Assembly (NCBI GenBank): GCA_013166775.1
Contig: JABLTJ010000003.1
Location: 32,001 to 96,000, forward strand
Length of the DNA stretch: 64,000 nt
DNA from: Promethearchaeati archaeon
GTDB taxonomy: Archaea; Asgardarchaeota; Heimdallarchaeia; Heimdallarchaeales; Heimdallarchaeaceae
Reading direction: 5' to 3'
Made by a program: the position numbers and the translations under genes
The notes under the pieces: generated by a model
What the model was told of the DNA's origin: nothing
The model's input: the letters and a program-made list of their open reading frames with translations, nothing else
The model's database searches: none
Shown: positions 1 to 64,000 of the stretch, in pieces
How positions within the stretch are numbered: the stretch's first letter is position 1
Layout: the number at the start of each line of letters is the position of its first letter

Positions 1-758
1 CTAGCTTCTACAACCCCTATTAAAGATTGATCTAATTGAGTTAAATAAGGTTCTATAAGAACAATATTAATCATATCATAAAGAATATCCTCTCCTTTGG
101 AAATAGGATATTTTGAGATTATTTTAGCATATAATTTTCCAGCAGATTCTGCACTCTCTATACTCTCACTTTGTTCAAGAGAGAATTCTATAAAGTATGC
201 AAAGATTGCAGATAAGAATCTCATATCAATTTCAAACTCTCCAACTTCAAAATGAAGATTCGCTTCAGATATTGCTGGAGAGAAATTTCTTTGAATCAAT
301 GTAGTTTCAATCACATCTCTTTGAATTCCCATTCTTCTAAGATCTACAAAATTCTGAACTATAATCTCTGTGGATTTTTTAGCTGATTTTAGAATGTTTA
401 TAAAAGAAGCAAGCAATCCTACGAATTCATCATCAGTACATGACATTTTTTTATCTGTCGCATTTAACAGACTAGAAATATCATCTGCAAAGAAATGAGG
501 TTCATAATTTTTCAATATATCTTCTGTTATTATAATACCATATATGGACAAAGCCATATCTTTCTTATGAGGTGATAAAAAACCAATTTCAGTTTTTAGT
601 TTTTGACGTATTTCATTAAGAAAGGTTGGTTGAGTTCTCACGAATTGTTTGATTTTTGAATCTAATTTTGAATACATATTTCGGAATTCACCAATTATAT
701 CCACAACATCTTTAGGTATGTATTTTATCTCAGTACTATCTCTTACTTCTTCACTCAT
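1..758 (-). CDS. Hypothetical, probably helical protein, truncated by the window edge
   Basis: Manual translation: the ATG at 758 overlaps the end of the upstream ORF, and the frame MSEEVRDSTEIKYIPKDVVDIIGEFRNMY... stays open for about 250 codons to position 1. Absent from the ORF track because it has no stop in the window. Confidence 0.8.
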   Translation of the reverse strand, partial: MSEEVRDSTEIKYIPKDVVDIIGEFRNMYSKLDSKIKQFVRTQPTFLNEIRQKLKTEIGFLSPHKKDMALSIYGIIITEDILKNYEPHFFADDISSLLNATDKKMSCTDDEFVGLLASFINILKSAKKSTEIIVQNFVDLRRMGIQRDVIETTLIQRNFSPAISEANLHFEVGEFEIDMRFLSAIFAYFIEFSLEQSESIESAESAGKLYAKIISKYPISKGEDILYDMINIVLIEPYLTQLDQSLIGVVEA

Positions 759-1974
759 TTCCTGCACCTCTATTTTCGATTGCATGAGTATCCTTAAGGG
801 ATGGATATTTTTCGATATATTTAATTTTAACAAATGGAGTAACTTTCCAATTCTCTAAATCAGTTTTCTTAATTGTTTCTTCCCAAGCAGTTTGATTTGT
901 TAGATTTGCGTAGATAGCATTCATTATTTTGTTAAGAGATTCTGCTGATATTAAACGAGTATCATTATATCTTGTATCCGAAATGAAGCCAAAAACCATT
1001 AGTTCATCAGATTCTTGTTTTTTATAACCTATTGTTAAGTCTATTATATCACTAGTTGCTTTTACCTGGTATTTAACCTTTGTAGGTATTGTGATTAAAT
1101 TCTGCAGCTTTAGTGCAGAAAATTGACTGATCGAAGATATTAAATCCTTTGGAATTTCAGAGTTTTGTAGATATTTGAATAATCTTGATGGAGATTCAAC
1201 GTTATTCTCTCCTACTATTTCCACTAAATCTTCTGGGTAGCCAAAAGAAATTTCTTCCAAATTCAAATCTGGAGAGATTAAAACTAAATCTCCCCCACAT
1301 TCACATCTTACTCCCTCTGGAGTCGAATCTTTGGAATAAATCTTCTGACATTCTCCAATGCATTTCATTCTATCCTTAATTATTTGAGCTCTAACCAAAA
1401 ACGCAGATGTTATCACAGGAGTAATTTCAGAATCTTCCCTCTTCCCTCTTAAACTACCTTCTTCTAATATTTGCCAATTATAGAATTTGGATAATTTTTC
1501 TAGATTCCTTTTAAGTTCAATTTTCTGATTTATATCAGCAATAATTTCAGTTTCCTTTTGAAATTCAGTTCTTCTAAAAACACCTATTAATGATTGAGTT
1601 AAAGATAGGATTTCTTCGTTTGTTTCCTCCAAATTTAAATCTACAAAAGGTCCAATAATAATATTTAGAAGAGTAAAATCCCGAACACTATTTCTAAGAA
1701 TGTAAATTTTATTGTTTATCTCTTCCTCAATTTTATCTACATTAACAAAGGAGTATCTAGACGCTTTGAAGAGAATTTGTGTTTCTGAAAAAATGTTCTT
1801 AATATTGAGCTTTTCTAGATCCATCTCTCTTTTTGCTTTTACAGTGTCATCTGGAACTAGCTTTTCCCCCCCCATTATGTCGATTATATGTGTATTTGTG
1901 TCTAATTCCTTTTGAGGATAGCTAATTAGAAATAAACTAAGAGTATTATCTTTTAATTGATTCTCATTTTCCAT
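751..1974 (-). CDS. Hypothetical protein with an internal Zn-ribbon-like motif
   Basis: 407-aa ORF with a GGAG RBS. Contains CIGEC...RCECGG cysteine pairs. Confidence 0.75.
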   Translation of the reverse strand: MENENQLKDNTLSLFLISYPQKELDTNTHIIDIMGGEKLVPDDTVKAKREMDLEKLNIKNIFSETQILFKASRYSFVNVDKIEEEINNKIYILRNSVRDFTLLNIIIGPFVDLNLEETNEEILSLTQSLIGVFRRTEFQKETEIIADINQKIELKRNLEKLSKFYNWQILEEGSLRGKREDSEITPVITSAFLVRAQIIKDRMKCIGECQKIYSKDSTPEGVRCECGGDLVLISPDLNLEEISFGYPEDLVEIVGENNVESPSRLFKYLQNSEIPKDLISSISQFSALKLQNLITIPTKVKYQVKATSDIIDLTIGYKKQESDELMVFGFISDTRYNDTRLISAESLNKIMNAIYANLTNQTAWEETIKKTDLENWKVTPFVKIKYIEKYPSLKDTHAIENRGAGNE

Positions 1975-2107
1975 CTTACAAACTCCTTTTTTCTCGAGTT
2001 TATAACATTAATTCCCATTAATACTAACAAATGAACATATATTAAGATATATTTCAATTTTTACATAATTCTCAAAAAAAATTACTCACAACTAATATTT
2101 TTCATTT

Positions 2108-2623
2108 TTATTGATTTTCTTGTTCAATCGCTATTTCAGCCATTTTTTTGAATAGAGGAAATAGATTAACGTTATCTTTCGCAGAAACTTCAAAATACAA
2201 AGTATTTAGTTTTCCAGCGTATTTCTCAGCATCCTCTATTGAAACTTTTCTTCCGGTTATTAGATCATTTTTATTCCCAACTAAAACTATTGGAATATCT
2301 CCAATTCCCTTTTTTAAGGTTTCAAGCCAAAAATCTAATCTATCAAAGCTCTCTTGGCTAGTGATGTCGAATACTATTGCAGCTGCTAATGAACCTTGAA
2401 AGTATGTAGGTAAAACTGGGAGAAACCTTTCTTGAGATCCTGAATCAGCTATAATGAGTTTTATTTCTTCACCTTCAAAAATAGTATTCCAAATAAGAAA
2501 ATTAGCACCTAAGGTTGGCTGGTGAACAGGTGGAAAGGAATTTTGAGCCTGTCTTAGTGCGATGGAAGTTTTTCCAACACCAGGATCACCACATAAAGAT
2601 ATCTTATAATTCTTTGGTGCCAT
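2108..2623 (-). CDS. Rab/Ras-like small GTPase
   Basis: G1 GDPGVGKT, G2 PTLG, G3-like DSGSQERF, G4 NKND, G5 SAK. Likely start is the ATG at 2623 (MAPKNYK). No C-terminal Cys. Confidence 0.92.
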   Translation of the reverse strand: MAPKNYKISLCGDPGVGKTSIALRQAQNSFPPVHQPTLGANFLIWNTIFEGEEIKLIIADSGSQERFLPVLPTYFQGSLAAAIVFDITSQESFDRLDFWLETLKKGIGDIPIVLVGNKNDLITGRKVSIEDAEKYAGKLNTLYFEVSAKDNVNLFPLFKKMAEIAIEQENQ

Positions 2624-2739
2624 ATTGATTAACATCTCGTTTTCATCTGTTTTAAAGGCTTGTTATAAGGTAAAAAAATAAGCACAATTCTGCATGAAAA
2701 ATAATTTATAATAATCAAGACAATGCTTCTTGAGAAGCA

Positions 2740-2925
2740 ATGGGAAACGAAGATCAATGCGGAGATTATGTTGTCTATATGACTGATGATGGATGGTGGG
2801 AAGTCAGAAATTCCAAAACTGGGATAATTATCGGAAAATTTCAGAAAAAGAATGATGCAATAGAAAAAATTGCATTGATTCTTCAAGACGATGAAGATAG
2901 GTTAGAATCAGAATCTGTATGCTGA
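2740..2925 (+). CDS. Small protein (DUF2188-like pattern), possible radical SAM substrate
   Basis: 61 aa. YVVYMTDDGWWEVR...KFQKKNDAIE resembles DUF2188. Its stop overlaps the first ATG of the next gene. Confidence 0.6.
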   Translation: MGNEDQCGDYVVYMTDDGWWEVRNSKTGIIIGKFQKKNDAIEKIALILQDDEDRLESESVC

Positions 2926-4364
2926 AAATGATGGGGAAAATGAGTAGAAAATTATTTTTTTATAAAACAATCAGTGAAAATATGATATTAGATCCAACTT
3001 CTCAGCTCATTTGGAAATTAAATGGAACTCTAAAATCATTAGAGAAAATAGATGAAGGTAAATATACTCTTTTAGATTTCTGTAAAATAATTCAAGAAAT
3101 CGATAACGATGAATCAAGGGAAATACTTTCGGGTCTTACAAAACTAAATTCTTTTGGTTTCTTTCAAGATAAAGAAACAAAAGTGAAAAAAATCTCTTCA
3201 AACGATTTTCATCATATTGTTATTAATCCTACAACAGAGTGTAATCTTGATTGCTGGTATTGCTATTCAAAAGAATTCAGAAAGTATAATTCAGAAGAAA
3301 TCAGCTTAGAAGAAATGGAAAAAACTATCTTGTATTTTGCTGATAGAAAAAAGGAAAATCAAAGTAAAAGTCCACTGTCTATTTCACTCTTTTTGTCAAG
3401 TGAAATAACTCTTAATTTTCATGTTTTTCTTAAAATTAAAGTGTTTATTGAGAAAATTAAAAGCAATTATTCTTTTGATATATTCCTCTTTCCTCCTCCA
3501 ACTAATTTAATGGAAATTGATCAGAGTTTTGTTGATTATATCAATGATTATGGATTTTTAACTGTCTCAGTTGACTATAGCAATAGCAACCAGATTCAAA
3601 AAATACTGGAAAATGTAGAAGCTTTTGACGATAAAATAATCAAACATTGTATAGTACCTTTGCATTCTGGAATGAATGATCTGGTTGAAGTTTACAAAAG
3701 ATTTATGGAAGTTTTTGATTATGTATCTCTTAGACCAGTAAGAGTAGGTGAAAACTCAAAGTTTCCGTGGGGAACAGATTCATCACAATTTGTTGATAAT
3801 GAATTAAATGTGCTGTGTAATCAACTCATTGAAATGGAAGATGAAGAGTTAATTAAATTCCTTCTATCTTTAGGACCATCAGATTATTTCAGAAGATATA
3901 TACAACGTGTAATTTCAAGAAGTAAATTATTAAACCGGTGTTCTGCAGGAATTAAAGCTCTAGCTGTTGGACCCGATTCAAAATTTTATCCATGTTCAGG
4001 TTTTGTAGGTAGGAAAAATTTCGTATTAGGCACCATAAAAACTGGAGTAAATATAGATTTAATATCTAAATATCAGAACCGTTTCGATTCAAATACTCTA
4101 TGTAGAGATTGTTCAATAAAATACTACTGTGGAGGATTCTGTGAAGATTGGAAACATGTGATGGGAAAGAAACAAGAAAGCCAACAAACAGAATGTAATA
4201 TCAACCATGCTTTCTTCAAAAATAGTTCCTCTTTTGTCATCAAATTACTAGAAAAGAAACCCTATATTCTTACAACTTTTGTAAAAGAAAATGGGATAGA
4301 CTCTAAGTTGTCTTATCCTTTGAATTTTGATGATTTTGTTTCTTTTTTCTCAGCTACTAACTAA
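2919..4364 (+). CDS. Radical SAM/SPASM-domain protein with an N-terminal RRE-like domain
   Basis: CNLDCWYC (CxxxCxxC). SPASM cysteines CSAG...YPC...CRDCSIKYYCGGFC...C. Confidence 0.88.
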   Translation: MLKMMGKMSRKLFFYKTISENMILDPTSQLIWKLNGTLKSLEKIDEGKYTLLDFCKIIQEIDNDESREILSGLTKLNSFGFFQDKETKVKKISSNDFHHIVINPTTECNLDCWYCYSKEFRKYNSEEISLEEMEKTILYFADRKKENQSKSPLSISLFLSSEITLNFHVFLKIKVFIEKIKSNYSFDIFLFPPPTNLMEIDQSFVDYINDYGFLTVSVDYSNSNQIQKILENVEAFDDKIIKHCIVPLHSGMNDLVEVYKRFMEVFDYVSLRPVRVGENSKFPWGTDSSQFVDNELNVLCNQLIEMEDEELIKFLLSLGPSDYFRRYIQRVISRSKLLNRCSAGIKALAVGPDSKFYPCSGFVGRKNFVLGTIKTGVNIDLISKYQNRFDSNTLCRDCSIKYYCGGFCEDWKHVMGKKQESQQTECNINHAFFKNSSSFVIKLLEKKPYILTTFVKENGIDSKLSYPLNFDDFVSFFSATN

Positions 4365-4765
4365 ATCAACCATGGGAATAGAGTAGGAAAGTCTGACCCA
4401 CCGAAATAAGTAATAGTGAATAGTGTCATTATTACCATGAAAACCCAACTAAGAAGGAACCATAGTAATAGAGTACCTGTAGCGGCAGCTACAGATCTCC
4501 TTTCCGAAATGCCTCCAAGAAGCACCCATAAGCCCCAACAAATAAGGAAGAAGAGTATTCCATAAACAATTGTTACTGCACTTCCCAATACAAGAAGTGG
4601 GAGACCAAAAACCCAGATTAATGAACAAATTGCAGCCATAATTAAGTTTATCCAGCTCCATTTGCTCGCTTCTCGTCTAAACATGATTGATGATATTATA
4701 GCTGCGGCGATGTAAAAGAAAACTATGTTAATCAATATTACTACAATTTGCTGAACAGCAGCCAT
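4361..4765 (-). CDS. Small integral membrane protein (about 4 TM)
   Basis: 134 aa, four hydrophobic segments. Confidence 0.75.
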   Translation of the reverse strand: MAAVQQIVVILINIVFFYIAAAIISSIMFRREASKWSWINLIMAAICSLIWVFGLPLLVLGSAVTIVYGILFFLICWGLWVLLGGISERRSVAAATGTLLLWFLLSWVFMVIMTLFTITYFGGSDFPTLFPWLI

Positions 4766-4848
4766 GAAATTGCTTTGAAATTTCGAATAAATAAAAGTTT
4801 CCCAAAGATACGTAACATTAACAAATGTGAAATTCTATATTTATATTG

Positions 4849-5982
4849 ATGATCTTTTCCGAAGATAAAAAAGAAGAACAGAAGAATTGTTCATTTTGTA
4901 AGGCAGAAAAGATTGTAGCTTCCGCTCTATCGGTTTGTAAAGAATGTTTAGTAAACAATTTTGAAGAAACTAAATCTTATGTGAAGGAAGCTCATAAAAT
5001 TGCTCGAACTAGACTCAATCTTCCAATTTCGGCTCCCTCCGATGGTCAAAACAAATGTACCTTATGCCACCATAATTGTATAATTGGTAAAAATGATGTT
5101 AGTTTCTGTGGTTTGCGATATAACAAAGATGGAAAATTTATCTCCATGGTTAGCAAAGAAATTGGAGTACTTGACTATTATCTTGATCCCTTACCTTGCA
5201 ATTGTTGTGCTGCTTGGTTTTGTCCCGCCGGAACTGGAGCTGGATATCCTGAGTTTGCAGCAAAGAAAGGTAAAGAAATAAGTCATCATAATCTGTCCAT
5301 TTTCTTCTACGGATGCTCATTCAATTGTCTATTTTGCCAAAATCAAAGCCATAAAAGTGTAAAAGTGGGTTCCAAAATATCTGCAGAAAGACTTATTGAA
5401 GTTTATAAGCAAAATAAGAGCATTACTTGCGTTTGCTTTTTTGGTGGATCTCCTGAACCTCAGTTTAATTTTGCTTTACATCTTTCAGAAAAAATACTTG
5501 AAGTTGCTAAGAAAGAGAAACGAATAGCAAGAATATGTTGGGAATGGAATGGTTTTGGAAATAGAAATTTAGTTAAGAAAGCTGCTGAATTATCTTTAAA
5601 ATCTGGTGGAAATATTAAGTTTGACTTAAAAGCTTGGAATCCATATGTTCATGAGGCTTTGACTGGTGTTAAGAACGAGGAAGTTTTGAAAAATTTTGAA
5701 TTCGTTGGGAAAGAGTTTTTCACTCAACGTCAAGACCTACCTGTTTTGAACGCAGCTACTTTGCTGGTACCAGGTTATGTTAATGAGGATGAAGTAGAAA
5801 ATATTGCTGCGTTTATTGCATCAATTAATGAAGATATTCCGTACTCACTGCTTGGATTTTATCCCCATTTTTGGTTCAATGACATGTCCTTAACATCAAG
5901 AAAGCAAGCTGAGAGATGTTTTAATGTAGCGAAAAAATATCTTAATCATGTTAATATAGGTAATAAACATCTTTTGGTTTAG
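4849..5982 (+). CDS. Radical SAM protein, PflA/AmmeMemoRadiSam-like (COG1180)
   Basis: GCSFNCLFCQN; N-terminal CTLCHHNC...FCGLR; KFDLKA; FYPHF. Confidence 0.85.
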   Translation: MIFSEDKKEEQKNCSFCKAEKIVASALSVCKECLVNNFEETKSYVKEAHKIARTRLNLPISAPSDGQNKCTLCHHNCIIGKNDVSFCGLRYNKDGKFISMVSKEIGVLDYYLDPLPCNCCAAWFCPAGTGAGYPEFAAKKGKEISHHNLSIFFYGCSFNCLFCQNQSHKSVKVGSKISAERLIEVYKQNKSITCVCFFGGSPEPQFNFALHLSEKILEVAKKEKRIARICWEWNGFGNRNLVKKAAELSLKSGGNIKFDLKAWNPYVHEALTGVKNEEVLKNFEFVGKEFFTQRQDLPVLNAATLLVPGYVNEDEVENIAAFIASINEDIPYSLLGFYPHFWFNDMSLTSRKQAERCFNVAKKYLNHVNIGNKHLLV

Positions 5983-6320
5983 AGATCGATTTTATAAAAA
6001 TGGCTTAAGCAAGATTTTTTGCAATCACTATTTCCAAAACCAATAATTGGAATAAGTTCCTTAAATTTCTCAAGCTTTCTGGAGATTAAACATTCCGATT
6101 TTTCATTAGGAAAAATAACAACACCGTAAAATGTGCAGTTTTCAGTACATGTGACTTGATCGATGTGCCAGTGCTGTTTCTTGCTTCTTCGGAGGTGTCG
6201 ATGAATTCTAGATGAAAGACCTCCTGCACCAAAAGCACTACCTACATAAATGTAGAATCCTGTTTGAAGTGTAAGAATCCTTTCTTTTAATCTAATTTCC
6301 AAGTTATTTGTTAATTCCAA
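5979..6320 (-). CDS. DUF123 / Uri-superfamily (GIY-YIG-like) endonuclease
   Basis: GFYIYVGSA...RIHRH...HWHID...GFGNSDC..C.SH. The frame continues upstream of the called start through GTYLLYLEL. Confidence 0.85.
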   Translation of the reverse strand: MELTNNLEIRLKERILTLQTGFYIYVGSAFGAGGLSSRIHRHLRRSKKQHWHIDQVTCTENCTFYGVVIFPNEKSECLISRKLEKFKELIPIIGFGNSDCKKSCLSHFYKIDL

Positions 6321-6382
6321 ATAGAGAAGATAGGTACCATAAAGGTCTTGTGTGAATTCAAGAACTGCTCCTCGTAGAATAT

Positions 6383-7417
6383 CTATCCCTCTTCTAGTTT
6401 AGAAGCTCTTTCCCAGCTACTTAATGCTTTTTCCATATCACCTAAATCTTCATAGATATCTCCAATCATTTGGAAGAGTTTACTGCTCTCTGGATTATAT
6501 CTAAGTGATTGTTGTAAAAACGTTACTGCTCTATCATAATCTTTTGAAGCCCAGTATAATGATGCTAGGGAGAGAGATGCATCTTCAAAACTGGGATCAC
6601 GCTTTAAACATTCTTCATAATTTGTAATCGACTCTGCTATATTTGCATCTGCTGCATAGATTTTTGCTAGATAATAATACCCTAATACATTGTCAGGATC
6701 AATTTCCAAAACCTTACCAAAAGCCTGAATAGCATGAGCAAAATCCTGCTTTGCTTCATATGTTTTTCCTAATTGGAACCATGCTGGAATACTGGAAGGA
6801 TTTGCAACTGATGCTTTCCTGAAATACTCTTCCGCTCGATCAAAATTATCTAGATCAAAATAGACTTCTCCTATTTGTACTAGCAATTTTACATTTGTTG
6901 GTGCTAGTTCCTCAGCTCTCATCAATTTATTCCAACATTCAATTTCGTTCCCCATTTTTTGATAGATGGAAGCAAGTAAGCTTAGTACTAAAGCATCTTC
7001 CTCATAATCAAGATAATTCATCAAAGATTGTGTAGCTTTGACGTATTCACCAGTTTGATAATACAGTTCCCCTAATTTAAACCAAATATTGAACCTTTTA
7101 GAATCTGCTTCAGTGACCTTCTTCCAGGAAATTTCTGCTACTTCATAGTTCATAAGAGCAAAATACGTGTCACCCATCAATTCCAAAGTATCTAGATTTT
7201 CTGGTGCTAGCTCCAATGCTTTTTGCAGATAATTTAGAGAAGTATGAGGATTGTCCATCATGAGATATAACTCACTTAGACTGTTGAAAATCTCATAATA
7301 TTCTTCAAATTCAGACATTCTTTCCTCAATTCTATCTATTGCCTCTTGGATACTGTTCTCAATGATTAAATCTTCTATCATGTGAAGTAATTCTGCTAGC
7401 TGAGGATTTTTAGACAT
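6383..7417 (-). CDS. Tetratricopeptide repeat protein
   Basis: Successive ~34-aa repeats such as AWFQLGKTYEAKQDFAHAIQAFGKVLEIDPDN. Confidence 0.92.
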   Translation of the reverse strand: MSKNPQLAELLHMIEDLIIENSIQEAIDRIEERMSEFEEYYEIFNSLSELYLMMDNPHTSLNYLQKALELAPENLDTLELMGDTYFALMNYEVAEISWKKVTEADSKRFNIWFKLGELYYQTGEYVKATQSLMNYLDYEEDALVLSLLASIYQKMGNEIECWNKLMRAEELAPTNVKLLVQIGEVYFDLDNFDRAEEYFRKASVANPSSIPAWFQLGKTYEAKQDFAHAIQAFGKVLEIDPDNVLGYYYLAKIYAADANIAESITNYEECLKRDPSFEDASLSLASLYWASKDYDRAVTFLQQSLRYNPESSKLFQMIGDIYEDLGDMEKALSSWERASKLEEG

Positions 7418-7524
7418 TATGAATTTATCTCAGTCTAATCCTTAATAATATTTTGTAAATAAACTACTACTACTGCGAGAATTAAGAAAGAGTTTAAATT
7501 ATACGAAGTTTAAAACTAAGATTG

Positions 7525-8421
7525 ATGTTCCAAGTTATTACTCGTCGTGATGATAACATTGGGTATCATATCTATCTATCTGACATTCCTATTGAGTTGT
7601 TAGATGATTCAATTGTTTTTATGCCAGAATTATCTACCAAGGAACATCATCATGTTAAATATGTGTCAAAATACACTCATAAATCTGGTAATATAATAGT
7701 AAAGCTAGTAAGAAGCGATGGAGAGGATCCCTTTGGAAGACCTAAATCATTATCTCATAGCTTTGTGGTTACCTCTGAAGAATATAATTTTAATTCCTTG
7801 AAATATTATTCTTCTCCATTGGTTGAATCAAATCTCTTTGATAATGTGGATACTGAACCTAGATTATTAGATCTGAACAATTTCAAAAAATCAGAAAACA
7901 AGATTCTTGAGAAAATTGATATGAAAAAATTAAGAGAGATAATTGTCGCTGCTATGGTTGAACAGAAAGTAGTTTTACAACCAAATTTAGAGTCTGATGA
8001 TTTAATTAGTTTAGCAAGCTTAATCGACAAAGCAATACCATATGAAGCTTCATACGATTTTTCATTGATAACATACTCTGATAAAAGCTGTAATCAATTT
8101 CTGATTCATAATATTCTGTACTTCTTCTCAAGAGAAAATAAGATTCAAGAAGGAATAGATGTTAAAAACATAAGTACTAGAGTAAAGGAAATTGCTAAAG
8201 AAGAGAAGGAATATTTGGACAACTATATTGAAATAATAATCCATGAGGATTATGAAAAACTTCTGCAAGAACATGCAAAATGGGTGATTGGGATGAATTA
8301 TAATGATCACAAAGAATTACAAAAACATTTTACAAGAAGATATCAGCTCGATATACCCTTCTCAAGAAGAAATAAGTTTCATGCTCAACTTGTGAAGTCT
8401 TTATCTGTTTTTTATACATAA
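7525..8421 (+). CDS. Hypothetical protein, DENN/GAP1-like
   Basis: DPFGRPKSLSHSFVV motif, followed by LREIIVAAMVEQKVVL...LASLIDKAIP, which resembles the DENN core. Confidence 0.45.
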   Translation: MFQVITRRDDNIGYHIYLSDIPIELLDDSIVFMPELSTKEHHHVKYVSKYTHKSGNIIVKLVRSDGEDPFGRPKSLSHSFVVTSEEYNFNSLKYYSSPLVESNLFDNVDTEPRLLDLNNFKKSENKILEKIDMKKLREIIVAAMVEQKVVLQPNLESDDLISLASLIDKAIPYEASYDFSLITYSDKSCNQFLIHNILYFFSRENKIQEGIDVKNISTRVKEIAKEEKEYLDNYIEIIIHEDYEKLLQEHAKWVIGMNYNDHKELQKHFTRRYQLDIPFSRRNKFHAQLVKSLSVFYT

Positions 8422-8502
8422 CAATTCAGTTTTAAAGCTGATTGGGAAGTTTTATAATTGTTTTACCTTCCTTTTAGATAGAATTTGGATTAAGTGTAAA
8501 AA

Positions 8503-9483
8503 ATGCATATGCCTGATGGAATTTTATCTTTTCCTGAATCAATTATTTACTTAGCAATTTCTGTTGTAATTATATTATTCTCAATATGGATGAGCAGGAA
8601 AAATCTACAAACTAAGCAAATTCCAGTTATTGGCGTTTTAGCTGCAGGTCTTTTTGCAGCACAAATGTTTAATTTTCCTACACCAGCTGGTGCAAGTGGG
8701 CATCTTATTGGGACAGCTCTAGCAACTACCTTAGTAGGACCTTGGGTAGGTATTCTTATTATCTCTTCTATACTGATTGTTCAAGCAATGTTTGGAGATG
8801 GCGGATTATTAGCTTTTGGAGCTAATGCTTTGAATATGGCTATTATAGGCGCTTTCACAACTTGGTTAGTTTTCTATTTTGTACCAGTGAAATGGAAGGA
8901 AAACAATAAAGGATTTTCACTTGTTTCTGCAATTGCAGGTTTTCTTTCAACAATGATGATGTCTTTTGCTGCATCAATTGAACTAACAATAGCTGAAGCA
9001 GGTCCTTCAGGCATAATTTTTGGGTGGATGCTGGGTCTTCATGCATTAATTGGTTTGATTGAAGGATTGATAACTTTCGCTATTGTTATATTTGTTTTTA
9101 AGGCTGATCCTTCACTGCTCAAAGCTGCTGAGGGTTCTCTTTATTTAAGAATGCAGACAGAATCTATACCTGAAAAATTTAAAATTCCTCTTTGGACTCT
9201 CTTTGTTTCTCTAGGTGTTTTTGTTTTTATGAGCATATTTGGTGTAATAGCTAGTACAAATCCAGATGGTTTAGAAAGAACCTTTGAAAGTCTAGGTATT
9301 GAAGGTGGTGTTACAGGTTTTCTAAGCTTTGGAGATGGACTTGCATATGACATACTTCAAATGTTTATTATCATGATTATTTTATTTATTGTGCTGGTTG
9401 TTTTGAGTTATATCGTTTATAGACTGAATATTTACCAAGCATCTAAAAGAAAAGAAACTATAATACCTGCAGATAAAAGATAG
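8503..9483 (+). CDS. cbiM: ECF Ni/Co transporter substrate component, CbiM/NikM fused to a PDGLE (NikN-like) domain
   Basis: N-terminal MHMPDG, SGHLIG, GDGGL, C-terminal NPDGLE. Confidence 0.92.
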   Translation: MHMPDGILSFPESIIYLAISVVIILFSIWMSRKNLQTKQIPVIGVLAAGLFAAQMFNFPTPAGASGHLIGTALATTLVGPWVGILIISSILIVQAMFGDGGLLAFGANALNMAIIGAFTTWLVFYFVPVKWKENNKGFSLVSAIAGFLSTMMMSFAASIELTIAEAGPSGIIFGWMLGLHALIGLIEGLITFAIVIFVFKADPSLLKAAEGSLYLRMQTESIPEKFKIPLWTLFVSLGVFVFMSIFGVIASTNPDGLERTFESLGIEGGVTGFLSFGDGLAYDILQMFIIMIILFIVLVVLSYIVYRLNIYQASKRKETIIPADKR

Positions 9484-9533
9484 TCAGACAAATAAATATT
9501 AATAGAATCTTCTCTTATTTTCTTGCGTTAATA

Positions 9534-10247
9534 ATGAGCTTTCTACTTCCTTTTAAAGAGCGATATGAGAAAAAATCTCTCTCTCCTATAGCGATGACTA
9601 TTACAGTTTTTCTTTCTGTTATTCTTATGATTGTCAGTGAAGATTTTCTATCAATAGTTTTCATCTATGTGCTCACATCCCTTTTTTTTCTGCTACTTGG
9701 AGCATCTTTTTTAAGAACAATAAAATTAGTTTCAGCAGCAGCATTACTTATTTTTTTCCTCGGACTCCCAAGTTTATTCTTGGAAAATGGACTGGAAAGA
9801 GCAGGTTTCATTTGGATGCGAGGTATTTTATCTGCTTCATTAATTACTCTATATTCTTCAACAATTACTATGCAGGAATTTGCACAAAGCTTGAGAAGTT
9901 TGTTCTTCCCAAATCTTATTGTTACAATTATTGTTTTGATTCTTCGTTATACACCATTACTATACCAACAAGGAGCAGAAATCAGAACAGCACAAGAATT
10001 AAGAGGTATCTCACAATCTAATAGGAAACGAAGATTCAATGCAGTAGTATCCTTATTAGGAGGAACTTTAATTCGTTCTGTATATAGGGGTGGAGAAATT
10101 TATGAGGCGATGCTTGTTAGAGGATTGGAAAGTATAAAAATCGTCAGAAGAGGTTCAATAAAACCCTTGGATCCTTTCATTATGGTCATCTTTACTGTTG
10201 TTTTAAGTTTATTATCAGGAGGAATTTTATCATGCATCATGAAATAG
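9534..10247 (+). CDS. cbiQ: ECF transporter T component
   Basis: Hydrophobic protein with AQELRG and AMLVRG motifs; operon position. Confidence 0.88.
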   Translation: MSFLLPFKERYEKKSLSPIAMTITVFLSVILMIVSEDFLSIVFIYVLTSLFFLLLGASFLRTIKLVSAAALLIFFLGLPSLFLENGLERAGFIWMRGILSASLITLYSSTITMQEFAQSLRSLFFPNLIVTIIVLILRYTPLLYQQGAEIRTAQELRGISQSNRKRRFNAVVSLLGGTLIRSVYRGGEIYEAMLVRGLESIKIVRRGSIKPLDPFIMVIFTVVLSLLSGGILSCIMK

Positions 10248-10951
10248 AATTTAAAGAAGTTGTTTTTGAATATCCAGAGAAGAAATTTGGTTTATACAAT
10301 ATCACATTCAATATAGGCATTGGAACAAAATTTGCAGTTTGTGGAAGAAATGGAGCTGGAAAAACAACTTTACTTAGAATTTTGATGGGTTTAGAGGAAC
10401 ATCAAGCTGGTAACATTAAAGTTCAAGAATTAACATTAAACCGTGAAAATATAAAAGAAGTAAGAAAACGAATTGGTTTTGTTTTTCAAAACCCTGATTC
10501 ACAAGTTTTCTCTGCGAGTGTATATGAAGATGTTGCATTTGGACCAAGAAATTTGGGATTAGAAGAAGAAGAAGTGGAAAAGAGAGTTGAAGAAGCTTTG
10601 AAGAGTGTTGATTTATTGGATTGTACTCACGAATCACCGTTTCGATTATCCTTTGGTCAACGTAAAAGAGTCGCTATCGCAGGTGTACTGTCAATGGATC
10701 CATCTATAATAATTCTAGATGAACCATTCTCAAATCTAGATTATCCTACAAGAACTTCCTTAAAAAAACTTCTAGAAAACTCTGTTCTTAAAAGAGGAAA
10801 AACAATTATATTCACAACACATTATAGAAAGTTAATAAACGAATGGGCAGACAGTGTACTTTTCTTAGATGCGGGTAAAATCCTTTATCACGGAAATGTA
10901 GAAGATTTATCTATAATAGACGAAGCGGATAGATTCTTAGGACCTTTCTAA
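10232..10951 (+). CDS. cbiO: ECF transporter ATPase
   Basis: GRNGAGKTT, FQNPDSQ, LSFGQRKR, LDEP. Confidence 0.92.
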   Translation: MHHEIEFKEVVFEYPEKKFGLYNITFNIGIGTKFAVCGRNGAGKTTLLRILMGLEEHQAGNIKVQELTLNRENIKEVRKRIGFVFQNPDSQVFSASVYEDVAFGPRNLGLEEEEVEKRVEEALKSVDLLDCTHESPFRLSFGQRKRVAIAGVLSMDPSIIILDEPFSNLDYPTRTSLKKLLENSVLKRGKTIIFTTHYRKLINEWADSVLFLDAGKILYHGNVEDLSIIDEADRFLGPF

Positions 10952-11364
10952 AGTATTAGTTTAGAATATTTATCTACTACTTCAAGATACATTTCATTAC
11001 ATTTTTCTTCAGATAATTCCATTATCCCTTTTTCCATTCTTGCTGAAATTCTACTTACTAGTTCTTTCAGTTTATCTCGAAATTCAATAATTGGAAGAGT
11101 ATAGTACAAATATTTGTAACCACCTCTTTCTAGACTGGTCTTTTCTTTTTTTACAGCTCCAACATCCATTAATCTTTGAATTGATCTAACAATTGATGCT
11201 CTGTCTTTTCTGATTATTTCAGTGATTCCTTTAACATCTACTGGTTTGTTATGATTAATACATGCAAGTACTTCCAATTCATTTTCAGACAGTCCAAAAA
11301 GAGCTCTAACTATATCAAAGCAAGTTATGTCATCAGAATCAAAAGAAGAAAGAGGGAATGACAT
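10948..11364 (-). CDS. Winged-helix transcriptional regulator (TrmB-like HTH, COG3355-like) with three Cys
   Basis: FGLSENELEVL...DRASIVRSIQRL...GGYKYLY. The ATG at 11364 follows a GGTGA RBS. Confidence 0.82.
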   Translation of the reverse strand: MSFPLSSFDSDDITCFDIVRALFGLSENELEVLACINHNKPVDVKGITEIIRKDRASIVRSIQRLMDVGAVKKEKTSLERGGYKYLYYTLPIIEFRDKLKELVSRISARMEKGIMELSEEKCNEMYLEVVDKYSKLIL

Positions 11365-11375
11365 TTTTTTCACCT

Positions 11376-11750
11376 CTAGAAAGTATATACAACATCAGCT
11401 TCGAGGGATTCAGTTACTAAGAACATTCCTCCGACTATATCGTCAACTTCCTCAATGAAATCTTCACGTTTTAAATTATACATCTCAAGTACTGGACTGC
11501 AGACGTAAATTTTAGCACCTACTTCTTTAGCTTCACGTAAAGTTTCAATGTAGGGATTCTTGCCTTCCATTGGAATTAAGTTTTCAGGAACTCCTTTCTT
11601 AAGTAGTAATCCAGCTGACATAGTATAAATAATTGTTACTTCTGCATCAAGCATAGCTGCTAGTGATGCAAGATGTAAGGGGGGCTCAAGTCTTTCTTTG
11701 AATTCCTTTCCATGAGTTAATACGAAAACTATTTTCTGTTCAGGCATCAT
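11376..11750 (-). CDS. DsrE family sulfur carrier protein
   Basis: GAKIYVCS active-site Cys, C-terminal ADVVYTF. Confidence 0.85.
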   Translation of the reverse strand: MMPEQKIVFVLTHGKEFKERLEPPLHLASLAAMLDAEVTIIYTMSAGLLLKKGVPENLIPMEGKNPYIETLREAKEVGAKIYVCSPVLEMYNLKREDFIEEVDDIVGGMFLVTESLEADVVYTF

Positions 11751-11756
11751 TACCAC

Positions 11757-12230
11757 CTAGAAGTATAATGTGATATCTGCTTCTGATGCAAATTCTAAGA
11801 AGGTTGCAGCTCCACCAACTTCACATTCATCAATCAGCTGCTTTCTTTTGATTTTCATTACATCCATTGTCATTTGACAAGCAATGAGCTTTACACCAGA
11901 TTCAATAGAAATGTCCATCAATTCTTGTAATTTTGCAACATTAGCACCTTTCATCCAGCTTTTCATCATTGCTGTTGCCATATCAGTCATACCAGGAATC
12001 ATTCCTACAATTTGTGGTATTGGCATTGGCATAGCTGTTTGACCTACGGGAGTTACTTTGAGTTTGTTTAGTTTTTTCTTCTTCAACATATTTAATCCAA
12101 AGAATGTGAAGAATATACCTACTTCATAATCCATTGCTGCTGCAGTAGTGGCTAAGATTAATGGTGGGTATGCACCAGCAATATCTGCTTTTGAAGCTAT
12201 CATAGCTATTCGTTTTTTCTTTTCCGACAT
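11757..12230 (-). CDS. DsrE2-like (DrsE_2) sulfurtransferase
   Basis: AYPPLILATTAAAM, FFTFFGL, LIACQMTMDVM, GGAATFL. Confidence 0.9.
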   Translation of the reverse strand: MSEKKKRIAMIASKADIAGAYPPLILATTAAAMDYEVGIFFTFFGLNMLKKKKLNKLKVTPVGQTAMPMPIPQIVGMIPGMTDMATAMMKSWMKGANVAKLQELMDISIESGVKLIACQMTMDVMKIKRKQLIDECEVGGAATFLEFASEADITLYF

Positions 12231-12239
12231 TTTTTTCAC

Positions 12240-12479
12240 CTATTTAATTCTTTTAATGATATAGCGGTATACTCCGCCTTCTTCCGAGTTAGCAATAAGT
12301 TCATTTCCGGTAGATCTGGTCCATGCTTGGAAATCCGCAACTGATCCAGGATCTGTTGAGAAAACTTCAATATGCTCCCCTAATGAAATTTCCATAATTG
12401 CTTTCTTTGTTTTAAGGATTGGAAGAGGACAGCTTAACCCCTTTGCATTAAGAGTTTTAGCAATTTTTGTATCACTCAT
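12240..12479 (-). CDS. tusA: Sulfur carrier TusA
   Basis: LNAKGLSCPLPILKTKK, STDPGS. Confidence 0.92.
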   Translation of the reverse strand: MSDTKIAKTLNAKGLSCPLPILKTKKAIMEISLGEHIEVFSTDPGSVADFQAWTRSTGNELIANSEEGGVYRYIIKRIK

Positions 12480-12490
12480 TTTTTTCACCT

Positions 12491-13636
12491 TTATAATCGT
12501 CCTTTAATCAAGAATTTGAAATAAGCAAATTTGAACGCCTTCTTGAATAATCCAAACAAAAGAGTTGAATTTAATCCGTATTTTTTTGGAGGGTAGTTAT
12601 AACTGAAATGCAATAACATAGATTTTTTGAAGGATGTTAATATGAAACAGATTGTTAATCCCTTGTATTTAGCTTTGGGAGGTTTCCCTTTAAGTTCTGA
12701 AATTAAGTTTTTCACTAAAATATTAGAAGAGAAGTGCGAAACAGTTCCAGATTTTGAAACTGGTAAATTTGTTCCATCTCCGATTGCATAGATGTTGTCA
12801 TGTTCGTTGTGTTTCATTGTATATCTATCAGTAGTAATCCATCCTTCTCTATCACCCAATCCAGAGTCTTTTATGACATCTTGACCTTCATGAGGAGGTA
12901 TTATTATAAGACTTTCATATCCTATTTCTTCTCCTTCAAGAGATAGTACTTTGTTGTTTTCATTATCAATTGTTTCGAAATTGAAAAATGGAGTGAACTT
13001 GATGTTTCTTTTAGCAAAAAGTTTCTCTACTTTCTTAGCAGGTTCAGCCATTGTGAAAGCTCTTGATAATGGATAGAGAAATCTGATTGTTGATTTGTGT
13101 CTTATTCCTCTCTTACGTAGGTATTTATCTAATAAAAATGCGAATTCAATTGGAGTAGGTGGGCATTTGTAAGGTACGGTTGTCGGAGTAATAACAATAG
13201 TTCCTCCATCAAACTCCATAAGTTTTTCTTTTAGATGTTCAACTCCATCTTTGGTATAAAATTCGCAAACATTATCAGTTTGACAATATGCATCAAGTTT
13301 CTCTTGTGCCATTCTTGCTCCTGTTGCTAAGATAAGAAAATCGTATAGGATATTTTTCCCATTTTCTATTGTTACTATGTTTTTTTCAGGGTCTATCTTT
13401 GTAGCAATGTTTTTAATCCAGTTTACTTCTTTACTCAGTAATTTAGAAATTGGCTTTAAGAGATTAGAAATTGGTTTATCTTGAAAAACCCAAAATAAGT
13501 ACTCTGGTTCATAGATATTTTCTTCCTTTGGCTCAATCAAAGTGATTTTGACTTTTTTTCTATTTATTTTACGTGCTAAATGATTAGCTGTAGCTAAACC
13601 AGAAAAACCTCCACCTATTATAACTATATTTTTCAT
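12491..13636 (-). CDS. sqr: Sulfide:quinone oxidoreductase-like flavoprotein (type III-like)
   Basis: GGGFSG FAD motif, YDFLILATGA, PYKCPP, YAIGD, SKSG, TICFI. Confidence 0.85.
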   Translation of the reverse strand: MKNIVIIGGGFSGLATANHLARKINRKKVKITLIEPKEENIYEPEYLFWVFQDKPISNLLKPISKLLSKEVNWIKNIATKIDPEKNIVTIENGKNILYDFLILATGARMAQEKLDAYCQTDNVCEFYTKDGVEHLKEKLMEFDGGTIVITPTTVPYKCPPTPIEFAFLLDKYLRKRGIRHKSTIRFLYPLSRAFTMAEPAKKVEKLFAKRNIKFTPFFNFETIDNENNKVLSLEGEEIGYESLIIIPPHEGQDVIKDSGLGDREGWITTDRYTMKHNEHDNIYAIGDGTNLPVSKSGTVSHFSSNILVKNLISELKGKPPKAKYKGLTICFILTSFKKSMLLHFSYNYPPKKYGLNSTLLFGLFKKAFKFAYFKFLIKGRL

Positions 13637-13646
13637 TTTAGTTCCT

Positions 13647-13886
13647 TCAGTGTAGTTTTTTTACAATATAACGATCGAAACCGTCTTCATTGATTAGTGC
13701 AGTTAATTCATGTTTTGCTTTATCAACCCAAGCGGGAACATCTACTCTTGTTCCCTCATCAGAGCTTAGCAAAGCAATGAATTCTCCAACTTCTGCTTGA
13801 CGTATTGCTTTAATCAGTTCCATCATTGGTCCTGGGCAAAACGCCCCTCTTGCATCTACTTCTATAGCTATTTCATAATCAGTCAT
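13647..13886 (-). CDS. tusA: Second TusA-family sulfur carrier
   Basis: VDARGAFCPGPMMEL, SSDEGT. Confidence 0.9.
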   Translation of the reverse strand: MTDYEIAIEVDARGAFCPGPMMELIKAIRQAEVGEFIALLSSDEGTRVDVPAWVDKAKHELTALINEDGFDRYIVKKLH

Positions 13887-13903
13887 TTATTCACCTTATT
13901 GTT

Positions 13904-13947
13904 CGGTTGTGACGAGTTTAACATAATTGCTCACAACCGTATAAAAG
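13904..13947 (-). promoter_or_regulatory. TATA box and inverted-repeat operator of the tusA-sqr operon
   Basis: CGGTTGTGA (13904-13912), N18, TCACAACCG (13931-13939), directly downstream of minus-strand CTTTTATA (13947-13940). Confidence 0.65.
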
Positions 13948-14172
13948 TATTTGGTTTTTCTTATTTTCTCCATTTTAAAAAAACAACGTTATTAATAATA
14001 TATTTAATGAAGTACTTTGCTTTTATTGGTTCAAAATTTTAATTACAATATAAAATAATTATTTCATAAGAAGTGAATATACTAAATAGGAACAAGATGA
14101 AACAAGTGAAATTAACGAATTTTGTAATAATGTTTCAATAGTTCTTTTATTAGTTCTCATATAAATTAAGAT

Positions 14173-14628
14173 CTATTTGACTATTTTCAGAATTAGTGCT
14201 GTTATTGGAAATGCTAGAAGAAGGACCCCTCCAATAATAGTTGGGATTCCAGCTTTAACAAGACCATATTCAGTAATCAGCAATATACCTATTGTGATAG
14301 CTACAACACTTGTAAAAGTAAGAAACACTACAAGTCTTTTATTTAATAAAGTTTCTTTCAAATTTTCCTTGCTAAAAGCTCTATATTCTGGATGTTCCTT
14401 AACAAACTCTCTGTGTTCCTTAATTTTTCTTATCACCCAAATAACTAAAGGAATCAAAAGAAGTATTCCAACACCCGAGAGAATTAAACCTAATAGAAGC
14501 TCTTCCATAACTAAAAACATTATTCCAAGACCTATGGGTAATGCAATTAAGCCAATAAGAAGGAAACCAAAAAAAATCTTAGCGAAAGTAATACCAAAAT
14601 CTCTAGGTACAGGTATGGGAATTACCAT
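14173..14628 (-). CDS. Membrane protein (4 TM)
   Basis: 151 aa, two hydrophobic hairpins separated by a charged loop. Confidence 0.75.
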   Translation of the reverse strand: MVIPIPVPRDFGITFAKIFFGFLLIGLIALPIGLGIMFLVMEELLLGLILSGVGILLLIPLVIWVIRKIKEHREFVKEHPEYRAFSKENLKETLLNKRLVVFLTFTSVVAITIGILLITEYGLVKAGIPTIIGGVLLLAFPITALILKIVK

Positions 14629-14803
14629 ATTGAATCCTTCGAGTTTTAGAATTAAATTATTTAAACTTTTTTACATTTCTGAAACCTTTTCTTTAAACAT
14701 TATGTCTTTTTGCATATTTAGCTATATGAAATAGATATTGAAGATTCTTCTAGTCAAGCGTTTTGGTCTGTAAAAATGCAATAGTTTCATTTTCGGGAAT
14801 ATC

Positions 14804-14879
14804 TTTTTATATATGTATAGGCTTCTGCGTATGATACGGTTGTCGAAAAGTTCGTTTCTAAACTGCAATAAAACGAACT
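14804..14879 (+). promoter_or_regulatory. Promoter and 5' region of the hdr-mvh operon
   Basis: TTTTTATATA box near 14804; ATACGGTTGT at 14834-14843; inverted repeat AGTTCGTTT (14849-14857), N13, AAACGAACT (14871-14879). Confidence 0.55.
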
Positions 14880-14901
14880 CTAAGTAATAACCGGTGAGAA
14901 T

Positions 14902-15594
14902 ATGATAGCAGTATGGATTAGTTTAATAGTTACTGCCATCTTGGTAGCTGGCTCAATTTCTTTACGTATTATTTCTAAAGAGGGAGAGGAAGGAAGAATC
15001 ATCAGACCTAATGAGAAATTATCTGATGAATTCATGGAGGATTTAGCGCTAGTACCTGGTGGTGATAAAATAAAAGAATGCATACAATGTGGCATTTGTT
15101 CTGCTAGTTGCCCTGTTTCTTTTGCTATGGATTATACTCCTAGACAAATATGGGAACTTCTGAGATCTGGGCAATTAAAAAAAGCACTAAATAGTCACAC
15201 TGTATGGTTGTGCTCTTCTTGTTACAAATGTGCTGTAAGATGTTCGACTGGCATCCCCTTTACTGACGTAATGTATGGATTAAAGCGCTTAGGTAAAGAG
15301 AAGAAATTGAATCAAAAGGGTATAAGTGGACCAATCTGGGCAAGTACTTTTCTTAACAATGTTCGTCGTTATGATCGAATCACTGATTTATTTGTAATGA
15401 TTATGTTTATGGTTAAGAAACAACCCTTCAGAATACTTTCAATCATTCCAGAATCTTGGGGAATGTTCACTAAAGGACGAGTTCCGTTTAAGAATCTCAT
15501 GATGCTTGTTCCTAAAACAATCAAATCTTTTTTCACTAAGAGCGATGTCAAGAAGATGATGAAATGGATAGATAAAAACGTGGAGATTAGTTAA
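14902..15594 (+). CDS. hdrC: Heterodisulfide reductase subunit C with an N-terminal TM helix
   Basis: CIQCGICSASCP, MDYTPRQI, WLCSSCYKCAVRC; GGTGA RBS. Confidence 0.92.
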   Translation: MIAVWISLIVTAILVAGSISLRIISKEGEEGRIIRPNEKLSDEFMEDLALVPGGDKIKECIQCGICSASCPVSFAMDYTPRQIWELLRSGQLKKALNSHTVWLCSSCYKCAVRCSTGIPFTDVMYGLKRLGKEKKLNQKGISGPIWASTFLNNVRRYDRITDLFVMIMFMVKKQPFRILSIIPESWGMFTKGRVPFKNLMMLVPKTIKSFFTKSDVKKMMKWIDKNVEIS

Positions 15595-16491
15595 ATGACT
15601 GAAGTAGAAAAAAAGGGAGGATATACTTACTTTCCCGGATGTGCTCTAGAAGGAATTCAAGAACCTTACAAAAAATCTACAGAAGCAGTTGCTAAAGAAT
15701 TAGGGATTGTCTTAAACGAGCTTAAATCATGGAACTGTTGTGGAACTCCCTCCATCATTGGTGTAGATGAGATTAAGGCTCTAGCTTTGTCTGCTAGAAA
15801 TCTTGCCTTAGCAGCAAAAGAAGGAGATCAAATTGTAAGTCCCTGTAACACTTGTTTTGGTACTCTGAAAAAAGTGAATAGATACATGGAATATAATAAA
15901 GAAATTTACTCTGCAATAAACGGTTCCCTGAATGCTGCGGGATTATCTTATGAACCTAACACTGTAGAAGTAAGACATTTTGTAGATATCTTAGTAAATG
16001 ATTATGGAATAGAAGAGATTAGGAAAAGAGTCAAAAGACCTCTTACAGGTTTCCGTGTAGTTCCATTTTATGGATGTCATTTTTCTAGACCTTTTGGTGA
16101 ACATGATGATGTAGAAAATCCAAGAAAAATGGATGATTTAATCAAAATTTCTGGAGCAGAATGGGTAGATTATCCAATGAAATTTACCTGTTGCGGAGCT
16201 ACTCTTCCAGTAACTGATCCAAAGATTGGTTATCGACTTATACATGAGATTCTCAGATCAGCGAAGGAAGTAAAAGCTGATTTCATAATTACATCGTGTC
16301 CTCTCTGTCAAACTAACTTAGAAATGTTTCAGAGAGTAGCAGGAAATATGTATGGTGGCAAGCACCACATTCCTGTTTTATATGTTACTCAATTAGTTGG
16401 ATATGCACTTGGGCTTTCAGTAAAGGAACTGATGATAGATAAAACTCTGGTCAAGCCAAAAAGACTTATTGAAAAAAGTGAGGTGGTCTAA
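15595..16491 (+). CDS. hdrB: Heterodisulfide reductase subunit B
   Basis: YFPGC, WNCCG, PCNTC, FYGC, TCCG, SCPLCQ (two CCG domains). Confidence 0.95.
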   Translation: MTEVEKKGGYTYFPGCALEGIQEPYKKSTEAVAKELGIVLNELKSWNCCGTPSIIGVDEIKALALSARNLALAAKEGDQIVSPCNTCFGTLKKVNRYMEYNKEIYSAINGSLNAAGLSYEPNTVEVRHFVDILVNDYGIEEIRKRVKRPLTGFRVVPFYGCHFSRPFGEHDDVENPRKMDDLIKISGAEWVDYPMKFTCCGATLPVTDPKIGYRLIHEILRSAKEVKADFIITSCPLCQTNLEMFQRVAGNMYGGKHHIPVLYVTQLVGYALGLSVKELMIDKTLVKPKRLIEKSEVV

Positions 16492-17774
16492 TGACATCTG
16501 AAGCAGATCCAAGAATTGGAGTATTTGTGTGTAAATGTGGAAAAAACATTGCAGCAAAAGTCGCAGTTAATGAAGTAGCAGAATATGCAAAAACATTAGA
16601 TAATGTAGAGTTTAGTCAAGTAAATACTTTTACCTGTTCAGCAGTAGGACAAAATGCTATCAAGGATGCCGTAAAGGAACACAATCTAGATAGAGTAGTT
16701 GTAGCGAGTTGCTCACCTACTATGCACGAAAGCACTTTTCAAGCTGCTACTGAAGAAGCTGGAATAAATAGATATCAATTCCAAATGGCAAACATAAGAG
16801 AATTCTCTTCATGGGTTACCAAAGATCCAGCTGAAGCTACAAGCAAAGCTAAGAGAATAGTAACAGGTGCCGTAAGAAGAGTCGCATTTCATGAACCACT
16901 TGAAGAAGTAATCGTTCCAGTTAATCCAAATACGTTAGTCATTGGTGGTGGAATCGCAGGAATTTCTGCTGCATTAAAAATTGCAGATGCTGGCCATAAA
17001 GTTATCTTAGTAGAAAAAGAACCTTCTATAGGTGGAAGGATGGCTCAACTAGATAAAACTTTTCCAACATTGGATTGTGCAGCATGTATTCTATCACCTC
17101 GAATGGTAGATGTTGGAAAGCATCCAAACATAGAGATGATGGCTTATTCTGAAGTCGTAGCTGTTGATGGTTACATAGGAAATTTCAATGCTAAAATAAA
17201 GAACAAAGCTAAGTCAGTAGATGAAGAAAAGTGTACTAGTTGTGGAGATTGTTGGGAAAACTGTCCCGTTAGATATACTGCTTATACAGAACCAGCAAAA
17301 ATAGTTCCTGCATTGCTTTATGATGAGAAAACCTTCTTAGATAAAATCATAACCAAGTACAAAGATAGACGAGGAGCTATTATGCCAGTTCTTGAGGCAA
17401 TTAATAGTGAATACCGTTATCTTCCTGAAGAGAGCTTGAAATATGTTGCAGTACAAATGGATTATCCTCTCAGTTCTATTTATAGAATTGCTACATTCTA
17501 CAATGCATACAGCTTAGAACCAAGAGGAGATCATCTGATAAGCGTCTGTATGGGAACAACATGTCATGTTAAAGGAGCTCCAAGGCTTGTTGAAAGGCTA
17601 AAGAGCGAGTTGAAAATTGATATTGGTGAGACTACAGATGACGGTAAATTTACTTTAGAAACAGTTCGATGTTTGGGCTGTTGTAGCTTAGCTCCGGTGA
17701 TAACGATAGATGGTGAAGCTTTCGGTAATATGAAACCGAGTAGAATTCCAAGGGTGCTTGATAAATATGAGTGA
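16491..17774 (+). CDS. Fusion of the HdrA N-terminal half and a NuoE/HydC [2Fe-2S] domain
   Basis: RIGVFVCKCG, VVASCSP, GGGIAG, DKTFPTLDCAACIL, CTSCGDCWENCP; then ATFYNAYSLEPRG...CMGTTCH...CLGCC (NuoE). Confidence 0.92.
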   Translation: MTSEADPRIGVFVCKCGKNIAAKVAVNEVAEYAKTLDNVEFSQVNTFTCSAVGQNAIKDAVKEHNLDRVVVASCSPTMHESTFQAATEEAGINRYQFQMANIREFSSWVTKDPAEATSKAKRIVTGAVRRVAFHEPLEEVIVPVNPNTLVIGGGIAGISAALKIADAGHKVILVEKEPSIGGRMAQLDKTFPTLDCAACILSPRMVDVGKHPNIEMMAYSEVVAVDGYIGNFNAKIKNKAKSVDEEKCTSCGDCWENCPVRYTAYTEPAKIVPALLYDEKTFLDKIITKYKDRRGAIMPVLEAINSEYRYLPEESLKYVAVQMDYPLSSIYRIATFYNAYSLEPRGDHLISVCMGTTCHVKGAPRLVERLKSELKIDIGETTDDGKFTLETVRCLGCCSLAPVITIDGEAFGNMKPSRIPRVLDKYE

Positions 17775-19674
17775 TATAAAACCAGCTGATATTAATATTC
17801 TGAGAGCTAAGGGAGAAGAATCTCTTTATCCAGATAGACCTAAAATTGGAATTAGCATGGCTTCATGCGGATTAGCTGCTGGTGCTGGGAAAATTTTGGA
17901 AACAATTGAAGGAGAATTGAAGAACCTAGATCTTGATTGGATTGTTACAAAAACAGGATGTCCTGGTTTTTGCCAAAAAGAACCTCTATTATATTATCAT
18001 GCACCTGGAAAAGAGAAAATTTACTTCGGTGAATTAACGGAGAAGAAAGCAAAAGATTTAGTCAAAGAGTTATCCGAAAATACAGTAGATAGAGATTTTG
18101 CTACATGGAAAATTATGTCTGATGTTACAATTGATGATAAGACATTGTTCATTAGTGAAGAAACAGAAATCGAAGATATTCCATTATACCAAGAATATGA
18201 TTTTTTTAAAAAACAACATAAAATTGCTCTTAGAAACTGTGGTTTCATTGATCCTCAAAGTATAGAGGAATATATCGCAAAAGGAGGGTATGCAGCTTTC
18301 CAAAAAGCTTTGAAAATGAAACCAGACGAGGTTATTGATTTCATTAAGAAATCAGGACTACGTGGAAGAGGTGGAGGAGGATTCCCTACGGGATTAAAGT
18401 GGGAACTCTGTTCCAAAGAAGATTCAGATATTAAGTATATTATCTGTAACGCAGATGAAGGAGATCCTGGAGCATATATGGATAGAAGTATACTTGAGGG
18501 TGATCCTCACTCTATAATCGAAGGGATGCTGATTGGTGCCTATGGTATCGGATCTAATGAAGGCTATATCTATGTAAGAGCTGAATATCCATTAGCAATA
18601 GAATTGCTAGATATTGCAGTTCAACAAGCTCGTGAAAATGGTTTTCTTGGAGCAAATATCCTCAATTCAGGTTTTAGTTTTGATATTAATCTTGCATATG
18701 GAGCAGGTGCTTTTGTTTGTGGTGAAGAGACAGCTCTAATAGCATCAATAGAAGGTAGACCAGTTGAACCAAGAATAAGACCTCCCTTTCCATCACAATC
18801 AGGTTTATGGGAGAAACCTACCAACATTAACAATGTAGAAACTTGGGCTAATGTACCCCCAATTATTCTGAAAGGACATGATTGGTATTCCTCTTTAGGA
18901 ACAGAAACAAGTAAGGGAACAAAAGTATTTTCTCTAGTTGGTAAAATTAACAACACAGGACTAGTGGAAGTTCCTATGGGAATTACTTTGCGAGAAATCA
19001 TCTACGATGTAGGTGGAGGTATAATCGATAATAAGAAATTCAAAGCTATTCAAACAGGTGGTCCATCAGGTGGATGCCTTCCTGAAAGCCATATTGATCT
19101 ACCAGTGGATTATGAGAGTCTCAAGGAAGCTGGGTCTATAATGGGGTCAGGAGGAATGATTGTTGTTGATGAAGACACTTGCATTGTGGACCTTGCGAAA
19201 TTCTTTATAGATTTTACTAGAGATGAATCTTGTGGTAAATGTGTTTCTTGTCGTGATGGATTAGATGCATGTCACGAAATTCTGAATAAAATAACTGAAG
19301 GAAAATCTGCTTTAGAAGACCTAGATTACTTAGAAGAGCTTGGACAATCAATTGTTGATTTCTCAATGTGCGGTTTAGGAACCACAGCTCCAAATCCTGT
19401 TCTGACAACTCTACGATATTTCAAAGATGAATATATAGCTCATATCGAGAAAAAAGAATGCTCAGCTAAAGTTTGCAAAGCGTTAATTACCTATGAAATA
19501 ATCAAAGATAATTGTGTTGGATGCCAGGCATGTGCTAGACTTTGTCCAGAAAATGCAATAAAAGGGCAGAAAGATAAAGTCCACAAGATTAACCAAGAAC
19601 TCTGTATAAAATGCGGAGTCTGTTTTGATACGTGTAGATACGATGCAATTCTAATAAGGAGTGGTGATAAATAA
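17767..19674 (+). CDS. NuoF/HydB-type FMN/NAD(H) subunit with extra Fe-S domains
   Basis: LRGRGGGGFPTG, NADEGDPGAYMDR, GAGAFVCGEET, GGPSGG, SCGKCVSCR; N-terminal thioredoxin-like [2Fe-2S] domain and C-terminal 2x[4Fe-4S]. Confidence 0.95.
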   Translation: MSDIKPADINILRAKGEESLYPDRPKIGISMASCGLAAGAGKILETIEGELKNLDLDWIVTKTGCPGFCQKEPLLYYHAPGKEKIYFGELTEKKAKDLVKELSENTVDRDFATWKIMSDVTIDDKTLFISEETEIEDIPLYQEYDFFKKQHKIALRNCGFIDPQSIEEYIAKGGYAAFQKALKMKPDEVIDFIKKSGLRGRGGGGFPTGLKWELCSKEDSDIKYIICNADEGDPGAYMDRSILEGDPHSIIEGMLIGAYGIGSNEGYIYVRAEYPLAIELLDIAVQQARENGFLGANILNSGFSFDINLAYGAGAFVCGEETALIASIEGRPVEPRIRPPFPSQSGLWEKPTNINNVETWANVPPIILKGHDWYSSLGTETSKGTKVFSLVGKINNTGLVEVPMGITLREIIYDVGGGIIDNKKFKAIQTGGPSGGCLPESHIDLPVDYESLKEAGSIMGSGGMIVVDEDTCIVDLAKFFIDFTRDESCGKCVSCRDGLDACHEILNKITEGKSALEDLDYLEELGQSIVDFSMCGLGTTAPNPVLTTLRYFKDEYIAHIEKKECSAKVCKALITYEIIKDNCVGCQACARLCPENAIKGQKDKVHKINQELCIKCGVCFDTCRYDAILIRSGDK

Positions 19675-21449
19675 TGGTGAATATAACTATAAACGATCAA
19701 GAATATGATATTGAAGAAGGAAAAACAATTCTTGAAGCTGCTCAAGCAATGGGATTGGAAATACCGACTCTGTGCTATCATAAAGCTCTTAGTCCGTATG
19801 GTGCTTGTCGTCTATGTACTGTAGAAATTGAACTCAACGGAAGAACAATGTATCAAGCTTCATGCCAATATCTCGTTGAAGAAGGTATGAACATTCAAAC
19901 TGAGAGTGAACGAGTTGTTAATGGCCGTAAGAAGATGATTGAACTTCTTCTAGCAAGAGCTCCGGAAGCAGAAGATATTTTGGATCTTGCTTATAAATAT
20001 GGTGTCAAAGATACAAGATTCTTAAAGGAATTTGATGACGTCTGTATTTTATGTGGTCTTTGTATTCGTGTCTGTCATGATAGAATGGGTTTCAAAGCTA
20101 TTGAATTCATTAACCGTGGAATCGAAAGAAAAGTCAGCCTACCCTTTGAAGATTTCCATGAAGTTTGCAGAACTTGTGGTTCCTGTTCAACATACTGCCC
20201 AACAGGTGCTAAAGCAGTGCAACTAGAAAATCTCACACATCATACTCCAAGACCAATATTATCAGAATTTGATCAAGGATTAGCAACTAGACCAGCAGTT
20301 TATACACCATTTCCACAGGCTGTACCAAAAATCCCAGTAATTGACAGAAATAATTGCATACACTTCCAGACTGGTGAATGTAAGATTTGTCAAGATGTAT
20401 GTGAACCTGATGCTATAAATTATGAACAAGAAGATGAAATTGTAGAAAGGGAAGTAGGAGCAATCGTCGTTACTACAGGTTTTGATCCTTTTGATCCTAA
20501 CAGACTACCTCAATATGGTTATGGAAAATATCCTAATGTAATAACTTCATTAGAATTTGAGAGAATCTCAAGTGCAAGTGGTCCAACAGAAGGTGAAATC
20601 ATTTTCCCAGGAGTTACTGAAATAAAAAGTGCTGCAATTCTCCATTGTATAGGTAGTAGAGATGAAAACACAAACAGATACTGTTCCAGACTCTGTTGTA
20701 TGAATGCCCTCAAAGCTGCGAATCTTATAAGAGATAAATTACCAGATTCTCATGTTTATGAATTTTATATAGACATTAGAGCTGCAGGTAAAGGGTATGA
20801 GGAATATTATCAAAAGATGCTTAGAAGTGATATACGAATTATAAGAGGAAAAGTAGCTGAAATCACCAACATTCCAGATTTGCCTGAAGATGAAGGACGG
20901 TTAACTGTAGTAGCAGAAGACACTCTTCTTGGAGCAATTTTGAGAGTACCAGTTGATCTTGTGATTCTAATGGTTGGTATTGAACCCAAAAAAGATGCTA
21001 GAGATTTAGCCCATATACTCCATTTACCATGTACTGAAGAAGGATTCTATAATGAAAAGCATCCAAAGCTAGCACCAACTGAAACTGTTATAGAAGGAAT
21101 CCATGTAGCTGGTGCATGTCAATTTCCAAAGGATGTACCTGATTCTGTAGCGCAAGGAGAATCTGCTGCAGCTGCTGTTCTTTCAAAGATTGCAAGAGGA
21201 GAATATATTACGGAACCAACGAAAGCTGAAATAGTGGACGATCATTGTTCTGGATGTAGAAACTGTATAGGATTATGCCCCTATTTGGCAATAAGCTTTG
21301 ATGAGGAAGAGGAAATTGCAAAGATAGATTCAGCTCTTTGCCAAGGATGTGGAGTCTGTGTAGCCAGTTGTCCATCTGGAGCAATAATTCACAGAGGTTA
21401 TACTGACAAACAGATCTTTGCGGAAATTGAAGGAGTACTAGAAAGGTGA
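19674..21449 (+). CDS. Fusion of NuoG/HydA N-terminal Fe-S domains and the HdrA C-terminal half
   Basis: IPTLCYH..GACRLC, CILCGLCIRVC, CRTCGSCSTYCP; then EFDQGL..YTPFPQAVP, HCIGSRD, YCSRLCCM, KGYEE, RGKV, GACQFPKD and a C-terminal ferredoxin. Confidence 0.93.
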   Translation: MVNITINDQEYDIEEGKTILEAAQAMGLEIPTLCYHKALSPYGACRLCTVEIELNGRTMYQASCQYLVEEGMNIQTESERVVNGRKKMIELLLARAPEAEDILDLAYKYGVKDTRFLKEFDDVCILCGLCIRVCHDRMGFKAIEFINRGIERKVSLPFEDFHEVCRTCGSCSTYCPTGAKAVQLENLTHHTPRPILSEFDQGLATRPAVYTPFPQAVPKIPVIDRNNCIHFQTGECKICQDVCEPDAINYEQEDEIVEREVGAIVVTTGFDPFDPNRLPQYGYGKYPNVITSLEFERISSASGPTEGEIIFPGVTEIKSAAILHCIGSRDENTNRYCSRLCCMNALKAANLIRDKLPDSHVYEFYIDIRAAGKGYEEYYQKMLRSDIRIIRGKVAEITNIPDLPEDEGRLTVVAEDTLLGAILRVPVDLVILMVGIEPKKDARDLAHILHLPCTEEGFYNEKHPKLAPTETVIEGIHVAGACQFPKDVPDSVAQGESAAAAVLSKIARGEYITEPTKAEIVDDHCSGCRNCIGLCPYLAISFDEEEEIAKIDSALCQGCGVCVASCPSGAIIHRGYTDKQIFAEIEGVLER

Positions 21450-21931
21450 TGAAAATGGTAGTAACAGATGAAAAAACTATTGAAAATACTGATTGGGAAC
21501 CGAGGATTGTAGGATTCTTATGCCGGTGGTGTTCATATGCTGGTGCAGATCTTGCAGGTATAAGTAGACTAGATTACCCACCAAATTCCATCTTTATTAA
21601 AGTACCTTGCACAGGACGTGTCGATCCTACTTTCGTATTGAAAGCTTTTGCTGATGGAGCTGATGCAGTATTCATATCTGGATGCCATCTAGGCGATTGT
21701 CATTATATCGAAGGAAATTACAAAACTATGCGACGATTTGAAATACTCAAAGAAACACTAAAGCAATTGGGTATACATGAGAGAAGGTTTCAACTGACAT
21801 GGATATCAGCATCTGAAGCCCAGAAATTAAAAGAATTTCTCACAAGTATGACATCTTCAATAAAAGAATTAGGACCTATACAATTGCCGATTTTAGCACC
21901 TTTACAAAAGGAGGATAAACAAGATGACTGA
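21449..21931 (+). CDS. mvhD: Hydrogenase delta subunit ([2Fe-2S] adaptor)
   Basis: FLCRWCSYAGADLAG, VPCTGRVD, GCHLGDCHY, WISASE. Confidence 0.95.
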   Translation: MKMVVTDEKTIENTDWEPRIVGFLCRWCSYAGADLAGISRLDYPPNSIFIKVPCTGRVDPTFVLKAFADGADAVFISGCHLGDCHYIEGNYKTMRRFEILKETLKQLGIHERRFQLTWISASEAQKLKEFLTSMTSSIKELGPIQLPILAPLQKEDKQDD

Positions 21932-22880
21932 GAAACTCAAACTAGCCTTCTATTGGGCAGCGAGTTGTGGTGGCTGTGAAGTAGCTATCTTGGATATTGA
22001 TGAAAAAGTCCTTGATGTAGTAGCAATCGCTGATATTGTGTTCTGGCCAGTAGCCATTGATATTAAATACAATGATGTAAGAGCTATGGACGACAAAAGC
22101 ATTGATGTCACCTTCTTTAATGGTTCGATAAGAACTGAAGAGAATGCTGAACTAGCTCGATTATTGAGAGCAAAATCAAAAACATTGGTTGCATTTGGTT
22201 CCTGTTCTTGCTATGGTGGAGTTATAGGTTTAGGAAATCTTTCCTCTAAAGAGGAGTTGTTACATCGAGCCTATATTACAAGTGATTCAACTGATAATCC
22301 TGAGCAGATAAAACCTCAGCTTCATTACAAGGAAGTTCATATTCCTGATGTTCTACCAGCTAATTATGCTTTGGATCAGGTTGTAGATGTTGATTATTAC
22401 TTACCAGGATGTCCACCAAAAGATACACTAGTTTGGAGTGCTATAGAAGCCATTGCTTCTGGAAATCTTCCTGCTAAGGGTGCTGTTTTAGCTCCCAATC
22501 TTACTGTATGCCATGATTGTCCTCGAGAGAAACATGATGAACGAACAATTAAGGAATTCAAAAGAGTTTATAACTTCCAACCTGATGAAACAAAATGTCT
22601 TCTGGAACAAGGTTTAATCTGTATGGGACCTGCTACACGTTCAGGTTGCGATGCTTCTTGTGTTTCTGTAAATATGCCATGTCGAGGTTGTATGGGACCA
22701 ACAGATCAAGTATTTGACCAAGGAGCTAAGATGATTTCCGTGTTAGGAGGACTAATAGATTCTGATGATCCTGAAGAAGTTAAAGAAATAGTTAGTACTA
22801 TAGTTGATCCAGTTGGAACTTTATACTATTTTGGAGTATCCAAGTCTCTAATTAAGCAAAGTGGTGTTAAAAGGAGGTAA
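21924..22880 (+). CDS. mvhG: [NiFe]-hydrogenase group 3c small subunit
   Basis: SCGGC, AFGSC, PGCPP, CHDCPR, CLLEQGLICMGPATRSGC, PCRGC. Confidence 0.92.
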   Translation: MTEKLKLAFYWAASCGGCEVAILDIDEKVLDVVAIADIVFWPVAIDIKYNDVRAMDDKSIDVTFFNGSIRTEENAELARLLRAKSKTLVAFGSCSCYGGVIGLGNLSSKEELLHRAYITSDSTDNPEQIKPQLHYKEVHIPDVLPANYALDQVVDVDYYLPGCPPKDTLVWSAIEAIASGNLPAKGAVLAPNLTVCHDCPREKHDERTIKEFKRVYNFQPDETKCLLEQGLICMGPATRSGCDASCVSVNMPCRGCMGPTDQVFDQGAKMISVLGGLIDSDDPEEVKEIVSTIVDPVGTLYYFGVSKSLIKQSGVKRR

Positions 22881-22884
22881 AATA

Positions 22885-24339
22885 ATGACAGAAAAAACAG
22901 TAAAACATATTGTTATTGATCCAGTAACTCGTCTAGAAGGGCATGCCAAAATTGACATTATTCTAGATGATAAAGGAAAGATAGAAGATGTATACTTACA
23001 AGTACCAGAATTCAGAGGATTTGAAAAATTCTGTGAAGGTAGAAGAGTGGAAGAGCTTCCAAGAATAACACCAAAAATCTGTGGTGTTTGTCCTATGGCA
23101 CATCATATGGCATCTGCAAAAGCGTTAGATATGGCATTTGGGGTTGAACCAACATCAGTTGCTCATAAACTTAGAGAGCTTATGTACAATGCCTATGTAT
23201 TTGAGGATCATACACTTGCCTTCTATTTCCTACAAGCTCCAGATTTTGTAGTTGGTCCATCAGCACCTCCAGCTGAGAGGAATATTCTAGGAGTTATAGC
23301 TAAAGTAGGTGTAGATATTGGAAAGGAAGTCATAAAACATCGAGCTTATGGACAACAAATGTTACAGATTCTTACTGGAAGTAAAATCTTTCCAGCAGTT
23401 GCAATTCCAGGTGGAGTTAGCAAAGGATTATCCGAAGAAGACAGAGACAAAATGATACCTTGGGCTGAGAGTTGTGTTGAGTTTTCAAAATTTACACAAC
23501 AGTTATTGCATGATGTAGTTCTCGAAAACAAAGATTATGTAGACTTGATTCTCTCTGATACATACAATCTGAAAGCATATAATATGGGACTAGTTGATGA
23601 GAATAACAAAATCAACTTCTATGATGGACAAATTAGAGTTACATCTCCTGAAGATAAGGAATTTGTAAAATTTGAATCCAAAGATTATCTAGAACACGTT
23701 GCTGAAGTACCAATCCCACATAGTTATGTCAAACGAACTTATCTCAAGAAATTAGGTTTGGAAAATGGATTATATCGAGCTGGACCTCTAGCAAGATTGA
23801 ATGCATCAGAAGGTATGACTACACCTTTAGCACAAAAAGAATACGAGAAATTCTATAGTGTTTTAGGAGGAAAACCAGCAAATCAAACCCTAGCTTACAA
23901 TTGGGCACGCGTAATTGAACAGCTCTATGCTGCTGAAAGAGTTCTTGAATTATTGAATGATCCAGAAATTACAAGTGATGATTTCAGAACCTTAGCAACA
24001 GAAGTACCAACTGAAGGAGTCGGTGTAGTTGAAGCATGCAGAGGAACACTTTATCATCATTACAAATGTGATGAGAAAGGATTGGCTAAGGAGGTAAACC
24101 TAATTGTGGCTACAACTAATAATAAATTTGCATTAGAGAAATCAGTCGAAAAAGCTGCTAGAGGTTTAATAGAATCAGAGCAACCAGATCAAGGAATACT
24201 GAATATGGTAGAAATGTCATTCAGAGCTTATGATCCTTGTATGGCTTGTGCAACACATTCTCTGCCAGGAAAAATGCCATTGACTATCAATCTTTATGAT
24301 AAGAACAAAAATCTTTTACGTAAAATTCAAAGGAAATAA
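22885..24339 (+). CDS. mvhA: [NiFe]-hydrogenase group 3c large subunit
   Basis: TRLEGH, L1 motif ICGVC, L2 motif RAYDPCMACATH plus a cleavable C-terminal tail. AGGAGG RBS before the ATG at 22885. Confidence 0.95.
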   Translation: MTEKTVKHIVIDPVTRLEGHAKIDIILDDKGKIEDVYLQVPEFRGFEKFCEGRRVEELPRITPKICGVCPMAHHMASAKALDMAFGVEPTSVAHKLRELMYNAYVFEDHTLAFYFLQAPDFVVGPSAPPAERNILGVIAKVGVDIGKEVIKHRAYGQQMLQILTGSKIFPAVAIPGGVSKGLSEEDRDKMIPWAESCVEFSKFTQQLLHDVVLENKDYVDLILSDTYNLKAYNMGLVDENNKINFYDGQIRVTSPEDKEFVKFESKDYLEHVAEVPIPHSYVKRTYLKKLGLENGLYRAGPLARLNASEGMTTPLAQKEYEKFYSVLGGKPANQTLAYNWARVIEQLYAAERVLELLNDPEITSDDFRTLATEVPTEGVGVVEACRGTLYHHYKCDEKGLAKEVNLIVATTNNKFALEKSVEKAARGLIESEQPDQGILNMVEMSFRAYDPCMACATHSLPGKMPLTINLYDKNKNLLRKIQRK

Positions 24340-24370
24340 ACCTTTTCTCTTTTCTTTCTTTTATTTTTAA
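24340..24370 (+). terminator. Archaeal T-rich terminator after mvhA
   Basis: CCTTTTCTCTTTTCTTTCTTTTATTTTT immediately after the stop codon. Confidence 0.55.
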
Positions 24371-24424
24371 TATTCAAAGATTTGTAAAGTGAAATTTATT
24401 AAGGATGGTATCATTCTTTAGTCA

Positions 24425-26092
24425 ATGAAAGTAAGAAGGTTTCTGAAGACTTTACTCTTATTAGTATTGATTCTTAATCTGAGATCAGTTAATACAATAC
24501 TATCCAATGCAGGAATTGTAAAGGAACAGAATAATTCTTCTTATATCTGGTTATGGGAAGAATTGTATGGAGCTCCAAGTAATATTCCTGGAGAAGACGT
24601 TGTTTTCTGGGGAGAGAGCTTAGGACCTTATCATAATTATACTGAAATGGTAAACAAACTAGTGTCATTAAACGAAAGTTTCCCAGAGATTGTTGATTTG
24701 TTCTCACTTGGCAAGACATGGAGAGGAAACGAAATATGGTGTGTAAAATTAACAAATGAAACAATTACAACTGCAAAATCTGAATACTACATTGTAGGTA
24801 ATCATCATGCACGCGAATTAATCTCTGTAGAAAACTCCCTCTACTTTCTAGATAGAATTATTTATGAGACACAATTTGGTAATTTCACTAATCTTCTTTC
24901 TAACAAGGAACTATATGTTATACCTATGTTAAATCCTGATGGTTTATCAATTATACACACTTTTCCAGAACAAAGAAAAAATCTTCGTGAAATTGATGAC
25001 GATGAGGATGGCACGGTTATTGATGAGTATGAGATTGTATATTTTTGGAATACTACATCAAATACCTCTGAAAAGATAGAAATAGACCTTGATGGAGATT
25101 CCTTTCAAGGAGAGGATTTACCAGGAGGTGTAGATTTAAATCGAAATTATCTTGCTTTTTGGGATGTTTCAGGTGGGTCATCCCCTGTAAAGGTAGAATC
25201 AACTTATCGTGGAGAAGCTCCATTCAGTGAGAATGAAACGCAGATAATTAGGAATTTCATGCGAGGACATTTCTTTAACTTAGCAGTGAGTCTTCATAGT
25301 GGGATCCAAGCAATTATTTCTCCTTGGGGGTATAATAGTTCATATCCTATCGCTGATGGTGATGAATTTCAAGCTCTTCTTTCAGAATTAAAAAGCATTA
25401 CACTTTTACCACTCTGGGAAGAAATTCCTGGAAATTATAATGCTTCAGGAACCTGGGATGATTATTGTTACTTGTATCATGATATTATGTGTTTCACACT
25501 AGAAACATATGGTGCTTTTCCATCGGGTTCATTTTTTGATGATTACAATCCTTCTGGTGATCAAATCATAGCAAATTGTGAAATGGTTTTCCCAGCTTTA
25601 ACTTATTTGGCAATGGAACCTCAGCTCACATACTCAAATACACCTCCATCTCTTGATGTTACAAATCCATCAAGAGAGAATCAAGTGTTTGATAATTATA
25701 CTATTAGATGGTCTATGAATGATATTGAAGAAGATTCTCTAAACTGTTCAGTACTTGTTTCTAGAAATGGTTGGAATTGGACAGTATTAGCTTCAAATAT
25801 TATTGGAAGTACATCCATATTCTGGGATGTCACAGATGTTACTCCAGGGTCATATTATTTGAAAGTTGCAGTTTCAGATGGAGAAAACTGGATTTTTGAT
25901 GTAAGTGATATAAAGCTAAATGTAAAAAAAGAACCACCCAAATCCAGAGCTTCTTTCTGGATTTTAGCTGTTTTTATAGGAACTTCTGCTGTTGTGTATC
26001 TATTCTTCTATATCAGAAAAACAAAAAAGATAGGAAAAGATTGGGAACCTGATTCATATAAAGAATCTCAAGCAGAAAAAAAGAAAAAATAA
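24425..26092 (+). CDS. Secreted, membrane-anchored M14 zinc carboxypeptidase
   Basis: Signal peptide, HHARE, LNPDG, GVDLNRN, SLHSG, LETYG, beta-rich domain, C-terminal TM. Confidence 0.92.
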   Translation: MKVRRFLKTLLLLVLILNLRSVNTILSNAGIVKEQNNSSYIWLWEELYGAPSNIPGEDVVFWGESLGPYHNYTEMVNKLVSLNESFPEIVDLFSLGKTWRGNEIWCVKLTNETITTAKSEYYIVGNHHARELISVENSLYFLDRIIYETQFGNFTNLLSNKELYVIPMLNPDGLSIIHTFPEQRKNLREIDDDEDGTVIDEYEIVYFWNTTSNTSEKIEIDLDGDSFQGEDLPGGVDLNRNYLAFWDVSGGSSPVKVESTYRGEAPFSENETQIIRNFMRGHFFNLAVSLHSGIQAIISPWGYNSSYPIADGDEFQALLSELKSITLLPLWEEIPGNYNASGTWDDYCYLYHDIMCFTLETYGAFPSGSFFDDYNPSGDQIIANCEMVFPALTYLAMEPQLTYSNTPPSLDVTNPSRENQVFDNYTIRWSMNDIEEDSLNCSVLVSRNGWNWTVLASNIIGSTSIFWDVTDVTPGSYYLKVAVSDGENWIFDVSDIKLNVKKEPPKSRASFWILAVFIGTSAVVYLFFYIRKTKKIGKDWEPDSYKESQAEKKKK

Positions 26093-26181
26093 TTCATTTT
26101 GAAATATCTCTGCAACTAGCAAATTTTTTAAAGAGGGGAACACACTAGATATTATTAGTGGAATGGTTCAAAGGGGTTTGA

Positions 26182-27264
26182 ATGTATATTTATATCAAGT
26201 ACATTGCTGCTATTGCTTTAGTTTGCGGTGGATTCATAACTGTTTATTGGGGAAGGAGAAGACAGAATCCCTTTTATCTGTCTTGGTCTCTATTCTTAAT
26301 CTCCTATGGAATTTTCTCAATAGTTGATACCTTAGAAAGTATGTATGAAACTATTCTTCTTTACCGAATTCTACTGATTTTTCAGTCATTTGCTTGGATT
26401 TCACTTTTTGCTGCAAGTTTAGAGCAATCAATGATTACAACTCCTAGGGCAAGCAAAATTGTTGCTATAAGCTTGGGAGTCTTTGTCTTATATTTCATTA
26501 TCATACCCCTAAATCCTATTGTTAATGAATTTAAGACTCTAACTATTTCAATCTACAATAAAATTTATACAGACATTTATGGTTTTATTTTTGCTTTTTT
26601 TATCTTAATTAGTGCCTTTCTGCTGATCAATGTTTTCAAGAGATATTTGAAGTTAGCATCAATATCAAAGAAAAAAAGGTTGAAAGTGAAGAGAGATGTT
26701 ACTTTAGTATTTATTCTGATGCTTATAGGTTTAGCATTTCTAGTTCTAATTAGACGCAGATTGGATGTAAACAATCTTGAATATTTTGAATTGGTAGATG
26801 TAATCTACTCATTTGTTGTTGTTCTAACAGTAGCTCTATATCAAAGCCAATCTATGTCTCATGGAATAGAAACTATCTTAGTTGTTGATAAAGAAGGAAA
26901 TCCTCTGTTAGGATACTCTCCCATTAGAAGCAGAAGAATTTCTTTTGAAGAAAAAATAATTGCAGCTGCTGGGTATTTAGCTGGTCTATTTAATTTCATA
27001 CATAACTATGTTGCAACAACTAGTGATGAACAGTTCAAAGAGATGAGAACAACATCTTCAACATTCTCATTTTATGCTAGTGAAAAGATTTTCATGATTA
27101 TACAAACAAAGATATCAAGTCACTTACTTGAAAAAACAGCTAATAATATTATGGGGGAAATTAATACTATCTTAAAAGATTTTCAAGCTAACCAAATGCC
27201 AACAGAGGAGCAATTAAGTAAAATAATAAAAAAACTAGAAAAGAACTTCTATTTAATGGCCTAG
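26182..27264 (+). CDS. Multi-TM (about 7) membrane protein with a C-terminal longin/roadblock-like domain
   Basis: About 7 hydrophobic segments, then IETILVVDKEGNPLL...AAGYLAGLFNFI...FKEMR. Confidence 0.65.
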   Translation: MYIYIKYIAAIALVCGGFITVYWGRRRQNPFYLSWSLFLISYGIFSIVDTLESMYETILLYRILLIFQSFAWISLFAASLEQSMITTPRASKIVAISLGVFVLYFIIIPLNPIVNEFKTLTISIYNKIYTDIYGFIFAFFILISAFLLINVFKRYLKLASISKKKRLKVKRDVTLVFILMLIGLAFLVLIRRRLDVNNLEYFELVDVIYSFVVVLTVALYQSQSMSHGIETILVVDKEGNPLLGYSPIRSRRISFEEKIIAAAGYLAGLFNFIHNYVATTSDEQFKEMRTTSSTFSFYASEKIFMIIQTKISSHLLEKTANNIMGEINTILKDFQANQMPTEEQLSKIIKKLEKNFYLMA

Positions 27265-27318
27265 GTTTTCAAGATTTTTCAGTAACTTTATATTAATGCT
27301 TGAATAAATGAAATAGTA

Positions 27319-28638
27319 ATGTATTCTCTTGCATTTGTTGTAGGAACTAGACCCGAAATTACTAAGATAGCTCCTGTAATTCTTGAAGCAGAGAACAGGA
27401 ACCTTTCATTTACTATTATTCACACAGGACAACATTATGACAAAGAGATGTCCGATCAATTCTTTGATGTGCTTGAACTTAGAAAACCAGATTTTAATTT
27501 GGGAGTTCAAGCTAAGCAAACAAATCAGCAATTAGGAGACATGATTAAAAAATTAGGTGAATTATTTCTAGAACTTTCTCCAAATATAGTCTTAGCTGTA
27601 GGAGATACTGTAAGTGTTTTAGCTGCTTGTTTAGCTAGTGTAAACAATCAGATTCCTTTCGGACATATTGAATCAGGTCTAAGGTCTTATGATAATACAA
27701 TGCCAGAAGAAATAAACAGAAGGATAGTAGATAGTGTATCTTCAATTCTATTTGCTCCATCTCAAAGAGCAGTTGTAAATTTACTCTATGAAGGAATAGA
27801 TGCAGAGAGAATACACTTTGTAGGAAATACAATTGTTGATTCAATACAAATTTTTGGGGATAAAATTAAGCAAGAAATACCTTCCCAAGCAAGTGAATTA
27901 TTAAAGAAAACACAAAGAGATTTTATCATTTGCACAATTCATAGAGTTAGTAATGTTGAAAATGAAACCAACCTTAAAGAAATAGTAGAGACTTTAGAGG
28001 AAATTAAGGACACCTCGATTATTTTCTTGCTACATCCACGAACTGCAAATAAATTAGAAGAATTTAAACTCATGTCACAATTCAAGAGTATTGAAAATAT
28101 GTTGCTATCTTCACCAATAGATTACTTCTCAATACTAAGCCTAATGAGAAATGAACGTTGTAAGCTAATACTCACTGATTCCGGAGGATTGCAAGAAGAA
28201 GCTGCGTTTTTGAAAATCCCATGTATAACTCTAAGACCAAATACTGAAAGACCTGAAACAGTTGAACAAGAAATAAATAAGCTAGTCAGAATAAAAAAGG
28301 ATGAAATTATAAACACCATAAAACAGACATTGGGTGATGTAAATATCAAGCGGAAATTTGATGAATTCATTTTTCCCTATGGAGATGGAAATTCCAGAAA
28401 GAAAATACTAGATATTATTGAGAACAACTTGGATAATCTATCTTTCATATCTCCTGAAATGTATTCCAGTGGATCCAAATCTTTTTTCCTTATAGAAATC
28501 AAGACTAAAATAAGTAGTTCAATTGTTGAAAACAAATTCAATTGCACTATTACTCTAGTATATGATGAGAGAGGGCAACCTATACCTATTCCAGATGAAC
28601 TACAAAAAGGGTATTGGATAAGAGTCTCAGTCAAATGA
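27319..28638 (+). CDS. wecB: UDP-N-acetylglucosamine 2-epimerase (non-hydrolysing)
   Basis: GTRPE, HTGQHYD, HIESGLRS, PEEINR, TDSGGLQEEA, TERPE, YGDG. Confidence 0.95.
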   Translation: MYSLAFVVGTRPEITKIAPVILEAENRNLSFTIIHTGQHYDKEMSDQFFDVLELRKPDFNLGVQAKQTNQQLGDMIKKLGELFLELSPNIVLAVGDTVSVLAACLASVNNQIPFGHIESGLRSYDNTMPEEINRRIVDSVSSILFAPSQRAVVNLLYEGIDAERIHFVGNTIVDSIQIFGDKIKQEIPSQASELLKKTQRDFIICTIHRVSNVENETNLKEIVETLEEIKDTSIIFLLHPRTANKLEEFKLMSQFKSIENMLLSSPIDYFSILSLMRNERCKLILTDSGGLQEEAAFLKIPCITLRPNTERPETVEQEINKLVRIKKDEIINTIKQTLGDVNIKRKFDEFIFPYGDGNSRKKILDIIENNLDNLSFISPEMYSSGSKSFFLIEIKTKISSSIVENKFNCTITLVYDERGQPIPIPDELQKGYWIRVSVK

Positions 28639-28639
28639 A

Positions 28640-29569
28640 TTAGATTGCTATGCCTGTTAGGACTTTAATTAATAGTCTTATTGCTGCTACGACTGCCAAT
28701 AACCAAAAACCTGATAGAATCCATTCTGATTTTATTTTATGAATGTATCTGGGAACTATATTTGCTGCAATGACTGTTCCTAATGCCCAGATTATAACAA
28801 TGTCCCATCTCACAGTACCCCACCCACTAGAGAAAATTCTGGTTCCAATAGCGAATGGATTTGCAATTAAGATTGTGAGTGTAGAAGTAGCTGCTGCAAT
28901 TCCAGCTGGAATACCTAAAGCCATAGTTAAAATTGGCATAAAAACTACACCTCCTCCTAGACCAAGCATTCCTCCTACAAATCCTCCTAAAACAGCAATA
29001 AAAACTCCTGGAACAAGTTTGGCTTTATATTTGTGGACATTTCCATGACGATCTGTAATTTCTCGAACTAATACAGTTTGCTTCCACCAAGGTCTATCTT
29101 CTTGGATTTCTTCTTTTTTAATGATTTCTTCGTTGTTATTGTTCTTCTTGTACTTTGCTACAAATATTGTTGTTATTTTGTAAAGTGCTATAGTAATCAT
29201 TGTTACAGCAAAGATGATTTGTAAAGTGTCTATTTTATATTTTTTTTCAGATAACCATTTTGAGAGAGTAGAACCAGCTATAGCTCCAGGAACTGCAAAT
29301 AAGACGAATGAAAAGGCAATTCTATAATCTATCCGTTTCTCTCTCGCATAAGATAAAGTTCCACTCAATGCAGTGAAAAATATTATTCCAAGCGAAGTTG
29401 AAGTTGCTGTAAATGTATCAAGTTCTAAAACATTGGAATAAATAAGTAATAATAAAGGAACATTAAGTAATCCTCCACCAATGCCGAATGTAGGAGCAAT
29501 GGTTCCGACAAGTAATCCTAAAGCAAATAATGAGAAACCTATAGCTACAGAGAATTCAAAGAAAACCAT
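28640..29569 (-). CDS. TauE/SafE family sulfite exporter
   Basis: FGIGGGLLNVP and LGLGGGVVFMP repeat motifs, ATSTSL; about 8 TM. Confidence 0.9.
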   Translation of the reverse strand: MVFFEFSVAIGFSLFALGLLVGTIAPTFGIGGGLLNVPLLLLIYSNVLELDTFTATSTSLGIIFFTALSGTLSYAREKRIDYRIAFSFVLFAVPGAIAGSTLSKWLSEKKYKIDTLQIIFAVTMITIALYKITTIFVAKYKKNNNNEEIIKKEEIQEDRPWWKQTVLVREITDRHGNVHKYKAKLVPGVFIAVLGGFVGGMLGLGGGVVFMPILTMALGIPAGIAAATSTLTILIANPFAIGTRIFSSGWGTVRWDIVIIWALGTVIAANIVPRYIHKIKSEWILSGFWLLAVVAAIRLLIKVLTGIAI

Positions 29570-29705
29570 ATTTTCACCTTTTAACAAATTCAAGAAAAGA
29601 CCTATATTTAAAAATTCAATTATTTACCCAATTTCTACTAAGATACTTTTGTAAAATAATTTTCGAAAAATAAAGATAGATTCTAGATTATGTAAACCTT
29701 GAAAA

Positions 29706-30635
29706 CTAGATTGTAACAATAGTCAAGACACTGATAAGAAGTCTTATTGCAGCTGATATCGCTAAAATCCAGAATCCTGTTGAAATCCATGCTGATTTTA
29801 TTTTATTTAAAAATCTTGGAACGATATTAGAAGAAATAATTGTACCAGCAGCCATTACTAATACTATATCCCATCTAACATACATATGCCTAATTCCTAC
29901 AGCGAAAGGTGAAACAAAAAGAATTGTAAACGTTGAAGTAGCTGTGGCAATTGCTACAGGTAAACCGAGAACCATTGTTAATATTGGTACATATACCACT
30001 CCTCCTCCTAATCCAAGCATAGATCCAATAAATCCTCCAATAAACGCAATAAAAATGCCTGGTACAAGTTTAATTCTGTATTTAAAAGCTATACCTCTCT
30101 TATCCTCAAAATCTCTGTAAAGAATAGTTTGTCTCCACCAAGATTTATTAACTTGCTCTTCATCACATTCTAAGCTCATGCATTCATTTTCTTCATCAAG
30201 AAGACCTTTTATTTGTTTCCTCCTCTGAATGAATACGTTTGTAATTTTATAGATTGCTATCAAAATCATTGTACAAGCAAAAATAATTTGAAGGATATCG
30301 ATTTCATATTTCCTCTCTTTTAGCCATTTTGAGAATAGAGCTCCTGAAATGGCACCAGGGATAGCATAAATCATAAAAGTTGCAGCTACTCTAAAATCTA
30401 TTCTTTTCTCTCGTATGTAAGATTGTGATCCACTTAATGAAGTAAAAATGATTACACCCAATGATGTAGCTGTAGCTGCATTTGCATCAAGATCAAATAT
30501 ATTTTTATAAACAAGCAAAAGAATTGGTACATTTAACAAACCACCCCCAATGCCAAATGTTGGTGCTATTGCTCCACTTAATAATCCAAAAGCAAATAGA
30601 GACAAAACAATCCACCAATTAAAATCTGCAAACAT
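29706..30635 (-). CDS. TauE/SafE family sulfite exporter (tandem paralog)
   Basis: Same motifs; visibly similar to the neighbouring gene. Confidence 0.9.
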   Translation of the reverse strand: MFADFNWWIVLSLFAFGLLSGAIAPTFGIGGGLLNVPILLLVYKNIFDLDANAATATSLGVIIFTSLSGSQSYIREKRIDFRVAATFMIYAIPGAISGALFSKWLKERKYEIDILQIIFACTMILIAIYKITNVFIQRRKQIKGLLDEENECMSLECDEEQVNKSWWRQTILYRDFEDKRGIAFKYRIKLVPGIFIAFIGGFIGSMLGLGGGVVYVPILTMVLGLPVAIATATSTFTILFVSPFAVGIRHMYVRWDIVLVMAAGTIISSNIVPRFLNKIKSAWISTGFWILAISAAIRLLISVLTIVTI

Positions 30636-30751
30636 TTCCACTAGATGCACCTAATCATTTATTCATTGAAATATATTGTGTTTAAAACTCTAGTGTAAGA
30701 ACTATTTTTCAAGTAGAAATCATTTTAAATTATTAGAAAAATAAATAACTA

Positions 30752-31624
30752 ATGAATGTTGAAAGAGAAACCGAAATAGCAGAACACTTGCTCTCATTAA
30801 TGAAGAAAAAAAACATTTGGGATTTAGATATAATCTCTTCAATTTTAAATATAAATCCTTTAGAACTCTCAAACTTCATAAAGACTTTACCGATGGCTTA
30901 TGGTCTTTCAATTTTAAACAAGAAAATATCTGTAACTATTGAGCTTGTTAGAGATGTCGAAGAAGAGATTAAAAGTAGTTTTATTAATTGGTATCAAAGA
31001 ACAGTACCTGACGCTTATTCTCGAATAAAACTAGCTCCTACTGATATTTTATCTGATAAACAAAGAAAACAGATAGTTACGGATCAACAATCCAAATCAA
31101 GAGTATCGATTTATGGAGATTATTTCTTAGTTGAAAAGATTATAAATCAATACATTGAGCGAGAAGGATTGCATCCTTCATATAAATATGTGGGAGGATA
31201 TGAACCCATTAATTTTGACTTAAAATTAGGAAATGAGATAATTTCAACACAGTTTTCCATAATCGATTATAAAAGAGATATACTTTCCCTAGCTCCCTTA
31301 CTCTTTGAAGATGTTGAAGGATTTCTCTTCATCTTTGATCCACAAGATTTGCATCAGATAGAGAAAATCAATCAAATGTCTGAATTATTAATAAACAAAA
31401 GAAAAAAGGATATATTGGTTTCGTTTTTAGCAATATTAAGAAGTGAGAATGAAACGAATTCATTAAATGAGATTGCAGATATTTTAACTAGAATAGTCGA
31501 ATGTTTTGAAGATATACAAGTTTTCAAAGTTTCATTTGCTGTATTGTTTAAGCCAGAACACATAGAAAGAAAAATCAATGATTTGATTCAGACTGCACGT
31601 TTATTAGTAAAAATGAGTAGTTAG
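30752..31624 (+). CDS. Hypothetical: N-terminal wHTH-like region plus a degenerate small-GTPase-like domain
   Basis: RVSIYGD, FDLKLGNEIISTQFSIID and LLFEDVEGFLFIFDPQD follow the Ras-fold element order, but there is no GKT/S. Confidence 0.5.
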   Translation: MNVERETEIAEHLLSLMKKKNIWDLDIISSILNINPLELSNFIKTLPMAYGLSILNKKISVTIELVRDVEEEIKSSFINWYQRTVPDAYSRIKLAPTDILSDKQRKQIVTDQQSKSRVSIYGDYFLVEKIINQYIEREGLHPSYKYVGGYEPINFDLKLGNEIISTQFSIIDYKRDILSLAPLLFEDVEGFLFIFDPQDLHQIEKINQMSELLINKRKKDILVSFLAILRSENETNSLNEIADILTRIVECFEDIQVFKVSFAVLFKPEHIERKINDLIQTARLLVKMSS

Positions 31625-31630
31625 TTTCTT

Positions 31631-32305
31631 TTATCTTAAGCTTTCATCATCTAGAAGATGAGAGTATGCTCGGAAGGAAATGTTTACAGGTATTAATCCT
31701 CCAATAAGTAGAAGAACAGATATTGCTGAGATTATGATGCCTGTTAAGTCGATACCAATCAGAACATCTCCTTGTGTGAAGGATGCCCCAAAGAAGAGAC
31801 AATAAGCTACAGCTTGTAATGCAAAAGATATTGTTGGTAAGAAATTTGGATGTTTGACAATAATTTTCTTGAAATATAAGGTGAGTAATTGCTTTCTAAA
31901 GAAAAAGAAAGATAAACTAAATACTATACTCGAGATTATCATTAATATGTCACCAATATAGAAAAACGCAACTCGAATAATCTTACCATCATCATCAACT
32001 CCAGCAACTATTAGTGAGATTTGAGCAACTAAGAGTAGTATTATGCTTATTGTTATGAGAACTGCAATTATTTTGCCCCTCTCCCATGGTTCATCAGAAT
32101 CAAAACCTAGATTATAAGAAGCAAAAGCAATCCCAATAAAAGATATAATTATTGGAATAAAAAGTATTTGAATTGCAGAAATTCCAGAAATGCTAGTATC
32201 TCGTAAACCATAAGAAAAAATTGCTAAAAGAACATAGAATGCTGAAATCATTAGACTTCCACTTGATATGAATTTAGCACTTTGAACTCTTTCCATCTTC
32301 TTCAT
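31631..32305 (-). CDS. Membrane protein (about 6 TM)
   Basis: 224 aa, hydrophobic. Confidence 0.75.
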   Translation of the reverse strand: MKKMERVQSAKFISSGSLMISAFYVLLAIFSYGLRDTSISGISAIQILFIPIIISFIGIAFASYNLGFDSDEPWERGKIIAVLITISIILLLVAQISLIVAGVDDDGKIIRVAFFYIGDILMIISSIVFSLSFFFFRKQLLTLYFKKIIVKHPNFLPTISFALQAVAYCLFFGASFTQGDVLIGIDLTGIIISAISVLLLIGGLIPVNISFRAYSHLLDDESLR

Positions 32306-32321
32306 CTCAGATAATATGATT

Positions 32322-33005
32322 CTAGATATTTTCCGTCTCTACTTCTTTCTCTTCCATCTCTATTCCATCTTCTTGAATGAATCCTTCCCTTAAAATCTTC
32401 AGTGTAAATACTAATTCAAGATATCCTAAAATTAGTGCAAAAGAGGCAAGAAGGAAAACTACTAAAGCAGTATTTTCGATGCTAACAGGTAACGTCCTTG
32501 GAAATACCCAATCTTTAGACCAAGCTGCTAAATATGGGTAGAATTGTATGAGATATCCAATTGAAATTAGAAATCTTCCCTTTCGATTGATTACATTGAT
32601 TTTTTCCATGCTGTCAATTAATAGTTTAATATAAGCAAAACCAAATAAGAGTAAGATCAAATACACTAGAAGTAAAACTAATCTTATAAGAATAAGCGAT
32701 TGCGTTATCCAATTTTCATCAATGAATATAAAGGAAAGAATAATTGTAACTATATCAACAATAGAAGCACCAAAAATTAGTACGGTGGATATTTTCCAGT
32801 GAGTTAGTTGAGCATTCTCTTTTCCAATTCTAGTTAATCCAATACCGAATAGAATTAAAGCACAATCGAAAGCGATATCTATGATTACTACAACCAAAAA
32901 TATATCGTGATAGAATGCACTCCCTAGTATTTTTCCCATTTGCAGTATTAATAGAACCCATGCAGTATAGAATAGATGATTAGATATATCTCTTGATATC
33001 TCCAT
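32322..33005 (-). CDS. Membrane protein (about 6 TM)
   Basis: Likely start is the ATG at 33005 (MEISRD), just after the upstream stop. Confidence 0.75.
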   Translation of the reverse strand: MEISRDISNHLFYTAWVLLILQMGKILGSAFYHDIFLVVVIIDIAFDCALILFGIGLTRIGKENAQLTHWKISTVLIFGASIVDIVTIILSFIFIDENWITQSLILIRLVLLLVYLILLLFGFAYIKLLIDSMEKINVINRKGRFLISIGYLIQFYPYLAAWSKDWVFPRTLPVSIENTALVVFLLASFALILGYLELVFTLKILREGFIQEDGIEMEEKEVETENI

Positions 33006-33010
33006 TTCAC

Positions 33011-34018
33011 TTACCTTTTTAGATATGGATTCTCTTCCCCACAATTTGCACAAAACATTGCGTCAACTTCAAGTTCCAGCCCACAATTTACACAAAACAT
33101 TTTCTTGACATCAGGTTCTTCTGCAAATTCAGTATCCTCTTCTTTTAGCCCTTCTTTTATAGGTTTTTGAGGTAAAACTGTTCCAAGAGTTTTCGAGTTT
33201 CGGAAAATACTTCCTCGAAATCCTTGTTGTCTTCTCTCTTGTGCTTGCTCTATAATCTGTTGTCTTCTTTCGAAATATTCCTCAGGAATTTTATCTAAAA
33301 CAGTAAATACTCTTCTCAGATACCAGAAACCGAGAACAAACATAACATCCTGCCCTATTTCAAGAAATGACATTATATAGTAGACTATTTCGTATCCTTC
33401 TTTTATCGTTAATCCACCTTCTACTGTCTCTACTAATATAGTATCAAGTGGAAAAACTGAGATTAGAATCAGATAAATAATTAGCATTAAGTAACCTATA
33501 GGGAGTGATGTTTGGCCTTTGTAGATGTTTCTCTTTTTAGCTACGTGAATATCCAATTCTCTTTTTAGTTGAATAAAACCTGCCAACATTAAAATTGCTG
33601 GAAGAAGAGAAATCATATTCAAGGTTAAATCTGGACTAGGCAAAGTAAAAACTTCCAAGAATACCAATCCAATAATCACCTGTATTGGAATTGCAATTGA
33701 TCCACCGATAATCATGAATAGACTACTTTGATACAGGGGTTGTTTCCATTTTGTATCTTTCTCTGTTCCTTGCTCTATTATTACAGTCGATCCTATTTCT
33801 ACAATCCCTGAGGTTTCCTCTTTATGGAAAAAGTATAAACTAACACCTAACCAAATAAGGGCTCCATTTAACACAATATTAAATCCCAATAATAACAATG
33901 CAATTGTTGTTAGCCTTTCTCCTGTTTGTAAAAATACTGCAAACATGCTTACTAATATTGATAGCACACAAGTAAGAGCAGCAAGTGTAATTCTTTTTCT
34001 GGAGATATCTGATATCAT
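33011..34018 (-). CDS. Membrane protein (about 6 TM) with a C-terminal zinc ribbon
   Basis: Ends in FCVNCG..AMFCANCGE. Confidence 0.8.
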   Translation of the reverse strand: MISDISRKRITLAALTCVLSILVSMFAVFLQTGERLTTIALLLLGFNIVLNGALIWLGVSLYFFHKEETSGIVEIGSTVIIEQGTEKDTKWKQPLYQSSLFMIIGGSIAIPIQVIIGLVFLEVFTLPSPDLTLNMISLLPAILMLAGFIQLKRELDIHVAKKRNIYKGQTSLPIGYLMLIIYLILISVFPLDTILVETVEGGLTIKEGYEIVYYIMSFLEIGQDVMFVLGFWYLRRVFTVLDKIPEEYFERRQQIIEQAQERRQQGFRGSIFRNSKTLGTVLPQKPIKEGLKEEDTEFAEEPDVKKMFCVNCGLELEVDAMFCANCGEENPYLKR

Positions 34019-34154
34019 CTAAATATTCCATTTTCACCTAATATATAAATCTGCGGAGATATGTCAGATTGTGCTATAAGAAAGGCATGAATAACTGAAT
34101 TCATGACTTTAATAAAAAGGAAAGTATATAAATTCCTCCAGAAATGAATAGCTA

Positions 34155-34661
34155 ATGAGGCTTTCCTCAGCACTATCATTACTAGCATGTATAATGGGTT
34201 TTCTAAGTTTGTTATTACCTGTTCTTATTTCAGGAACTGATTACGTTCTGACCTGGATAGATTTACAAGAATCACCTCCTTTGTGGTTTTATGTTGCTGC
34301 TACATTTTGGGTTGCTGCTCAAGACATAGGTCTTTTAAATGGAATCACATTTATCAGAAGAACAGATTATAGAATTTTCAGAGCTATGTTGATTGCAATT
34401 GCAATTGCTATGTCTTATTCTCTTGAAATTTCAGTTAATGTTAATATCTCTGCTACTCCATATTGGTATCAAAGCCTTCTCTTTCAAGTACCTTCTAATG
34501 CTTTTATTGAGGATCGAATAAGAATAGGATATCATGTTATACGATTATGTAGATTGATTCTTATTTTTGGTTTTCTCGAAGCTCTCATAGAAAAAAATCC
34601 CAGAAGAACTAGACAAAAAATGCACAAAGAAGTTCATGAATCAGTGAAAAGTACTGATTAA
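34155..34661 (+). CDS. Membrane protein
   Basis: 168 aa, about 4 hydrophobic segments. Confidence 0.7.
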   Translation: MRLSSALSLLACIMGFLSLLLPVLISGTDYVLTWIDLQESPPLWFYVAATFWVAAQDIGLLNGITFIRRTDYRIFRAMLIAIAIAMSYSLEISVNVNISATPYWYQSLLFQVPSNAFIEDRIRIGYHVIRLCRLILIFGFLEALIEKNPRRTRQKMHKEVHESVKSTD

Positions 34662-34736
34662 ATTAAGCCTTAAGGAAAACAGTTTTATTCATTCTTTTCC
34701 ATTTAAGAAACAATCAGATTATGATTTGTTGATAAT

Positions 34737-35801
34737 ATGACATCAGCATTATTCGTTCCTTATATCTCTTTAATGGTTTTAGATGAAACAGGAATGTCAT
34801 TGAGGTGTCATGTTCCAATTCCAGATGTTCCAGTAGAAGAAATAATGGGAATAGGAAATTTTTATAGTACAGTAATTTCAGCATCATCCCCAAATTTAGA
34901 AATCTATGGACCTTTACCAATCCCTCATTTTGGTAATTATCATTTATTAATTGTATCTTTTCGAAAATATGATTCTAGAGTTAAAGATCCTCGAGCTATG
35001 TTTAATGAAAAACTAGCAATGTGTCAGTTGTTAATTTTCTATGATAAAAACTGCGATCAAATAGTGAAATACGGACATTCACAAATTTACTTTACTATAG
35101 ATCAATTTCTTAACCAGTTTGAAGATGTAAAAGAAATAACTGATGAAAATATGGTTAAGCTCAGCGAAGAGCTAATTGAAAATGTATTGCTTGATGACCA
35201 AATAAAAGCAAAAAGTATTGAAGATATAGTGAGAGATATTGCTTCTAGATTTAATACCATTCAGCAAGTTTCTCACTTACTAAATCGAAGAACAAAAATA
35301 GGCATAGTTACTTCAGATTCCCTCTCCTACAACTTGATTATTCAAGCATTGTTCCACTTTCAAAATATTGATTTTATCTATCAATTAGATAGGAATGAGT
35401 ACATTACGAGGATAGACACATACTTCATGAGGATTGTATTAACTTTACTTTTTGATTTGGAAAAAATCGCAGGCCAAGATTATTTCCGAGAAATAGATTA
35501 CTACATTTATTTAGCATCTTGTGAGGATGAGGAAAGTACAAAACGACATCTTGAAAATATCCATTCTCTGATGGAAAGTGACCCAAAAGCTATTATTCAT
35601 TTTGTTACAACAGAACGAGCAGAAGAGTTGAATTTAACGATTAAGAAAACACTTTACAATGAAACAGAAAGGAAAAAGAACCTAAAACTAATGATTTCAA
35701 TAGGAGATGTTTTCAGAACCTTAGACAATTCGATTTATCTAATTTTAAATGATATACTTGAGCTAAGAAACATACTGCTAAGCAAAGCAGCAAAATCATA
35801 A
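34737..35801 (+). CDS. Hypothetical: longin/uDENN-like N-terminus plus a degenerate GTPase-like C-terminus
   Basis: ISLMVLDETG..IYGPLPIP..VKDPRA..LLIFY; then KIGIVT..DYFREIDYYIYLASCEDEES. Confidence 0.5.
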   Translation: MTSALFVPYISLMVLDETGMSLRCHVPIPDVPVEEIMGIGNFYSTVISASSPNLEIYGPLPIPHFGNYHLLIVSFRKYDSRVKDPRAMFNEKLAMCQLLIFYDKNCDQIVKYGHSQIYFTIDQFLNQFEDVKEITDENMVKLSEELIENVLLDDQIKAKSIEDIVRDIASRFNTIQQVSHLLNRRTKIGIVTSDSLSYNLIIQALFHFQNIDFIYQLDRNEYITRIDTYFMRIVLTLLFDLEKIAGQDYFREIDYYIYLASCEDEESTKRHLENIHSLMESDPKAIIHFVTTERAEELNLTIKKTLYNETERKKNLKLMISIGDVFRTLDNSIYLILNDILELRNILLSKAAKS

Positions 35802-35814
35802 TATTTCTTTCTGT

Positions 35815-36663
35815 TTAGGGGTCAATTTCAGGTATCGCTGATATTATTTGAGCATTTAATCCCACTCTACTCCCTACTACAGGACCCATAAAATTCACGA
35901 AAGATTTGCTAATGTTTAATTTCTCTTTCACTTGATTTTTTAACTCATTAGCAGTTTTTTCATCATTTGCATGGGTTGAGAATAAGGTGTAGGAAACAGA
36001 TTTTTCTGCCCTTCTTACAACTTCAGCAATAATTCTTTTCTTTGCGTTTTTCAGACTTATTACTTTAGCAAGTGGTACTAGTTCTCCATCGTCTATGACA
36101 ACCATAGGTTTCATTTGACCAAGATTTGCGATAAATTCTGAAGTTCTACTAATCCTACCAGATTTTGCTAGCATCCTTAGGTTCTCCATATACGCAACTA
36201 AGATAACTTTTTCCCTAATTTTCTCCATGAATTCGAATGTTTCATCTAAATTGAAACCTTTGTTTAAGATTTCTCTGAATTTAATTGCTAACAAACCTTC
36301 TGCTCCTGAAGCCAGTCATGAGTCAAGAATCTTCACATCATCGGGATAAAACTTTCTTGCTGCAACCTTCGCTTGATCATGTGTATTTGATAATTTACTT
36401 GAAAGTGTGACAACAACTACTTTATCATAACCATTCTGTAGATTAGTATCAAAAGCTTCTTTCCAGTGTGCAAAATTCGGGGAGGAACTAACAGGTAATG
36501 AATGCTCATTGATTTTATCGTAATATTGTTCTGGGGTGATGACAACTCTATCTTTCAGTACTTTATCAAGCTCAATATTAAGAGGAATCATCCCAATATC
36601 ATATTTTTCCATTGCTTCGTTGGTAAGATCTCCACAACTATCAGCTATAATTTTAATCTTCAT
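35815..36663 (-). pseudogene. DegV family protein interrupted by one in-frame TGA (36316-36318)
   Basis: The two track ORFs are in the same frame: ...KILDS*LASGAEGLLAIK... Joined, they give a full-length (~280 aa) DegV (IIADS, LSSKLS, KSGRI, GPVVG). Confidence 0.85.
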
Positions 36664-36781
36664 CGAGCAAAAAAATATTTAGAGAATTATTAACTTTTCT
36701 AGACAGTTAGATTACAAACAATTGTATTCACTATTTGGTTTTTTTAGAATTATTTATTAAGAATAGAGGTTTGGTTTCATC

Positions 36782-37615
36782 ATGGATAAGGACTTTATCA
36801 AGGTTTTAAGTAAACCTGAGATATATATTCATCATAGATACCTACCAGCATTGGAAGATAAATTTCAAAATCGAACAATAGTGATGATTCCAGGTTGGCT
36901 AGATACACTTGAGAGAAGAATGGCTCTAGTAGAGGAATTCAGGAAAATAGCTAACATAGTTATTTACGAAGCTCGAGGTTTCGGAAAATCAACAGGTCCT
37001 AAAAAACGTGGTCTTTATACTAATCAAATGTTACTCGATGAATTTCAATTAGTTCTTCAGCACCATAATCTATCTGGTACTGACTTTTATATCTGGGGAA
37101 CAAGCTTCAGTACTTCGTTGATTCTCCAATATTCTATTGAGAAAAGGGAACCAAAACCAAAAGCTCTATTAGTCGCTAGCTCTGTTTCCAAATTCAAAAC
37201 AAAATGGTGGTTTGATGTACTTAATATTATGCCGTTCTTCATGCTCAAATTCTTTGTGAAAATAGTTCTTTTCTTCCTTCGAAGAAATCTAAAGAAAAAA
37301 CAACCTGATGATGAAGAAAACATAGATTATGCTGATCAACGTTTCAAAGAAGTTAATCTCTATGCACAAATCAGAGTGTTAATTGAAGCAATGCACAAGT
37401 TTGACATTCGAGGGAAAGAAGATGAAATCAAGCAACCAATGCTTATTTTTACTGCGGAAAAAGATTGGTTTACAGATCCTGATATCTCTAAATCTTTTGC
37501 AAATTATAATCCAAAATCCAAAACTATTAGCTTAGGAAAATCACATCGTGTAGTTACAACTGGAGAAGAAATTATAAAAGAACATGTCTTAAATTTCATA
37601 AACAGCATCAGTTAA
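36782..37615 (+). CDS. Alpha/beta hydrolase
   Basis: IPGWL, YEARGFGKS, WGTSFS elbow, late Asp and His. Confidence 0.85.
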   Translation: MDKDFIKVLSKPEIYIHHRYLPALEDKFQNRTIVMIPGWLDTLERRMALVEEFRKIANIVIYEARGFGKSTGPKKRGLYTNQMLLDEFQLVLQHHNLSGTDFYIWGTSFSTSLILQYSIEKREPKPKALLVASSVSKFKTKWWFDVLNIMPFFMLKFFVKIVLFFLRRNLKKKQPDDEENIDYADQRFKEVNLYAQIRVLIEAMHKFDIRGKEDEIKQPMLIFTAEKDWFTDPDISKSFANYNPKSKTISLGKSHRVVTTGEEIIKEHVLNFINSIS

Positions 37616-37698
37616 CTTCGTTTGTTTGTAAATTCAGTTGTAATCTTAAGAATCAATAAGATTTTTATTTTAATAACACATAATCATACTTGATTTAT

Positions 37699-39639
37699 AT
37701 GGTCGTTTTCGAAGTAAATGAAGTAACATTATACAAAATGGGAGTTGGATGGTTATCTTCCAAAGCTTCTTTCACAGACAAAGAGGTATTATTTCCTGTT
37801 CTCGTTAAAAACCAAGATGATTTCCTGAAAACATTCAAAGTTGAAGTTGAAGGAGATGCTCTTCTATCCTCAATTGCTTTTGATACTGATATTGCAAAGG
37901 ATTTGGAGTTACATTACGATGGTAATGCATTAACTTCTCTATTTGAGCTTCTTTCTGGATCATCAGTTGAGCTTGAAACAAAAGATGAGAAGAAATTGAT
38001 AGGACAACTAATAGGCTATCAAGAGCTTGAAACTTCAAGTGATTCCGATGTTCCGAATCTAGAAATTGTTTTAGTAACAAAAGATAAGAAAATTCTTCAT
38101 TTGAATTCAAATGATTTACAAAGTATCATTCCAATTGAGGAATTTTATCAAAAATCTCTTTTAGATCAAATGGAAATCTTATCTAAGAGCAAGAAAGAAG
38201 ATGTCAAGAATTTAAAAATCTCTTTCACAGATGAAGGAGAGAAAGTTGTTACAGTATCTTATTTGACTGATTTACCTGCATGGCAATCATCGTACAGAAT
38301 CTATTCCCTTGATAAAGAAAATGCTGTTTTTGAATTGTGGAGTATTGTTACAAATAACAGTCAACAAGATTGGATAGATGCTGAACTGAGTTTGATAACT
38401 GGATTACCTATCTCATTTAGATATGATATTAGTTCTCCTTGGATAATTCAACGACCTTATGTTAAAAGACCTAATCAAATGGGAATTAGAGTAATGACTC
38501 CTGAAGCTGAATATGAAGAGTTAGCAGAGCCTTTAGCTCCAATGCCAGTTGCAGCAGCTCCAAGGAGAGTTAAGAAAATGGCAGCAAGAGCTATGGCTGA
38601 TATAGAATCGGGGGGATATATTGATGACGAATCCTATGAATATGGAATTGGAGCAGCTGAATCAGCAGAAGTTATAACTACAACTGAGAGTGTTTCATTC
38701 AGTCTCAAGCAACCTGTGACCATTAAGAAAGGGGAATCAGCTCTGTTGTTATTGCATTCAATGAACATTCCAAAGGAAACAATAAATATCTTCAACAAAC
38801 AACAACATGCATCTCATCCTTTCAAAGCTATTGAAGTTGAAAATGTTACTGGATATGGTTGGGAAGAAGGTCCAGTAACTATTTATGAAAAAGGTAGCTA
38901 TGCAGGAGAATCAATGATGAAACGAGTTTCAAAAGGAGATAAACAAATTATCCCCTATCTTGTGGAACAGGATATAATTATCATACAAGATGAGTCTTCT
39001 TCAACTAAGAAAATAGGCATTTCTCTTTCAGGACAATATTATGTTGAGACATATCTCAATAAGAAGATATTCAAACTTGAAATAGATAACAAGAGCGACC
39101 AAGAGAAGGTAATCATTTGCGAAATTCCTAAACAGTATGGTTTCGAATTGGATGAAAAGAAATTGAAGATTGAGACAAAAGAAACTCCTAATTATTTCAG
39201 AGCTAGATTAGTAGTTAATCAGAAATCACTCACTAAATTACAGATTCCAATCCAAAAGAAGACATCTGAGAGTGTTTCGATTGCATCAATCTCTGATGAG
39301 TATCTTGAAGATTTAATAAAATTGGAAACTATAACTGAAAAACAAGCTTCAATTCTTAAGAAGATTAAACAAACAAGAATAGAGAAGAAACAGATAAATG
39401 AACAAATCAATCTTGAACAAACTAATCTTAACAGAATCGACCAAGAATACCAAAGAATAACTTCATCGATAGAAGTGCTTACAAGTCAAGGAGAAGAAGG
39501 AAAAACTAGAGCAAAATACGTCGAAAGAATGAATAATCTTTTTGAAACAATGGAGAATAAAAGACACTCAATTGAAGAACTTCAAGAAAGAATAAAAACA
39601 ATAGATGAAGAGATATACAAGCTACTAGATAAACTCTAA
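37699..39639 (+). CDS. DUF4139-domain protein
   Basis: VTLYKMGVG, DDFLKT, SYL..PAWQSSYRI, NNSQQDW...LSLITG; C-terminal coiled coil. Confidence 0.8.
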   Translation: MVVFEVNEVTLYKMGVGWLSSKASFTDKEVLFPVLVKNQDDFLKTFKVEVEGDALLSSIAFDTDIAKDLELHYDGNALTSLFELLSGSSVELETKDEKKLIGQLIGYQELETSSDSDVPNLEIVLVTKDKKILHLNSNDLQSIIPIEEFYQKSLLDQMEILSKSKKEDVKNLKISFTDEGEKVVTVSYLTDLPAWQSSYRIYSLDKENAVFELWSIVTNNSQQDWIDAELSLITGLPISFRYDISSPWIIQRPYVKRPNQMGIRVMTPEAEYEELAEPLAPMPVAAAPRRVKKMAARAMADIESGGYIDDESYEYGIGAAESAEVITTTESVSFSLKQPVTIKKGESALLLLHSMNIPKETINIFNKQQHASHPFKAIEVENVTGYGWEEGPVTIYEKGSYAGESMMKRVSKGDKQIIPYLVEQDIIIIQDESSSTKKIGISLSGQYYVETYLNKKIFKLEIDNKSDQEKVIICEIPKQYGFELDEKKLKIETKETPNYFRARLVVNQKSLTKLQIPIQKKTSESVSIASISDEYLEDLIKLETITEKQASILKKIKQTRIEKKQINEQINLEQTNLNRIDQEYQRITSSIEVLTSQGEEGKTRAKYVERMNNLFETMENKRHSIEELQERIKTIDEEIYKLLDKL

Positions 39640-39854
39640 CTTATCTTTTTCCATATTTTTTTTAACTATCCAATCAACCACTATTATATGAAAATCAAGA
39701 ATTTCTTCAGAAGATTTACCAAAATATACATACACGGAATCCCATAGTTACAGAAGACAAACAATTGAACGTTCTTATGAAGTTATCAGTGATAAAAGCT
39801 GAAATATAAAAAATTTTCACTAAAAAACTTTTTATTACCCTTTTTTATTTTAAT

Positions 39855-40715
39855 ATGATACATATGTTTGATTTAGAACAAGTCTCTGAAAATGTATGGG
39901 CTCACACAAAGGGAGAGACAAGAGGAAATGTTGCATTTATCAGATTGAAGCAAAGCGGAATCATGGTTGATACAGGGATGGATCCAAAAACTGCTAAAAT
40001 AGCGAGAGATGCAGCTGAAAAAGAAATGGAAGTTCCGATCAAGTATCTAGTTATTACTCACCATCACGGTGATCATGTATTTGGTAATCAAGTACTGGAA
40101 GACTGTGAGATAATCTCTTCAAAAGACATGAAAGAAATAATGGAGGAACAAGTTTCTACAACTTGGACTAAAGAAAAGCTTGAGGAGAGAATGGAACAAG
40201 TTCCGGAATTCAAGGATAAATGGGATGATTTGCGATTTGTTCTGCCTACTACTACATTTGAAGGAGAATATACTATTGAGGAAGAAGGAGTAAAAGTTGA
40301 AATTGTACAAACAAATGGTCATACAAGAGGAAGTAGTTATTTATACATACCAAACGATAATATAGTTATAACAGGAGATTTGCTCTTTGCTGAAACTTTT
40401 CCATATGGGGGAGATCCTTCAGTAGATCCATATTTGTGGATAGATGCATATACTCAGATGATTTATTTGAACCCAGTTAAAGTGGTTCCAGGTCATGGTC
40501 CGATAACATTCAAAGAAGAACTTGAAATACAACAAAAATACCTAGAAATGTTAGTGAAAAAAATTGAGGATCTTGTTGTTGATGGATTGACCAAAGAAGA
40601 AGTTCTTGAGAGAACAGATTTTCCTGAATTTCCCTACGAAGTAGATCCAAATCGATTAAAATCAATGTTAGAAAGATGCTTCGACGTAATTAAAGAAGCT
40701 GTAGAAAGCTATTAG
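39855..40715 (+). CDS. Metallo-beta-lactamase-fold hydrolase
   Basis: VDTG, THHHGDH, GHT, TGDLL, VPGHG. Confidence 0.92.
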   Translation: MIHMFDLEQVSENVWAHTKGETRGNVAFIRLKQSGIMVDTGMDPKTAKIARDAAEKEMEVPIKYLVITHHHGDHVFGNQVLEDCEIISSKDMKEIMEEQVSTTWTKEKLEERMEQVPEFKDKWDDLRFVLPTTTFEGEYTIEEEGVKVEIVQTNGHTRGSSYLYIPNDNIVITGDLLFAETFPYGGDPSVDPYLWIDAYTQMIYLNPVKVVPGHGPITFKEELEIQQKYLEMLVKKIEDLVVDGLTKEEVLERTDFPEFPYEVDPNRLKSMLERCFDVIKEAVESY

Positions 40716-40757
40716 AATGAAATATGTGTGAAAAATTGATAAAGACATTTAATTTTC

Positions 40758-41480
40758 TCATAATCTTCCTTTTAGCCAAGAATCAATCGTTTCAAACATC
40801 TGTTGTCTCCCTGCATCTTTGGGAATTACATGACCACCATTTTCAATCCAAACTAGCTGTCTGTCTGTTGTATTGACATTACTGTAAATCAACTTAGCAT
40901 GTTTGTCAGGTACACTAAGATCTTTCTTACTTTGTATAATCAAGATGGGGACTTGAATGTTTTTTACTTGCTTCTTAGTTTCTTTCAACATTTTATATAA
41001 CTCACTTACACTCTTTATTGGATAATGCTCGTAGCTTTTGTGAGTAGATAGAGCTTCTAAATCTTCCCATCCACTTTCTTCATTTTTGTACCTTGGATAG
41101 ACATAATGAACTAATGGAATTGATAAGAGGTGCATACGCCAATCTGGTGCTTTGTAAACAGGAGCTAAAGTGATAATTCCTGCAACATCTTTATTCCTTG
41201 CTCCTAAAAGTAAGGTTATTGTTCCTCCCATAGATAATCCAACAACGAAAACTTTCTTACACTTATTACTTAATTCATCCAATTTTAATTGAGCAAATTC
41301 TACCCAATCAGTCCATTTTTTTGTAGTTAAATCTTCTTCCGTAGTTTCATGTCCTGGTAGTGTAATATTTCGAACAGAGAATCCTCTGTCTGTTAAGAAT
41401 TCTTCAAGAGGGATCATTTCAAAATGAGTTCCTGTAAAACCATGAATGAGTAAAAATCCTATTTTTTCATTAGAAGACAT
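40758..41480 (-). CDS. Carboxylesterase / monoacylglycerol lipase-like hydrolase
   Basis: LIHGFTG, LPGH, GLSMGG, D..V, GGHV. Likely start is the ATG at 41480. Confidence 0.9.
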   Translation of the reverse strand: MSSNEKIGFLLIHGFTGTHFEMIPLEEFLTDRGFSVRNITLPGHETTEEDLTTKKWTDWVEFAQLKLDELSNKCKKVFVVGLSMGGTITLLLGARNKDVAGIITLAPVYKAPDWRMHLLSIPLVHYVYPRYKNEESGWEDLEALSTHKSYEHYPIKSVSELYKMLKETKKQVKNIQVPILIIQSKKDLSVPDKHAKLIYSNVNTTDRQLVWIENGGHVIPKDAGRQQMFETIDSWLKGRL

Positions 41481-41582
41481 TTGAATCGTGCTTAAATTTA
41501 GACAAATTTCATTCTTTAAAAATATTATAGTTTTAGAGTGTTTATCAGAAAAATTCAATAAGAGGTTAAACAAATTATCCTT

Positions 41583-42167
41583 GTGTTAGATTATTTGTGG
41601 TTTTGGTCAATAATCGTATTCTTCTCAGCTGTGTTAGTCGTATGGTTAATATTTTCCATATATAGAGGAATAAGACATGAAGTATTTCTGGTTGTAAGCT
41701 TTATTTTCTTGATAATAGCTTTGAGTGTCCCTGAAACTGCAGGTAGCTATGGTAGACTAGATTATTACACTCTGATTTCCATAATTCTAGCATCAATCGG
41801 ATTTACCTCCATTTTTGTGGGTGCTCTTTCTACTGGAAGAAGATGGGTAAAAAGAAGAGGAACAGCAAATCTTAACAAATTCACGAATTTGTTGTTTTTT
41901 GCCTATTTTAGACATCCAATAACTTTTGGATGCATGCTTATCTCATTTTCTACAATCTTCTTAATTAGTTCTATAGTCTCCAATGTTCTTGCAGTTGTTG
42001 CTATTTTATCTTTTGTCTTATCCTCATTTGAGAGAGACGTCTTTTTACAGAAAGCTTACGGGTATCCTTACAAATTTTACATGAAAAAAGTTCCACGATT
42101 TAATATATTTCATGGAATCTTAAGATCAATCCTAGTAAGAAAAAAGGAAATAGAAACAGAAGAATGA
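41583..42167 (+). CDS. PEMT/ICMT-like membrane methyltransferase
   Basis: YFRHP and YKFYMKKVPRF motifs; hydrophobic. The usual EE is divergent (FER). Confidence 0.7.
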   Translation: MLDYLWFWSIIVFFSAVLVVWLIFSIYRGIRHEVFLVVSFIFLIIALSVPETAGSYGRLDYYTLISIILASIGFTSIFVGALSTGRRWVKRRGTANLNKFTNLLFFAYFRHPITFGCMLISFSTIFLISSIVSNVLAVVAILSFVLSSFERDVFLQKAYGYPYKFYMKKVPRFNIFHGILRSILVRKKEIETEE

Positions 42168-42247
42168 TTCCTAGATAGGTCTGCGTTTTCTTTGTGAATC
42201 AGAAATACATAATTTATTTCTCTCAAAGTACCTTCAGAGGAATCCAA

Positions 42248-42382
42248 ATGGAAGAAGATTTACTAGGAATACCTATGATAGGAGAGAAAATACTATGTTT
42301 TACTATACAGACACCGCATGGAAAAATGATTTTTCCAAAAGATATGAAAGAGAGTTGGTGGGTACTATTTCAAAGATATTGA
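42248..42382 (+). pseudogene. N-terminal remnant of an archaeal peroxiredoxin
   Basis: PMIGEK..FTIQTPHGKMIFPKDMKESWWVLF matches the Prx6-type N-terminus and stops before the FTPVC active site. Confidence 0.7.
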
Positions 42383-42450
42383 GGAATGAATACCTCAATC
42401 TTTTTCATTTTATAGAAAAGAAATAAGAACCCCCATACTTAATTTAGATT

Positions 42451-43293
42451 ATGAATGAAGAAATTCAGTTCATAACTACTAGAGAAAAACCTGAATTCAA
42501 GATAAGATTAGCAAAATTCCCTTCCAAGGAAGAGAAATATTCTCATCGTAACATAATTGTTATACCTGGCTGGTTAAGTGCTATAGATAATTTTACTCCA
42601 ATGGCTAAAGCTTTGCAAAAATATAGTAATGTTATAATCTATGAACCCAGAGGTTTTGGGAAATCCATTACTTCTCATAAGAAAGGTTATTTCAGTTCAG
42701 AAGAATATAATGATGAATTATCAAAAGTAATTGAACATCTTGGTCTGAAAAACAAGGAATTCATCATTCTTGGTAGCTGTTCAGGAGGTTCACAAACATT
42801 TTGTCACTATTTAGATGGAGACGGACCTAAACCTAGAGCTTTGGTGATTTTTAGCCCTCAAGAGTTCTACAATACTCCATTTTTTGTTCCTGCTCTAGGA
42901 TTAATCCCAACATTCATTATGATTTTTGTTCAGAAGATGATAATCGTACTCTATAGATTTTATTTAAAGGTTCGACGAACAGGAGAATCAGCTAATGTAA
43001 CTTGGGCAGCAGATAGATTGAGGAAAAATGATGATTGGAGTCTTCGTCGATTTGTTGTAGAGTTTATAGTTAAGTATGATATACGAGATAGACAAAAAGA
43101 GATTGATGTTCCAATACAAATGATAGTTGCAAAACAAGATCATTTTGTGGATCCTGAGAAATCAAAGAAATTTATTCATCTCACTGATTCAGAAATTGTT
43201 GAGATTCAGACTGATATGCACAGAATATACGAAGGTAAAGAAGATGAAATAGCCAAAAAAATGAATGATTTCTTGACTAAACTAGCCTATTAA
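42451..43293 (+). CDS. Alpha/beta hydrolase (paralog of 36782..37615)
   Basis: IPGWL, YEPRGFGKS, LGSCSGG elbow. Confidence 0.85.
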   Translation: MNEEIQFITTREKPEFKIRLAKFPSKEEKYSHRNIIVIPGWLSAIDNFTPMAKALQKYSNVIIYEPRGFGKSITSHKKGYFSSEEYNDELSKVIEHLGLKNKEFIILGSCSGGSQTFCHYLDGDGPKPRALVIFSPQEFYNTPFFVPALGLIPTFIMIFVQKMIIVLYRFYLKVRRTGESANVTWAADRLRKNDDWSLRRFVVEFIVKYDIRDRQKEIDVPIQMIVAKQDHFVDPEKSKKFIHLTDSEIVEIQTDMHRIYEGKEDEIAKKMNDFLTKLAY

Positions 43294-43299
43294 ATATCA

Positions 43300-44193
43300 T
43301 TAATCATCATCGTAATTACTCTTAATTGGTTCAAATACTGGCACTAGAGATAATATTACCGTTTTCTTTCCAGTATGAGTTCCAACTAAAGGTGTTGCAA
43401 TTGTAAAATATTCATTACGTATCTTCAGTCTATTCTTTATTTTGTCTCGCAGTTTGCTAGCACCCCTAGGATTAGCAACATGTGAAATTACCATGTCGAA
43501 AATTAGATTCTTGTTAACACGTTTTAACGATGCTTTCAGCATCCGATTCAACATTTGATTTTCAGAGAAAAGTCCAGGAAATTTTGGTTGAAGAACCTTT
43601 TTTTCCTCAAGTACCAAAATCGGCTTAATTCTCAAGAAATTTGTAGTCTTAAGAATAAATTTAGATTTCAATCTGCCTGATTTGTAGATGTTATCAAATG
43701 TATGAAAACCAGCGCATAATAATGAATCTTTTTTCATATGAGTGATTGTATCTTTAATTTCATTTATTGAGCAACCTTTATTTGCTAATTCTACAATATT
43801 TAAAGCAATTAAACCCTCTACTCCTGAAGCTGAATCGGAGTTTACTAAAACTACTTTATCACCAATCTTTCTAGCTGCTATAGCTGCAGAAGCGTAAGTT
43901 CCACTCAGTTCTTTAGATACTGTTACACAAAAAACAAAATCGTACTTCTGCTTCTGAATGAAATTTTCAAAAACCTTATAAAAACTTGCAGGATCTGGAG
44001 CAGCTGTAGTAGGGATTTTTTCTAATCTTTCAAGAATTTCATAATACTCATCAAATGAAATGTCTTTTCCGAGACGAAGTGCTTTATCTTCAAAGGAAAC
44101 AATTTGAGATATTATTTCTATTTTATTATCCCTTATGACATCGAGAGGTAGATCTGCAGATGTATCAGTAATTACTTTTATTTTCAAATGCAT
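43300..44193 (-). CDS. DegV family fatty-acid-binding protein
   Basis: ITDTSADL, PTTAAP, VSKELSGTY, KSGRL, GTHTG. Confidence 0.92.
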   Translation of the reverse strand: MHLKIKVITDTSADLPLDVIRDNKIEIISQIVSFEDKALRLGKDISFDEYYEILERLEKIPTTAAPDPASFYKVFENFIQKQKYDFVFCVTVSKELSGTYASAAIAARKIGDKVVLVNSDSASGVEGLIALNIVELANKGCSINEIKDTITHMKKDSLLCAGFHTFDNIYKSGRLKSKFILKTTNFLRIKPILVLEEKKVLQPKFPGLFSENQMLNRMLKASLKRVNKNLIFDMVISHVANPRGASKLRDKIKNRLKIRNEYFTIATPLVGTHTGKKTVILSLVPVFEPIKSNYDDD

Positions 44194-44274
44194 CTAGATT
44201 TTATATTTGCACATAGCAAAAAACTTTACTGAATATACAAAATTAACTAAGTCAAAAATAAGACACAAGAATAA

Positions 44275-45135
44275 TTAATCTATTGAAGGTAATAATCCCA
44301 TTATTATGGTTCCCTTTCCAGTATTTGTTCCAACTATTGGAGAACAATCAGTAATATAGCTTTCATTTATTTTCACTTTCTTTTTTATCATATTAGTAAC
44401 TCTTTCAGCTCCTTTGGGATTTTCAACGTTAGATACAATAAGGTCATAAGTCAATTCAACTTTTGCTCGTTTGATAATAATATCAACTAATCTCTTTTCC
44501 ATATGAGATTTAAGAAAGAATCCTGGAAATGTTGAAATCAATTCTCCTGGTCGTTCCATTACCGCTACAGGCTTTATTCCGATAAATTTGGTTAGATATA
44601 ACACAAACTTGGATTTTAATCTACCAGACTTGTAAACATTATCAAGTGTGAAGAATCCCACATCTAGGATGTATTCATCCTTTAGTTCTTCGAATATTTC
44701 AAGAATCTCATCAATAGATTTACTTTCACTCAGAAGTTTAACTGCATTCAGAACAAACAAACCCTGCACTCCAGAAGCTGACTCTGTATTAAAAATGGTG
44801 ATCTTATCCTTATAATTCTTAGCAGCTATTCTTGCTGGATTTGCAGTAGAAGAGAGTTTTTCAGATATTGAAATATATATTACATGGCCATATTTTTTTG
44901 TTTCCAAGCTTTCTTTGAATACTTCATCAAAATCTTGAGGTGTAGGAGTTGCATTTTTAGGCATCTCATTCATGTTCTTCAATCTTTGATAATAATCCTT
45001 TACAGAAATACCGATACCTATTTTCCATGCTTGATTTTCAAAGTGAATTGAATGAGGAACAGTTCCAATATCATATTTCTCTACAAATTCTAAAGGAAAA
45101 TCTGCTGCTGAATCAGTTACAACTCGAACCTTCAT
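44275..45135 (-). CDS. DegV family fatty-acid-binding protein
   Basis: VTDSAAD, ISEKLSST, KSGRL, GTNTG. Confidence 0.92.
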   Translation of the reverse strand: MKVRVVTDSAADFPLEFVEKYDIGTVPHSIHFENQAWKIGIGISVKDYYQRLKNMNEMPKNATPTPQDFDEVFKESLETKKYGHVIYISISEKLSSTANPARIAAKNYKDKITIFNTESASGVQGLFVLNAVKLLSESKSIDEILEIFEELKDEYILDVGFFTLDNVYKSGRLKSKFVLYLTKFIGIKPVAVMERPGELISTFPGFFLKSHMEKRLVDIIIKRAKVELTYDLIVSNVENPKGAERVTNMIKKKVKINESYITDCSPIVGTNTGKGTIIMGLLPSID

Positions 45136-45249
45136 AGGACATATTGAAATAACTCACGTATAAGGTTTTACACTTGTTAATATATATGATTTTGAAATTA
45201 AACCTATAAATATTTAAAAAACATCAATTCTATTTCTCTTTGTCTTATC

Positions 45250-47010
45250 ATGAATACAAAAGAAATCGTTGATTGTGCAATGGGGAGAATAAAATCTGAT
45301 ATTGTCCTATTAAACGGTCAACTTGTCAATGTATATACTAAAGAGATAATTGAAGCAGATATTGCTATTAGTAAAGATAGAATTGTCCATGTTGGAAAGA
45401 ACACAAATGACCTAATTGGAGAAAATACCAGGGTTATTGACATTGAAGAGTCAATTATTTGCCCTGGTTTAATCGAATCTCATGTACATATTGAATCATC
45501 GATGTTAACTCTAAGTAGGTTTACAGAAGCTATTGTTCCCCATGGAACTACAACAGCAGTTATTGATCCTCATGAACTAGCAAATGTTGCTGGAATGGAA
45601 GGACTTGAAATTCTCGTTAATGAAGCAAGAAATTCCCCGATTAGCTATTTAATTGAATTACCCTCTTGCGTTCCTTCCTTACCAGGATTTGAAACTCCTG
45701 GTTCTACGATTGATTCAGAACAAGTAAAACAGTTGATTATAAGAGATGAATTCTTTGCATTAGCTGAAATGATGAATTATCCTGGAGTATTCTTAGGGCT
45801 TGAAGAGGTAATGACTAAAATAGATGCAACTAAAAAAGCAGGAAAAATTATTGAGGGACATGCTCCTCTTCTGAAGGAAAAAGAACTTCAGGCGTATGTT
45901 GCTGCTGGTATTTCATCTGATCATGAAGCAACGACGTTTGAGGAAGTTTTAGAAAAATTACGTTTAGGTATGAAATTACAAGTAAGAGAAGGTTCTTTTG
46001 CTAAAGATTTAGGGAATATTCTACAAAATCTAGATGAAAGTAAAATAGATACTCGCAATATATTAATTGCTTCTGATGATAGAAATCCAATTGATTTGAT
46101 AGAGAAAGGACATCTCAATTACACTTACAGGAAGATGGTTCAATTGGGGATGAATCCAATAGAAGCTATTCAAATGATGACTCTGAATACAGCTACTCAT
46201 TTAGGACTAGAGAAGGAAATTGGCGGAATAGCTCCAGGGAAAAGAGCTGATATAATTGTTGTAAACAATCTTGAGGAATTCAATATTAAAATGGTATTTG
46301 CTAAAGGTGAAGTATTATTCGAAAACGGAAAACTCGCTTTTCCAATTCAGGAAAAGAAGTTTCCTGATTTCATTCTAGATACTCTCTCAAAACTAGAAGT
46401 GCCAACCATTGAGAAATTGATGATAAAAGTTAATTCGCAAAATTATGTCAATGTCAGAGTGATAGGTGTAAGTGAGCATTCCTTAATTACTGAAAAGCTT
46501 GAAGCAGAACTCCAAGTACAAGATACTTTCGTTATTCCTGATATTGAAAACGATATTCTTCCGGTAGTAGTTCTTAATAGACATACAAAAGAGGAAAAAA
46601 TAGGTAAAGGATTTGTTAAAGGTTTAGGATTAAAACACGGTGCAATAGCTAGTACAGTAGCTCATGATAGTCATCAACTGATTTGTACAGGATCTAATTA
46701 TGAATTAATGCTTAAAGCAATAGAAGCATTAAAAGAGTCTCATGGAGGTTTAGTGGTTGTCACCATTGATAATATAACAATACTTCCTTTAAAATTCGCA
46801 GGAATCATGAGTACTGGAAAAATTGAGGATGTAGTCCGCCTGAATAAGGAGCTAAATAATGCTTTGAATACTCTAAATCCTGCAATATCCGAATCTTTTA
46901 TGGCGTTAGCATTCCTCGCATTACCAGTCATCCCTCATCTGAAAATCACAGATCATGGTCTAATAGATGTAGATGCTTTCGAAAAAGTGAATCCAATTAT
47001 AGAGGAGTAG
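45250..47010 (+). CDS. ade: Adenine deaminase
   Basis: HVHIESS, DPHELANV, EMMNYPG, SDHE, REGS, AHDSH, LPVIP.LKITD.GL. Confidence 0.95.
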   Translation: MNTKEIVDCAMGRIKSDIVLLNGQLVNVYTKEIIEADIAISKDRIVHVGKNTNDLIGENTRVIDIEESIICPGLIESHVHIESSMLTLSRFTEAIVPHGTTTAVIDPHELANVAGMEGLEILVNEARNSPISYLIELPSCVPSLPGFETPGSTIDSEQVKQLIIRDEFFALAEMMNYPGVFLGLEEVMTKIDATKKAGKIIEGHAPLLKEKELQAYVAAGISSDHEATTFEEVLEKLRLGMKLQVREGSFAKDLGNILQNLDESKIDTRNILIASDDRNPIDLIEKGHLNYTYRKMVQLGMNPIEAIQMMTLNTATHLGLEKEIGGIAPGKRADIIVVNNLEEFNIKMVFAKGEVLFENGKLAFPIQEKKFPDFILDTLSKLEVPTIEKLMIKVNSQNYVNVRVIGVSEHSLITEKLEAELQVQDTFVIPDIENDILPVVVLNRHTKEEKIGKGFVKGLGLKHGAIASTVAHDSHQLICTGSNYELMLKAIEALKESHGGLVVVTIDNITILPLKFAGIMSTGKIEDVVRLNKELNNALNTLNPAISESFMALAFLALPVIPHLKITDHGLIDVDAFEKVNPIIEE

Positions 47011-47033
47011 AAATAAATTTCGAGATTGATGGA

Positions 47034-47672
47034 ATGAAAAGTGGATATGGAGATTTAGTCAATGAAATTAACTCTCTTATCAAAAGTGAAGTAAATTTAA
47101 CTGTAGAGAGTAAAATAAAAAAATTTGAAGAATTAGGGCAACAGACTAAAGAAGAAATCTTTCTTGAAATGTGTTTTTGTATACTTACAGCAAACTTTCA
47201 AGCAGAAAGAGGAGTTATAATACATAAAGCAATTGAGAGAGGTTTTCTTACACTAAATGAAAAAAACCTAGCAAGAAAACTTAAGGAACTAGGTTATAGA
47301 TTTCCTAACACAAGATCGCAATACATAGTTGAATCTAGAGCTCAAATAAATCAGATTTATCAACTATCAATATTAGAAAAACCTGAAATCGAATCTAGAG
47401 AATGGTTAGTTCATAATATCAAAGGACTTGGAATGAAAGAATCAAGTCATTTTTTAAGAAATATTGGTTTTAAAGATCTTGCAATTATCGATTTTCACAT
47501 TATAGATTTACTAGAAAAATACGAAATTATCTCCAAACCTATAACTATGACTAAGAATAAATATCTTGAAATAGAAGGCATATTGCGTGATATTGCTCAT
47601 AAGTTAGAACTTTATCTAGCACAATTGGATTTATTTCTTTGGTTCATTGAAACTGGGAAGATAATAAAATAA
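47034..47672 (+). CDS. ogg: 8-oxoguanine N-glycosylase/DNA lyase
   Basis: FCILTAN, GYRFPNTR, KGLGMKESSHFLRN, AIID, C-terminal TGKIIK. Confidence 0.93.
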   Translation: MKSGYGDLVNEINSLIKSEVNLTVESKIKKFEELGQQTKEEIFLEMCFCILTANFQAERGVIIHKAIERGFLTLNEKNLARKLKELGYRFPNTRSQYIVESRAQINQIYQLSILEKPEIESREWLVHNIKGLGMKESSHFLRNIGFKDLAIIDFHIIDLLEKYEIISKPITMTKNKYLEIEGILRDIAHKLELYLAQLDLFLWFIETGKIIK

Positions 47673-47749
47673 TGCGAATTTTACTCCTCCAAACTAGCAA
47701 TAATATAAATAATTAGAATATCTTAGTTTAATTAGCTGGAAGAGAGGAA

Positions 47750-49249
47750 ATGACAAAAACAATCATTGTATTGGGTGCAGGTTTGGGAGGTTTAGCTACT
47801 GGGATTTATGCACAGATAAATGGTTTTAAAACATCAATTTTTGAAAAAAATTCCGTTCCTGGCGGTCTTGCTGCTTGTTGGAAGAGAAAACAGTATCTAA
47901 TAGATGGAGGAATTCACTTCCTTTCAGGATATAAACCTGGTTTAAATCTTTACAATGTATTCAAGGAAGTAGGAGCCCATAAAGCAGAATGTATCGATTT
48001 AGACATCTATGCAAGATTTATTGATGAAGAAAGCAATCGAAATATAGACATCTCTGCGGATTTGATTGAATTTCAGAAGAACTTAACTACACTTTTTCCT
48101 AAGGATATCGGTGTAATCAAACATTTTATCAAAGGAATAAGAGGATTGAGTAAATCAGACTTTAGTGAGTTTGGTTTTAAGAATCCTCCTGAGCTAATGA
48201 CAACCAAAGATTGGATTAAGGATTTCTGGGAAAACAGAAAATCATTGAGATATTTTGTGGGAAAATCAATGATGCCTGTTAAAGAATATGTGACGAAAAT
48301 ACATGATCCGATGTTTAGGGAGCTTCTTCTTTACATGTTTTTACCAGATATCCCTATTGTCTTCCTTTGGATGGTTCTAAGTCTCGTCTCACAAAAACAG
48401 ATGGGAGTTTTGAAAAATGGTTCTATTGATTTTGCAAGAAAAATGGTGGATAGATTCGTAGAACTTGGGGGACAGATACACTATGATTCTAAAGTTTCTG
48501 ATATACTAGTTAAGGATGATAAAGTTACAGGAATAGTACTTGAAGATGGAAGTGTACATAATTCGGATTTCTGTATCTCTGCTATCGACGGATTTACTGT
48601 GATTTTTAAAATGTTAAAAGGAAAATATCTAAATGAAAATATAGAAAGAAGATATAAGAAATGGAAAGTTGTTGATCCTTTTGTTTCTGTAAATTTTGGA
48701 GTAAATATGGAGTTTAAAGACGATGTGTGGATGACTTTCATCAAAACCACTGATCCTATCAATGTAGGAAACAAGGAAAAGAACTTTGTATTGATAAGAT
48801 TCTTTAATTATAGCAAATCATTTGCTCCTGAAGGAAAAACAGTAATTCAAGTTGATTTCGAAACTGATTGGGAATATTGGTTTGAATTAAGGAAAGATAT
48901 AACAAAATACAGAGAAGCTAAAAAACAGTTGTCAAAAGAAGTGTTATCTTGGCTAGAGAAAAGATATCCTGGAATATCTAATAAAATTGAAGTTACAGAT
49001 GTAGCTACACCTTATACCTACTGGAGATATACTCTTAATCAAAAAGGAGCATATATGGGTTTCCTACCTACTACAAAATCATTTGTAGCTACTGTAGAGA
49101 AACAACTACCTGGTTTAGAAAATTTTTATATGGCAGGCCAATGGTCAATGTCAATGGGAGGCGTGCAACCTGTAATCTATTCAGGAAAGCATGTGATACA
49201 ATTGCTTTGCAATAATGAAGGACAAGAATTTGTTACAAAGGATGACTAG
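47750..49249 (+). CDS. Phytoene desaturase-family FAD oxidoreductase (COG1233)
   Basis: GAGLGGL, FEKNSVPGG, ATPYTY.RYT, LENFYMAGQW. Confidence 0.88.
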   Translation: MTKTIIVLGAGLGGLATGIYAQINGFKTSIFEKNSVPGGLAACWKRKQYLIDGGIHFLSGYKPGLNLYNVFKEVGAHKAECIDLDIYARFIDEESNRNIDISADLIEFQKNLTTLFPKDIGVIKHFIKGIRGLSKSDFSEFGFKNPPELMTTKDWIKDFWENRKSLRYFVGKSMMPVKEYVTKIHDPMFRELLLYMFLPDIPIVFLWMVLSLVSQKQMGVLKNGSIDFARKMVDRFVELGGQIHYDSKVSDILVKDDKVTGIVLEDGSVHNSDFCISAIDGFTVIFKMLKGKYLNENIERRYKKWKVVDPFVSVNFGVNMEFKDDVWMTFIKTTDPINVGNKEKNFVLIRFFNYSKSFAPEGKTVIQVDFETDWEYWFELRKDITKYREAKKQLSKEVLSWLEKRYPGISNKIEVTDVATPYTYWRYTLNQKGAYMGFLPTTKSFVATVEKQLPGLENFYMAGQWSMSMGGVQPVIYSGKHVIQLLCNNEGQEFVTKDD

Positions 49250-49263
49250 AAAAACTCCCAATC

Positions 49264-49279
49264 CGTAAGGTTTTTTATT
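49264..49279 (+). promoter_or_regulatory. BRE/TATA-like promoter of alaX
   Basis: CGTAAGGTTTTTTATT ends 20 nt before the ATG; an identical 16-mer lies upstream of cdc6. Confidence 0.55.
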
Positions 49280-49299
49280 TTTTACTTTTTGTTATTCTT

Positions 49300-50019
49300 A
49301 TGACTGAGTTTTTATTTCAAATTGATTCGTATATTAAGGAGTTTGAATCTGAGATAATAGAAATATCTGAAAATGCTTTGGTATTAGATAAAACGGCATT
49401 TTCTTATCAGGGAGGGGGATTGCAGAGTGATACTGGTATCATTCAAACAAAGAGCGGGGAGAAGTATGAAGTCAAACATGTAATCTTTAGAAAAGGAAAA
49501 GTTTTTCATTCAATAATTCCAAACCCTTCAGAAGATCTTGTTGGAAAAACAGTAAAATGTAGTATTAACTGGGAACCTCGGTACAGACAAATGAGAATGC
49601 ATACCACATTACACGCTATTTCCGCTATTCTTTACAAGAAATATGGATCAACTGTTACTGGAGGAAATATTGATCCTGAAAAGAGTAGAGTAGATTTCGA
49701 GATTGATCACTTAAGACAAGAAAGAGTTCAGGAAATTGCAGAGGCTATAGAATTGATTGTATCTGGAAGTCATGATGTCTCTATTTCGTTCTTAGAAAGA
49801 GAAGAAGCATTAAAGGATCCTGATTTAATAAGAACAAAAGTCAACCTGATACCTGAAAGCGTGAAAACAATTAGAATTGTGGAAATTGAAGATGGGATTG
49901 ATAAACAAGCTGATGGGGGAGTACATGTTGCAAACACAAAAGAAATTGGTGAATTTATTCCTTTAAAGTCAGAAAATAGAGGTAAGAATAATAAACGTTT
50001 ATATTTTACTGTAAAATAA
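49300..50019 (+). CDS. alaX: Alanyl-tRNA editing protein AlaX-M
   Basis: LDKTAF..GGG..SDTG, MRMHTTLH, QADGGVHV.NT.EIG. Confidence 0.92.
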   Translation: MTEFLFQIDSYIKEFESEIIEISENALVLDKTAFSYQGGGLQSDTGIIQTKSGEKYEVKHVIFRKGKVFHSIIPNPSEDLVGKTVKCSINWEPRYRQMRMHTTLHAISAILYKKYGSTVTGGNIDPEKSRVDFEIDHLRQERVQEIAEAIELIVSGSHDVSISFLEREEALKDPDLIRTKVNLIPESVKTIRIVEIEDGIDKQADGGVHVANTKEIGEFIPLKSENRGKNNKRLYFTVK

Positions 50020-50110
50020 CCAAATTATTAAATAAGAGGTTTAACCACAAACATTAAAAATGTGTTTTATTGAACGATAAAACGTAAGTATTTAGGTGAT
50101 TGGGATAATC

Positions 50111-51028
50111 ATGAAGAAAAGAATAATAGTTGGAATATTTTTTACTGTAACTTTTCTAAGTTCAATGTTCTTCAATACTTGGACAAATGCAGCTGTATAC
50201 GATGAAACGACTGGAAACAAAATTACACCGCAAAGGGAAATTGTTAAAGCTTTTGCAGCTCCTGGTATAATGAACGATACTACTGGTTTTCTAAGTAGAA
50301 TGGAATATGACAATAGTATTATAACTGATAAGAGATTTAAATGGCAAATCGCAAAATACGAAAAAACTAGTAATTTTCATATCACTGAAGGAGATAAGAA
50401 AATCAAAGCAAATGACAAAATAATCGTAATTATTGGAGCAAATCCATTATTACAATTACCAGATGTTCATAGCTGGTGTTTAGTTTATGTAAATGACGTA
50501 ATGGCACGATATCATAGTAACGAAGAACATAGATTAGCCGTGTTCAAGTATATTCAACCTGCTAGAATCAATATAACAGGTTATGATTTATCTGAAGAAA
50601 TTAACTTCGAACTCTTAGACCTGGTTGATGATGATGGATATATTAATTATTTCGATTATCTAGAGCATTCTCTTTATGTAGATCGCAGTATGTGGACCTT
50701 TGAGGAGAAAGTAGCAATATACAATTACACTCTAATTACTGAAACTAACAATGTTACCGAAATGGAATTAACCTTTGACAAGAGATCAGGATTCTTAAAT
50801 GAGATGGACTATAGAGTATCCTACATAAATGGAACTGGAGCACCAGCAGGTGTAAACATATCATTAGTTAGATTACATGGATTTGGATTAAGATATAACA
50901 TTAGTACATGGTTAATCTGGACTCCTATCTTGATTTTAACTATTGCATTAATTGTTGCTCTTAGGATGCGTTTATTCCAAAGATACAAATTACATCGTGA
51001 AGCTATAAAGCTATCTAAAAGAGAGTAA
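50111..51028 (+). CDS. Secreted protein with a C-terminal TM anchor
   Basis: MKKR signal peptide; C-terminal hydrophobic helix and basic tail. Confidence 0.75.
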   Translation: MKKRIIVGIFFTVTFLSSMFFNTWTNAAVYDETTGNKITPQREIVKAFAAPGIMNDTTGFLSRMEYDNSIITDKRFKWQIAKYEKTSNFHITEGDKKIKANDKIIVIIGANPLLQLPDVHSWCLVYVNDVMARYHSNEEHRLAVFKYIQPARINITGYDLSEEINFELLDLVDDDGYINYFDYLEHSLYVDRSMWTFEEKVAIYNYTLITETNNVTEMELTFDKRSGFLNEMDYRVSYINGTGAPAGVNISLVRLHGFGLRYNISTWLIWTPILILTIALIVALRMRLFQRYKLHREAIKLSKRE

Positions 51029-51191
51029 TTCAGATACTCTCCTATTTCATTTTCTTTATTTTCCTTTGTTAAGCAGTTTATCTTTTTTTTACCTAATAAC
51101 GAAAACATTATATGTTTCCGTGATGTTTTTTTTCTTCATAAAGAAAAAGATGTGAAATCTTGATTTTATCATATTATGAAAGTGAAATTAT

Positions 51192-52709
51192 ATGCCAACT
51201 TTAAAAGTAAAAAAAATAGATATAGATGTTGAGAAACCATTCGCATTGATAAATTCTCAGACTCTAGAAGAAGTTAAAATCAAACATTCTACAAATGTAA
51301 AAGTGAAAAGTGAAAAATCAGAAATTATGTGCGAAGTATTTTCAACAACAGACCTTATACTTCCAGGTTATGTGGGTTTAAGTAAAGAATCTGCTAGTCA
51401 ATTACATGTAAAAGAAGAGAAAAAAGTTAATGTATTTGTTAGACGTCGTCCTGTTTCATTAGAACATGTCAAACAGAAAAGAGAAGGACATGTTTGGAAA
51501 GAAAATGAAATAAGAACTATTGTTAACGATATCTGCTCAAACAATTATACGGATTTAGAAATCTCTATGTTCACACTTGCACAATATTATATGGGTCTAA
51601 GCATGGATGAAATTCAATATTTAACAACATCCATGGCAGAATTTGGTATTACACTGGATTTTGATGAGCCAGTTTATGATAAACATAGTATAGGTGGAAT
51701 ACCCGGAAACAAAGTAAGTTTAGTTATAGTACCAACTGTAGCTGCTGCAGGTCTTTTAATCCCAAAAACAAGTTCAAGAGCAATTACAAGTCCTTCTGGA
51801 ACAGCTGATACAATGGAAGTTTTATGTGATGTTAATTTTTCATCTGATGAAATCTTGGAAATTGCCCCAAAAACTAGAGGAATGTTAGTTTGGGGTGGGA
51901 CTCTGGATCTTTCTCCTCTGGATGAAATTGTTATTCACAGAGTAGAGCAACCATTAGGAATCGATCCTCATAGTCAGATGCTAGCTAGTATTTTCAGTAA
52001 AAAAGTGTCAACAGGTGTCGATTACCTTGTACTAGATATTCCAACAGGTGAAGGAACTAAAATGCCTACAAAGGATGATGCTATAGATTATGCCCATGAA
52101 GCTACAGAGTTAGGAAGAAGGCTTGGTATTCAAATTGAAGCTGCATTGAGTTATGGAGAACAACCTCTTGGGAAAGCAATAGGACCTGCTCTAGAAGCAA
52201 GAGAAGCTCTGAATGTTATCTCAGGTAAAGGACCTACTAGTGTATTTGAAAAAAGTGCGGAGTTATCTGGAATACTTTTTGAAATGGCTGGTTTAGCTCA
52301 ACCAGGACAAGGGGCTTCATTAGCAGCTGATTACATTAACAAAGGAAAAACAAAAGAGAAAATGGAAGAAATAATCGGTGTGCAAGGAGGAGATGCAAAT
52401 GTTACAGCTGATGATATTGCTGTTGGGCAATTTACTGAATCAATAAAAGCTCCCAAAGATGGTTATATCATCAAACTTTCAAACGATGCCATTAAGAAAA
52501 TAGCAAAAGCTGCAGGAACTCCAAAACATAAAGAAGCAGGCATATATCTGCACAAAAAGATTGGTGATTTCTGTAGAGAAGGAGAAGAACTAATGACTAT
52601 TTATTCGAACAGTGAAGGAAGGTTAACTGAAGCTCTAAACCTCAGTGCTAATCTAAATCCCTATATATTGGAAGGTATGATTATTAAAAGAATAAAATCT
52701 GGACCATGA
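51192..52709 (+). CDS. AMP phosphorylase
   Basis: DKHSIGGIPGNK, IPKTSSRAITSPSGTADTMEVL; archaeal N-terminal double-psi domain. Confidence 0.93.
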   Translation: MPTLKVKKIDIDVEKPFALINSQTLEEVKIKHSTNVKVKSEKSEIMCEVFSTTDLILPGYVGLSKESASQLHVKEEKKVNVFVRRRPVSLEHVKQKREGHVWKENEIRTIVNDICSNNYTDLEISMFTLAQYYMGLSMDEIQYLTTSMAEFGITLDFDEPVYDKHSIGGIPGNKVSLVIVPTVAAAGLLIPKTSSRAITSPSGTADTMEVLCDVNFSSDEILEIAPKTRGMLVWGGTLDLSPLDEIVIHRVEQPLGIDPHSQMLASIFSKKVSTGVDYLVLDIPTGEGTKMPTKDDAIDYAHEATELGRRLGIQIEAALSYGEQPLGKAIGPALEAREALNVISGKGPTSVFEKSAELSGILFEMAGLAQPGQGASLAADYINKGKTKEKMEEIIGVQGGDANVTADDIAVGQFTESIKAPKDGYIIKLSNDAIKKIAKAAGTPKHKEAGIYLHKKIGDFCREGEELMTIYSNSEGRLTEALNLSANLNPYILEGMIIKRIKSGP

Positions 52710-52719
52710 TAATTCTATC

Positions 52720-53175
52720 TTATGTCTTATTCTCATTTTCTATTTCTTTTCTAAGAATCATTTTATTCATGTAAAGCGATTGATCAAAATACAAGATCTC
52801 GAATCCTACTTTCTCCCAGAAAGGTTTAACAAAAGGAGAACAGCATAATTGAACAGTGTCCTCTTCAATTACATCTCGAATTAATAATTGTGCGCAAATG
52901 AATCCCAATCCTTTCCTTCTTTTATCCTCTCTAACTTCAAAAACATAAATTATAGGACACCCAACGGAAATAAATCCTCCTTCAACATCCTCTTCTGAAG
53001 GAATTATTGCTGTTACAGCAATTAGCTCAGCTTCTAAGAAAAAACCATAACATCTTATTTGTTCATCGAAAAACATTCTATACGAGGTAAAGAACGGAAA
53101 TAAATGACTTGGAACATCATCATAATCTATCAAATTGACAGTCAATTTATCCTCATGGTCTGTATCAAAGTTCAT
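52720..53175 (-). CDS. GNAT family N-acetyltransferase
   Basis: FEVREDKRRKGLG, PFWEKVGF. Confidence 0.85.
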   Translation of the reverse strand: MNFDTDHEDKLTVNLIDYDDVPSHLFPFFTSYRMFFDEQIRCYGFFLEAELIAVTAIIPSEEDVEGGFISVGCPIIYVFEVREDKRRKGLGFICAQLLIRDVIEEDTVQLCCSPFVKPFWEKVGFEILYFDQSLYMNKMILRKEIENENKT

Positions 53176-53250
53176 TTTCTTTCTCTTCGTGAAGAATGTT
53201 CTTTAAATAATTTTGTCTGTTACAAAAGATTTAAGCATTTCTTTAGTTAG

Positions 53251-53266
53251 CGTAAGGTTTTTTATT
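53251..53266 (+). promoter_or_regulatory. BRE/TATA-like promoter of cdc6
   Basis: CGTAAGGTTTTTTATT, identical to 49264-49279. Confidence 0.55.
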
Positions 53267-53302
53267 ATATAATGCAACTAATCATTTGCTAAGGAGATTA
53301 AA

Positions 53303-54505
53303 ATGTCTAAATTTGACCATGTAGAAGACGCGATGTTTGGACAATCGATATTCAAGAACGAATCAACATTATATCCAGAGTATGTTCCACCTGAATTACC
53401 AACGAGGGAAGAGGACATAGCTAGACTTGCAAGAAACTTTCGCTCTTTACTTGGAAAAGAAGGCTCATTCTCAGTTAATGTAGCAATTGTTGGACACGCA
53501 GGTATTGGTAAAACAGCTCTTTGTAAATACACAATGAAAAGATTCGAAGAAGCTGCAAATAATCGTAACATTCATGTTAAGTTTCTATATTACAATTGCC
53601 ATTCTTTTAGAAGTAAGACTGCTATTTTGAGAAATGTTCTTTCAGAACACTTCAGGATTCAATCTCGTGGTTTTAGTGATGAAGAGATTCTCGACATGCT
53701 AGTTAAACGCTTGACAAGGGAAGAGATTAGATTAATAATAGCTCTAGATGAAGCAAATATGTTAAATTCTGAAGACATCTTAAGTATCTTTCACTCTGGA
53801 GAATTATTTGGTTCAGAGCAGAGTATGATATCAACAATAATCATATCAAGACCAATAGAGTATAGATCTCTTCTAAATGTCCCTTTATCAGGACATATTC
53901 ATGATCAAATGGATATCTCAGGATATAGCAGAAATCAACTTCTCCAGATACTTGAATATAGAGCAAATATGGCTCTTTATCCTACCTCTTACACAGAAGA
54001 AACATTAAATCTAATCGCAGATATCTGTTCTTCCTCTCAGAATGCAAGACATGGTTTGGAAATTTTATATCGTGCTGGTAAGCTAACTGATTTAAAACAT
54101 GAGACTTTTATCAATCCTGAATATATACGTGCTGCAAAAGCTGACGTTTACCCTGAATTAAGAAGAGATGTTCTGGAGGAATTAAGATTACAAGAACTTT
54201 TAACAGCACTTGGAATAGCCAGAAAACTAACTATTAAAGGAATAACATCTACAACCATAGAAGATGGATATGAAAGCTATGTATTAACATGTGAAGAGTA
54301 TGACCATGAATTGAGAAGTAAATCTTCATTTCGATCAGCTTTGGAAACTCTTCATAAAGTTGGAATTTTAGGCAAAAGTGTTGGACCAATAGAAGAGGGT
54401 AAAAGAGGAAGAAGAGCTAAAATTACTACATTCGATATACCCGCAACTGTATTAGTTGAGAGAATAGAGAATATTCTCTCAAAACCTGATGTCCTTAAAG
54501 AATAG
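53303..54505 (+). CDS. cdc6: Orc1/Cdc6 replication initiator
   Basis: SIFKNE..L.PEYVP..LP.RE, GHAGIGKT, YYNC, IALDEA, C-terminal wHTH (RGRR). Confidence 0.93.
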   Translation: MSKFDHVEDAMFGQSIFKNESTLYPEYVPPELPTREEDIARLARNFRSLLGKEGSFSVNVAIVGHAGIGKTALCKYTMKRFEEAANNRNIHVKFLYYNCHSFRSKTAILRNVLSEHFRIQSRGFSDEEILDMLVKRLTREEIRLIIALDEANMLNSEDILSIFHSGELFGSEQSMISTIIISRPIEYRSLLNVPLSGHIHDQMDISGYSRNQLLQILEYRANMALYPTSYTEETLNLIADICSSSQNARHGLEILYRAGKLTDLKHETFINPEYIRAAKADVYPELRRDVLEELRLQELLTALGIARKLTIKGITSTTIEDGYESYVLTCEEYDHELRSKSSFRSALETLHKVGILGKSVGPIEEGKRGRRAKITTFDIPATVLVERIENILSKPDVLKE

Positions 54506-54506
54506 A

Positions 54507-54740
54507 TTACTTAACACAAATCATAGTCATACTGTTTTTTACACCATCAATGATGAGGTTATTATTCAAAACTTGATTTTTGAGCTCATCCATAGTATCA
54601 AATTCAATTTTCACTATCAAGTCATATATTCCATAGACAGCATAAACTTCTGTTACTTCTGCGATATCCTTTAATCCTTCTTGAACAGTTTCAAGCATTC
54701 CTGTTTGAACATTTAGTAAGATATAAGCTGCTTGTGTCAT
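54507..54740 (-). CDS. Stand-alone Lrp/AsnC ligand-binding domain protein
   Basis: AYILLNV..G, VYGIYDLIVKIE. Confidence 0.88.
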   Translation of the reverse strand: MTQAAYILLNVQTGMLETVQEGLKDIAEVTEVYAVYGIYDLIVKIEFDTMDELKNQVLNNNLIIDGVKNSMTMICVK

Positions 54741-54841
54741 TTCGATTTTACTCCTATGAAGTCCTTTTTTTCGAATTCATTTAAAAAAACTAACATTGCG
54801 TCATAAAAAAATATGAAAAGAGGAAAAAAAGAAAAAAATGA

Positions 54842-56173
54842 TTAGTATTTTGTTATTTTTAACCTTGATTTGCATGCTGGACAATTCCCATTTCCAACAA
54901 TCCATTGATAAAGATGATTCTTATGAAATGCAATATCACATGAAGGACATCTGATAAGATGCTCTTGATTGTCAATGATTTGTAAGCAGATAGAGCAAGT
55001 TACCTTAATCTCATCAGAAGTTTCAACATTATAGTCTAAAATCTTTTCTGCAAAATTAACACCATAAACTTGGGCTGGTGAATATTTTGCTCGTTGTTCT
55101 TGCATTTGATAATACTTGTCTGATGGCAGAACTACTGTTGAATGTAAATTCATTCTCTTCTTCTTATAATTAACTCGAATCCCAGTAACGACTATTACAA
55201 TGAATATAAATGAAAAAATTGCAAGGATTACTATCATTATAATAATCAAGAGATTAGGAATTGGAGGTGGAGGAGGGGGGGGTATAAAAGGATCAAATAT
55301 TGTCCAATAAAATGAAGGAGTTGATCGTAGAGAATCAATAGGGATATCATTTATGACTTGATTACTTTTCCTTAAGAAAATCCTTCCAATATTTTCTGTT
55401 TGATAGTGATCATAGAAAATAGAACACTTAATCTGAGTACTGTTGCTATAATCATCGGTGTAGAATCTTAGTTTGTACCAATGTTCTTCAAACAAACCTT
55501 CTTCAGTAATGATCTCCACTAATTCTAAATCACTATAAGAAAAGTTACCTGAATATATAACAATAGATTGATCTAATTCGTTGTAGATTTCACAAGTATA
55601 GTTGAATGAAACAACATTTCTTGTTGCTAAATGTAAAACGATCTTTTCAATAGATAAGTAGAACTCCGCATTACGCTCTACTCCAAAAAATACATTATCA
55701 AAAGCATTAATATGGGTCTCATATGTCCAAACAGGATAGTCGTCTGTTAAAACCAACTCAACATTAATTGAATCTACTTTTAGAGAAGAGAATTTTATCT
55801 GAATTACTCCATCCAACTCTATTTCTGAAGTGAAGTGATGAATTGATGTATCTCCTGAAAGAATCAACCAGCTGTTTAGTGTGCTATCATTTACATCAAA
55901 GATTAATTCAATTAATAATCCTTTATAACCATCACCAAACTCAATCCCCCAACTGTTGCATTGAATTGAGAACACAATTATCTGGTTGCTAACTGATACA
56001 TAATAAGAAGTCTCATTTAGATCTGAATCCACTCTCAATGAAAAATTGGTTTGAGTTTCATCAAGCAATATTTCACTTGAAAATACATCGTGACTGATTA
56101 AAGGGAGCATTATCAATACTATTAGAAAAAGTGATGGAAAAAAGATAAAGAGCTTGTTTCTTTTCATTGTCAT
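54842..56173 (-). CDS. Single-pass membrane protein with a cytoplasmic RING finger (putative E3 ubiquitin ligase)
   Basis: Signal peptide, ~290-aa ectodomain, PPPPPPP, TM helix, then CSIC..CPSC..FHKNHLYQW..CPAC. The ATG at 56173 overlaps the upstream TGA. Confidence 0.85.
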   Translation of the reverse strand: MTMKRNKLFIFFPSLFLIVLIMLPLISHDVFSSEILLDETQTNFSLRVDSDLNETSYYVSVSNQIIVFSIQCNSWGIEFGDGYKGLLIELIFDVNDSTLNSWLILSGDTSIHHFTSEIELDGVIQIKFSSLKVDSINVELVLTDDYPVWTYETHINAFDNVFFGVERNAEFYLSIEKIVLHLATRNVVSFNYTCEIYNELDQSIVIYSGNFSYSDLELVEIITEEGLFEEHWYKLRFYTDDYSNSTQIKCSIFYDHYQTENIGRIFLRKSNQVINDIPIDSLRSTPSFYWTIFDPFIPPPPPPPIPNLLIIIMIVILAIFSFIFIVIVVTGIRVNYKKKRMNLHSTVVLPSDKYYQMQEQRAKYSPAQVYGVNFAEKILDYNVETSDEIKVTCSICLQIIDNQEHLIRCPSCDIAFHKNHLYQWIVGNGNCPACKSRLKITKY

Positions 56174-58305
56174 CACATTCGTTTTCTTCTTAAGATGTAA
56201 GCTAAAGCAAAAAGACTGAAAAGAGTAAAACTCCAAAGAAACGAACTGTTTTCTGCATAATAATGACCAGAGGGTTCATTTAGATCTTCATAGTTATACG
56301 ATATTTCTATCTCTCCGTAGTGATATATAGGATAGATTAAGACATAGCACTTTTCATCTGGTAGTACTACTTCTGAATAACCGCTAATTAACAACTCCCA
56401 ATTAGATGCATTAAAAACATAGATTTTTGTTTCAACTAATACAGAATCTGCTAGTATACTTCTACTTCTTTCCTCACCACTTTTGTTATCAATCTCTAAT
56501 AGAACAACATCATCGTATTCAAGGATACACATTTTTTCTTCAGCAAAATTGATGCTCTCTAATATTTGACTACTCACCGATACTCCAGTGTATTCTGCAG
56601 CTAGTAGCTGAATTTTGAAAACATGTCCAGCTGGAACGGTTATAGCAATTGAATAACAGTTACTTTCACTTTCTACTATTGCTGATAAATTCAAATCAAG
56701 CACTACCAAATCGAAAGCATAATCTAAGTTTTCTGATAATACAATTAAGAATGAATCATCAGTTTGATGACCCTTGATAATCATCATTATGTTTTGTTCA
56801 GGTATTAGTGTAACTTCTTGTCTTTTTCCAGATTCTAAGGTAGAAAACTCTTCCTCATCAGTGATTTTGATACTTTGAACTGTTGTAGTTATCTCGTTAC
56901 CCAACCAATCTTTGGTATAAATTTGATAGAATATTTCGCTAGTAAACAAGTCGTATGGTATAGAAAGCAAATATAGATCCTTTTCTACCTCTGTTCCATT
57001 TGAGATCAACCAAAATCCGTTCTTTTCCATTTTATAGTAAATCTCAACATAAGGTACTCCAGTAACATCTTTAACCTTACAATTAACATTCAGGAATCTT
57101 TCATCTGTAAATATGTCCACACTAGTATAAACCCAGAAATCTATTTCTGGAGGAAGATCATCTATTAGTACAGTAAACGTTTCAGTCCGATATTCTCTTA
57201 CATCAGCATCATTTAGATGACTCAAAACAACCTTAATCTTCAGATCCAATTCTACTGCATATTGTTCTACAAGCTCACCTATAATAAATGGTAAATCACT
57301 TGTTTGAAGTTCACCATCACCGAGTCTGATGTATGTTCCTCCAGTCAACATCGCTGCAGAATGTAATTGTTCAATAGTCTTATCATTAGAACTTGTAGCA
57401 ACTATTGAGCAGATTATATATCCTTCTTCAGAGAAATTTGCATACAACTCATACAATAAAGGTCCATCGTAATCAGCTTCCAGTGAATTGGGTGGTACTT
57501 CTAATGGACCGTCACCTATAATCTCTCCTGTATCACATGGTTCATCAGTGATCAAGGTCAGAAGCTTGACTGAATTATCTCTCCACGATAAGTAATTTTG
57601 TGCAACCCACAAAGCGTCTCCCCAAGGCTCATATCCTCCAGCTGCTGTAGTTGCTGAGAGTACATTTACTATGTGTTGAAAATCATTAGTTAAGTCATGT
57701 ACCAATGCTGGATTGTTATAGGGATCTTGCATTGGAATATCATAATCCCCTCCAAAGAATACCAATCCAATTCGTATGTCTGGAACTGTGTCCTCAAGTT
57801 CTTCGATAACTTCAATTAAATCAGCTTTTAGAACATCAATTTCGTCCTGCATGGAACCAGAAATATCTAAGACAATAGCAACATCAATTGGATCTCCAAC
57901 AACTGCTTGACTTGGAACAATATCTATAGTATACTCATCTGTTATCCATGATTCTTCAGGATCAAAGATATCTTTACTCGAAGTAAAATTATCGGCAAGT
58001 AAACCAAAATCATTGGTTTCAGGAAACATTTCTAATAATCTTAACTGTTGCTCTGAATAATTGGTTAAGTTAAAACGCACAGAAAATGAACCACCTGGTA
58101 AAATGCTGGGTATTTTATCCTCTCGATGCGAGTCGATGCTAGGAATCATTTCAATTGTTACATTATCCAATGGATTATTCACTAGGCTAGGAACAATAAC
58201 CGTTGTTGAATGACTGTTCTGTTCCCCAAAAACAGTTGCACTTGATGTAAAAAATATTCCAAGCACAAAAACTGCAATCAGTATTTCTTTTCTTTTCAGA
58301 TTCAT
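56173..58305 (-). CDS. Secreted, surface-anchored von Willebrand factor A domain protein
   Basis: Signal peptide, DVAIVLDISGSM (MIDAS), GGYEP, LITDEP; C-terminal TM followed by RRKRM. Confidence 0.9.
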   Translation of the reverse strand: MNLKRKEILIAVFVLGIFFTSSATVFGEQNSHSTTVIVPSLVNNPLDNVTIEMIPSIDSHREDKIPSILPGGSFSVRFNLTNYSEQQLRLLEMFPETNDFGLLADNFTSSKDIFDPEESWITDEYTIDIVPSQAVVGDPIDVAIVLDISGSMQDEIDVLKADLIEVIEELEDTVPDIRIGLVFFGGDYDIPMQDPYNNPALVHDLTNDFQHIVNVLSATTAAGGYEPWGDALWVAQNYLSWRDNSVKLLTLITDEPCDTGEIIGDGPLEVPPNSLEADYDGPLLYELYANFSEEGYIICSIVATSSNDKTIEQLHSAAMLTGGTYIRLGDGELQTSDLPFIIGELVEQYAVELDLKIKVVLSHLNDADVREYRTETFTVLIDDLPPEIDFWVYTSVDIFTDERFLNVNCKVKDVTGVPYVEIYYKMEKNGFWLISNGTEVEKDLYLLSIPYDLFTSEIFYQIYTKDWLGNEITTTVQSIKITDEEEFSTLESGKRQEVTLIPEQNIMMIIKGHQTDDSFLIVLSENLDYAFDLVVLDLNLSAIVESESNCYSIAITVPAGHVFKIQLLAAEYTGVSVSSQILESINFAEEKMCILEYDDVVLLEIDNKSGEERSRSILADSVLVETKIYVFNASNWELLISGYSEVVLPDEKCYVLIYPIYHYGEIEISYNYEDLNEPSGHYYAENSSFLWSFTLFSLFALAYILRRKRM

Positions 58306-58870
58306 GTTTATCTATGTAATATCAATATATCGAGATATTAAAATGTTTTGTTGGAGGAATTTGTGGCCTGTTTAAGATTAATTTATCATAATTGTGATAT
58401 AGTGAGCGTTCTAATTCGAAAATACTTTCGATTTATTAATAAAGATTAATCAGTTCAAAGTTATTAAAGTGACTCGAAAAGTTTAATTTTACAAAGAACA
58501 TTGTAATTATGAAGGTTACAATCTTGAATGAAATGATACCTGAGATATCTGCAAAAGAATTTCTTTACTTTATCTGTGAATCTTCTCGACTTTACTGATA
58601 GTGTTAACAAAAGCAATTGGCAATCGTTTCTATGTTATATTAATTACAGAAAAATTAAGAAACAAATACAGTCATATATGTACAAAGTAGATGGATAATT
58701 GAAACATTTAACCTACGAATCCCTTTGAATGGTTCTAGTTTTTCCTTTAATTTGCTTCTAGTATATTATCTATTCATATAAGCTCAAACGATTTTTAACT
58801 TAGTTCAACAAATTATGTTTTTGGGAGAAAATAAGTTCTCTCTCAAACAAAACTTAATGGAAGTGATAAA

Positions 58871-60168
58871 ATGAAAAAAGTAAGTTCAATTCTTATTTGT
58901 TTTCTAATTCTATTCAACTTAAACATACTACTATGAACTGTGAAGATTTCAATATCACTAAAAGAAATGCTCTCTTCTGTACTGGGACATATGAAATCGG
59001 AGGAGATGGAGAACCCGATAATGCAATTGATTGGATAAACATAAACGAAGCGTTTACTAGCTATTCATGGTTAAAAAATAACCATGGAAATTATAAACTA
59101 GCAATCTTGGATACTGGATTAGATGAAGGAACATTTGTTTATTTCAGAAATAAGTACTCATCATCTTTGCTAAATCTTCGTCTTTTTAATGCTAATGGTC
59201 AAGAAGTTCAACCATATGATGCTATAGATTATGTTTCGGAATTTCATCATGGTACCTTTGTTACAAGTATAATAATACAATTACTAGAAAGAGATTCTCA
59301 CAATGTTAATGCACAAATTGATGTATATGTGATTGCTGATTCCGATGGTGATTTTGATGAAGATATTATGTATGATCAACTTAATAGAATTAAGACTTGG
59401 AATACTCAGAATCCAAATAATAGATATAAAGTTATTACCACTGCTTATAGAGATTCAAAGACTAGTGAACCAAGCTATACTTCACTAATTAACCAGCTTG
59501 TTAGTAACCAGAACTGTATATTCATAGCAGCATCAGGGAATTATGTTTATGGTGATCTTGAACATGGTACAGATCCAGACGACGAAAACTGGGGAAGCTA
59601 TCCTTCGAAACTACCTAAGGTGATAGGAGCAGGAGGAATATATGGCTATAACGTTCCAACAGAATACAGTAGCAAAAAAATAAATCGAATGACTGTACAG
59701 TCAGCATTTAGAAAACCTGAATTTAAGACAGGAGGTTACTGGCTTGGAAGTTGTTACAAACACAATGCACCTCTTTCAACTGCTGGAGTAGAATTAGCTG
59801 CTCCCGGATTTAAGATTGAAGGTTTCATGGATAAAGATGGTTTGGAAGGGGTAGAGAACTATATAGCTACCGGAACAAGTCTTTCAGCCCCTCAGGTAGC
59901 AGTAGCAGCTTATCTTGCAGCAAGAGCTAAATATTACTTGGATTCGTCTGATCCTTTGACTTATGATGACTTTTATGCAGCTATAGTTCAATCATCAGAA
60001 AATGATCCAAGTGGTAGATATAAGTCAACATACGACAAAATAAGGCATGAAAAAGTTGGAATACCAACAGCTAACCTTGGTACATATACAACTTATTTCT
60101 CATACAGAGTCGGGTATGGTTCTTTAGATGTACATGACATGATAGAATTTATAACTGATCTATCCTAA
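58871..60168 (+). CDS. S8 subtilisin-like serine protease; signal peptide out of frame
   Basis: ILDTG, HHGTFV, AASGN, GTSLSAP triad. The ATG at 58871 encodes MKKVSSILICFLILFNLNILL* in a different frame from the catalytic ORF (58897..60168). Confidence 0.85.
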
Positions 60169-60177
60169 GGTGAATAG

Positions 60178-61601
60178 ATGAAAAAAAAACAGAAGATTCT
60201 ATTATCTTGTGGGATTATTATACTAATAAACGTAATTTTAATCCCCTCTGTTTTTTTTTTATTCAACGATCTCCAAAGATAAAGGAGTTTTTATATCCTA
60301 ACCCTCTTTTCAATAATGGAACATTTTCAGACATGGTTATTGAAAACGATGATAAGATTCATTTCGGAATCAGAAGTTACAAACCTAATAATTCTGGTCC
60401 AACATATGCCCTTCTAGATTTTAGAAAGAATGCAGAGAATATTTTTTATTATGAAGCAATTAAACCCACAACTGGTTTTATTGATCAGTATCAAATTAGA
60501 ATCATATTGGATTCAGATAACAAACCCATGATTTACTATTACTATCTAAATTCTTGGGGATTCTTTCGTTCAAGAATATATATACTAGATGATGAGGAAT
60601 GGAAGTTTCCTTCTTTCTTCAACCCAACGCTAAGGTTAATTACTAACGGCCCTCTATTAAATTGGTTTAATTTTCAACCAGGAATTACATTTTATTCAAG
60701 CATTTATCAAGAACCGAGAATCAGCTATTATAATACTACACCTATTTTATATATGCAAAATTCTAGTACGGTTCATTTCTTAAATTCCTCTTTTATTGAA
60801 ATTCAGAATGCGGAAAGTTACGCACCTGGCGATTTTCAGATAATAGACACTTCTTTAGCGATTTTATGGACCAAGTATGAAAATTCCTCCTACTCCCACC
60901 CTTATTTAACAATAAAATGGGCACGAGAGGGATGGAAAATTTACAAATTGGGAAATGAGTTGGAGAACCATTTCTTAGCAAGAGCAATCATACCTTATGA
61001 TAACGTTTTCAATGTTTTCTATTATGATAATGGTGAATACAGTAATGATGCAAGATTATTTTTAGAGAAATTTTATAATTCAAGCTACTCTACAAAAGAA
61101 GAAATTACTTCCTTCAATGGTGAAATTTTCTTTTATGATGAATCAATTACAATGGTCTCTCCAGATTGCTTTGCGTTTTTATATTCAAAAAGCTCTTATG
61201 AACCTGACAGTCAATTTGATTTATACCTAGGAATTTACAATAGTTCATATTATCGTGAGATACAACTAACAGATACTCCAAATTATTCCGAATACTGGGC
61301 AAACTGCGAAACAGGGAATCAATATCTTCATTTTACATGGGGACATTTTGGTTATGAAGGTACAAATACAGTTGAATGGCATACTACGAGCATTTTTTAT
61401 AATAGGATCTTAATTTCAGATCTCAACAATCTTGAAAAGATAGAAGACATTGATTTCATAACATTATCACCACAGTTTGGAAAGAATAGCTCTTTCTCTT
61501 TGGTTCTTAATTACCTCTCAAGTTCATTGAATCATAAACAAGAATTTATTATCTTTCTTTCAACTATTCTCTGGAATTTTAAGAAAAATAAGAGGATATA
61601 G
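60178..61601 (+). CDS. Secreted beta-rich (propeller-like) protein; frameshifted at a T10 tract
   Basis: GGTGA RBS and the ATG at 60178 give MKKKQKILLSCGIIILINVILIPSVFF. T10 lies at 60251-60260, and the main ORF continues in the -1 frame. Confidence 0.7.
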
Positions 61602-61611
61602 GAGATTCTTT

Positions 61612-62121
61612 ATGAAATCTTTTGATGATATTATAAATTCCTTTGTAAAATTGCTTATGGAATTAGAAAATTATTCAAGTGTAGTTTCTGTTACATTAGG
61701 AGGTTCACAAGTGTCTGGTGTGGTTGATTCATTCAGTGATGTAGATTTGATGCTTATTTGCTTTGAGAATTCAAGCAAGAAATTATATGATGAACTTAAA
61801 AGATCAATAAGAAATGAATCTTATTTTAGATTTCTTGATGTGAAGATTATAGAGACATCTCATATACATCAGATTAATAATAGCATATCGTCTCCATTTT
61901 TCTATCATTTCATGAAAAATTCAATCGTCTTGATAGGAAAAAATCTAAAAGATGATTTCAAACTGAAAGAGATATGGTGTTATCATGCAATTAATAGCTA
62001 TCAAGACAAACTAAGAGCGGTAGAGGAATTGATAGAAAATTATCAGAACTATTCTGAATCAAAGATACTATTATATGAAATTGCAAAGCGTTTCATAATT
62101 ATAGCTGAACTACTCTTCTGA
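61612..62121 (+). CDS. Pol-beta-type minimal nucleotidyltransferase, possibly truncated
   Basis: LGGSQVSG...SDVDL...LDV; the helical C-terminal region ends abruptly. Confidence 0.75.
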   Translation: MKSFDDIINSFVKLLMELENYSSVVSVTLGGSQVSGVVDSFSDVDLMLICFENSSKKLYDELKRSIRNESYFRFLDVKIIETSHIHQINNSISSPFFYHFMKNSIVLIGKNLKDDFKLKEIWCYHAINSYQDKLRAVEELIENYQNYSESKILLYEIAKRFIIIAELLF

Positions 62122-62126
62122 TAGAT

Positions 62127-62372
62127 TTGGAAACATCTAAAGATTTGCTAACTTATTATATTGATTATAATATTACTTGGGGATTTGGGAAAATAAATGA
62201 GGGTAATTATTCCAAGTTTGGCTTATCAGTTGTTCCAACCTTCTACTTTTTCAATCAAACTGGATATGAAATTAATCTAAATAAGGGAGAAATGAATTTA
62301 TCACAATTAATTGATTTTATTGATCTTGAAATAAATATAACAAAAACATATGATCTAAAGATAATAGTCTGA
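62127..62372 (+). pseudogene. C-terminal fragment of a TlpA/thioredoxin-like protein
   Basis: YNITW..YSKFGLSVVPTFYFFNQTG; no CxxC and no good start. Confidence 0.55.
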
Positions 62373-62377
62373 TAGGT

Positions 62378-62938
62378 TTACCAATCAATATCAAATGTGA
62401 ATTCCATAATTGATGGTTCCAGAATTTTTCCATCTAGATAATTAATTAGTGTCATTTTGCTTGCAAGATATTCTTGAATATCACTCTTCAATATTTCCAA
62501 AGCAATACTGTCTAGTTCTTTCATTGTGTTTAATGTAACATAGAAAGTAGACATATTACTATCGTATTCAACATCAAATCTCTTGAAAGTGTGTTTAAAG
62601 AATTTAGAATTAAACATTTCTTCTATTTCTTGATACCGTCCTTTCAAAAACCATTCAGGCACAATCTCTTTCAGTTCATCAATTGAGCCATCAGATTCTC
62701 CTTGCTTTTGTTTGTGAAAAATACTTAACCATTTGAATATAATCTCATTTGTTTTATTTTCTAGAAAATCTTCCAGTCCATTTTTTTTTGCGCAGTTGCT
62801 TTTAACTTGATCAAAATATTCAGCAAACAACTCATCGGAATACTTGATTCTTTTAGCTTTGAACCAATCCCCTACTATTTGAAGAATCTCACCAACAGAT
62901 AGATTAAATGAAAATATATCTTCTTCACTTTCACTCAT
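62378..62938 (-). CDS. Hypothetical protein
   Basis: Long ORF; likely start is the ATG at 62938 (MSESEE). Confidence 0.7.
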   Translation of the reverse strand: MSESEEDIFSFNLSVGEILQIVGDWFKAKRIKYSDELFAEYFDQVKSNCAKKNGLEDFLENKTNEIIFKWLSIFHKQKQGESDGSIDELKEIVPEWFLKGRYQEIEEMFNSKFFKHTFKRFDVEYDSNMSTFYVTLNTMKELDSIALEILKSDIQEYLASKMTLINYLDGKILEPSIMEFTFDIDW

Positions 62939-63141
62939 GGTAATCCCTTTCGCTAATGTAGAATCATTATACAGTTGTTTTTCTCGTTTATAATCATTTC
63001 CAAGAATCAAAAATCCTCACACTTATTATTATTAAATTACTATTACCTTACTTTACTGCCCTTAATTGATATTTGCTTATACATCTCAAAATATCGATAT
63101 ATTCCGATATCCTTATATGCGTTGATGAGAAGACTCAAGCA

Positions 63142-63486
63142 ATGAGTGAAAAATATTTCAAGAAGATGATTGAATTATTGGAAGCTATGAATTCGAGATT
63201 GGAAAGAATCGAAATGAAGCTTTCTGTAGATTCTACACCTGTTTCTTCCTTAGATTTTTTGTCAAAAATACCTAGATCTCACATTGAAACATTTTCTGCT
63301 GTGCAGGAGCTTGGTGAAGCAACTTGTACAGAAGTAGCAGAAATTACAGGGAGGTCTCATAATTTAGAATCACGCTATTTAGTTCGCTTAAAAGAATTAG
63401 GGATGCTAAAAAACAAGAGAGTACCGGTTTCTGATTCTTCTAAAAGAGGGACAGAAGTTAAATACTTCATAGAGGAGGGTAACTGA
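63142..63486 (+). CDS. Coiled-coil plus winged-helix DNA-binding protein
   Basis: LLEAMNSRLERIE; ATCTEVAEITGRSHNLESRYLVRL.ELG. Confidence 0.82.
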   Translation: MSEKYFKKMIELLEAMNSRLERIEMKLSVDSTPVSSLDFLSKIPRSHIETFSAVQELGEATCTEVAEITGRSHNLESRYLVRLKELGMLKNKRVPVSDSSKRGTEVKYFIEEGN

Positions 63487-63487
63487 G

Positions 63488-64000
63488 ATGAAAACAATCT
63501 GTGTTCACAGTTATAAGGGAGGTACAGGGAAGACAACTTTTCTCTTAAATATAGCGGGTACTCTAGCAAAGAACAAGAAAAAGACTCTCGCTGTTGATTA
63601 TGATTTACGAGCTCCTTCCTTTCAATCATACTTTAAATTTGAAAGACAAGCTTATTTGACAGATTATCTCCTAGAAGAAATAAGTTTGAATAGAGTAATC
63701 TTTCCTTGTGAAGCTTCTGCAGATGTAAGATTGGATTTAATATTTTCCTCAATGGATTTTCTGAACCAGCATTCAAAACAAAGGGATAAGCTATCAAGAG
63801 ATGATGCAAAATTCCTAGCTAAACTATATGCTCTTCAAAAATCGATATATGGAAACTATGATTATCTTCTGATTGATACAATCCCTGGTTTCTTCTATAG
63901 GTCAATAGATACTATGATGGTATCTGATGTGATAATTGTAGTTGCAACCCCCAGTACTTCAAACGTTTTAGGAATACAGGAACTCTGCAATAACATCTAT
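63488..64000 (+). CDS. MinD/ParA family ATPase, truncated by the window edge
   Basis: Manual translation: MKTICVHSYKGGTGKTT...AVDYDLRAPS...YDYLLIDTIPG (deviant Walker A). Starts 1 nt after the upstream stop. Confidence 0.9.
   Translation, partial: MKTICVHSYKGGTGKTTFLLNIAGTLAKNKKKTLAVDYDLRAPSFQSYFKFERQAYLTDYLLEEISLNRVIFPCEASADVRLDLIFSSMDFLNQHSKQRDKLSRDDAKFLAKLYALQKSIYGNYDYLLIDTIPGFFYRSIDTMMVSDVIIVVATPSTSNVLGIQELCNNIY

Follow-up and report, generated by a model that had tools for sequence, protein, structure and literature searches.

The window analysed here, a 64-kb stretch of DNA from a Heimdallarchaeaceae genome (G000), contains a genuine operon for TusA, a type III-like SQR, a second TusA, a DsrE2B-like carrier, a DsrE3A-like carrier and an Lrs14/Sta1-like regulator. 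On balance we lean towards the view that this operon is a self-contained, old unit, vertically inherited in the Heimdallarchaeaceae and not built around the adjoining Hdr-hydrogenase genes, with a role, predicted from sequence, in handling sulfide and persulfide under its own regulator. The adjoining hdr-mvh block is a recent insertion between tusA1 and an M14 carboxypeptidase gene, present in two sister species only. The operon consists of the following genes:

13647-13886, minus strand: tusA1, 79 aa, with CPGP; the first operon gene (Pfam TusA, 4e-17)
12491-13636, minus strand: SQR, type III-like, 381 aa (Pfam Pyr_redox_2 and FCSD_central)
12240-12488, minus strand: tusA2, with CPLP; likely start ATG 12479 (Pfam TusA, 3.7e-22)
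11757-12239, minus strand: DsrE2B-like sulfur carrier; likely start ATG 12230 (Pfam DrsE_2, PF13686, 2.5e-47, 161 bits)
11376-11756, minus strand: DsrE3A-like sulfur carrier, 126 aa (Pfam DsrE, 9.3e-10)
10948-11373, minus strand: Lrs14/Sta1-like winged-helix regulator; likely start ATG 11364 (Pfam TrmB and MarR)

The six minus-strand ORFs at 10948-13886, taken from the ORF list and Pfam matches of the window, are separated by 0-10 nt, and the tight packing described in the first-pass annotation is thus confirmed. Its gene identities were also correct (Pfam TusA twice, Pyr_redox_2 with FCSD_central, DrsE_2, DsrE, and a TrmB/MarR-type wHTH), as was its distinction of two TusA proteins and two DsrE types. 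It had further singled out a start context shared by three of the genes. This 14-mer, AGGTGAAAAAAATG, does occur exactly three times in the window, where none is expected, but it is generic ribosome-binding context; we rejected it as a special element, as it is an ordinary Shine-Dalgarno sequence (GGTGA) followed by an A-rich spacer and ATG. There are 10 copies genome-wide and 0-2 per cluster in relatives, the closest of which has no copy at all. Translation probably begins at the ATGs that lie 9 nt downstream of the GTGs given in the ORF list.

Both TusA proteins belong to PF01206 (62.3 and 78.4 bits, where the cut-off is 28.6), and their CPxP cysteines are invariant, Cys17 of TusA1 in 37/37 orthologues and Cys20 of TusA2 in 36/36. 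The SQR has an FAD-binding Rossmann fold (Pyr_redox_2 at 4.6e-19, NAD_binding_9, and GGGFSG at residues 8-13) and matches the NCBIfam SQR_III model over positions 1-392 of 406 (2e-105). Its 353 bits fall short of the cut-off of 525 for that model (NF049943), the sole NCBIfam model for type III SQR, but the model covers the selenoprotein subtype, so that a Cys-type enzyme is still possible. Human SQOR aligns over residues 4-352 (1.3e-49), and the motifs KC(P)PTP and TIC line up with its two cysteine motifs; both redox cysteines align, their human counterparts being the catalytic Cys201 and Cys379. The two are retained among orthologues (Cys158 in 33/33, Cys330 in 32/33). The C-terminal tail is basic and aromatic, rich in Lys and Phe, and relatives of the protein include one from Archaeoglobus at 45% identity.

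The DsrE2B-like protein has the DrsE_2 fold in its soluble form, with a single conserved cysteine (Cys121, unchanged in 38/38 orthologues) and 2QS7 as best PDB match (4.9e-13); the subgroup assignment is approximate because its score against the NCBIfam equivalog model SulfCarrDsrE2, 182 bits, is under the cut-off of 210. The DsrE3A-like protein is most similar in the PDB to 3MC3 (SSO1125; 2.6e-16 over residues 6-123), a similarity that marks it as of DsrE3A type, and Cys86 is unchanged in 31/31 orthologues. The catalytic cysteines are thus all conserved among 31-38 orthologues. The dsrE2 gene is the only copy in the genome, and the cluster is its sole dsrE2/dsrE3/sqr cluster. A third TusA, on contig C50, is a rhodanese-TusA fusion in an unrelated setting and was rejected as operon-related.

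Three further features describe the surroundings of the operon:

14173-14628, minus strand: membrane-protein gene, 151 aa, outside the conserved operon; no significant Pfam family
14902-24339, plus strand: hdrC-hdrB-(HdrA-N/NuoE)-NuoF-(NuoG-N/HdrA-C)-mvhD-mvhG-mvhA, identified by Pfam; a lineage-specific insert
24425-26092, plus strand: M14 carboxypeptidase gene (Pfam Peptidase_M14), the ancestral tusA1 neighbour

Apart from one another, the five core genes have no conserved neighbours. Across Heimdallarchaeia they form two conserved sub-modules, tusA1-sqr and tusA2-dsrE2-dsrE3: tusA2 is invariably paired with dsrE2 and tusA1 with the SQR gene, and families f1, f3, f4 and f5 all preserve the tusA1-sqr order. 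DsrE2 orthologues (57-94% identity) are present in 26 of 30 genomes of the host's own family and in families f3, f4, f5 and f6 of the class, with patchy loss in f5, where 12 of 22 genomes have the cluster. The SQR gene is missing in the sister genome G029 and in G027, which retain the carrier genes; there the carriers must also draw on another sulfur source.

The neighbouring block had been described as an HdrBC tied to a hydrogenase, and its Pfam content of hdrC, hdrB, HdrA-N/NuoE, NuoF, NuoG-N/HdrA-C, mvhD, mvhG and mvhA bears this out. The two operons had also been called divergent. They do lie on opposite strands, but they do not directly adjoin, the gene for the 151-aa membrane protein standing between tusA1 and hdrC; this gene is missing in G029, which has 212 bp between tusA1 and hdrC. 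The proposed synteny check went against linkage. In 22 of 24 family genomes tusA1 directly adjoins the M14 carboxypeptidase gene and hdr-mvh does not intervene; G000 and G029 alone carry the block at this position. Likewise, the window HdrB has an orthologue only in G029; it falls in a bacterial-type clade with hdrCBA-mvhDGA operons. The HdrA NAD(P)H modules differ between the two sister genomes. At 36.8% GC the block is in the top 0.3% of 9.4-kb windows, but base composition was rejected as evidence of transfer: the GC excess reflects protein composition, since third-position GC is 0.19-0.24 in seven of the eight block genes (0.31 in hdrC) against 0.22 in the flanking M14 gene, and the genome's resident hdr-mvh on contig C76 is itself 35.7% GC. 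A metagenome scan for the upstream flanks of close HdrB relatives returned only short contigs, whose flanks were not informative.

Two operator-like sites lie between the operon and the block:

13904-13939, no strand: operator-like palindrome CGGTTGTGA, 18 nt, TCACAACCG; abuts the tusA1 TATA box
14836-14846, plus strand: half-site ACGGTTGTCGA, downstream of the hdrC TATA box

The regulator matches the NCBIfam models for Sta1 (2.5e-16) and Lrs14 (1.3e-12), and three of its cysteines are largely or wholly conserved among orthologues (Cys18 in 23/23, Cys38 in 21/23, Cys125 in 23/23). It is confined to family f1; at the same final position f5 has an AsnC-type regulator. The tusA1 palindrome is a perfect 9-bp inverted repeat in G000 and G029, with an imperfect form (CGGTTGTGCA...TGTCATAATCG) at the same position family-wide. 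The rest of the genome has just one palindrome like it, on contig C75, which was rejected as a regulon member as the adjoining ORFs match no family. The tusA1 and hdrC promoters have a candidate operator half-site in common, ACGGTTGT, which occurs 21 times in the 3.85 Mb genome; of its four intergenic occurrences, two are the hdrC half-site and the tusA1 operator. The hdrC half-site ACGGTTGTCGA is kept in both G000 and G029 amid an otherwise diverged spacer.

In the mechanism that we propose, a membrane-associated type III-like SQR would oxidise H2S at its FAD and Cys158/Cys330 site, and the resulting sulfane sulfur would pass to TusA1, then TusA2, and then to trimeric DsrE2B-like and DsrE3A-like carriers. 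These would hold it as cysteine persulfides, or possibly thiosulfonates, so that the relay may both buffer reactive sulfur and keep sulfur available to the cell. The Lrs14/Sta1-like protein is envisaged as a repressor that occupies the palindrome just after the TATA box and would be released once these conserved cysteines become persulfidated. Searches of the 88.7%-complete genome for a terminal oxidase, as COX1 or cytochrome bd, and for futalosine MqnA detected none of these, which leaves the SQR with no evident quinone sink among them. A DsrC/TusE acceptor was not found either, which likewise counts against the mechanism. One is led to ask what accepts the electrons of a type III SQR in archaea that keep it while showing neither an oxidase nor the futalosine route.

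Other destinations for the sulfur were considered. One is a carrier system for thiosulfate (thiosulfonate) on the Metallosphaera cuprina model: DsrE3A would take up thiosulfate and hand it on to TusA, to be assimilated or converted further, and the SQR would have an accessory part. The affinities of the 126-aa protein to DsrE3A (3MC3) and of the 160-aa protein to DsrE2B (2QS7) suit such a system, as do the DsrE3A-to-TusA thiosulfonate transfer established by Liu et al. 2014, in the summary given in PMC11094781, a YeeE/YedE-type transporter gene on contig C96, and the dispensability of SQR in two relatives. We nevertheless consider it improbable: the SQR gene is conserved beside tusA1 in most of the class, the YeeE gene is unlinked to the cluster, and a thiosulfonate-consuming sHdr or LbpA system was not found in the genome. 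A relay partner of the sHdr/LbpA kind was sought and rejected in this genome, where the search yielded only a cluster of GlcD, HdrD-like and GcvH genes on contig C97; the other GcvH-like genes also sit away from the window. Nor is the window block itself an sHdr locus, having one hdrC-hdrB pair together with a split HdrA and a hydrogenase in place of hdrC1B1A-hyp-hdrC2B2 with linked LbpA and lipoate ligase.

We give equally little credence to a biosynthetic donor role modelled on the E. coli TusA-TusBCD relay, by which sulfide-derived persulfide would travel via TusA/DsrE to tRNA thiolation or molybdenum cofactor. TusA family membership, with weak matches to the E. coli TusA and YedF models, agrees with it, and the relatives come mainly from sediment metagenomes, where sulfide is common. 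However, the DsrC/TusE acceptor was not found in the genome, several cysteine-desulfurase-family genes imply that a conventional persulfide source exists, the patchy loss in f5 speaks against an essential role, and a dedicated inducible regulator together with an SQR suits stress handling better than housekeeping.

The first-pass annotation had gone further than sulfide and persulfide handling. It proposed that HdrB of the Hdr-Mvh-NAD(H) complex may receive persulfide carried by TusA or DsrE of the relay, so that sulfur reduction would be linked to H2 or NADH, or the reaction would run the other way. On this reading an acquired complex would have been recruited beside a resident relay. We regard this as rather unlikely. 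Its premise that CoM-S-S-CoB is unavailable is consistent with the data: the HdrB is of methanogen type (two CCG copies, Pfam 1.5e-29; match to the 8RVU HdrB at 1.7e-50), as expected of an MvhAGD-HdrABC complex acting on CoM-S-S-CoB, but for the host CoM/CoB synthesis and MCR that this would require, searches of the 88.7%-complete genome gave no match to ComA (PF02679) or McrA (PF02249), with positive methanogen controls. Also in its favour, the block was inserted right beside the genome's only dsrE2/dsrE3/sqr cluster, in G000 as in G029 the ACGGTTGT half-site follows the hdrC TATA box, and the N-terminal hydrophobic helix of HdrC could bring the complex near a monotopic SQR. Relay-Hdr linkage occurs as well in other Asgard archaea, namely in f17, in G043 of f3 and in f20, where in 37 genomes an HdrB gene is preceded, 0.6-1 kb upstream on its own strand, by one for a DsrE2-like protein. 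The same chemistry has been proposed in a preprint (10.1101/2025.07.22.663070).

Against these points, the adjacency is a single evolutionary event common to two sister genomes, and the relay persists without this Hdr in 22 of the 24 family genomes compared. The window HdrB lies in a clade apart from the DsrE2-linked HdrBs of f20 and f17. NuoF orthologues in G035 and G012 are on contigs without relay genes. Among 80 HdrA loci from other phyla, TusA was present in 2 and DsrE in 1, in a survey whose positive control gave 39/40 and 40/40, respectively. The shared motif is a half-site only, and the insertion itself could have left it behind. The case for persulfide as the HdrB substrate is mixed, with linkage here in two sister genomes only, and the half-site and the other Asgard linkages on its side. 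A working relay-Hdr link is possible, and the proposed link at this locus is weak. In its fullest form, the G000/G029 lineage would have gained an Hdr-[NiFe]-hydrogenase-NAD(P)H complex by horizontal transfer, tethered to the membrane, and put it under a resident persulfide-sensing regulator, with HdrB using TusA- or DsrE-persulfide from the adjoining relay, which we also doubt. If true, the acquired complex would be an evolutionary snapshot of a non-methanogen Hdr gaining a protein-persulfide substrate.

It has long been asked what HdrB uses as substrate in the many non-methanogens that bear Hdr-Mvh, and models of eukaryote origin are affected by how Asgard archaea metabolise hydrogen and sulfur. 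The locus alone leaves the substrate question unanswered, because the adjacency is one recent event. It does offer a tractable sister pair, with and without the SQR gene and with differing NAD(P)H modules in HdrA, and a further handle in the candidate operator common to both promoters.

No description of a Heimdall SQR-TusA-DsrE cluster was found in our literature searches. The closest described relative of the operon is that of Methylacidiphilum fumariolicum SolV (MFUM_v2_0219-0221), where type III SQR, TusA and DsrE2 form one operon, up 1.7-fold in sulfide-adapted cells and assigned to sulfide detoxification (PMC10205796). The two are likened by membership of the same three families. The window operon goes beyond that of SolV by one more TusA, a DsrE3A-like carrier and an Lrs14/Sta1-like regulator that bears cysteines, and SolV is an aerobe with a ba3 oxidase whereas the window host is an Asgard archaeon in which oxidase and futalosine genes were not found.

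The triad of DsrE2B, DsrE3A and TusA is known from Sulfolobales (PMC11094781). The dsrE2B-dsrE3A-tusA genes of Sulfolobales and Metallosphaera cuprina (Liu et al. 2014) provide the closest structures, 2QS7 and 3MC3, with one conserved cysteine each, and in both settings a CPxP TusA adjoins and an Hdr-type complex is nearby. In Sulfolobales, however, the neighbour is hdrC1B1A-hyp-hdrC2B2 with LbpA, and in the window it is a methanogen-type HdrB with a [NiFe] hydrogenase and a NuoEFG-like module, in an adjacency that is recent and divergent rather than a conserved operon.

The persulfide-Hdr idea is already published and so not new: the 2025 preprint (10.1101/2025.07.22.663070) put it forward for a Lokiarchaeon, and its Nerearchaeum hypothesis has the same chemistry as the first-pass proposal. 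The tusA-dsrEFH-dsrE2-hdrCBA-mvhD loci of f20, a large Asgard family, resemble the window in that carriers are physically linked to HdrCB/HdrA/MvhD. They differ in having DsrEFH, a distantly related DsrE2 (35-45% identity), an HdrB from another clade and an FrhB/GltD-type module, and a hydrogenase large subunit was not detected in the sampled f20 loci, whereas the window block has one (mvhA). The f20 genes run in one direction and are kept in at least 37 genomes, while the window pair is divergent, and on this comparison it is that family which makes the stronger genomic case for a persulfide-Hdr link.

ORF calling places six closely packed minus-strand genes between positions 10948 and 13886 of the window. 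Their Pfam and NCBIfam assignments bear out the first-pass annotation, which had described such a group with two TusA proteins (CPGP and CPLP) and two DsrE types.

Sulfur cluster and adjoining features of the window
10948-13886, minus strand, sulfur cluster, listed from its first gene:
tusA1 (13647-13886), minus: TusA, 79 aa, CPGP
sqr, minus: 381-aa flavoprotein
tusA2, minus: TusA, 82 aa, CPLP
dsrE2, minus: DrsE_2 protein, 160 aa
dsrE3, minus: DsrE protein, 126 aa
regulator, minus: winged-helix protein, closest models archaeal Sta1 and Lrs14
13904-13939: palindrome, candidate tusA1 operator
14836-14846, plus strand: hdrC half-site
14902-24339, plus strand: hdr-mvh block
24425-26092, plus strand: M14 carboxypeptidase gene

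The flavoprotein matches the NCBIfam type III SQR model over its full length (2e-105) and aligns with human SQOR (1.3e-49), both redox-cysteine motifs included. The closest PDB entries for the 160-aa and 126-aa carriers are 2QS7 and 3MC3, which are DsrE2B and DsrE3A of Saccharolobus according to a sulfur-transferase review (PMC11094781). The 14-mer AGGTGAAAAAAATG occurs three times as claimed earlier, but it is the ordinary Shine-Dalgarno-to-ATG context of this genome (3.85 Mb, 32.9% GC, completeness 88.7%), with 10 copies genome-wide and no conservation in relatives. A 151-aa membrane-protein gene sits between tusA1 and hdrC and is absent from the sister genome G029. For both SQR and the HdrA-N/NuoE protein, the nearest database relatives carry the name Candidatus Heimdallarchaeaceae in their sources.

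Elsewhere in the genome, a 286-aa protein on contig C50 (L178:4435-5295) joins a rhodanese domain to a C-terminal TusA, the third TusA of this genome. On contig C97 (83391-86430; L179:7392-10431), genes for a GcvH-like protein and a GlcD-like FAD protein share one minus-strand run with that for an HdrD-like protein, which combines Fer4_8 with two CCG domains.

DsrE2 orthologues (57-94% identity) are present in 26 of 30 family genomes and in four further families of the class. Across the 20 kb surrounding these orthologues in 36 genomes of the class, tusA1-sqr and tusA2-dsrE2-dsrE3 behave as two sub-modules that are always together, arranged one way in the window's own family and reversed in families f4 and f5; the same surroundings hold no further neighbour conserved across the class. 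In f5 the final gene slot is taken by an AsnC-type regulator, in the window's family by an Lrs14/Sta1-like one. Every expected active cysteine is invariant among orthologues (TusA1 C17, TusA2 C20, DsrE2 C121, DsrE3 C86, SQR C158 and C330), and three cysteines of the regulator are likewise conserved. In the tusA1 promoter the palindrome comes immediately after a TATA-like element; it is perfect in the window's genome and G029 and imperfect yet recognisable family-wide. The SQR gene has been lost in G029 and G027. On this comparative evidence the sulfur cluster is, we infer, an old, autonomous module.

The hdr-mvh block has a different history. In 22 of 24 family genomes the order runs TPR gene, unknown gene, cbiMQO (in some), regulator, dsrE3, dsrE2, tusA2, sqr, tusA1, and then directly M14 carboxypeptidase, unknown gene, UDP-GlcNAc epimerase and TauE. 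Only in the window's genome and its closest relative, G029, among the 24 does hdr-mvh separate tusA1 from the peptidase gene, and the coupling of the sulfur operon to the adjacent Hdr proposed earlier thus fails family synteny. Used as a family-wide query, the window HdrB found its sole orthologue in G029 (72% identity); the remaining 26 matching genomes have only a paralogue of 31-37% identity, and the window's genome has this one too, on contig C76. In a 52-sequence HdrB tree, the window and G029 proteins are nested in a clade whose hdrCBA-mvhDGA operons are mostly bacterial, apart from the C76 paralogue. G035 and G012 encode NuoF orthologues (70% identity) on other contigs, where relay genes are absent. 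Judged from synteny and phylogeny, the Hdr-hydrogenase operon was recently inserted beside the sulfur cluster. The higher GC of the block was rejected as evidence of transfer, third-position GC being like that of the flanks except in hdrC.

Where the window (16491-21449) has a split NuoE/NuoF/NuoG-N module, G029 (L039:5848-9225) has at the same site a single 1125-aa HdrA with an inserted GltD/NfnB-like module (Fer4_20 and Pyr_redox_2); two close relatives therefore have different NAD(P)H modules at one HdrA insertion point. The window has two tandem TauE/SafE-family exporter genes (28640-30650), of which nearly all relatives keep one copy as a flanking gene about 4-5 kb away from the sulfur cluster.

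We surveyed 10-kb flanks of 80 HdrA loci from many phyla, about 17 of them with the NuoF-containing design. Relay genes were found in one locus by tblastn, and purpose-built HMMs found TusA in two and DsrE in one; on positive controls the recovery by these HMMs was 39/40 and 40/40. Going by these flanks, Hdr of the window's type is not usually served by a relay. Immediately upstream of a split HdrA-N/NuoE gene in an uncultured deltaproteobacterium lies a small ORF that the TusA HMM matches weakly (L115:9668-9961, 4.6e-5).

A link at the locus itself is suggested by ACGGTTGT, an octamer that forms one arm of the candidate tusA1 operator. In the window's genome and in G029 it is found again directly behind the TATA box of hdrC, kept there though the rest of the spacer has diverged. 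Just 4 of its 21 genome copies are intergenic, two of these being in the tusA1 and hdrC promoters. The hdrC copy is a half-site only and may be a leftover from the insertion. Between it and the hdrC start lies a second inverted repeat (14862-14894; AGTTCGTTT, 14 nt, AAACGAACT), partly conserved in G029. The first-pass annotation, which proposed protein-bound persulfide as HdrB substrate, called for a check that CoM-related genes are absent; ComA and McrA were indeed not found in the 88.7%-complete genome, and a classical heterodisulfide is therefore unlikely.

Relay and Hdr genes do adjoin in other Asgard lineages. Large family f20 has a co-directional operon of tusA, dsrE, dsrF, dsrH, dsrE2-like, hdrC, hdrB, hdrA, mvhD, an Oxidored_q6 protein, an FrhB/GltD fusion and tusA, with an AsnC regulator divergent from it (L077:8449-18304, L184:7231-19108, L072); by coordinate comparison, 37 genomes of this family have the DsrE2-like gene in the same orientation as the HdrB orthologue and 0.6-1 kb upstream of it. 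In one f17 genome (G127, L069:6513-20000), genes for lipoate-protein ligase (LplA), a GcvH-like protein and DsrH/F/E diverge from dsrE2, hdrC, hdrB, a 1014-aa HdrA fusion, tusA and a 1145-aa HdrA/MvhD fusion; this Asgard locus is thus arranged much like an sHdr/LbpA system. One f3 genome (G043, L053:192-3573 and L180:6982-8949) has dsrE2, a dsrE-like gene, tusA, mvhD, a 441-aa HdrA-like gene and a full HdrA on one strand, in the position held by the SQR gene in related genomes. In f19 (L065-L068), a DsrE2-like domain lies within open frames of ~830-856 aa adjoining a TusA gene; these frames may encode a fused multi-domain sulfur-carrier protein. The HdrBs of the relay-linked Asgard loci fall in a different clade from that of the window. 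With the common promoter motif and the analogy to these lineages in its favour, coupling to the adjacent Hdr is a minority possibility that we consider improbable.

For the sulfur cluster as an autonomous module, the observations concern anatomy and conservation only, and every step of the following mechanism is our proposal from them. SQR would oxidise sulfide and TusA1 would accept the sulfane sulfur, with TusA2, DsrE2 and DsrE3 as putative carriers or buffers; the cysteine-bearing repressor would sense persulfide stress, freeing the promoter. COX1, cytochrome bd and MqnA, as an electron route from SQR, and DsrC/TusE, as a sulfur acceptor, were not found in the genome (88.7% complete); a NuoH homologue is present.

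Our literature search found no paper on the Heimdall cluster itself. Persulfide-to-Hdr chemistry has already been proposed: a 2025 preprint (10.1101/2025.07.22.663070) has a group 3c hydrogenase-Hdr reducing TusA- and DsrE-bound persulfides in the Lokiarchaeon Nerearchaeum. The sulfur cluster belongs to a known kind of sulfur-transferase/SQR module; Methylacidiphilum has a sulfide-induced operon (PMC10205796) of the type III SQR, TusA and DsrE2 families, as in the Heimdall cluster.

Follow-up and report, generated by a model that had tools for sequence, protein, structure and literature searches.

Relation to known systems

All six subunit types of MvhAGD-HdrABC, known from hydrogenotrophic methanogens (5ODC, 8RVU, 9SW2) and from bacterial hdrCBA-mvhDGA clusters, recur in the window (the whole 64,000-nucleotide stretch of Heimdallarchaeaceae DNA analysed here), where they follow the bacterial gene order. 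The HdrA parts share ∼45–60% identity with solved HdrA over residues 3–650, and the CCG motifs of HdrB, the MvhD subunit and the NiFe motifs are common to both systems. In contrast to MvhAGD-HdrABC, however, HdrA in the window comes as two polypeptides: the cut separates the two Cys motifs of its inserted ferredoxin domain and holds three extra genes (BfuC, BfuB and BfuA-N). The host is not a methanogen.

[quoted passage not shown] Bam also has an MvhD-like adaptor, BamF, and an HdrBC-like BamD, and its BfuA is of 'Type 2', the same kind as that in the window. Unlike the window, Bam has neither a hydrogenase nor an intact disulfide site, and its output module is a tungsten AOR. The HdrA-type BamE is a fused dimer rather than a split protein, and the Bfu subunits are never fused to HdrA; BamI, a subunit of its own, delivers electrons to the C-terminal ferredoxin domain.

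Two further systems share parts of the arrangement. Type III HdrA (PMC12054007) and HdrL-like proteins carry a pyridine-nucleotide module (GltD) in the same HdrA domain, and their clusters include mvhADG, but the protein is one polypeptide whose FAD/NAD(P)H module is a single domain, with no FMN, Bfu-type ferredoxin site or split; their insertion point lies ∼35 residues further downstream. The orthologous locus in the same-genus genome L085 belongs to this type. NiFe-HydABCSL of Acetomicrobium mobile (7T2R; PMC8880783) combines, as the window does, a [NiFe] hydrogenase with a BfuABC core. Among solved proteins, MvhA, P0002 and the NuoE part have their closest or nearly closest relatives in its L, B and C subunits. 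In that enzyme, however, BfuA (Type 3, with a His-ligated cluster) receives electrons straight from the hydrogenase, and HdrABC and MvhD are missing.

No paper describing the nested split-HdrA Hdr-Mvh layout was found in the literature searched. The first-pass annotation of this DNA had been cautious about novelty, and aptly so, since BCRII (bioRxiv 10.64898/2026.04.10.717634) is a structural precedent for coupling HydBC-type and HdrA-type modules. New here are an orthologous locus of the GltD type in the same genus, and the finding that the Bfu genes of the window are closest to those of another split operon, also from its family.

Organisation of the operon

Eight co-oriented genes occupy positions 14902–24339 on the + strand, each abutting the next or overlapping it by 1–20 nt, with no stops or frameshifts within the ORFs. 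ORF calling and Pfam bear out the gene order first read from the sequence: HdrC, HdrB, HdrA(1–260)::NuoE/BfuC (ORF3, protein P0001, 16491–17774), NuoF/BfuB (ORF4, P0002), NuoG-N/BfuA::HdrA(257–650) (ORF5, P0003, 19674–21449), MvhD, MvhG and MvhA. Read from the sequence, a candidate archaeal TATA box (the TTTATATATG region, 14803–14812, + strand) lies ∼90 nt 5′ of hdrC, and a putative ribosome-binding site, GGTGA, at 14893–14897 (+); a T-rich tract 3′ of mvhA (24340–24370, +) is a likely archaeal terminator.

The outer genes encode recognisable Hdr and Mvh subunits. HdrC (14902–15594, 230 aa) is a 2×[4Fe-4S] subunit (Pfam Fer4_8/Fer4_17, an Fer4 dicluster) with a hydrophobic N-terminal segment at aa 1–24, and is 73% identical over its full length to its counterpart in the same-genus genome L085. 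HdrB (15595–16491, 298 aa) has two CCG domains (Pfam CCG ×2), the presumed disulfide-reducing site; it matches 8rvu_b residues 4–292 (E 2e-50) and retains all the CCG-motif cysteines in both motifs. At the other end are the [2Fe-2S] adaptor MvhD (21446–21931, 161 aa; Pfam FlpD, E 4.5e-52), the [NiFe]-hydrogenase small subunit MvhG (21924–22880, 318 aa; Pfam Oxidored_q6), which is 92% identical to that of L085, and the large subunit MvhA (22861–24339, 492 aa; Pfam NiFeSe_Hases). MvhA matches 7t2r_D (E 1.6e-120) and 5odc_F (E 6e-114) and keeps its NiFe motifs, RICGVCPMAHH (RICGVC) and DPCMACATH (DPCMAC).

The divided HdrA and its fusion partners

The first-pass annotation had proposed that HdrA is interrupted by NuoE/NuoF/NuoG-N-type genes, with its flanks fused to the first and last of these. 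Domain mapping of both fusion proteins by Pfam and by phmmer searches of the PDB confirms this, and places the cut inside the inserted ferredoxin domain. In ORF3, Pfam finds an FAD Rossmann and Fer4 domains followed by 2Fe-2S_thioredx (PF01257) at aa 284–426 (E 1e-49). The N-terminal HdrA piece (aa 1–261 of P0001; 16491–17273, +) aligns over aa 6–261 with residues 3–259 of HdrA 5odc_A (E 5e-90) and contains the N-terminal [4Fe-4S] domain, the FAD GxGxxG motif, the DCAAC cluster motif and the first CxxCxxCxxxCP of the inserted ferredoxin domain; its cluster cysteines are invariant among the 24 homologues aligned. In the same polypeptide, a linker of ∼21 aa leads into a NuoE/HydC/BfuC [2Fe-2S] thioredoxin-like domain (aa 283–427; 17274–17774, +) that matches HydC 7t2r_C residues 12–156 (E 6e-41) and has Cys353, Cys358, Cys394 and Cys398 invariant in the aligned homologues.

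ORF5 begins with Fer2_4 at aa 1–78, together with Fer4 domains. Its NuoG-N/HydA-N/BfuA part (aa 1–183 of P0003; 19674–20222, +), with one [2Fe-2S] and two Cys4 [4Fe-4S] motifs, corresponds over aa 4–179 to BfuA 9mqx_A residues 7–182 (E 2.5e-34; Foldseek rmsd 3.5 Å over 180 columns), and in translation shows no His-ligated cluster motif, like 'Type 2' BfuA. After a short linker, the C-terminal HdrA piece (aa 192–589; 20223–21449, +) aligns with 5odc_A residues 257–650 (E 3e-106; Foldseek match 8rvu_A, E 6e-37) and supplies the second Cys motif of the inserted ferredoxin domain (Cys228 to Cys243), the thioredoxin-reductase core and the C-terminal 2×[4Fe-4S] domain.

E-values of this size make chance resemblance impossible. 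The break is clean, with no HdrA residue lost: the sequence stops after CWENCPVR (∼17270) and restarts at SEFDQGL (20262), exactly the breakpoints first noted. All cysteines of the two HdrA pieces that have a cysteine counterpart in solved HdrA are retained, and they are invariant in the homologues aligned. An AF2 model of P0003 alone reaches a pTM of 0.47, with pLDDT below 50 at residues 139–167 and 194–221, that is, at the junction, so that this model does not fix how BfuA is placed against the half ferredoxin domain.

The NAD(H) module

The gene within the cut, nuoF/hydB/bfuB (17758–19674, +), encodes 638 aa from a TTG, an ATG at 17767 being the likelier start. Pfam identifies Complex1_51K, SLBB, NADH_4Fe-4S and a C-terminal 2×[4Fe-4S] domain, and the overall architecture of P0002 is an N-terminal Trx-like [2Fe-2S] domain, an FMN/NAD(H) core, a [4Fe-4S] cluster and the C-terminal 2×[4Fe-4S] domain. 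The first and last of these are missing from non-bifurcating NuoF. P0002 matches the bifurcating NfnB 9n5u_B over aa 30–635 (E 7e-232) and NiFe-HydB 7t2r_B over aa 39–631. Judged by its domains, it is a complete bifurcating-type NuoF/BfuB. Both flavin modules, the FAD of HdrA and the FMN of Bfu, thus look intact, and the earlier suggestion that one complex could carry both flavin centres appears well founded.

Distribution and possible movement of the cassette

Besides Heimdallarchaeaceae MAGs, bacteria from more than 12 phyla have the split operon, with variants. The full order hdrCB-[HdrA-N::NuoE]-nuoF-[NuoG-N::HdrA-C]-mvhDGA is found at four loci (L001, L004, L027 and L036), and the order in part at others (L002, L003, L005–L008, L022, L052, L063 and L078). 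The HdrA-N::NuoE fusion forms more than 120 distinct clusters at 90% identity (coverage at least 94%). Searching across genomes for the breakpoints, as the first reading had proposed, recovered over 20 loci, representing more than 12 phyla, whose junctions are identical, and the position is conserved in every lineage: the BfuA CxxCxxCxxxCP, a short linker, and SEFDxGL or its equivalent. In some split operons mvhGA or hdrBC is not adjacent (L007, L022, L078, L086 and L087), which makes hydrogenase and disulfide reductase frequent but not obligatory partners. At L011, HdrA-N stands alone as a protein of 284 aa, and the DRTGG, HATPase, HydS-like and PHP regulator genes that typically accompany HydABC are kept, so that an entire hyd-type operon sits inside hdrA. 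A persulfide had been suggested as a possible substrate; tusA/dsrE neighbours are kept in the same-genus genome but occur at none of the bacterial split-operon loci, leaving the idea unsupported outside the genus.

At the orthologous L085 locus, HdrA contains a GltD-type NAD(P)H domain and the Bfu genes are missing. The HdrA of the window is sister to this GltD-type HdrA (82% identity, SH-aLRT 100); two different pyridine-nucleotide modules thus occupy the same HdrA position in sister proteins. The HdrA parts of the split forms are not monophyletic (p-AU 3e-73). NuoE and NuoF of the window are 72–75% identical to those of the second split-HdrA operon in its own family, against 41–59% for bacteria, whereas its HdrA-C is just 44% identical to the HdrA-C of that operon, a contrast that unequal evolutionary rates between segments could inflate. 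The GltD-type ortholog and the affinity of the Bfu genes together suggest that the Bfu cassette moves between hdrA paralogs. Flanked as it is by two hdrA halves, the cassette could be transferred among such paralogs by homologous recombination.

Proposed complex and electron path

The operon may encode a single cytoplasmic, perhaps membrane-tethered, iron-sulfur flavoprotein complex combining three modules that are each known: MvhAG with MvhD as an Mvh-type [NiFe] hydrogenase, HdrBC with the FAD protein HdrA as a heterodisulfide-reductase module, and BfuC, BfuB and BfuA as a HydBC/Bfu-type NAD(H)/ferredoxin FMN module. The two HdrA polypeptides would have to reassemble, the N-terminal piece bringing the FAD dinucleotide-binding motif and the first Cys motif, and the C-terminal piece the remainder of the flavin domain together with the second Cys motif. 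Because the Cys motifs of the inserted ferredoxin domain are divided in this way, its two [4Fe-4S] clusters are probably ligated across both chains.

Most likely, the Bfu module is wired onto the low-potential arm of HdrA, replacing free ferredoxin or acting beside it. Both breakpoints fall in the inserted ferredoxin domain, the low-potential output in solved Hdr and in BCRII (bioRxiv 10.64898/2026.04.10.717634), and the last cluster motif of BfuA is only ∼8–25 residues from HdrA sequence; the GltD-type domain within the same HdrA domain of the same-genus ortholog also favours this wiring. MvhAG would oxidise H2 and, through MvhD, reduce the HdrA FAD; one electron would pass downhill through HdrC to HdrB, reducing a disulfide or persulfide, while the boosted electron would go to BfuA, and the BfuBC core would split such electrons again between NAD+ and ferredoxin. 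The most likely function would then be H2-driven disulfide reduction in which low-potential electrons from HdrA yield NADH and reduced ferredoxin through Bfu. Taken as a whole, this Hdr-Mvh-Bfu complex with its H2-driven two-stage cascade seems to us reasonably likely.

That the pieces do not work together, being an assembly artefact or a decaying gene, is hardly credible. The window does derive from a MAG (88.7% complete, 4.5% contamination), but Logan contigs of runs X1 and X2, both possibly its own source, cover 16400–21500 in a single piece with no differences, and a 4681-nt contig from a cold seep in a different study (X5) spans 17139–21500 without gaps at ∼90% identity. In all, contigs of four runs from two studies cross the junctions, giving the support that the first-pass annotation had sought; these and the recurrence of the junctions contradict this reading, and the open ORFs and invariant cofactor cysteines also argue against it. 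A plain non-bifurcating NuoEF diaphorase, making the complex an NAD+-linked hydrogenase/disulfide reductase with no ferredoxin at the FMN module, is quite unlikely: NuoF homologues do serve many non-bifurcating enzymes (PMC5861303), and the GltD version manages without a Bfu-type ferredoxin site, but P0002 keeps both marker domains of bifurcating HydB/BfuB and aligns end to end with NfnB, NiFe-HydB and HydB.

The wiring itself could also differ, Bfu being a second mid-potential input rather than a low-potential output. BfuBC would confurcate NADH and reduced ferredoxin and pass electrons through BfuA, the C-terminal ferredoxin domain and MvhD to the HdrA FAD, in parallel to, or in equilibrium with, the hydrogenase, and the split inserted domain would still serve free ferredoxin or another partner. 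In BCRII, the sole solved complex with both modules, electrons do pass from Bfu into the C-terminal ferredoxin domain and on through the MvhD-like subunit to the FAD (from BamI through E1/E2 and BamF to B-FAD), not by way of the inserted domain, which counts against the low-potential wiring; MvhD, moreover, is the one partner that no split operon lacks, including those without mvhGA, and 7t2r_D, the best solved relative of MvhA, is the large subunit of the Bfu-type NiFe-HydABCSL. The location of both junctions and the short BfuA-to-HdrA linker, on the other hand, set BfuA beside the inserted domain, the domain that also houses GltD in the same genus, and we give this alternative a rather low probability.

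For the cascade through the low-potential arm, the energetics matter. At standard H2 pressure, low-potential electrons from HdrA would be more reducing than Bfu requires, which counts against it, so that the cascade would be sensible only at low pH2. If it does operate, it would provide the organism with NADH and reduced ferredoxin from H2 at partial pressures as low as those in sediments.

Organisation of the operon and the break in HdrA

The operon runs from 14902 to 24339 on the + strand and comprises eight open reading frames that abut or overlap by 1–20 nt; as read from the sequence, the operon is preceded by a TATA-like box and a GGTGA ribosome-binding site and followed, after the last stop codon, by a T-rich tract. 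The gene order proposed in the first-pass annotation, hdrC-hdrB-[HdrA-N::NuoE]-NuoF-[NuoG-N::HdrA-C]-mvhDGA, is borne out by searches with Pfam and against solved structures, which identify HdrC and then HdrB at the start of the operon, and MvhD, MvhG and MvhA (by FlpD, Oxidored_q6 and a match to 5odc_F, E 6e-114, respectively) as the products of its last three genes, all on the + strand. The proteins encoded between them combine HdrA with the subunits of a bifurcating NAD(H)/ferredoxin module of the BfuABC/HydABC type (Bfu). In P0001 (427 aa), residues 6–261 correspond to residues 3–259 of HdrA (5odc_A, E 5e-90) and residues 283–427 form a complete HydC/NuoE domain (7t2r_C, E 6e-41). P0002 (638 aa) is a homologue of NuoF/HydB. 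In P0003 (591 aa), residues 4–179 align with BfuA (9mqx_A) and residues 192–589 correspond to residues 257–650 of HdrA (5odc_A, E 3e-106).

HdrA is not a single polypeptide here; all of its segments are present, on two proteins encoded 1.9 kb apart, each fused to a Bfu subunit. Because residues 3–259 and 257–650 of 5odc_A are both covered, the break is a clean one with zero residues missing. It falls between the two CxxCxxCxxxC(P) motifs of the inserted ferredoxin domain of HdrA, and the breakpoint that had been read from the sequence alone agrees with the alignments to 5odc_A, nothing having been lost.

Both junctions are bridged by independently assembled contigs. Those from three runs of one study, which may be the source of the window itself, cover 16400–21500 with 0 differences, and a 4681-nt contig from a different study, of a cold-seep metagenome, spans 17139–21500 gap-free at ~90% identity. 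The gene order is identical in L002, an independent JGI contig belonging to a Heimdallarchaeaceae MAG (74–82% protein identity), and it recurs in bacterial loci of many phyla. An assembly artefact is ruled out by the bridging contigs, by L002 and by these bacterial loci. We conclude that the split architecture is real, conserved and apparently undescribed, and that it is assembled from known modules.

The operon has a GC content of 0.365–0.378 (window 16000–24000) against 0.30–0.34 elsewhere in the window, with a strong positive GC skew. A foreign origin or constraints on composition could explain these differences.

Integrity of the Mvh, Hdr and Bfu modules

MvhA carries both NiFe motifs, RICGVCPMAHH (L1) and DPCMACATH (L2). 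Alignment of HdrB to 8rvu_b shows all CCG cysteines kept and both CCG motifs intact, and HdrC is by Pfam a 2x[4Fe-4S] subunit. In the HdrA pieces, the cysteines matched to cysteines of solved HdrA are all retained, and they are invariant among the homologues aligned here. The NiFe motifs, MvhG, MvhD, the HdrB CCG motifs and HdrC are thus shared with MvhAGD-HdrABC (group 3c), whereas the single-chain HdrA is not.

The first 24 residues of HdrC, MIAVWISLIVTAILVAGSISLRII (window 14902–14973), form a hydrophobic stretch that is possibly a membrane anchor. The protein is conserved over its full length in the Heimdallarchaeaceae loci L002 and L085 (the latter from the same-genus genome G151), and alignments with bacterial HdrC begin near residue 32–40.

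Residues 30–635 of P0002 match residues 7–596 of NfnB (9n5u_B, E 7e-232), and the protein also aligns with NiFe-HydB (7t2r_B), HydB (8a6t_B) and 9mqx_B. Pfam and these alignments show an N-terminal Trx-like [2Fe-2S] domain, an FMN/NAD(H) core with a [4Fe-4S] cluster, and a C-terminal 2x[4Fe-4S] domain; complex-I NuoF, in contrast, has neither the N-terminal nor the C-terminal domain. The [2Fe-2S] thioredoxin-like domain of BfuC is the C-terminal part of P0001 (residues 283–427), in which the four Cys are invariant. The BfuA part of P0003 (residues 1–183), whose closest solved relative is 9mqx_A, has cysteine motifs at C34/C45/C48/C64, C124–C134 and C165–C175, and a scan of its translation found no HxxxCxxC motif for a His-ligated cluster. 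'Type 2' BfuA proteins have a [2Fe-2S] and two [4Fe-4S] clusters and lack both the His-ligated A3 cluster and the A5 cluster (PMC9304861), and the motifs in P0003 assign its BfuA part to the 'Type 2' of Schut et al. The domains that characterise BfuB, BfuC and Type 2 BfuA in the Bfu family (PMC9304861) are all found in the window proteins. An AF2 model of P0003 alone, from a 22-row alignment, has a mean pLDDT of 73 and confirms both folds, the junction being of low confidence.

Distribution and variants of the split operon

The HdrA-N::NuoE fusion is common: each of the best 120 90%-identity clusters covers at least 94% of P0001, and the source names among these 120 include Planctomycetota, TA06 and Gemmatimonadota. 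The whole operon was mapped by tblastn in contigs, with one genome per species. Its complete order, from hdrCB to mvhDGA, is also present in Zixibacteria, Ignavibacteria, an 'archaeon' MAG and one further assembly, and it is seen, clipped by contig ends, in Nitrospirales, Spirochaetales, Thermoplasmata, Myxococcales, 'delta proteobacteria', Glassbacteria and Anaerolineae. In every split lineage the junction from BfuA to HdrA is at the identical position.

Several variants accompany this arrangement. In Clostridiales, Acidobacteriota and Ignavibacteria, HdrA-N is a free protein of 284 aa, followed by genes for DRTGG, HATPase, HydS-like and PHP regulator proteins, by separate nuoE and nuoF, and then by the NuoG-N::HdrA-C fusion. 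The four regulator-type genes are typical of HydABC operons. A second, abundant variant is a protein of ~1080 aa in which NuoG-N::HdrA-C core is joined to a second HdrA unit and which is partnered by a short HdrA-N'. It was this family that turned up among the longer proteins searched, where no single polypeptide with the order HdrA-N-NuoE-NuoF-NuoG-HdrA-C was found. Members lie at 9001–12243 of L083 and 9001–12246 of L084 (P0205, P0173); the partner is either a 143-aa HdrA-N' or a 293-aa HdrA-N'::NuoE, NuoF is sometimes fused to a GltD-like domain, and mvhDGA accompanies the family in a Planctomycetes MAG but not in a Dehalococcoidia genome.

Elsewhere, canonical hdr(-mvh) operons adjoin unfused nuoE, nuoF and short nuoG (L067 11865–16028, L075 1–2015, L012 7809–8820, L026 5–1581), and these may represent the same supercomplex in unfused form. 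The hosts are Dehalococcoidia and Desulfobacteraceae, the operons are of the form hdrCBA(-mvhDGA), and their NuoF nests within the NuoF clade of the split operons. A further variant (L035) has a GltD-type insertion of ~500 aa in HdrA, an arrangement known as 'type III HdrA' (PMC12054007). At L050 (10001–12626), sister to the intact L022, NuoG-N::HdrA-C directly follows HdrA-N without nuoE or nuoF, and the pieces are spread over three reading frames; the locus is either a deletion derivative or the product of long-read frameshift errors.

Relatives in the same genus and family

Of the 300 genomes in the Asgard sample, three were found to have a full-length NuoG-N::HdrA-C, namely the host genome of the window and two others, from its genus and its family respectively. 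The host genome additionally encodes two full-length HdrA paralogs of the ordinary kind. In the same-genus genome G151, the orthologous locus has the same divergent regulator-dsrE-dsrE-tusA-tusA genes, and hdrCB...mvhDGA are 72–94% identical. HdrA there is a single chain of 1122 aa (L085, G151:C56, 7053–10418), in which a GltD-type Fer4_20 + Pyr_redox_2 insertion, ~35 residues downstream of the Bfu break, replaces the three Bfu genes; Pfam finds no such insertion among the operon reading frames of the window. The HdrA of the window is sister to that of G151 (82% identity, SH-aLRT 100), and the next nearest is a canonical archaeal HdrA.

A second split operon is found within the genus and family (L086, G154:C34, 7000–14900; L087, G160:C15, 7400–14700), with the order canonical hdrA, HdrA-N::NuoE, nuoF, NuoG-N::HdrA-C and mvhD, and with no adjacent hdrBC or mvhGA. 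The window is 72–75% identical to L086/L087 in NuoE and 72% in NuoF, but 44% in HdrA-C; against the bacterial loci the corresponding values are 41–52%, 50–59% and 46–52%, and against G151, which has no Bfu genes for the NuoE and NuoF comparisons, HdrA-C is 85% identical.

In a tree of concatenated HdrA-N and HdrA-C, the split HdrAs turn up at various places among the canonical and GltD-type ones. Constraining the split forms together, as a group defined only after the tree was seen, is 505 log-likelihood units worse, and for the HdrA parts the AU test (p-AU 3e-73) rejects a split gene that arose once and was inherited vertically as a whole. In a NuoF tree with few outgroups, the tip groups match those of HdrA. 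The simplest reading of the segment mosaic would be that the Bfu cassette has been transplanted between hdrA paralogs by recombination through the hdrA flanks. Such an 'operon-within-a-gene' would be carried from one paralog to another by homologous recombination via hdrA-N and hdrA-C, and this would account for junctions that are identical everywhere despite polyphyletic flanking HdrA.

Neighbouring genes and host

A divergent cluster of six genes on the − strand (10948–13886) encodes a regulator, two DsrE-like proteins, TusA, an SQR/FCSD-like flavoprotein and a second TusA. Apart from the flavoprotein gene, the cluster also lies beside the orthologous hdr-mvh operon of G151, with 69–94% identity. 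No homologues of tusA, dsrE or sqr were found within 10 kb of the operon in any bacterial split-operon locus examined, and this absence counts against a persulfide relay as the conserved substrate system outside the genus.

Next to the sulfur-relay and hydrogenase clusters, on their upstream side, a CbiM-type transporter gene (8503–9483) is followed by two more open reading frames, to 10951, of which that at 10232–10951 has a start resembling an ABC-type ATPase. The region 8503–10951 could be an ECF-type uptake system for cobalt or nickel, and possibly supplies nickel for the hydrogenase.

The host is identified as an Asgard archaeon because Orc1/Cdc6 has RING-finger and VWA neighbours and because the homologues nearest to P0001 bear the name Candidatus Heimdallarchaeaceae. 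The neighbourhood at 53303–58305, with genes for Orc1/Cdc6 (53303–54505, + strand), a RING-finger protein (54842–56236, − strand) and a VWA-domain protein (56173–58305, − strand), fits such a host.

Proposed electron flow

[quoted passage not shown] BfuA is the third-substrate port in Bfu enzymes. We propose that the two HdrA pieces would reassemble, with the two chains together ligating both clusters of the inserted domain, and that BfuA would sit against this domain on a tether of 8–25 residues. With BfuA so placed, we infer that low-potential electrons from HdrA would enter the Bfu core, which would split them again between NAD+ and ferredoxin, and that the high-potential electrons would serve to reduce a disulfide at HdrB. 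Even at low H2 pressure, NADH and ferredoxin would remain within reach of such a cascade. The GltD version in G151 fits an insertion position that could link HdrA with pyridine nucleotides.

The main rival is a wiring like that of BCRII, in which Bfu would be a confurcating input acting through the C-terminal ferredoxin domain and MvhD. The architectures differ: in BCRII, BamE is a fused HdrA dimer and BamI is separate, whereas the window has one HdrA equivalent, split, with its BfuA part fused to HdrA-C. Nor did Pfam detect, among the operon reading frames and their neighbours, an AOR-family or BamC-like gene corresponding to the BCRII output module (tungsten AOR-type BamB, and BamC). The two-stage cascade, through the HdrA FAD and then Bfu FMN/FeS, taken jointly with a Bfu cassette that moves between hdrA paralogs, is put forward tentatively, as a possible reading that falls somewhat short of probable.

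According to the authors of the BCRII preprint of April 2026, no complex with two distinct bifurcation modules had been reported until then (bioRxiv 10.64898/2026.04.10.717634). Appler et al. note that the NuoEFG homologues of Asgard archaea make up separate putative electron-transfer complexes; NuoEFG is drawn beside Mvh-Hdr for Lokiarchaeales, and a split or fused HdrA is not described (bioRxiv 10.1101/2024.07.04.601786). The supplement text of the Bfu paper (PMC9304861) has no Hdr/Mvh entry. Our searches of the searchable literature found no description of a split HdrA with HydCBA/NuoEFG genes inside it.

Implications

Group 3c (Mvh-type) hydrogenases with HdrABC are among the commonest hydrogenases of sediment MAGs and Asgard archaea, and the split operon bears on the long-standing question of their role outside methanogens. 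With the hydrogenase and Hdr physically joined to an NAD(H)/ferredoxin module, the likely redox partners are named and the reaction becomes directly testable. The family would be a second example of a two-module bifurcating complex, far more widespread than BCRII and differently wired, and is of structural interest as a predicted flavoprotein with an FAD domain and a ferredoxin domain completed across two chains. The NuoEF(G) homologues of Heimdallarchaeaceae would be part of a predicted hydrogenase-linked soluble complex and not of complex I, and the NAD(P)H module of this predicted complex differs between members of one genus in the family. If the proposal is true, trace H2 would yield NADH and reduced ferredoxin in Asgard archaea and many sediment bacteria, at the cost of disulfide reduction, which is relevant to models of H2/NADH metabolism in relatives of the eukaryotic ancestor.

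Follow-up and report, generated by a model that had tools for sequence, protein, structure and literature searches.

A conserved operon for a surface vWA protein and a type-I membrane RING protein in Candidatus Heimdallarchaeaceae

Two tightly linked genes and their junction

In Candidatus Heimdallarchaeaceae, an Asgard archaeon of the Heimdall group, the minus strand of the window (the whole 64,000-nucleotide stretch of DNA that was analysed) carries two neighbouring genes, the vWA gene lying upstream of the RING gene according to the ORF calls. Gene 1 (56173..58305, minus strand) encodes a type-I membrane vWA protein of 710 amino acids (P0001), the span 58305..56173 including its TGA stop codon at 56175..56173. 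Gene 2 (54842..56173, minus strand) encodes a type-I membrane RING protein and terminates with TAA at 54844..54842. At the junction, GTGATGACAATG (56165..56178, minus strand), the plus strand reads CATCA at positions 56171-56175 and the coding strand TGATG, the stop codon and an ATG sharing a single A. The first-pass annotation had described this overlap and interpreted it as translational coupling. The overlap exists and the linkage is tight, but the overlapping ATG (56173..56171), which would yield a protein of 443 residues (P0002), probably does not serve as the start codon. A second ATG at 56167..56165 (MKRNK...) follows the stop codon of gene 1 by 5 nt and yields 441 residues, the length also given by the public gene call (P0003). 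Because most orthologs of gene 2 begin with MK..., 4 nt after a TGA that is embedded in GGTGA, and because GGTGA pairs with UCACC at the 3' end of the 16S rRNA of the same genome (GGAUCACCUCCU, anti-Shine-Dalgarno sequence present), the second ATG seems to be the homologous and probably the true start. Whichever ATG serves, the spacing in the window is only -1 to +5 nt. In the ortholog junctions that were analysed the genes overlap by up to 4 nt or stand up to 7 nt apart, with a 4-nt gap in most of them, and the Shine-Dalgarno-like GGTGA often contains the TGA stop codon.

Directly 3' of the gene 2 stop codon lies a T-rich tract with runs of T7, T7, T4 and T7 on the coding strand (54790..54841, minus strand). 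Oligo-T tracts end archaeal transcription, and this one is likely to be the terminator and the end of the operon. The genes around the pair encode a protein with an AsnC-type regulator domain, Cdc6/Orc1, a subtilase, an orphan and a nucleotidyltransferase. In three distant lineages a divergently oriented operon for a wHTH protein, ParA and a membrane protein lies beside the pair.

The two encoded proteins

The vWA protein consists of a signal peptide, a β-sandwich, a vWA domain with complete MIDAS, two further β-sandwiches, a transmembrane anchor and a basic tail; its orthologs are 33-76% identical and the AF2 model has a mean pLDDT of 82. The signal peptide (aa 1-27; 58225..58305, minus strand) combines a basic n-region with a hydrophobic helix (aa 4-26) and contains a conserved S-S-x-x-V-x-G site, in which none of 12 orthologs deviates at S22 or G27, suggesting that cleavage occurs at V-x-G. 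The N-terminal β-sandwich (aa 49-129; 57919..58161, minus strand) is built of strands modelled with a pLDDT of about 78-91. It is followed by the vWA domain (aa 140-351; 57253..57888, minus strand), assigned by Pfam (VWA_2 with 28.3 bits at a cut-off of 27, VWA with 25.3 bits at a cut-off of 23.8), MIDAS conservation and structure comparison, as it matches many vWA structures with a VIA-align Z-score of about 18 and an rmsd of 2.4-2.8 over some 175 residues. The MIDAS motif D147-x-S149-x-S151 (57853-57867, minus strand) is completed by T219 and D254. D147, S149, S151 and D254 do not vary in 36 sequences, in which T219 is conserved to at least 90%; the domain thus is a vWA domain with a D-x-S-x-S...T...D metal site. 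Two membrane-proximal β-sandwich domains (aa 354-480 and 494-672; 56290..57246, minus strand; AF2, pLDDT 75-94) matched no family in a Pfam search, and a search for sequence similarity between these C-terminal domains and the ectodomain of the gene 2 product found none. The C-terminal anchor with its tail (aa 686-710; 56176..56250, minus strand; AF2 helix 689-709) ends in a basic cytoplasmic tail of five residues, RRKRM, and the hydrophobic stretch followed by a K/R tail is kept in 36 sequences. The combination of signal peptide, MIDAS-containing vWA domain and C-terminal anchor that had been proposed for this protein is therefore borne out by its signal-type N-terminus, the Pfam scores, the invariant MIDAS and the transmembrane helix.

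The RING protein has a signal-type N-terminus, an orphan double jelly-roll ectodomain, a Pro-rich stalk, a transmembrane helix and a cytoplasmic RING finger; its orthologs are 28-81% identical and the mean pLDDT of the AF2 model is 74.8. In the ectodomain (aa 38-297; 55283..56062, minus strand) AF2 predicts two jelly-roll β-sandwich modules with strands between residues 41 and 268 (pLDDT about 76-93), of which the first resembles jelly rolls of the PirA, GOLD and PPC type with Z-scores of 9-10.8. No Pfam or Atlas family matched the ectodomain, and its profile retrieved from 1.84 billion proteins only 18 representatives, all with the same architecture. The stalk (aa 298-306, P7-I-P; 55256..55282, minus strand) contains the run of seven prolines (aa 298-304; 55262-55282) seen in the first-pass annotation, albeit the run itself is not conserved and ortholog stalks are merely Pro-rich. 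The transmembrane helix (aa 308-332; 55178..55252, minus strand; hydropathy peak 3.59, AF2 helix 308-343) is immediately followed by a KKKR stop-transfer sequence, in agreement with the positive-inside rule, which together with the signal-type N-terminus and the C-terminal RING confirms the topology proposed earlier. The alignment places a cytoplasmic linker (aa 333-391; 55001..55177, minus strand) between the membrane and the RING, with Y364-x-P366 and F374 as invariant columns in 35 sequences, and this motif is also found in the most distant members.

The RING finger (aa 392-435; 54869..55000, minus strand) was assigned by Pfam, alignment and PDB relatives. It scores above the cut-off of 27.3 bits for zf-RING_2 (PF13639) both within the whole protein (29.7 bits) and as isolated domain (34.3 bits), and a genome-wide search with zf-RING_2 returned the same coordinates with 33.9 bits. 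All eight ligands (C393, C396, C409, C412, H417, H420, C431 and C434) are invariant in 35 sequences, as are W424 and P432. I395 is conserved to at least 90%, the three most divergent members keeping a hydrophobic residue (Ile or Val) there, and K435, replaced by Arg in one case, is likewise conserved to at least 90% among 14 aligned orthologs. Compared to the canonical RING-H2 order C-C-C-H-H-C-C-C the order here is C-C-C-C-H-H-C-C, a variant arrangement with a C-x2-C knuckle at ligands 3-4, Cys as ligand 4 and His as ligand 6; in the alignment with Arkadia C412 lies opposite C3 of that ligase, and position 4 lacks a His. The first-pass annotation had read the ligands and the conserved Trp correctly but called the set unusual. 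Since ligand 6 is His or Asp/Glu in the majority of the genome's 16 RING ORFs, C4H2C2 is the norm in this host. The solved relatives are exclusively RING-H2 E3 ligases (24 PDB entries at E <= 0.01), including Arkadia, RNF165, EL5, RNF38, RLIM, AMFR and ZNRF3. With the E2-contact residues of RING-H2 domains (Ile, helix Trp and Pro) and the linchpin Lys/Arg all found in the sequence, the finger is by sequence family a RING of the ubiquitin-ligase type and is predicted to be an active E3.

Would such a ligase find a ubiquitin system in its host? The first-pass annotation had counted the absence of ubiquitin and E2 genes as an argument against its reading. Both gene types are present in the genome, as are E1 and ESCRT-I/II genes. 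Ubiquitin ends in GG-F, the E2 carries an HPN..C motif, and three ThiF-type E1-like genes score above the Pfam cut-off, two of which adjoin genes for ubiquitin and E2 or E2-like proteins. The ESCRT components are a Vps28-like protein (ESCRT-I) and EAP30 (ESCRT-II). The RING-vWA pair is encoded apart from the ubiquitin clusters (C27 and C102).

Conservation of the pair and its relation to known systems

Of 24 congeners, 19 carry the two genes side by side, as do all the more distant members of the family that were examined, among them genus-level outgroups (L033, L035, L079) and the most divergent members (L087, L088), so that the conservation of the pair that the first-pass annotation had asked about is confirmed. 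Deletions touching both genes were found in two genomes. In one congener both genes are deleted and a relic of 26 amino acids of the RING 3' end remains, in Ca. Heimdallarchaeum endolithica the vWA gene is gone together with the part of the RING gene that encodes the signal peptide, and the fifth congener in which the pair appears to be missing simply reflects a contig end. Such a co-loss is weak evidence for an interaction, because neighbouring genes disappear together for trivial reasons. Gene order and junction are kept down to 25-28% identity of the ectodomain, and upstream of the homologs of chain 2, as we call the RING protein, there is, where visible, a vWA gene or a gene end. In comparison to a genus-level outgroup, housekeeping neighbours are 70-73% identical, the vWA protein 34-36%, the chain-2 ectodomain 27-28% and the RING domain 60%, characterizing the ectodomain as fast-evolving and the RING as strongly conserved by sequence. 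In another Heimdall family (g17) vWA homologs are followed by a different protein of about 1010 amino acids with signal peptide, ectodomain, transmembrane helix and RING. In a third Heimdall family (g14) a vWA homolog stands beside a transmembrane WD40-propeller protein devoid of a RING and, therefore, the vWA chain can do without a RING partner as such.

ZNRF3 and RNF43 also act with a co-receptor. With these ligases and the PA-TM-RING group (RNF13, RNF128/GRAIL, plant RMR) the gene 2 product shares the order of signal peptide, ectodomain, single transmembrane helix and cytoplasmic finger of the RING-H2 family; the type-I topology with cytoplasmic RING-H2 by which this group is recognized is thus found here, and the RING of ZNRF3 is among the solved relatives. 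RMR is described as having type-I topology, with a domain on the lumenal side and a RING-H2 that is active as an E3 (PMC12552968). Different from the eukaryotic receptor ligases, the archaeal RING has Cys as ligand 4 and His as ligand 6, and the partner is a vWA/MIDAS protein from the same operon. A PA-type ectodomain was considered and rejected, as Pfam detects no PA family and the orphan double jelly roll has no outside relatives by profile. Also unlike the hosts of the eukaryotic receptor ligases, the archaeon has, to our knowledge, no known endomembranes.

An experimentally active archaeal RING E3 is the small RING finger protein srfp of Candidatus Caldiarchaeum subterraneum, a finger with displaced C3/H4 and an extra Cys, in which mutation of I30, W58 or R69 abolished or impaired ubiquitylation (PMC5654768). 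These residues correspond to I395, W424 and K/R435 of the gene 2 RING. Both are archaeal fingers of the RING-H2 type, and srfp works with eukaryote-like E1, E2 and ubiquitin, but srfp is small and encoded inside a ubiquitin operon, whereas gene 2 encodes a type-I membrane protein of 441 amino acids with a large ectodomain and has a vWA gene as its partner.

The vWA protein shares with integrin β and ANTXR2/CMG2 an extracellular MIDAS vWA domain on β-sandwiches and one transmembrane helix, and like integrin β it is paired with a second type-I chain; in the Heimdallarchaeaceae pair this second chain, different from integrin, is not a propeller. The Foldseek list is topped by integrin-β headpieces, ANTXR2 and the pilus adhesin PitA. 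However, in VIA-align the Z-scores of integrin β tie with generic vWA matches (TFIIH p44, ITIH1, Rpn10), and although the integrin-β matches cover aa 99-382 and thereby reach into the N-terminal sandwich (aa 99-135), so that the vWA domain may sit within a hybrid-like sandwich as the β-I domain of integrin does, Z is the same as for plain vWA. An assignment as integrin β chain was rejected, since Pfam Integrin_beta reaches 22.3 bits at a cut-off of 24.8 and covers only aa 138-192, and since the five-residue tail lacks NPxY. PSI or EGF domains found no match, Pfam reporting only four vWA-type models.

Bacterial vWA-MoxR 'FtsH ternary' conflict systems also bring a vWA protein and a prokaryotic RING-type E3 together in one neighbourhood, with Ubl conjugation (Kaur et al. 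2020, PMC7159879). Their operons comprise MoxR ATPase, JAB peptidase, effector domains and Ubl/E1/E2, none of which is adjacent to the Asgard pair, and both Asgard proteins are, in contrast, secreted and membrane-anchored. Lacking adjacent genes for a MoxR AAA+ ATPase or effectors, the locus is not such a ternary conflict system, and a PADLOC search gave no match. A paper describing the vWA-RING operon was not found in the literature.

A candidate two-chain receptor and the alternatives

The two genes form one operon with conserved order and tight linkage, both proteins have type-I topology and the MIDAS is intact. What could such a pair do? We propose, in an even balance of belief and doubt, that the two proteins of the operon are chains of one Heimdallarchaeaceae cell-surface receptor, which binds outside the cell and drives ubiquitylation near the membrane through its RING. 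Chain 1, nearly all extracellular, would present the metal-ion-dependent adhesion site of its vWA domain on a β-sandwich stalk. The ectodomains of the two chains would associate to a heterodimer, an invariant acidic residue of chain 2 possibly completing the MIDAS metal site, and the joined ectodomains would bind either another cell or a ligand outside. With its RING tail chain 2 may then recruit a ubiquitin-charged E2 of the host's own ubiquitin system and, acting as an E3 under the control of the ligand, ubiquitylate lysines near the membrane, be it in its own linker, in the partner tail or in neighbouring proteins. The mark could be read by the host's ESCRT-I/II or by the proteasome. In this way a surface contact might be converted into ubiquitylation, as the first-pass annotation had suggested.

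Alternatively, chain 2 could be a constitutive E3 dedicated to turnover and not a signalling receptor, recognizing the vWA protein via ectodomain and transmembrane helix and ubiquitylating its Lys-containing tail so that the adhesin is removed or degraded. There are precedents, as ZNRF3 and RNF43 act on Frizzled and MARCH ligases on surface receptors, and the kinship of the ZNRF3 RING, the tight operon with joint gene loss and the presence of ubiquitin and ESCRT-I/II in the genome would fit. Moreover, 35 of 36 vWA tails have one or more Lys within 4-10 residues of the membrane. Albeit, Lys-rich stop-transfer tails are expected regardless in this genome with a GC content of 33%, and because one ortholog tail has Arg only (RNRRR) and no Lys, the vWA tail is not a universal substrate of the RING. 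To make a protein and its destroyer in coupled, equimolar amounts would also be uneconomical, and we consider a pure turnover ligase rather unlikely.

Improbable in our view is a reading in which the finger, instead of being an E3, serves as a zinc module for structure or docking, PHD-like or a tether to a cytoskeletal or ParA-type cytoplasmic partner, in an adhesion complex devoid of ubiquitin output. The spacing of ligands 3-6, C-x2-C-x4-H-x2-H, does match PHD and RING-CH fingers and not canonical RING-H2, the divergent wHTH-ParA-membrane protein operon would offer a partner in three distant lineages, and the conserved Y-x-P...F motif ahead of the finger could serve docking. A PHD-like finger, named beforehand as the outcome that would overturn the ligase reading, is nevertheless not what is found: PHD (PF00628) scores 14-17 bits at a cut-off of 24 whereas zf-RING_2 lies above its cut-off; ligand 6 is His, at variance with the C4HC3 ligands of PHD; G-N and not a Trp two residues before ligand 7 precedes C431, the Trp sitting four residues past ligand 6, its place in RING-H2; and neither a PHD nor another non-E3 finger occurs among the 24 solved relatives (E <= 0.01). 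In addition, the E2-contact Ile (Ile/Val) and Pro and the linchpin Lys/Arg persist in the most distant members, and AF2 places a helix at aa 418-428, where RING domains have one.

Quite improbable is that two independent surface proteins are merely co-expressed, their adjacency reflecting shared regulation or the timing of secretion or glycosylation: the chain-2 ectodomain is indeed dissimilar in sequence to the vWA C-terminal domains and the g14 vWA homologs have other neighbours, but order and junction (4-nt overlap to 7-nt gap) outlast a drop of ectodomain identity to 25-28%, this ectodomain occurs nowhere else in the 1.84 billion proteins searched and always, where visible, behind a vWA gene or gene end, and a pairing of vWA and transmembrane RING proteins arose again in g17 with a different RING chain.

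The proposed receptor can be set into a wider frame that we put forward as a long shot. Heimdallarchaeia may possess a family of two-chain receptors, in which a shared vWA/MIDAS chain is combined with a lineage-specific second chain (jelly-roll-RING, large ectodomain-RING or WD40 propeller), and the versions with a RING would link binding to ubiquitylation and sorting by ESCRT-I/II. If true, ubiquitin-dependent receptor down-regulation and two-chain adhesion of the integrin kind would both have had a forerunner in prokaryotes, older than the endomembranes of eukaryotes. On the evidence of its sequence, the vWA-RING operon offers a testable archaeal counterpart of the eukaryotic receptor-type ubiquitin ligases.

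The operon and its vWA chain

The explanation with the best support is that the gene pair encodes a two-chain surface receptor that would act inside the cell through a RING E3 ligase. Both chains are encoded on the minus strand, the vWA protein (gene 1, 710 residues) by an open reading frame at 58305..56173 and the TM-RING protein (gene 2) from the junction to 54842, with a length of 443 residues if translation begins at the ATG whose A is also the last base of the gene 1 TGA stop. The TGATG overlap at 56171-56175 described in the first-pass annotation is indeed present in the sequence. A second ATG lies 5 nt past the gene 1 stop, and the public gene call comprises 441 residues. Most orthologs have the stop codon TGA of the vWA gene embedded in GGTGA, followed by an ATG 4 nt downstream, while more distant orthologs have a 4-nt gene overlap (ATGA). 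Since GGTGA is complementary to UCACC of the 16S 3' end of the same genome, the ortholog junctions and this pairing together suggest that the second ATG is the likely start of gene 2. The TTG at 56236, which opens the longest ORF, was rejected as start because it falls within gene 1 and ortholog starts are located at the junction. Whichever ATG is used, the two genes are a tightly coupled operon. A T-rich tract can be read from the sequence 3' of gene 2; a scan with bacterial-type promoter and terminator models, which are not applicable to an archaeon, remained below shuffle expectation.

The vWA protein scores slightly over the cut-offs of Pfam VWA_2 and VWA, and its MIDAS is well preserved in 36 sequences, with D147, S149, S151 and D254 invariant and T219 at least 90% conserved. 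The AF2 model (pLDDT 82) contains an N-terminal signal helix, a beta-sandwich (residues 49-129), the vWA domain (140-351), two further beta-sandwich domains (354-480 and 494-672) and a TM helix (689-709). Foldseek ranks the pilus adhesin PitA, integrin-beta headpieces and ANTXR2 among the top matches. Membership in the integrin-beta family was rejected: the Pfam Integrin_beta score is below cut-off, and the VIA-align Z of about 18 for integrin beta (residues 99-382) is reached equally by the plain vWA domains of TFIIH p44, ITIH1 and Rpn10. The resemblance of gene 1 to integrins is therefore confined to its layout. The cytoplasmic tail consists of just 4-10 basic residues and contains Lys in 35 of 36 sequences. 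The main rival to the receptor reading concerns this chain directly, as the RING protein could be a turnover ligase dedicated to the vWA protein.

The TM-RING chain

The AF2 model of the second chain (pLDDT 74.8) shows a signal helix, two beta-sandwich modules (residues 41-270), a Pro-rich stalk of low confidence, a long TM helix and a C-terminal beta-beta-alpha finger (pLDDT 81-88). The first module is a jelly roll with PirA, p24 GOLD and PPC/collagen-binding domains as nearest structures, at Z values of 9-10.8 that are modestly above background. No Pfam or NCBIfam family matched the ectodomain, Atlas feature scores reached a maximum of 0.84, which is noise level, and Foldseek returned generic beta-sandwich matches only (E about 1e-4, TM-scores below 0.25). 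A profile of the ectodomain found 18 proteins among 1.84 billion representatives, all of at most 468 residues, the full-length members (403-468 residues) having the same architecture as gene 2. The ectodomain is an orphan module specific to this family. Invariant acidic residues of the second chain include D108, E166, D255 and D280. A common origin of the two ectodomains was also considered and discarded, BLASTP yielding no match between them. N-glycosylation sequons occur at about twice the expectation in both ectodomains and not at all in the cytoplasmic part, a distribution that lends weak support to the predicted topology. The cytoplasmic linker (window 55066-55084 region, residues 364-374) carries Y364-x-P366 and F374, which do not vary across 35 sequences and could be matched to no known motif; the most distant members still have the Y-x-P.

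Could the finger be a module other than an E3? The first-pass annotation had left room for a PHD-like finger, a reading that did not hold, as zf-RING_2 scores over and PHD under the Pfam cut-off and the 24 solved structures related to it at E <= 0.01 belong without exception to RING E3s, namely Arkadia, RNF165/ARK2C, EL5, listerin, RNF24, RNF38, RLIM, AMFR, ZNRF3 and an Arabidopsis AT5G66160 chain. The eight zinc ligands, W424 and P432 are invariant across 35 sequences, and I395 and K/R435 are retained even in the most divergent members. I395, W424 and K/R435 occupy the same three positions as I30, W58 and R69 of the RING E3 of C. subterraneum, in which I30Q abolishes ubiquitylation and W58A and R69A impair it (PMC5654768). 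In view of this conservation, a non-E3 finger is the less likely reading. In contrast to canonical RING-H2 fingers, ligands 3 and 4 are provided by a C-x2-C knuckle and ligand 6 is His instead of Cys. The ligand set had been called unusual, but in this genome the arrangement is the norm, ligand 6 being His or Asp/Glu in most of the 16 RING ORFs.

Conservation, loss and alternative partners

In 19 of 24 congeners, full-length orthologs of the two genes (35-51% identity) lie side by side in the same orientation. The pair also persists in the genus-level outgroups, where the genes overlap by 4 nt and the downstream order is unchanged (AsnC-type domain, Cdc6/Orc1, a 151-residue gene and AMP phosphorylase). 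Among the five congeners lacking it, one has its locus interrupted by a contig break, with a RING end of 88% identity, and one has a clean deletion of both genes, which left a relic of the RING 3' end (26 residues, 77% identical; L086:5894-5971 on G013:C115) beside the conserved Cdc6 neighbor; the remaining three genomes have completeness values of 72%, 76% and 88%. In the closed genome of Ca. Heimdallarchaeum endolithica (CP084167.1) synteny is kept, but a deletion near a transposase has removed the vWA gene along with the part of the RING gene that encodes the signal peptide. The RING gene at this locus (L031:7968-9212) is open over 403 residues with an intact finger and no signal peptide, its frame opening just 11 codons ahead of the Met, with a DDE transposase 1.7 kb off and both the vWA gene and the ParA operon absent; it is probably the product of a recent deletion. 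The most divergent relatives of the ectodomain, L087 and L088, retain the RING. L088 has a vWA gene upstream, and L087 the end of an upstream gene that shares 4 nt with the RING gene, the contig being too short for its identification. Compared with a genus-level outgroup, identity amounts to 70-73% for housekeeping neighbors, 60% for the RING domain, 34-36% for the vWA protein and 27-28% for the ectodomain of the second chain. The outer parts evolve rapidly, and the output module is under constraint.

Two other Heimdall families contain homologs of about 710 residues that were detected with a vWA protein profile and share its C-terminal anchor. In one (g17), a protein of about 1010 residues with signal peptide, ectodomain, TM helix and RING is encoded directly downstream in five of five loci inspected. 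In the other (g14), the neighbor in four of seven loci inspected (L072:7985-10318, L081:8960-11296, L071:8783-11107 and L078:8544-10952) is a RING-less protein of about 780 residues in which a signal peptide precedes a 7-bladed WD40 propeller, predicted to lie outside the cell, and a TM helix leads into some 220 residues of cytoplasmic tail. An extracellular propeller together with a vWA chain would constitute an integrin-like layout. Given the RING partner in g17 versus the WD40 partner in g14, the vWA chain is the constant part of the pair, and the second chain differs between lineages. Mere co-expression of the vWA and RING genes is unlikely in view of the persistent junction and the recurring pairing.

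Three distant lineages (L033:420-2922, L035:3437-5936 and L088:266-2780) carry a divergently oriented three-gene operon immediately upstream of the vWA gene; it encodes products of about 117 and about 455 residues and, between them, a ParA/MinD-like ATPase. In the window four genes separate the vWA gene from 63073-64000 (plus strand), 4.8 kb away; past the vWA gene follow an S8 subtilase (58897-60168), a 464-residue orphan, a nucleotidyltransferase and a 210-residue orphan. A defense-system reading of the pair was dropped, as PADLOC gave no match.

Ubiquitin machinery and significance

Ubiquitin, E1, E2, small RING proteins and ubiquitin-binding ESCRT-I/II are known from Asgard archaea. The source genome, placed by ortholog database names in Candidatus Heimdallarchaeaceae (3.85 Mb, 33% GC, completeness 88.7%), contains two ubiquitin genes, one with a GG-F terminus; four genes of the E2 or UEV-like kind, among which one has the HPN..C motif; and three ThiF-type E1-like genes above the Pfam cut-off, two of them clustered with ubiquitin and E2 or E2-like genes on contigs C27 and C102. 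Candidate genes for the components include C102:26511-27785 and C27:10243-11247 for E1, C102:21170-21697 and C1:94816-95316 for E2, and C27:11404-11652 for ubiquitin. ESCRT genes for a UEV/Vps28-like protein (C27:8753-10159) and EAP30 are located near the ubiquitin/E1 genes of C27. TM segments are predicted for 12 of the 16 RING ORFs; in this archaeon, anchoring in the membrane appears to be usual for RINGs. The RING gene within the ubiquitin cluster of C102 (C102:24400-24993, 197 residues) encodes two to three hydrophobic segments. No further vWA-RING adjacency was found among the 5 VWA_2 and 16 RING matches of the genome; for a 708-residue TM-RING gene on contig C35, the upstream side lies beyond the contig end. 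Outside the window, G000:C1:180982-183957 (locus L038:5983-8955) encodes a 991-residue protein combining a Dna2-like PD-(D/E)XK nuclease, an SF1 helicase (AAA_11/AAA_12) and a C-terminal zf-RING_2; congener open frames of about 1000-1070 residues with a terminal RING-domain match are possible orthologs.

A full-text literature search retrieved no description of a vWA/TM-RING pair, and the literature searched held no account of membrane ubiquitylation substrates, or of the responsible ligase, in archaea. In eukaryotes, ubiquitylated transmembrane proteins recruit ESCRT (PMC9192718). Among the nearest published items are work on the Asgard ubiquitin-ESCRT system (PMC9192718), an active Caldiarchaeum RING E3 (PMC5654768) and bacterial vWA-MoxR systems with a RING-type E3 (PMC7159879). 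An 'integrin-like' Asgard family (PMC9258230) differs in adjoining tubulin/FtsZ genes, a distinction drawn from gene neighborhood.

As a receptor-shaped, operon-encoded and conserved RING protein with a defined candidate for its extracellular partner, the pair offers a concrete system for reconstitution, which is eased by the short cytoplasmic tail, the located genes for cognate E1, E2 and ubiquitin and three residues known to be important in another archaeal RING. An active ligase would mean that ZNRF3, GRAIL and RMR-type ligases share their ectodomain-TM-RING design with the closest archaeal relatives of eukaryotes, whether by inheritance or by convergence.
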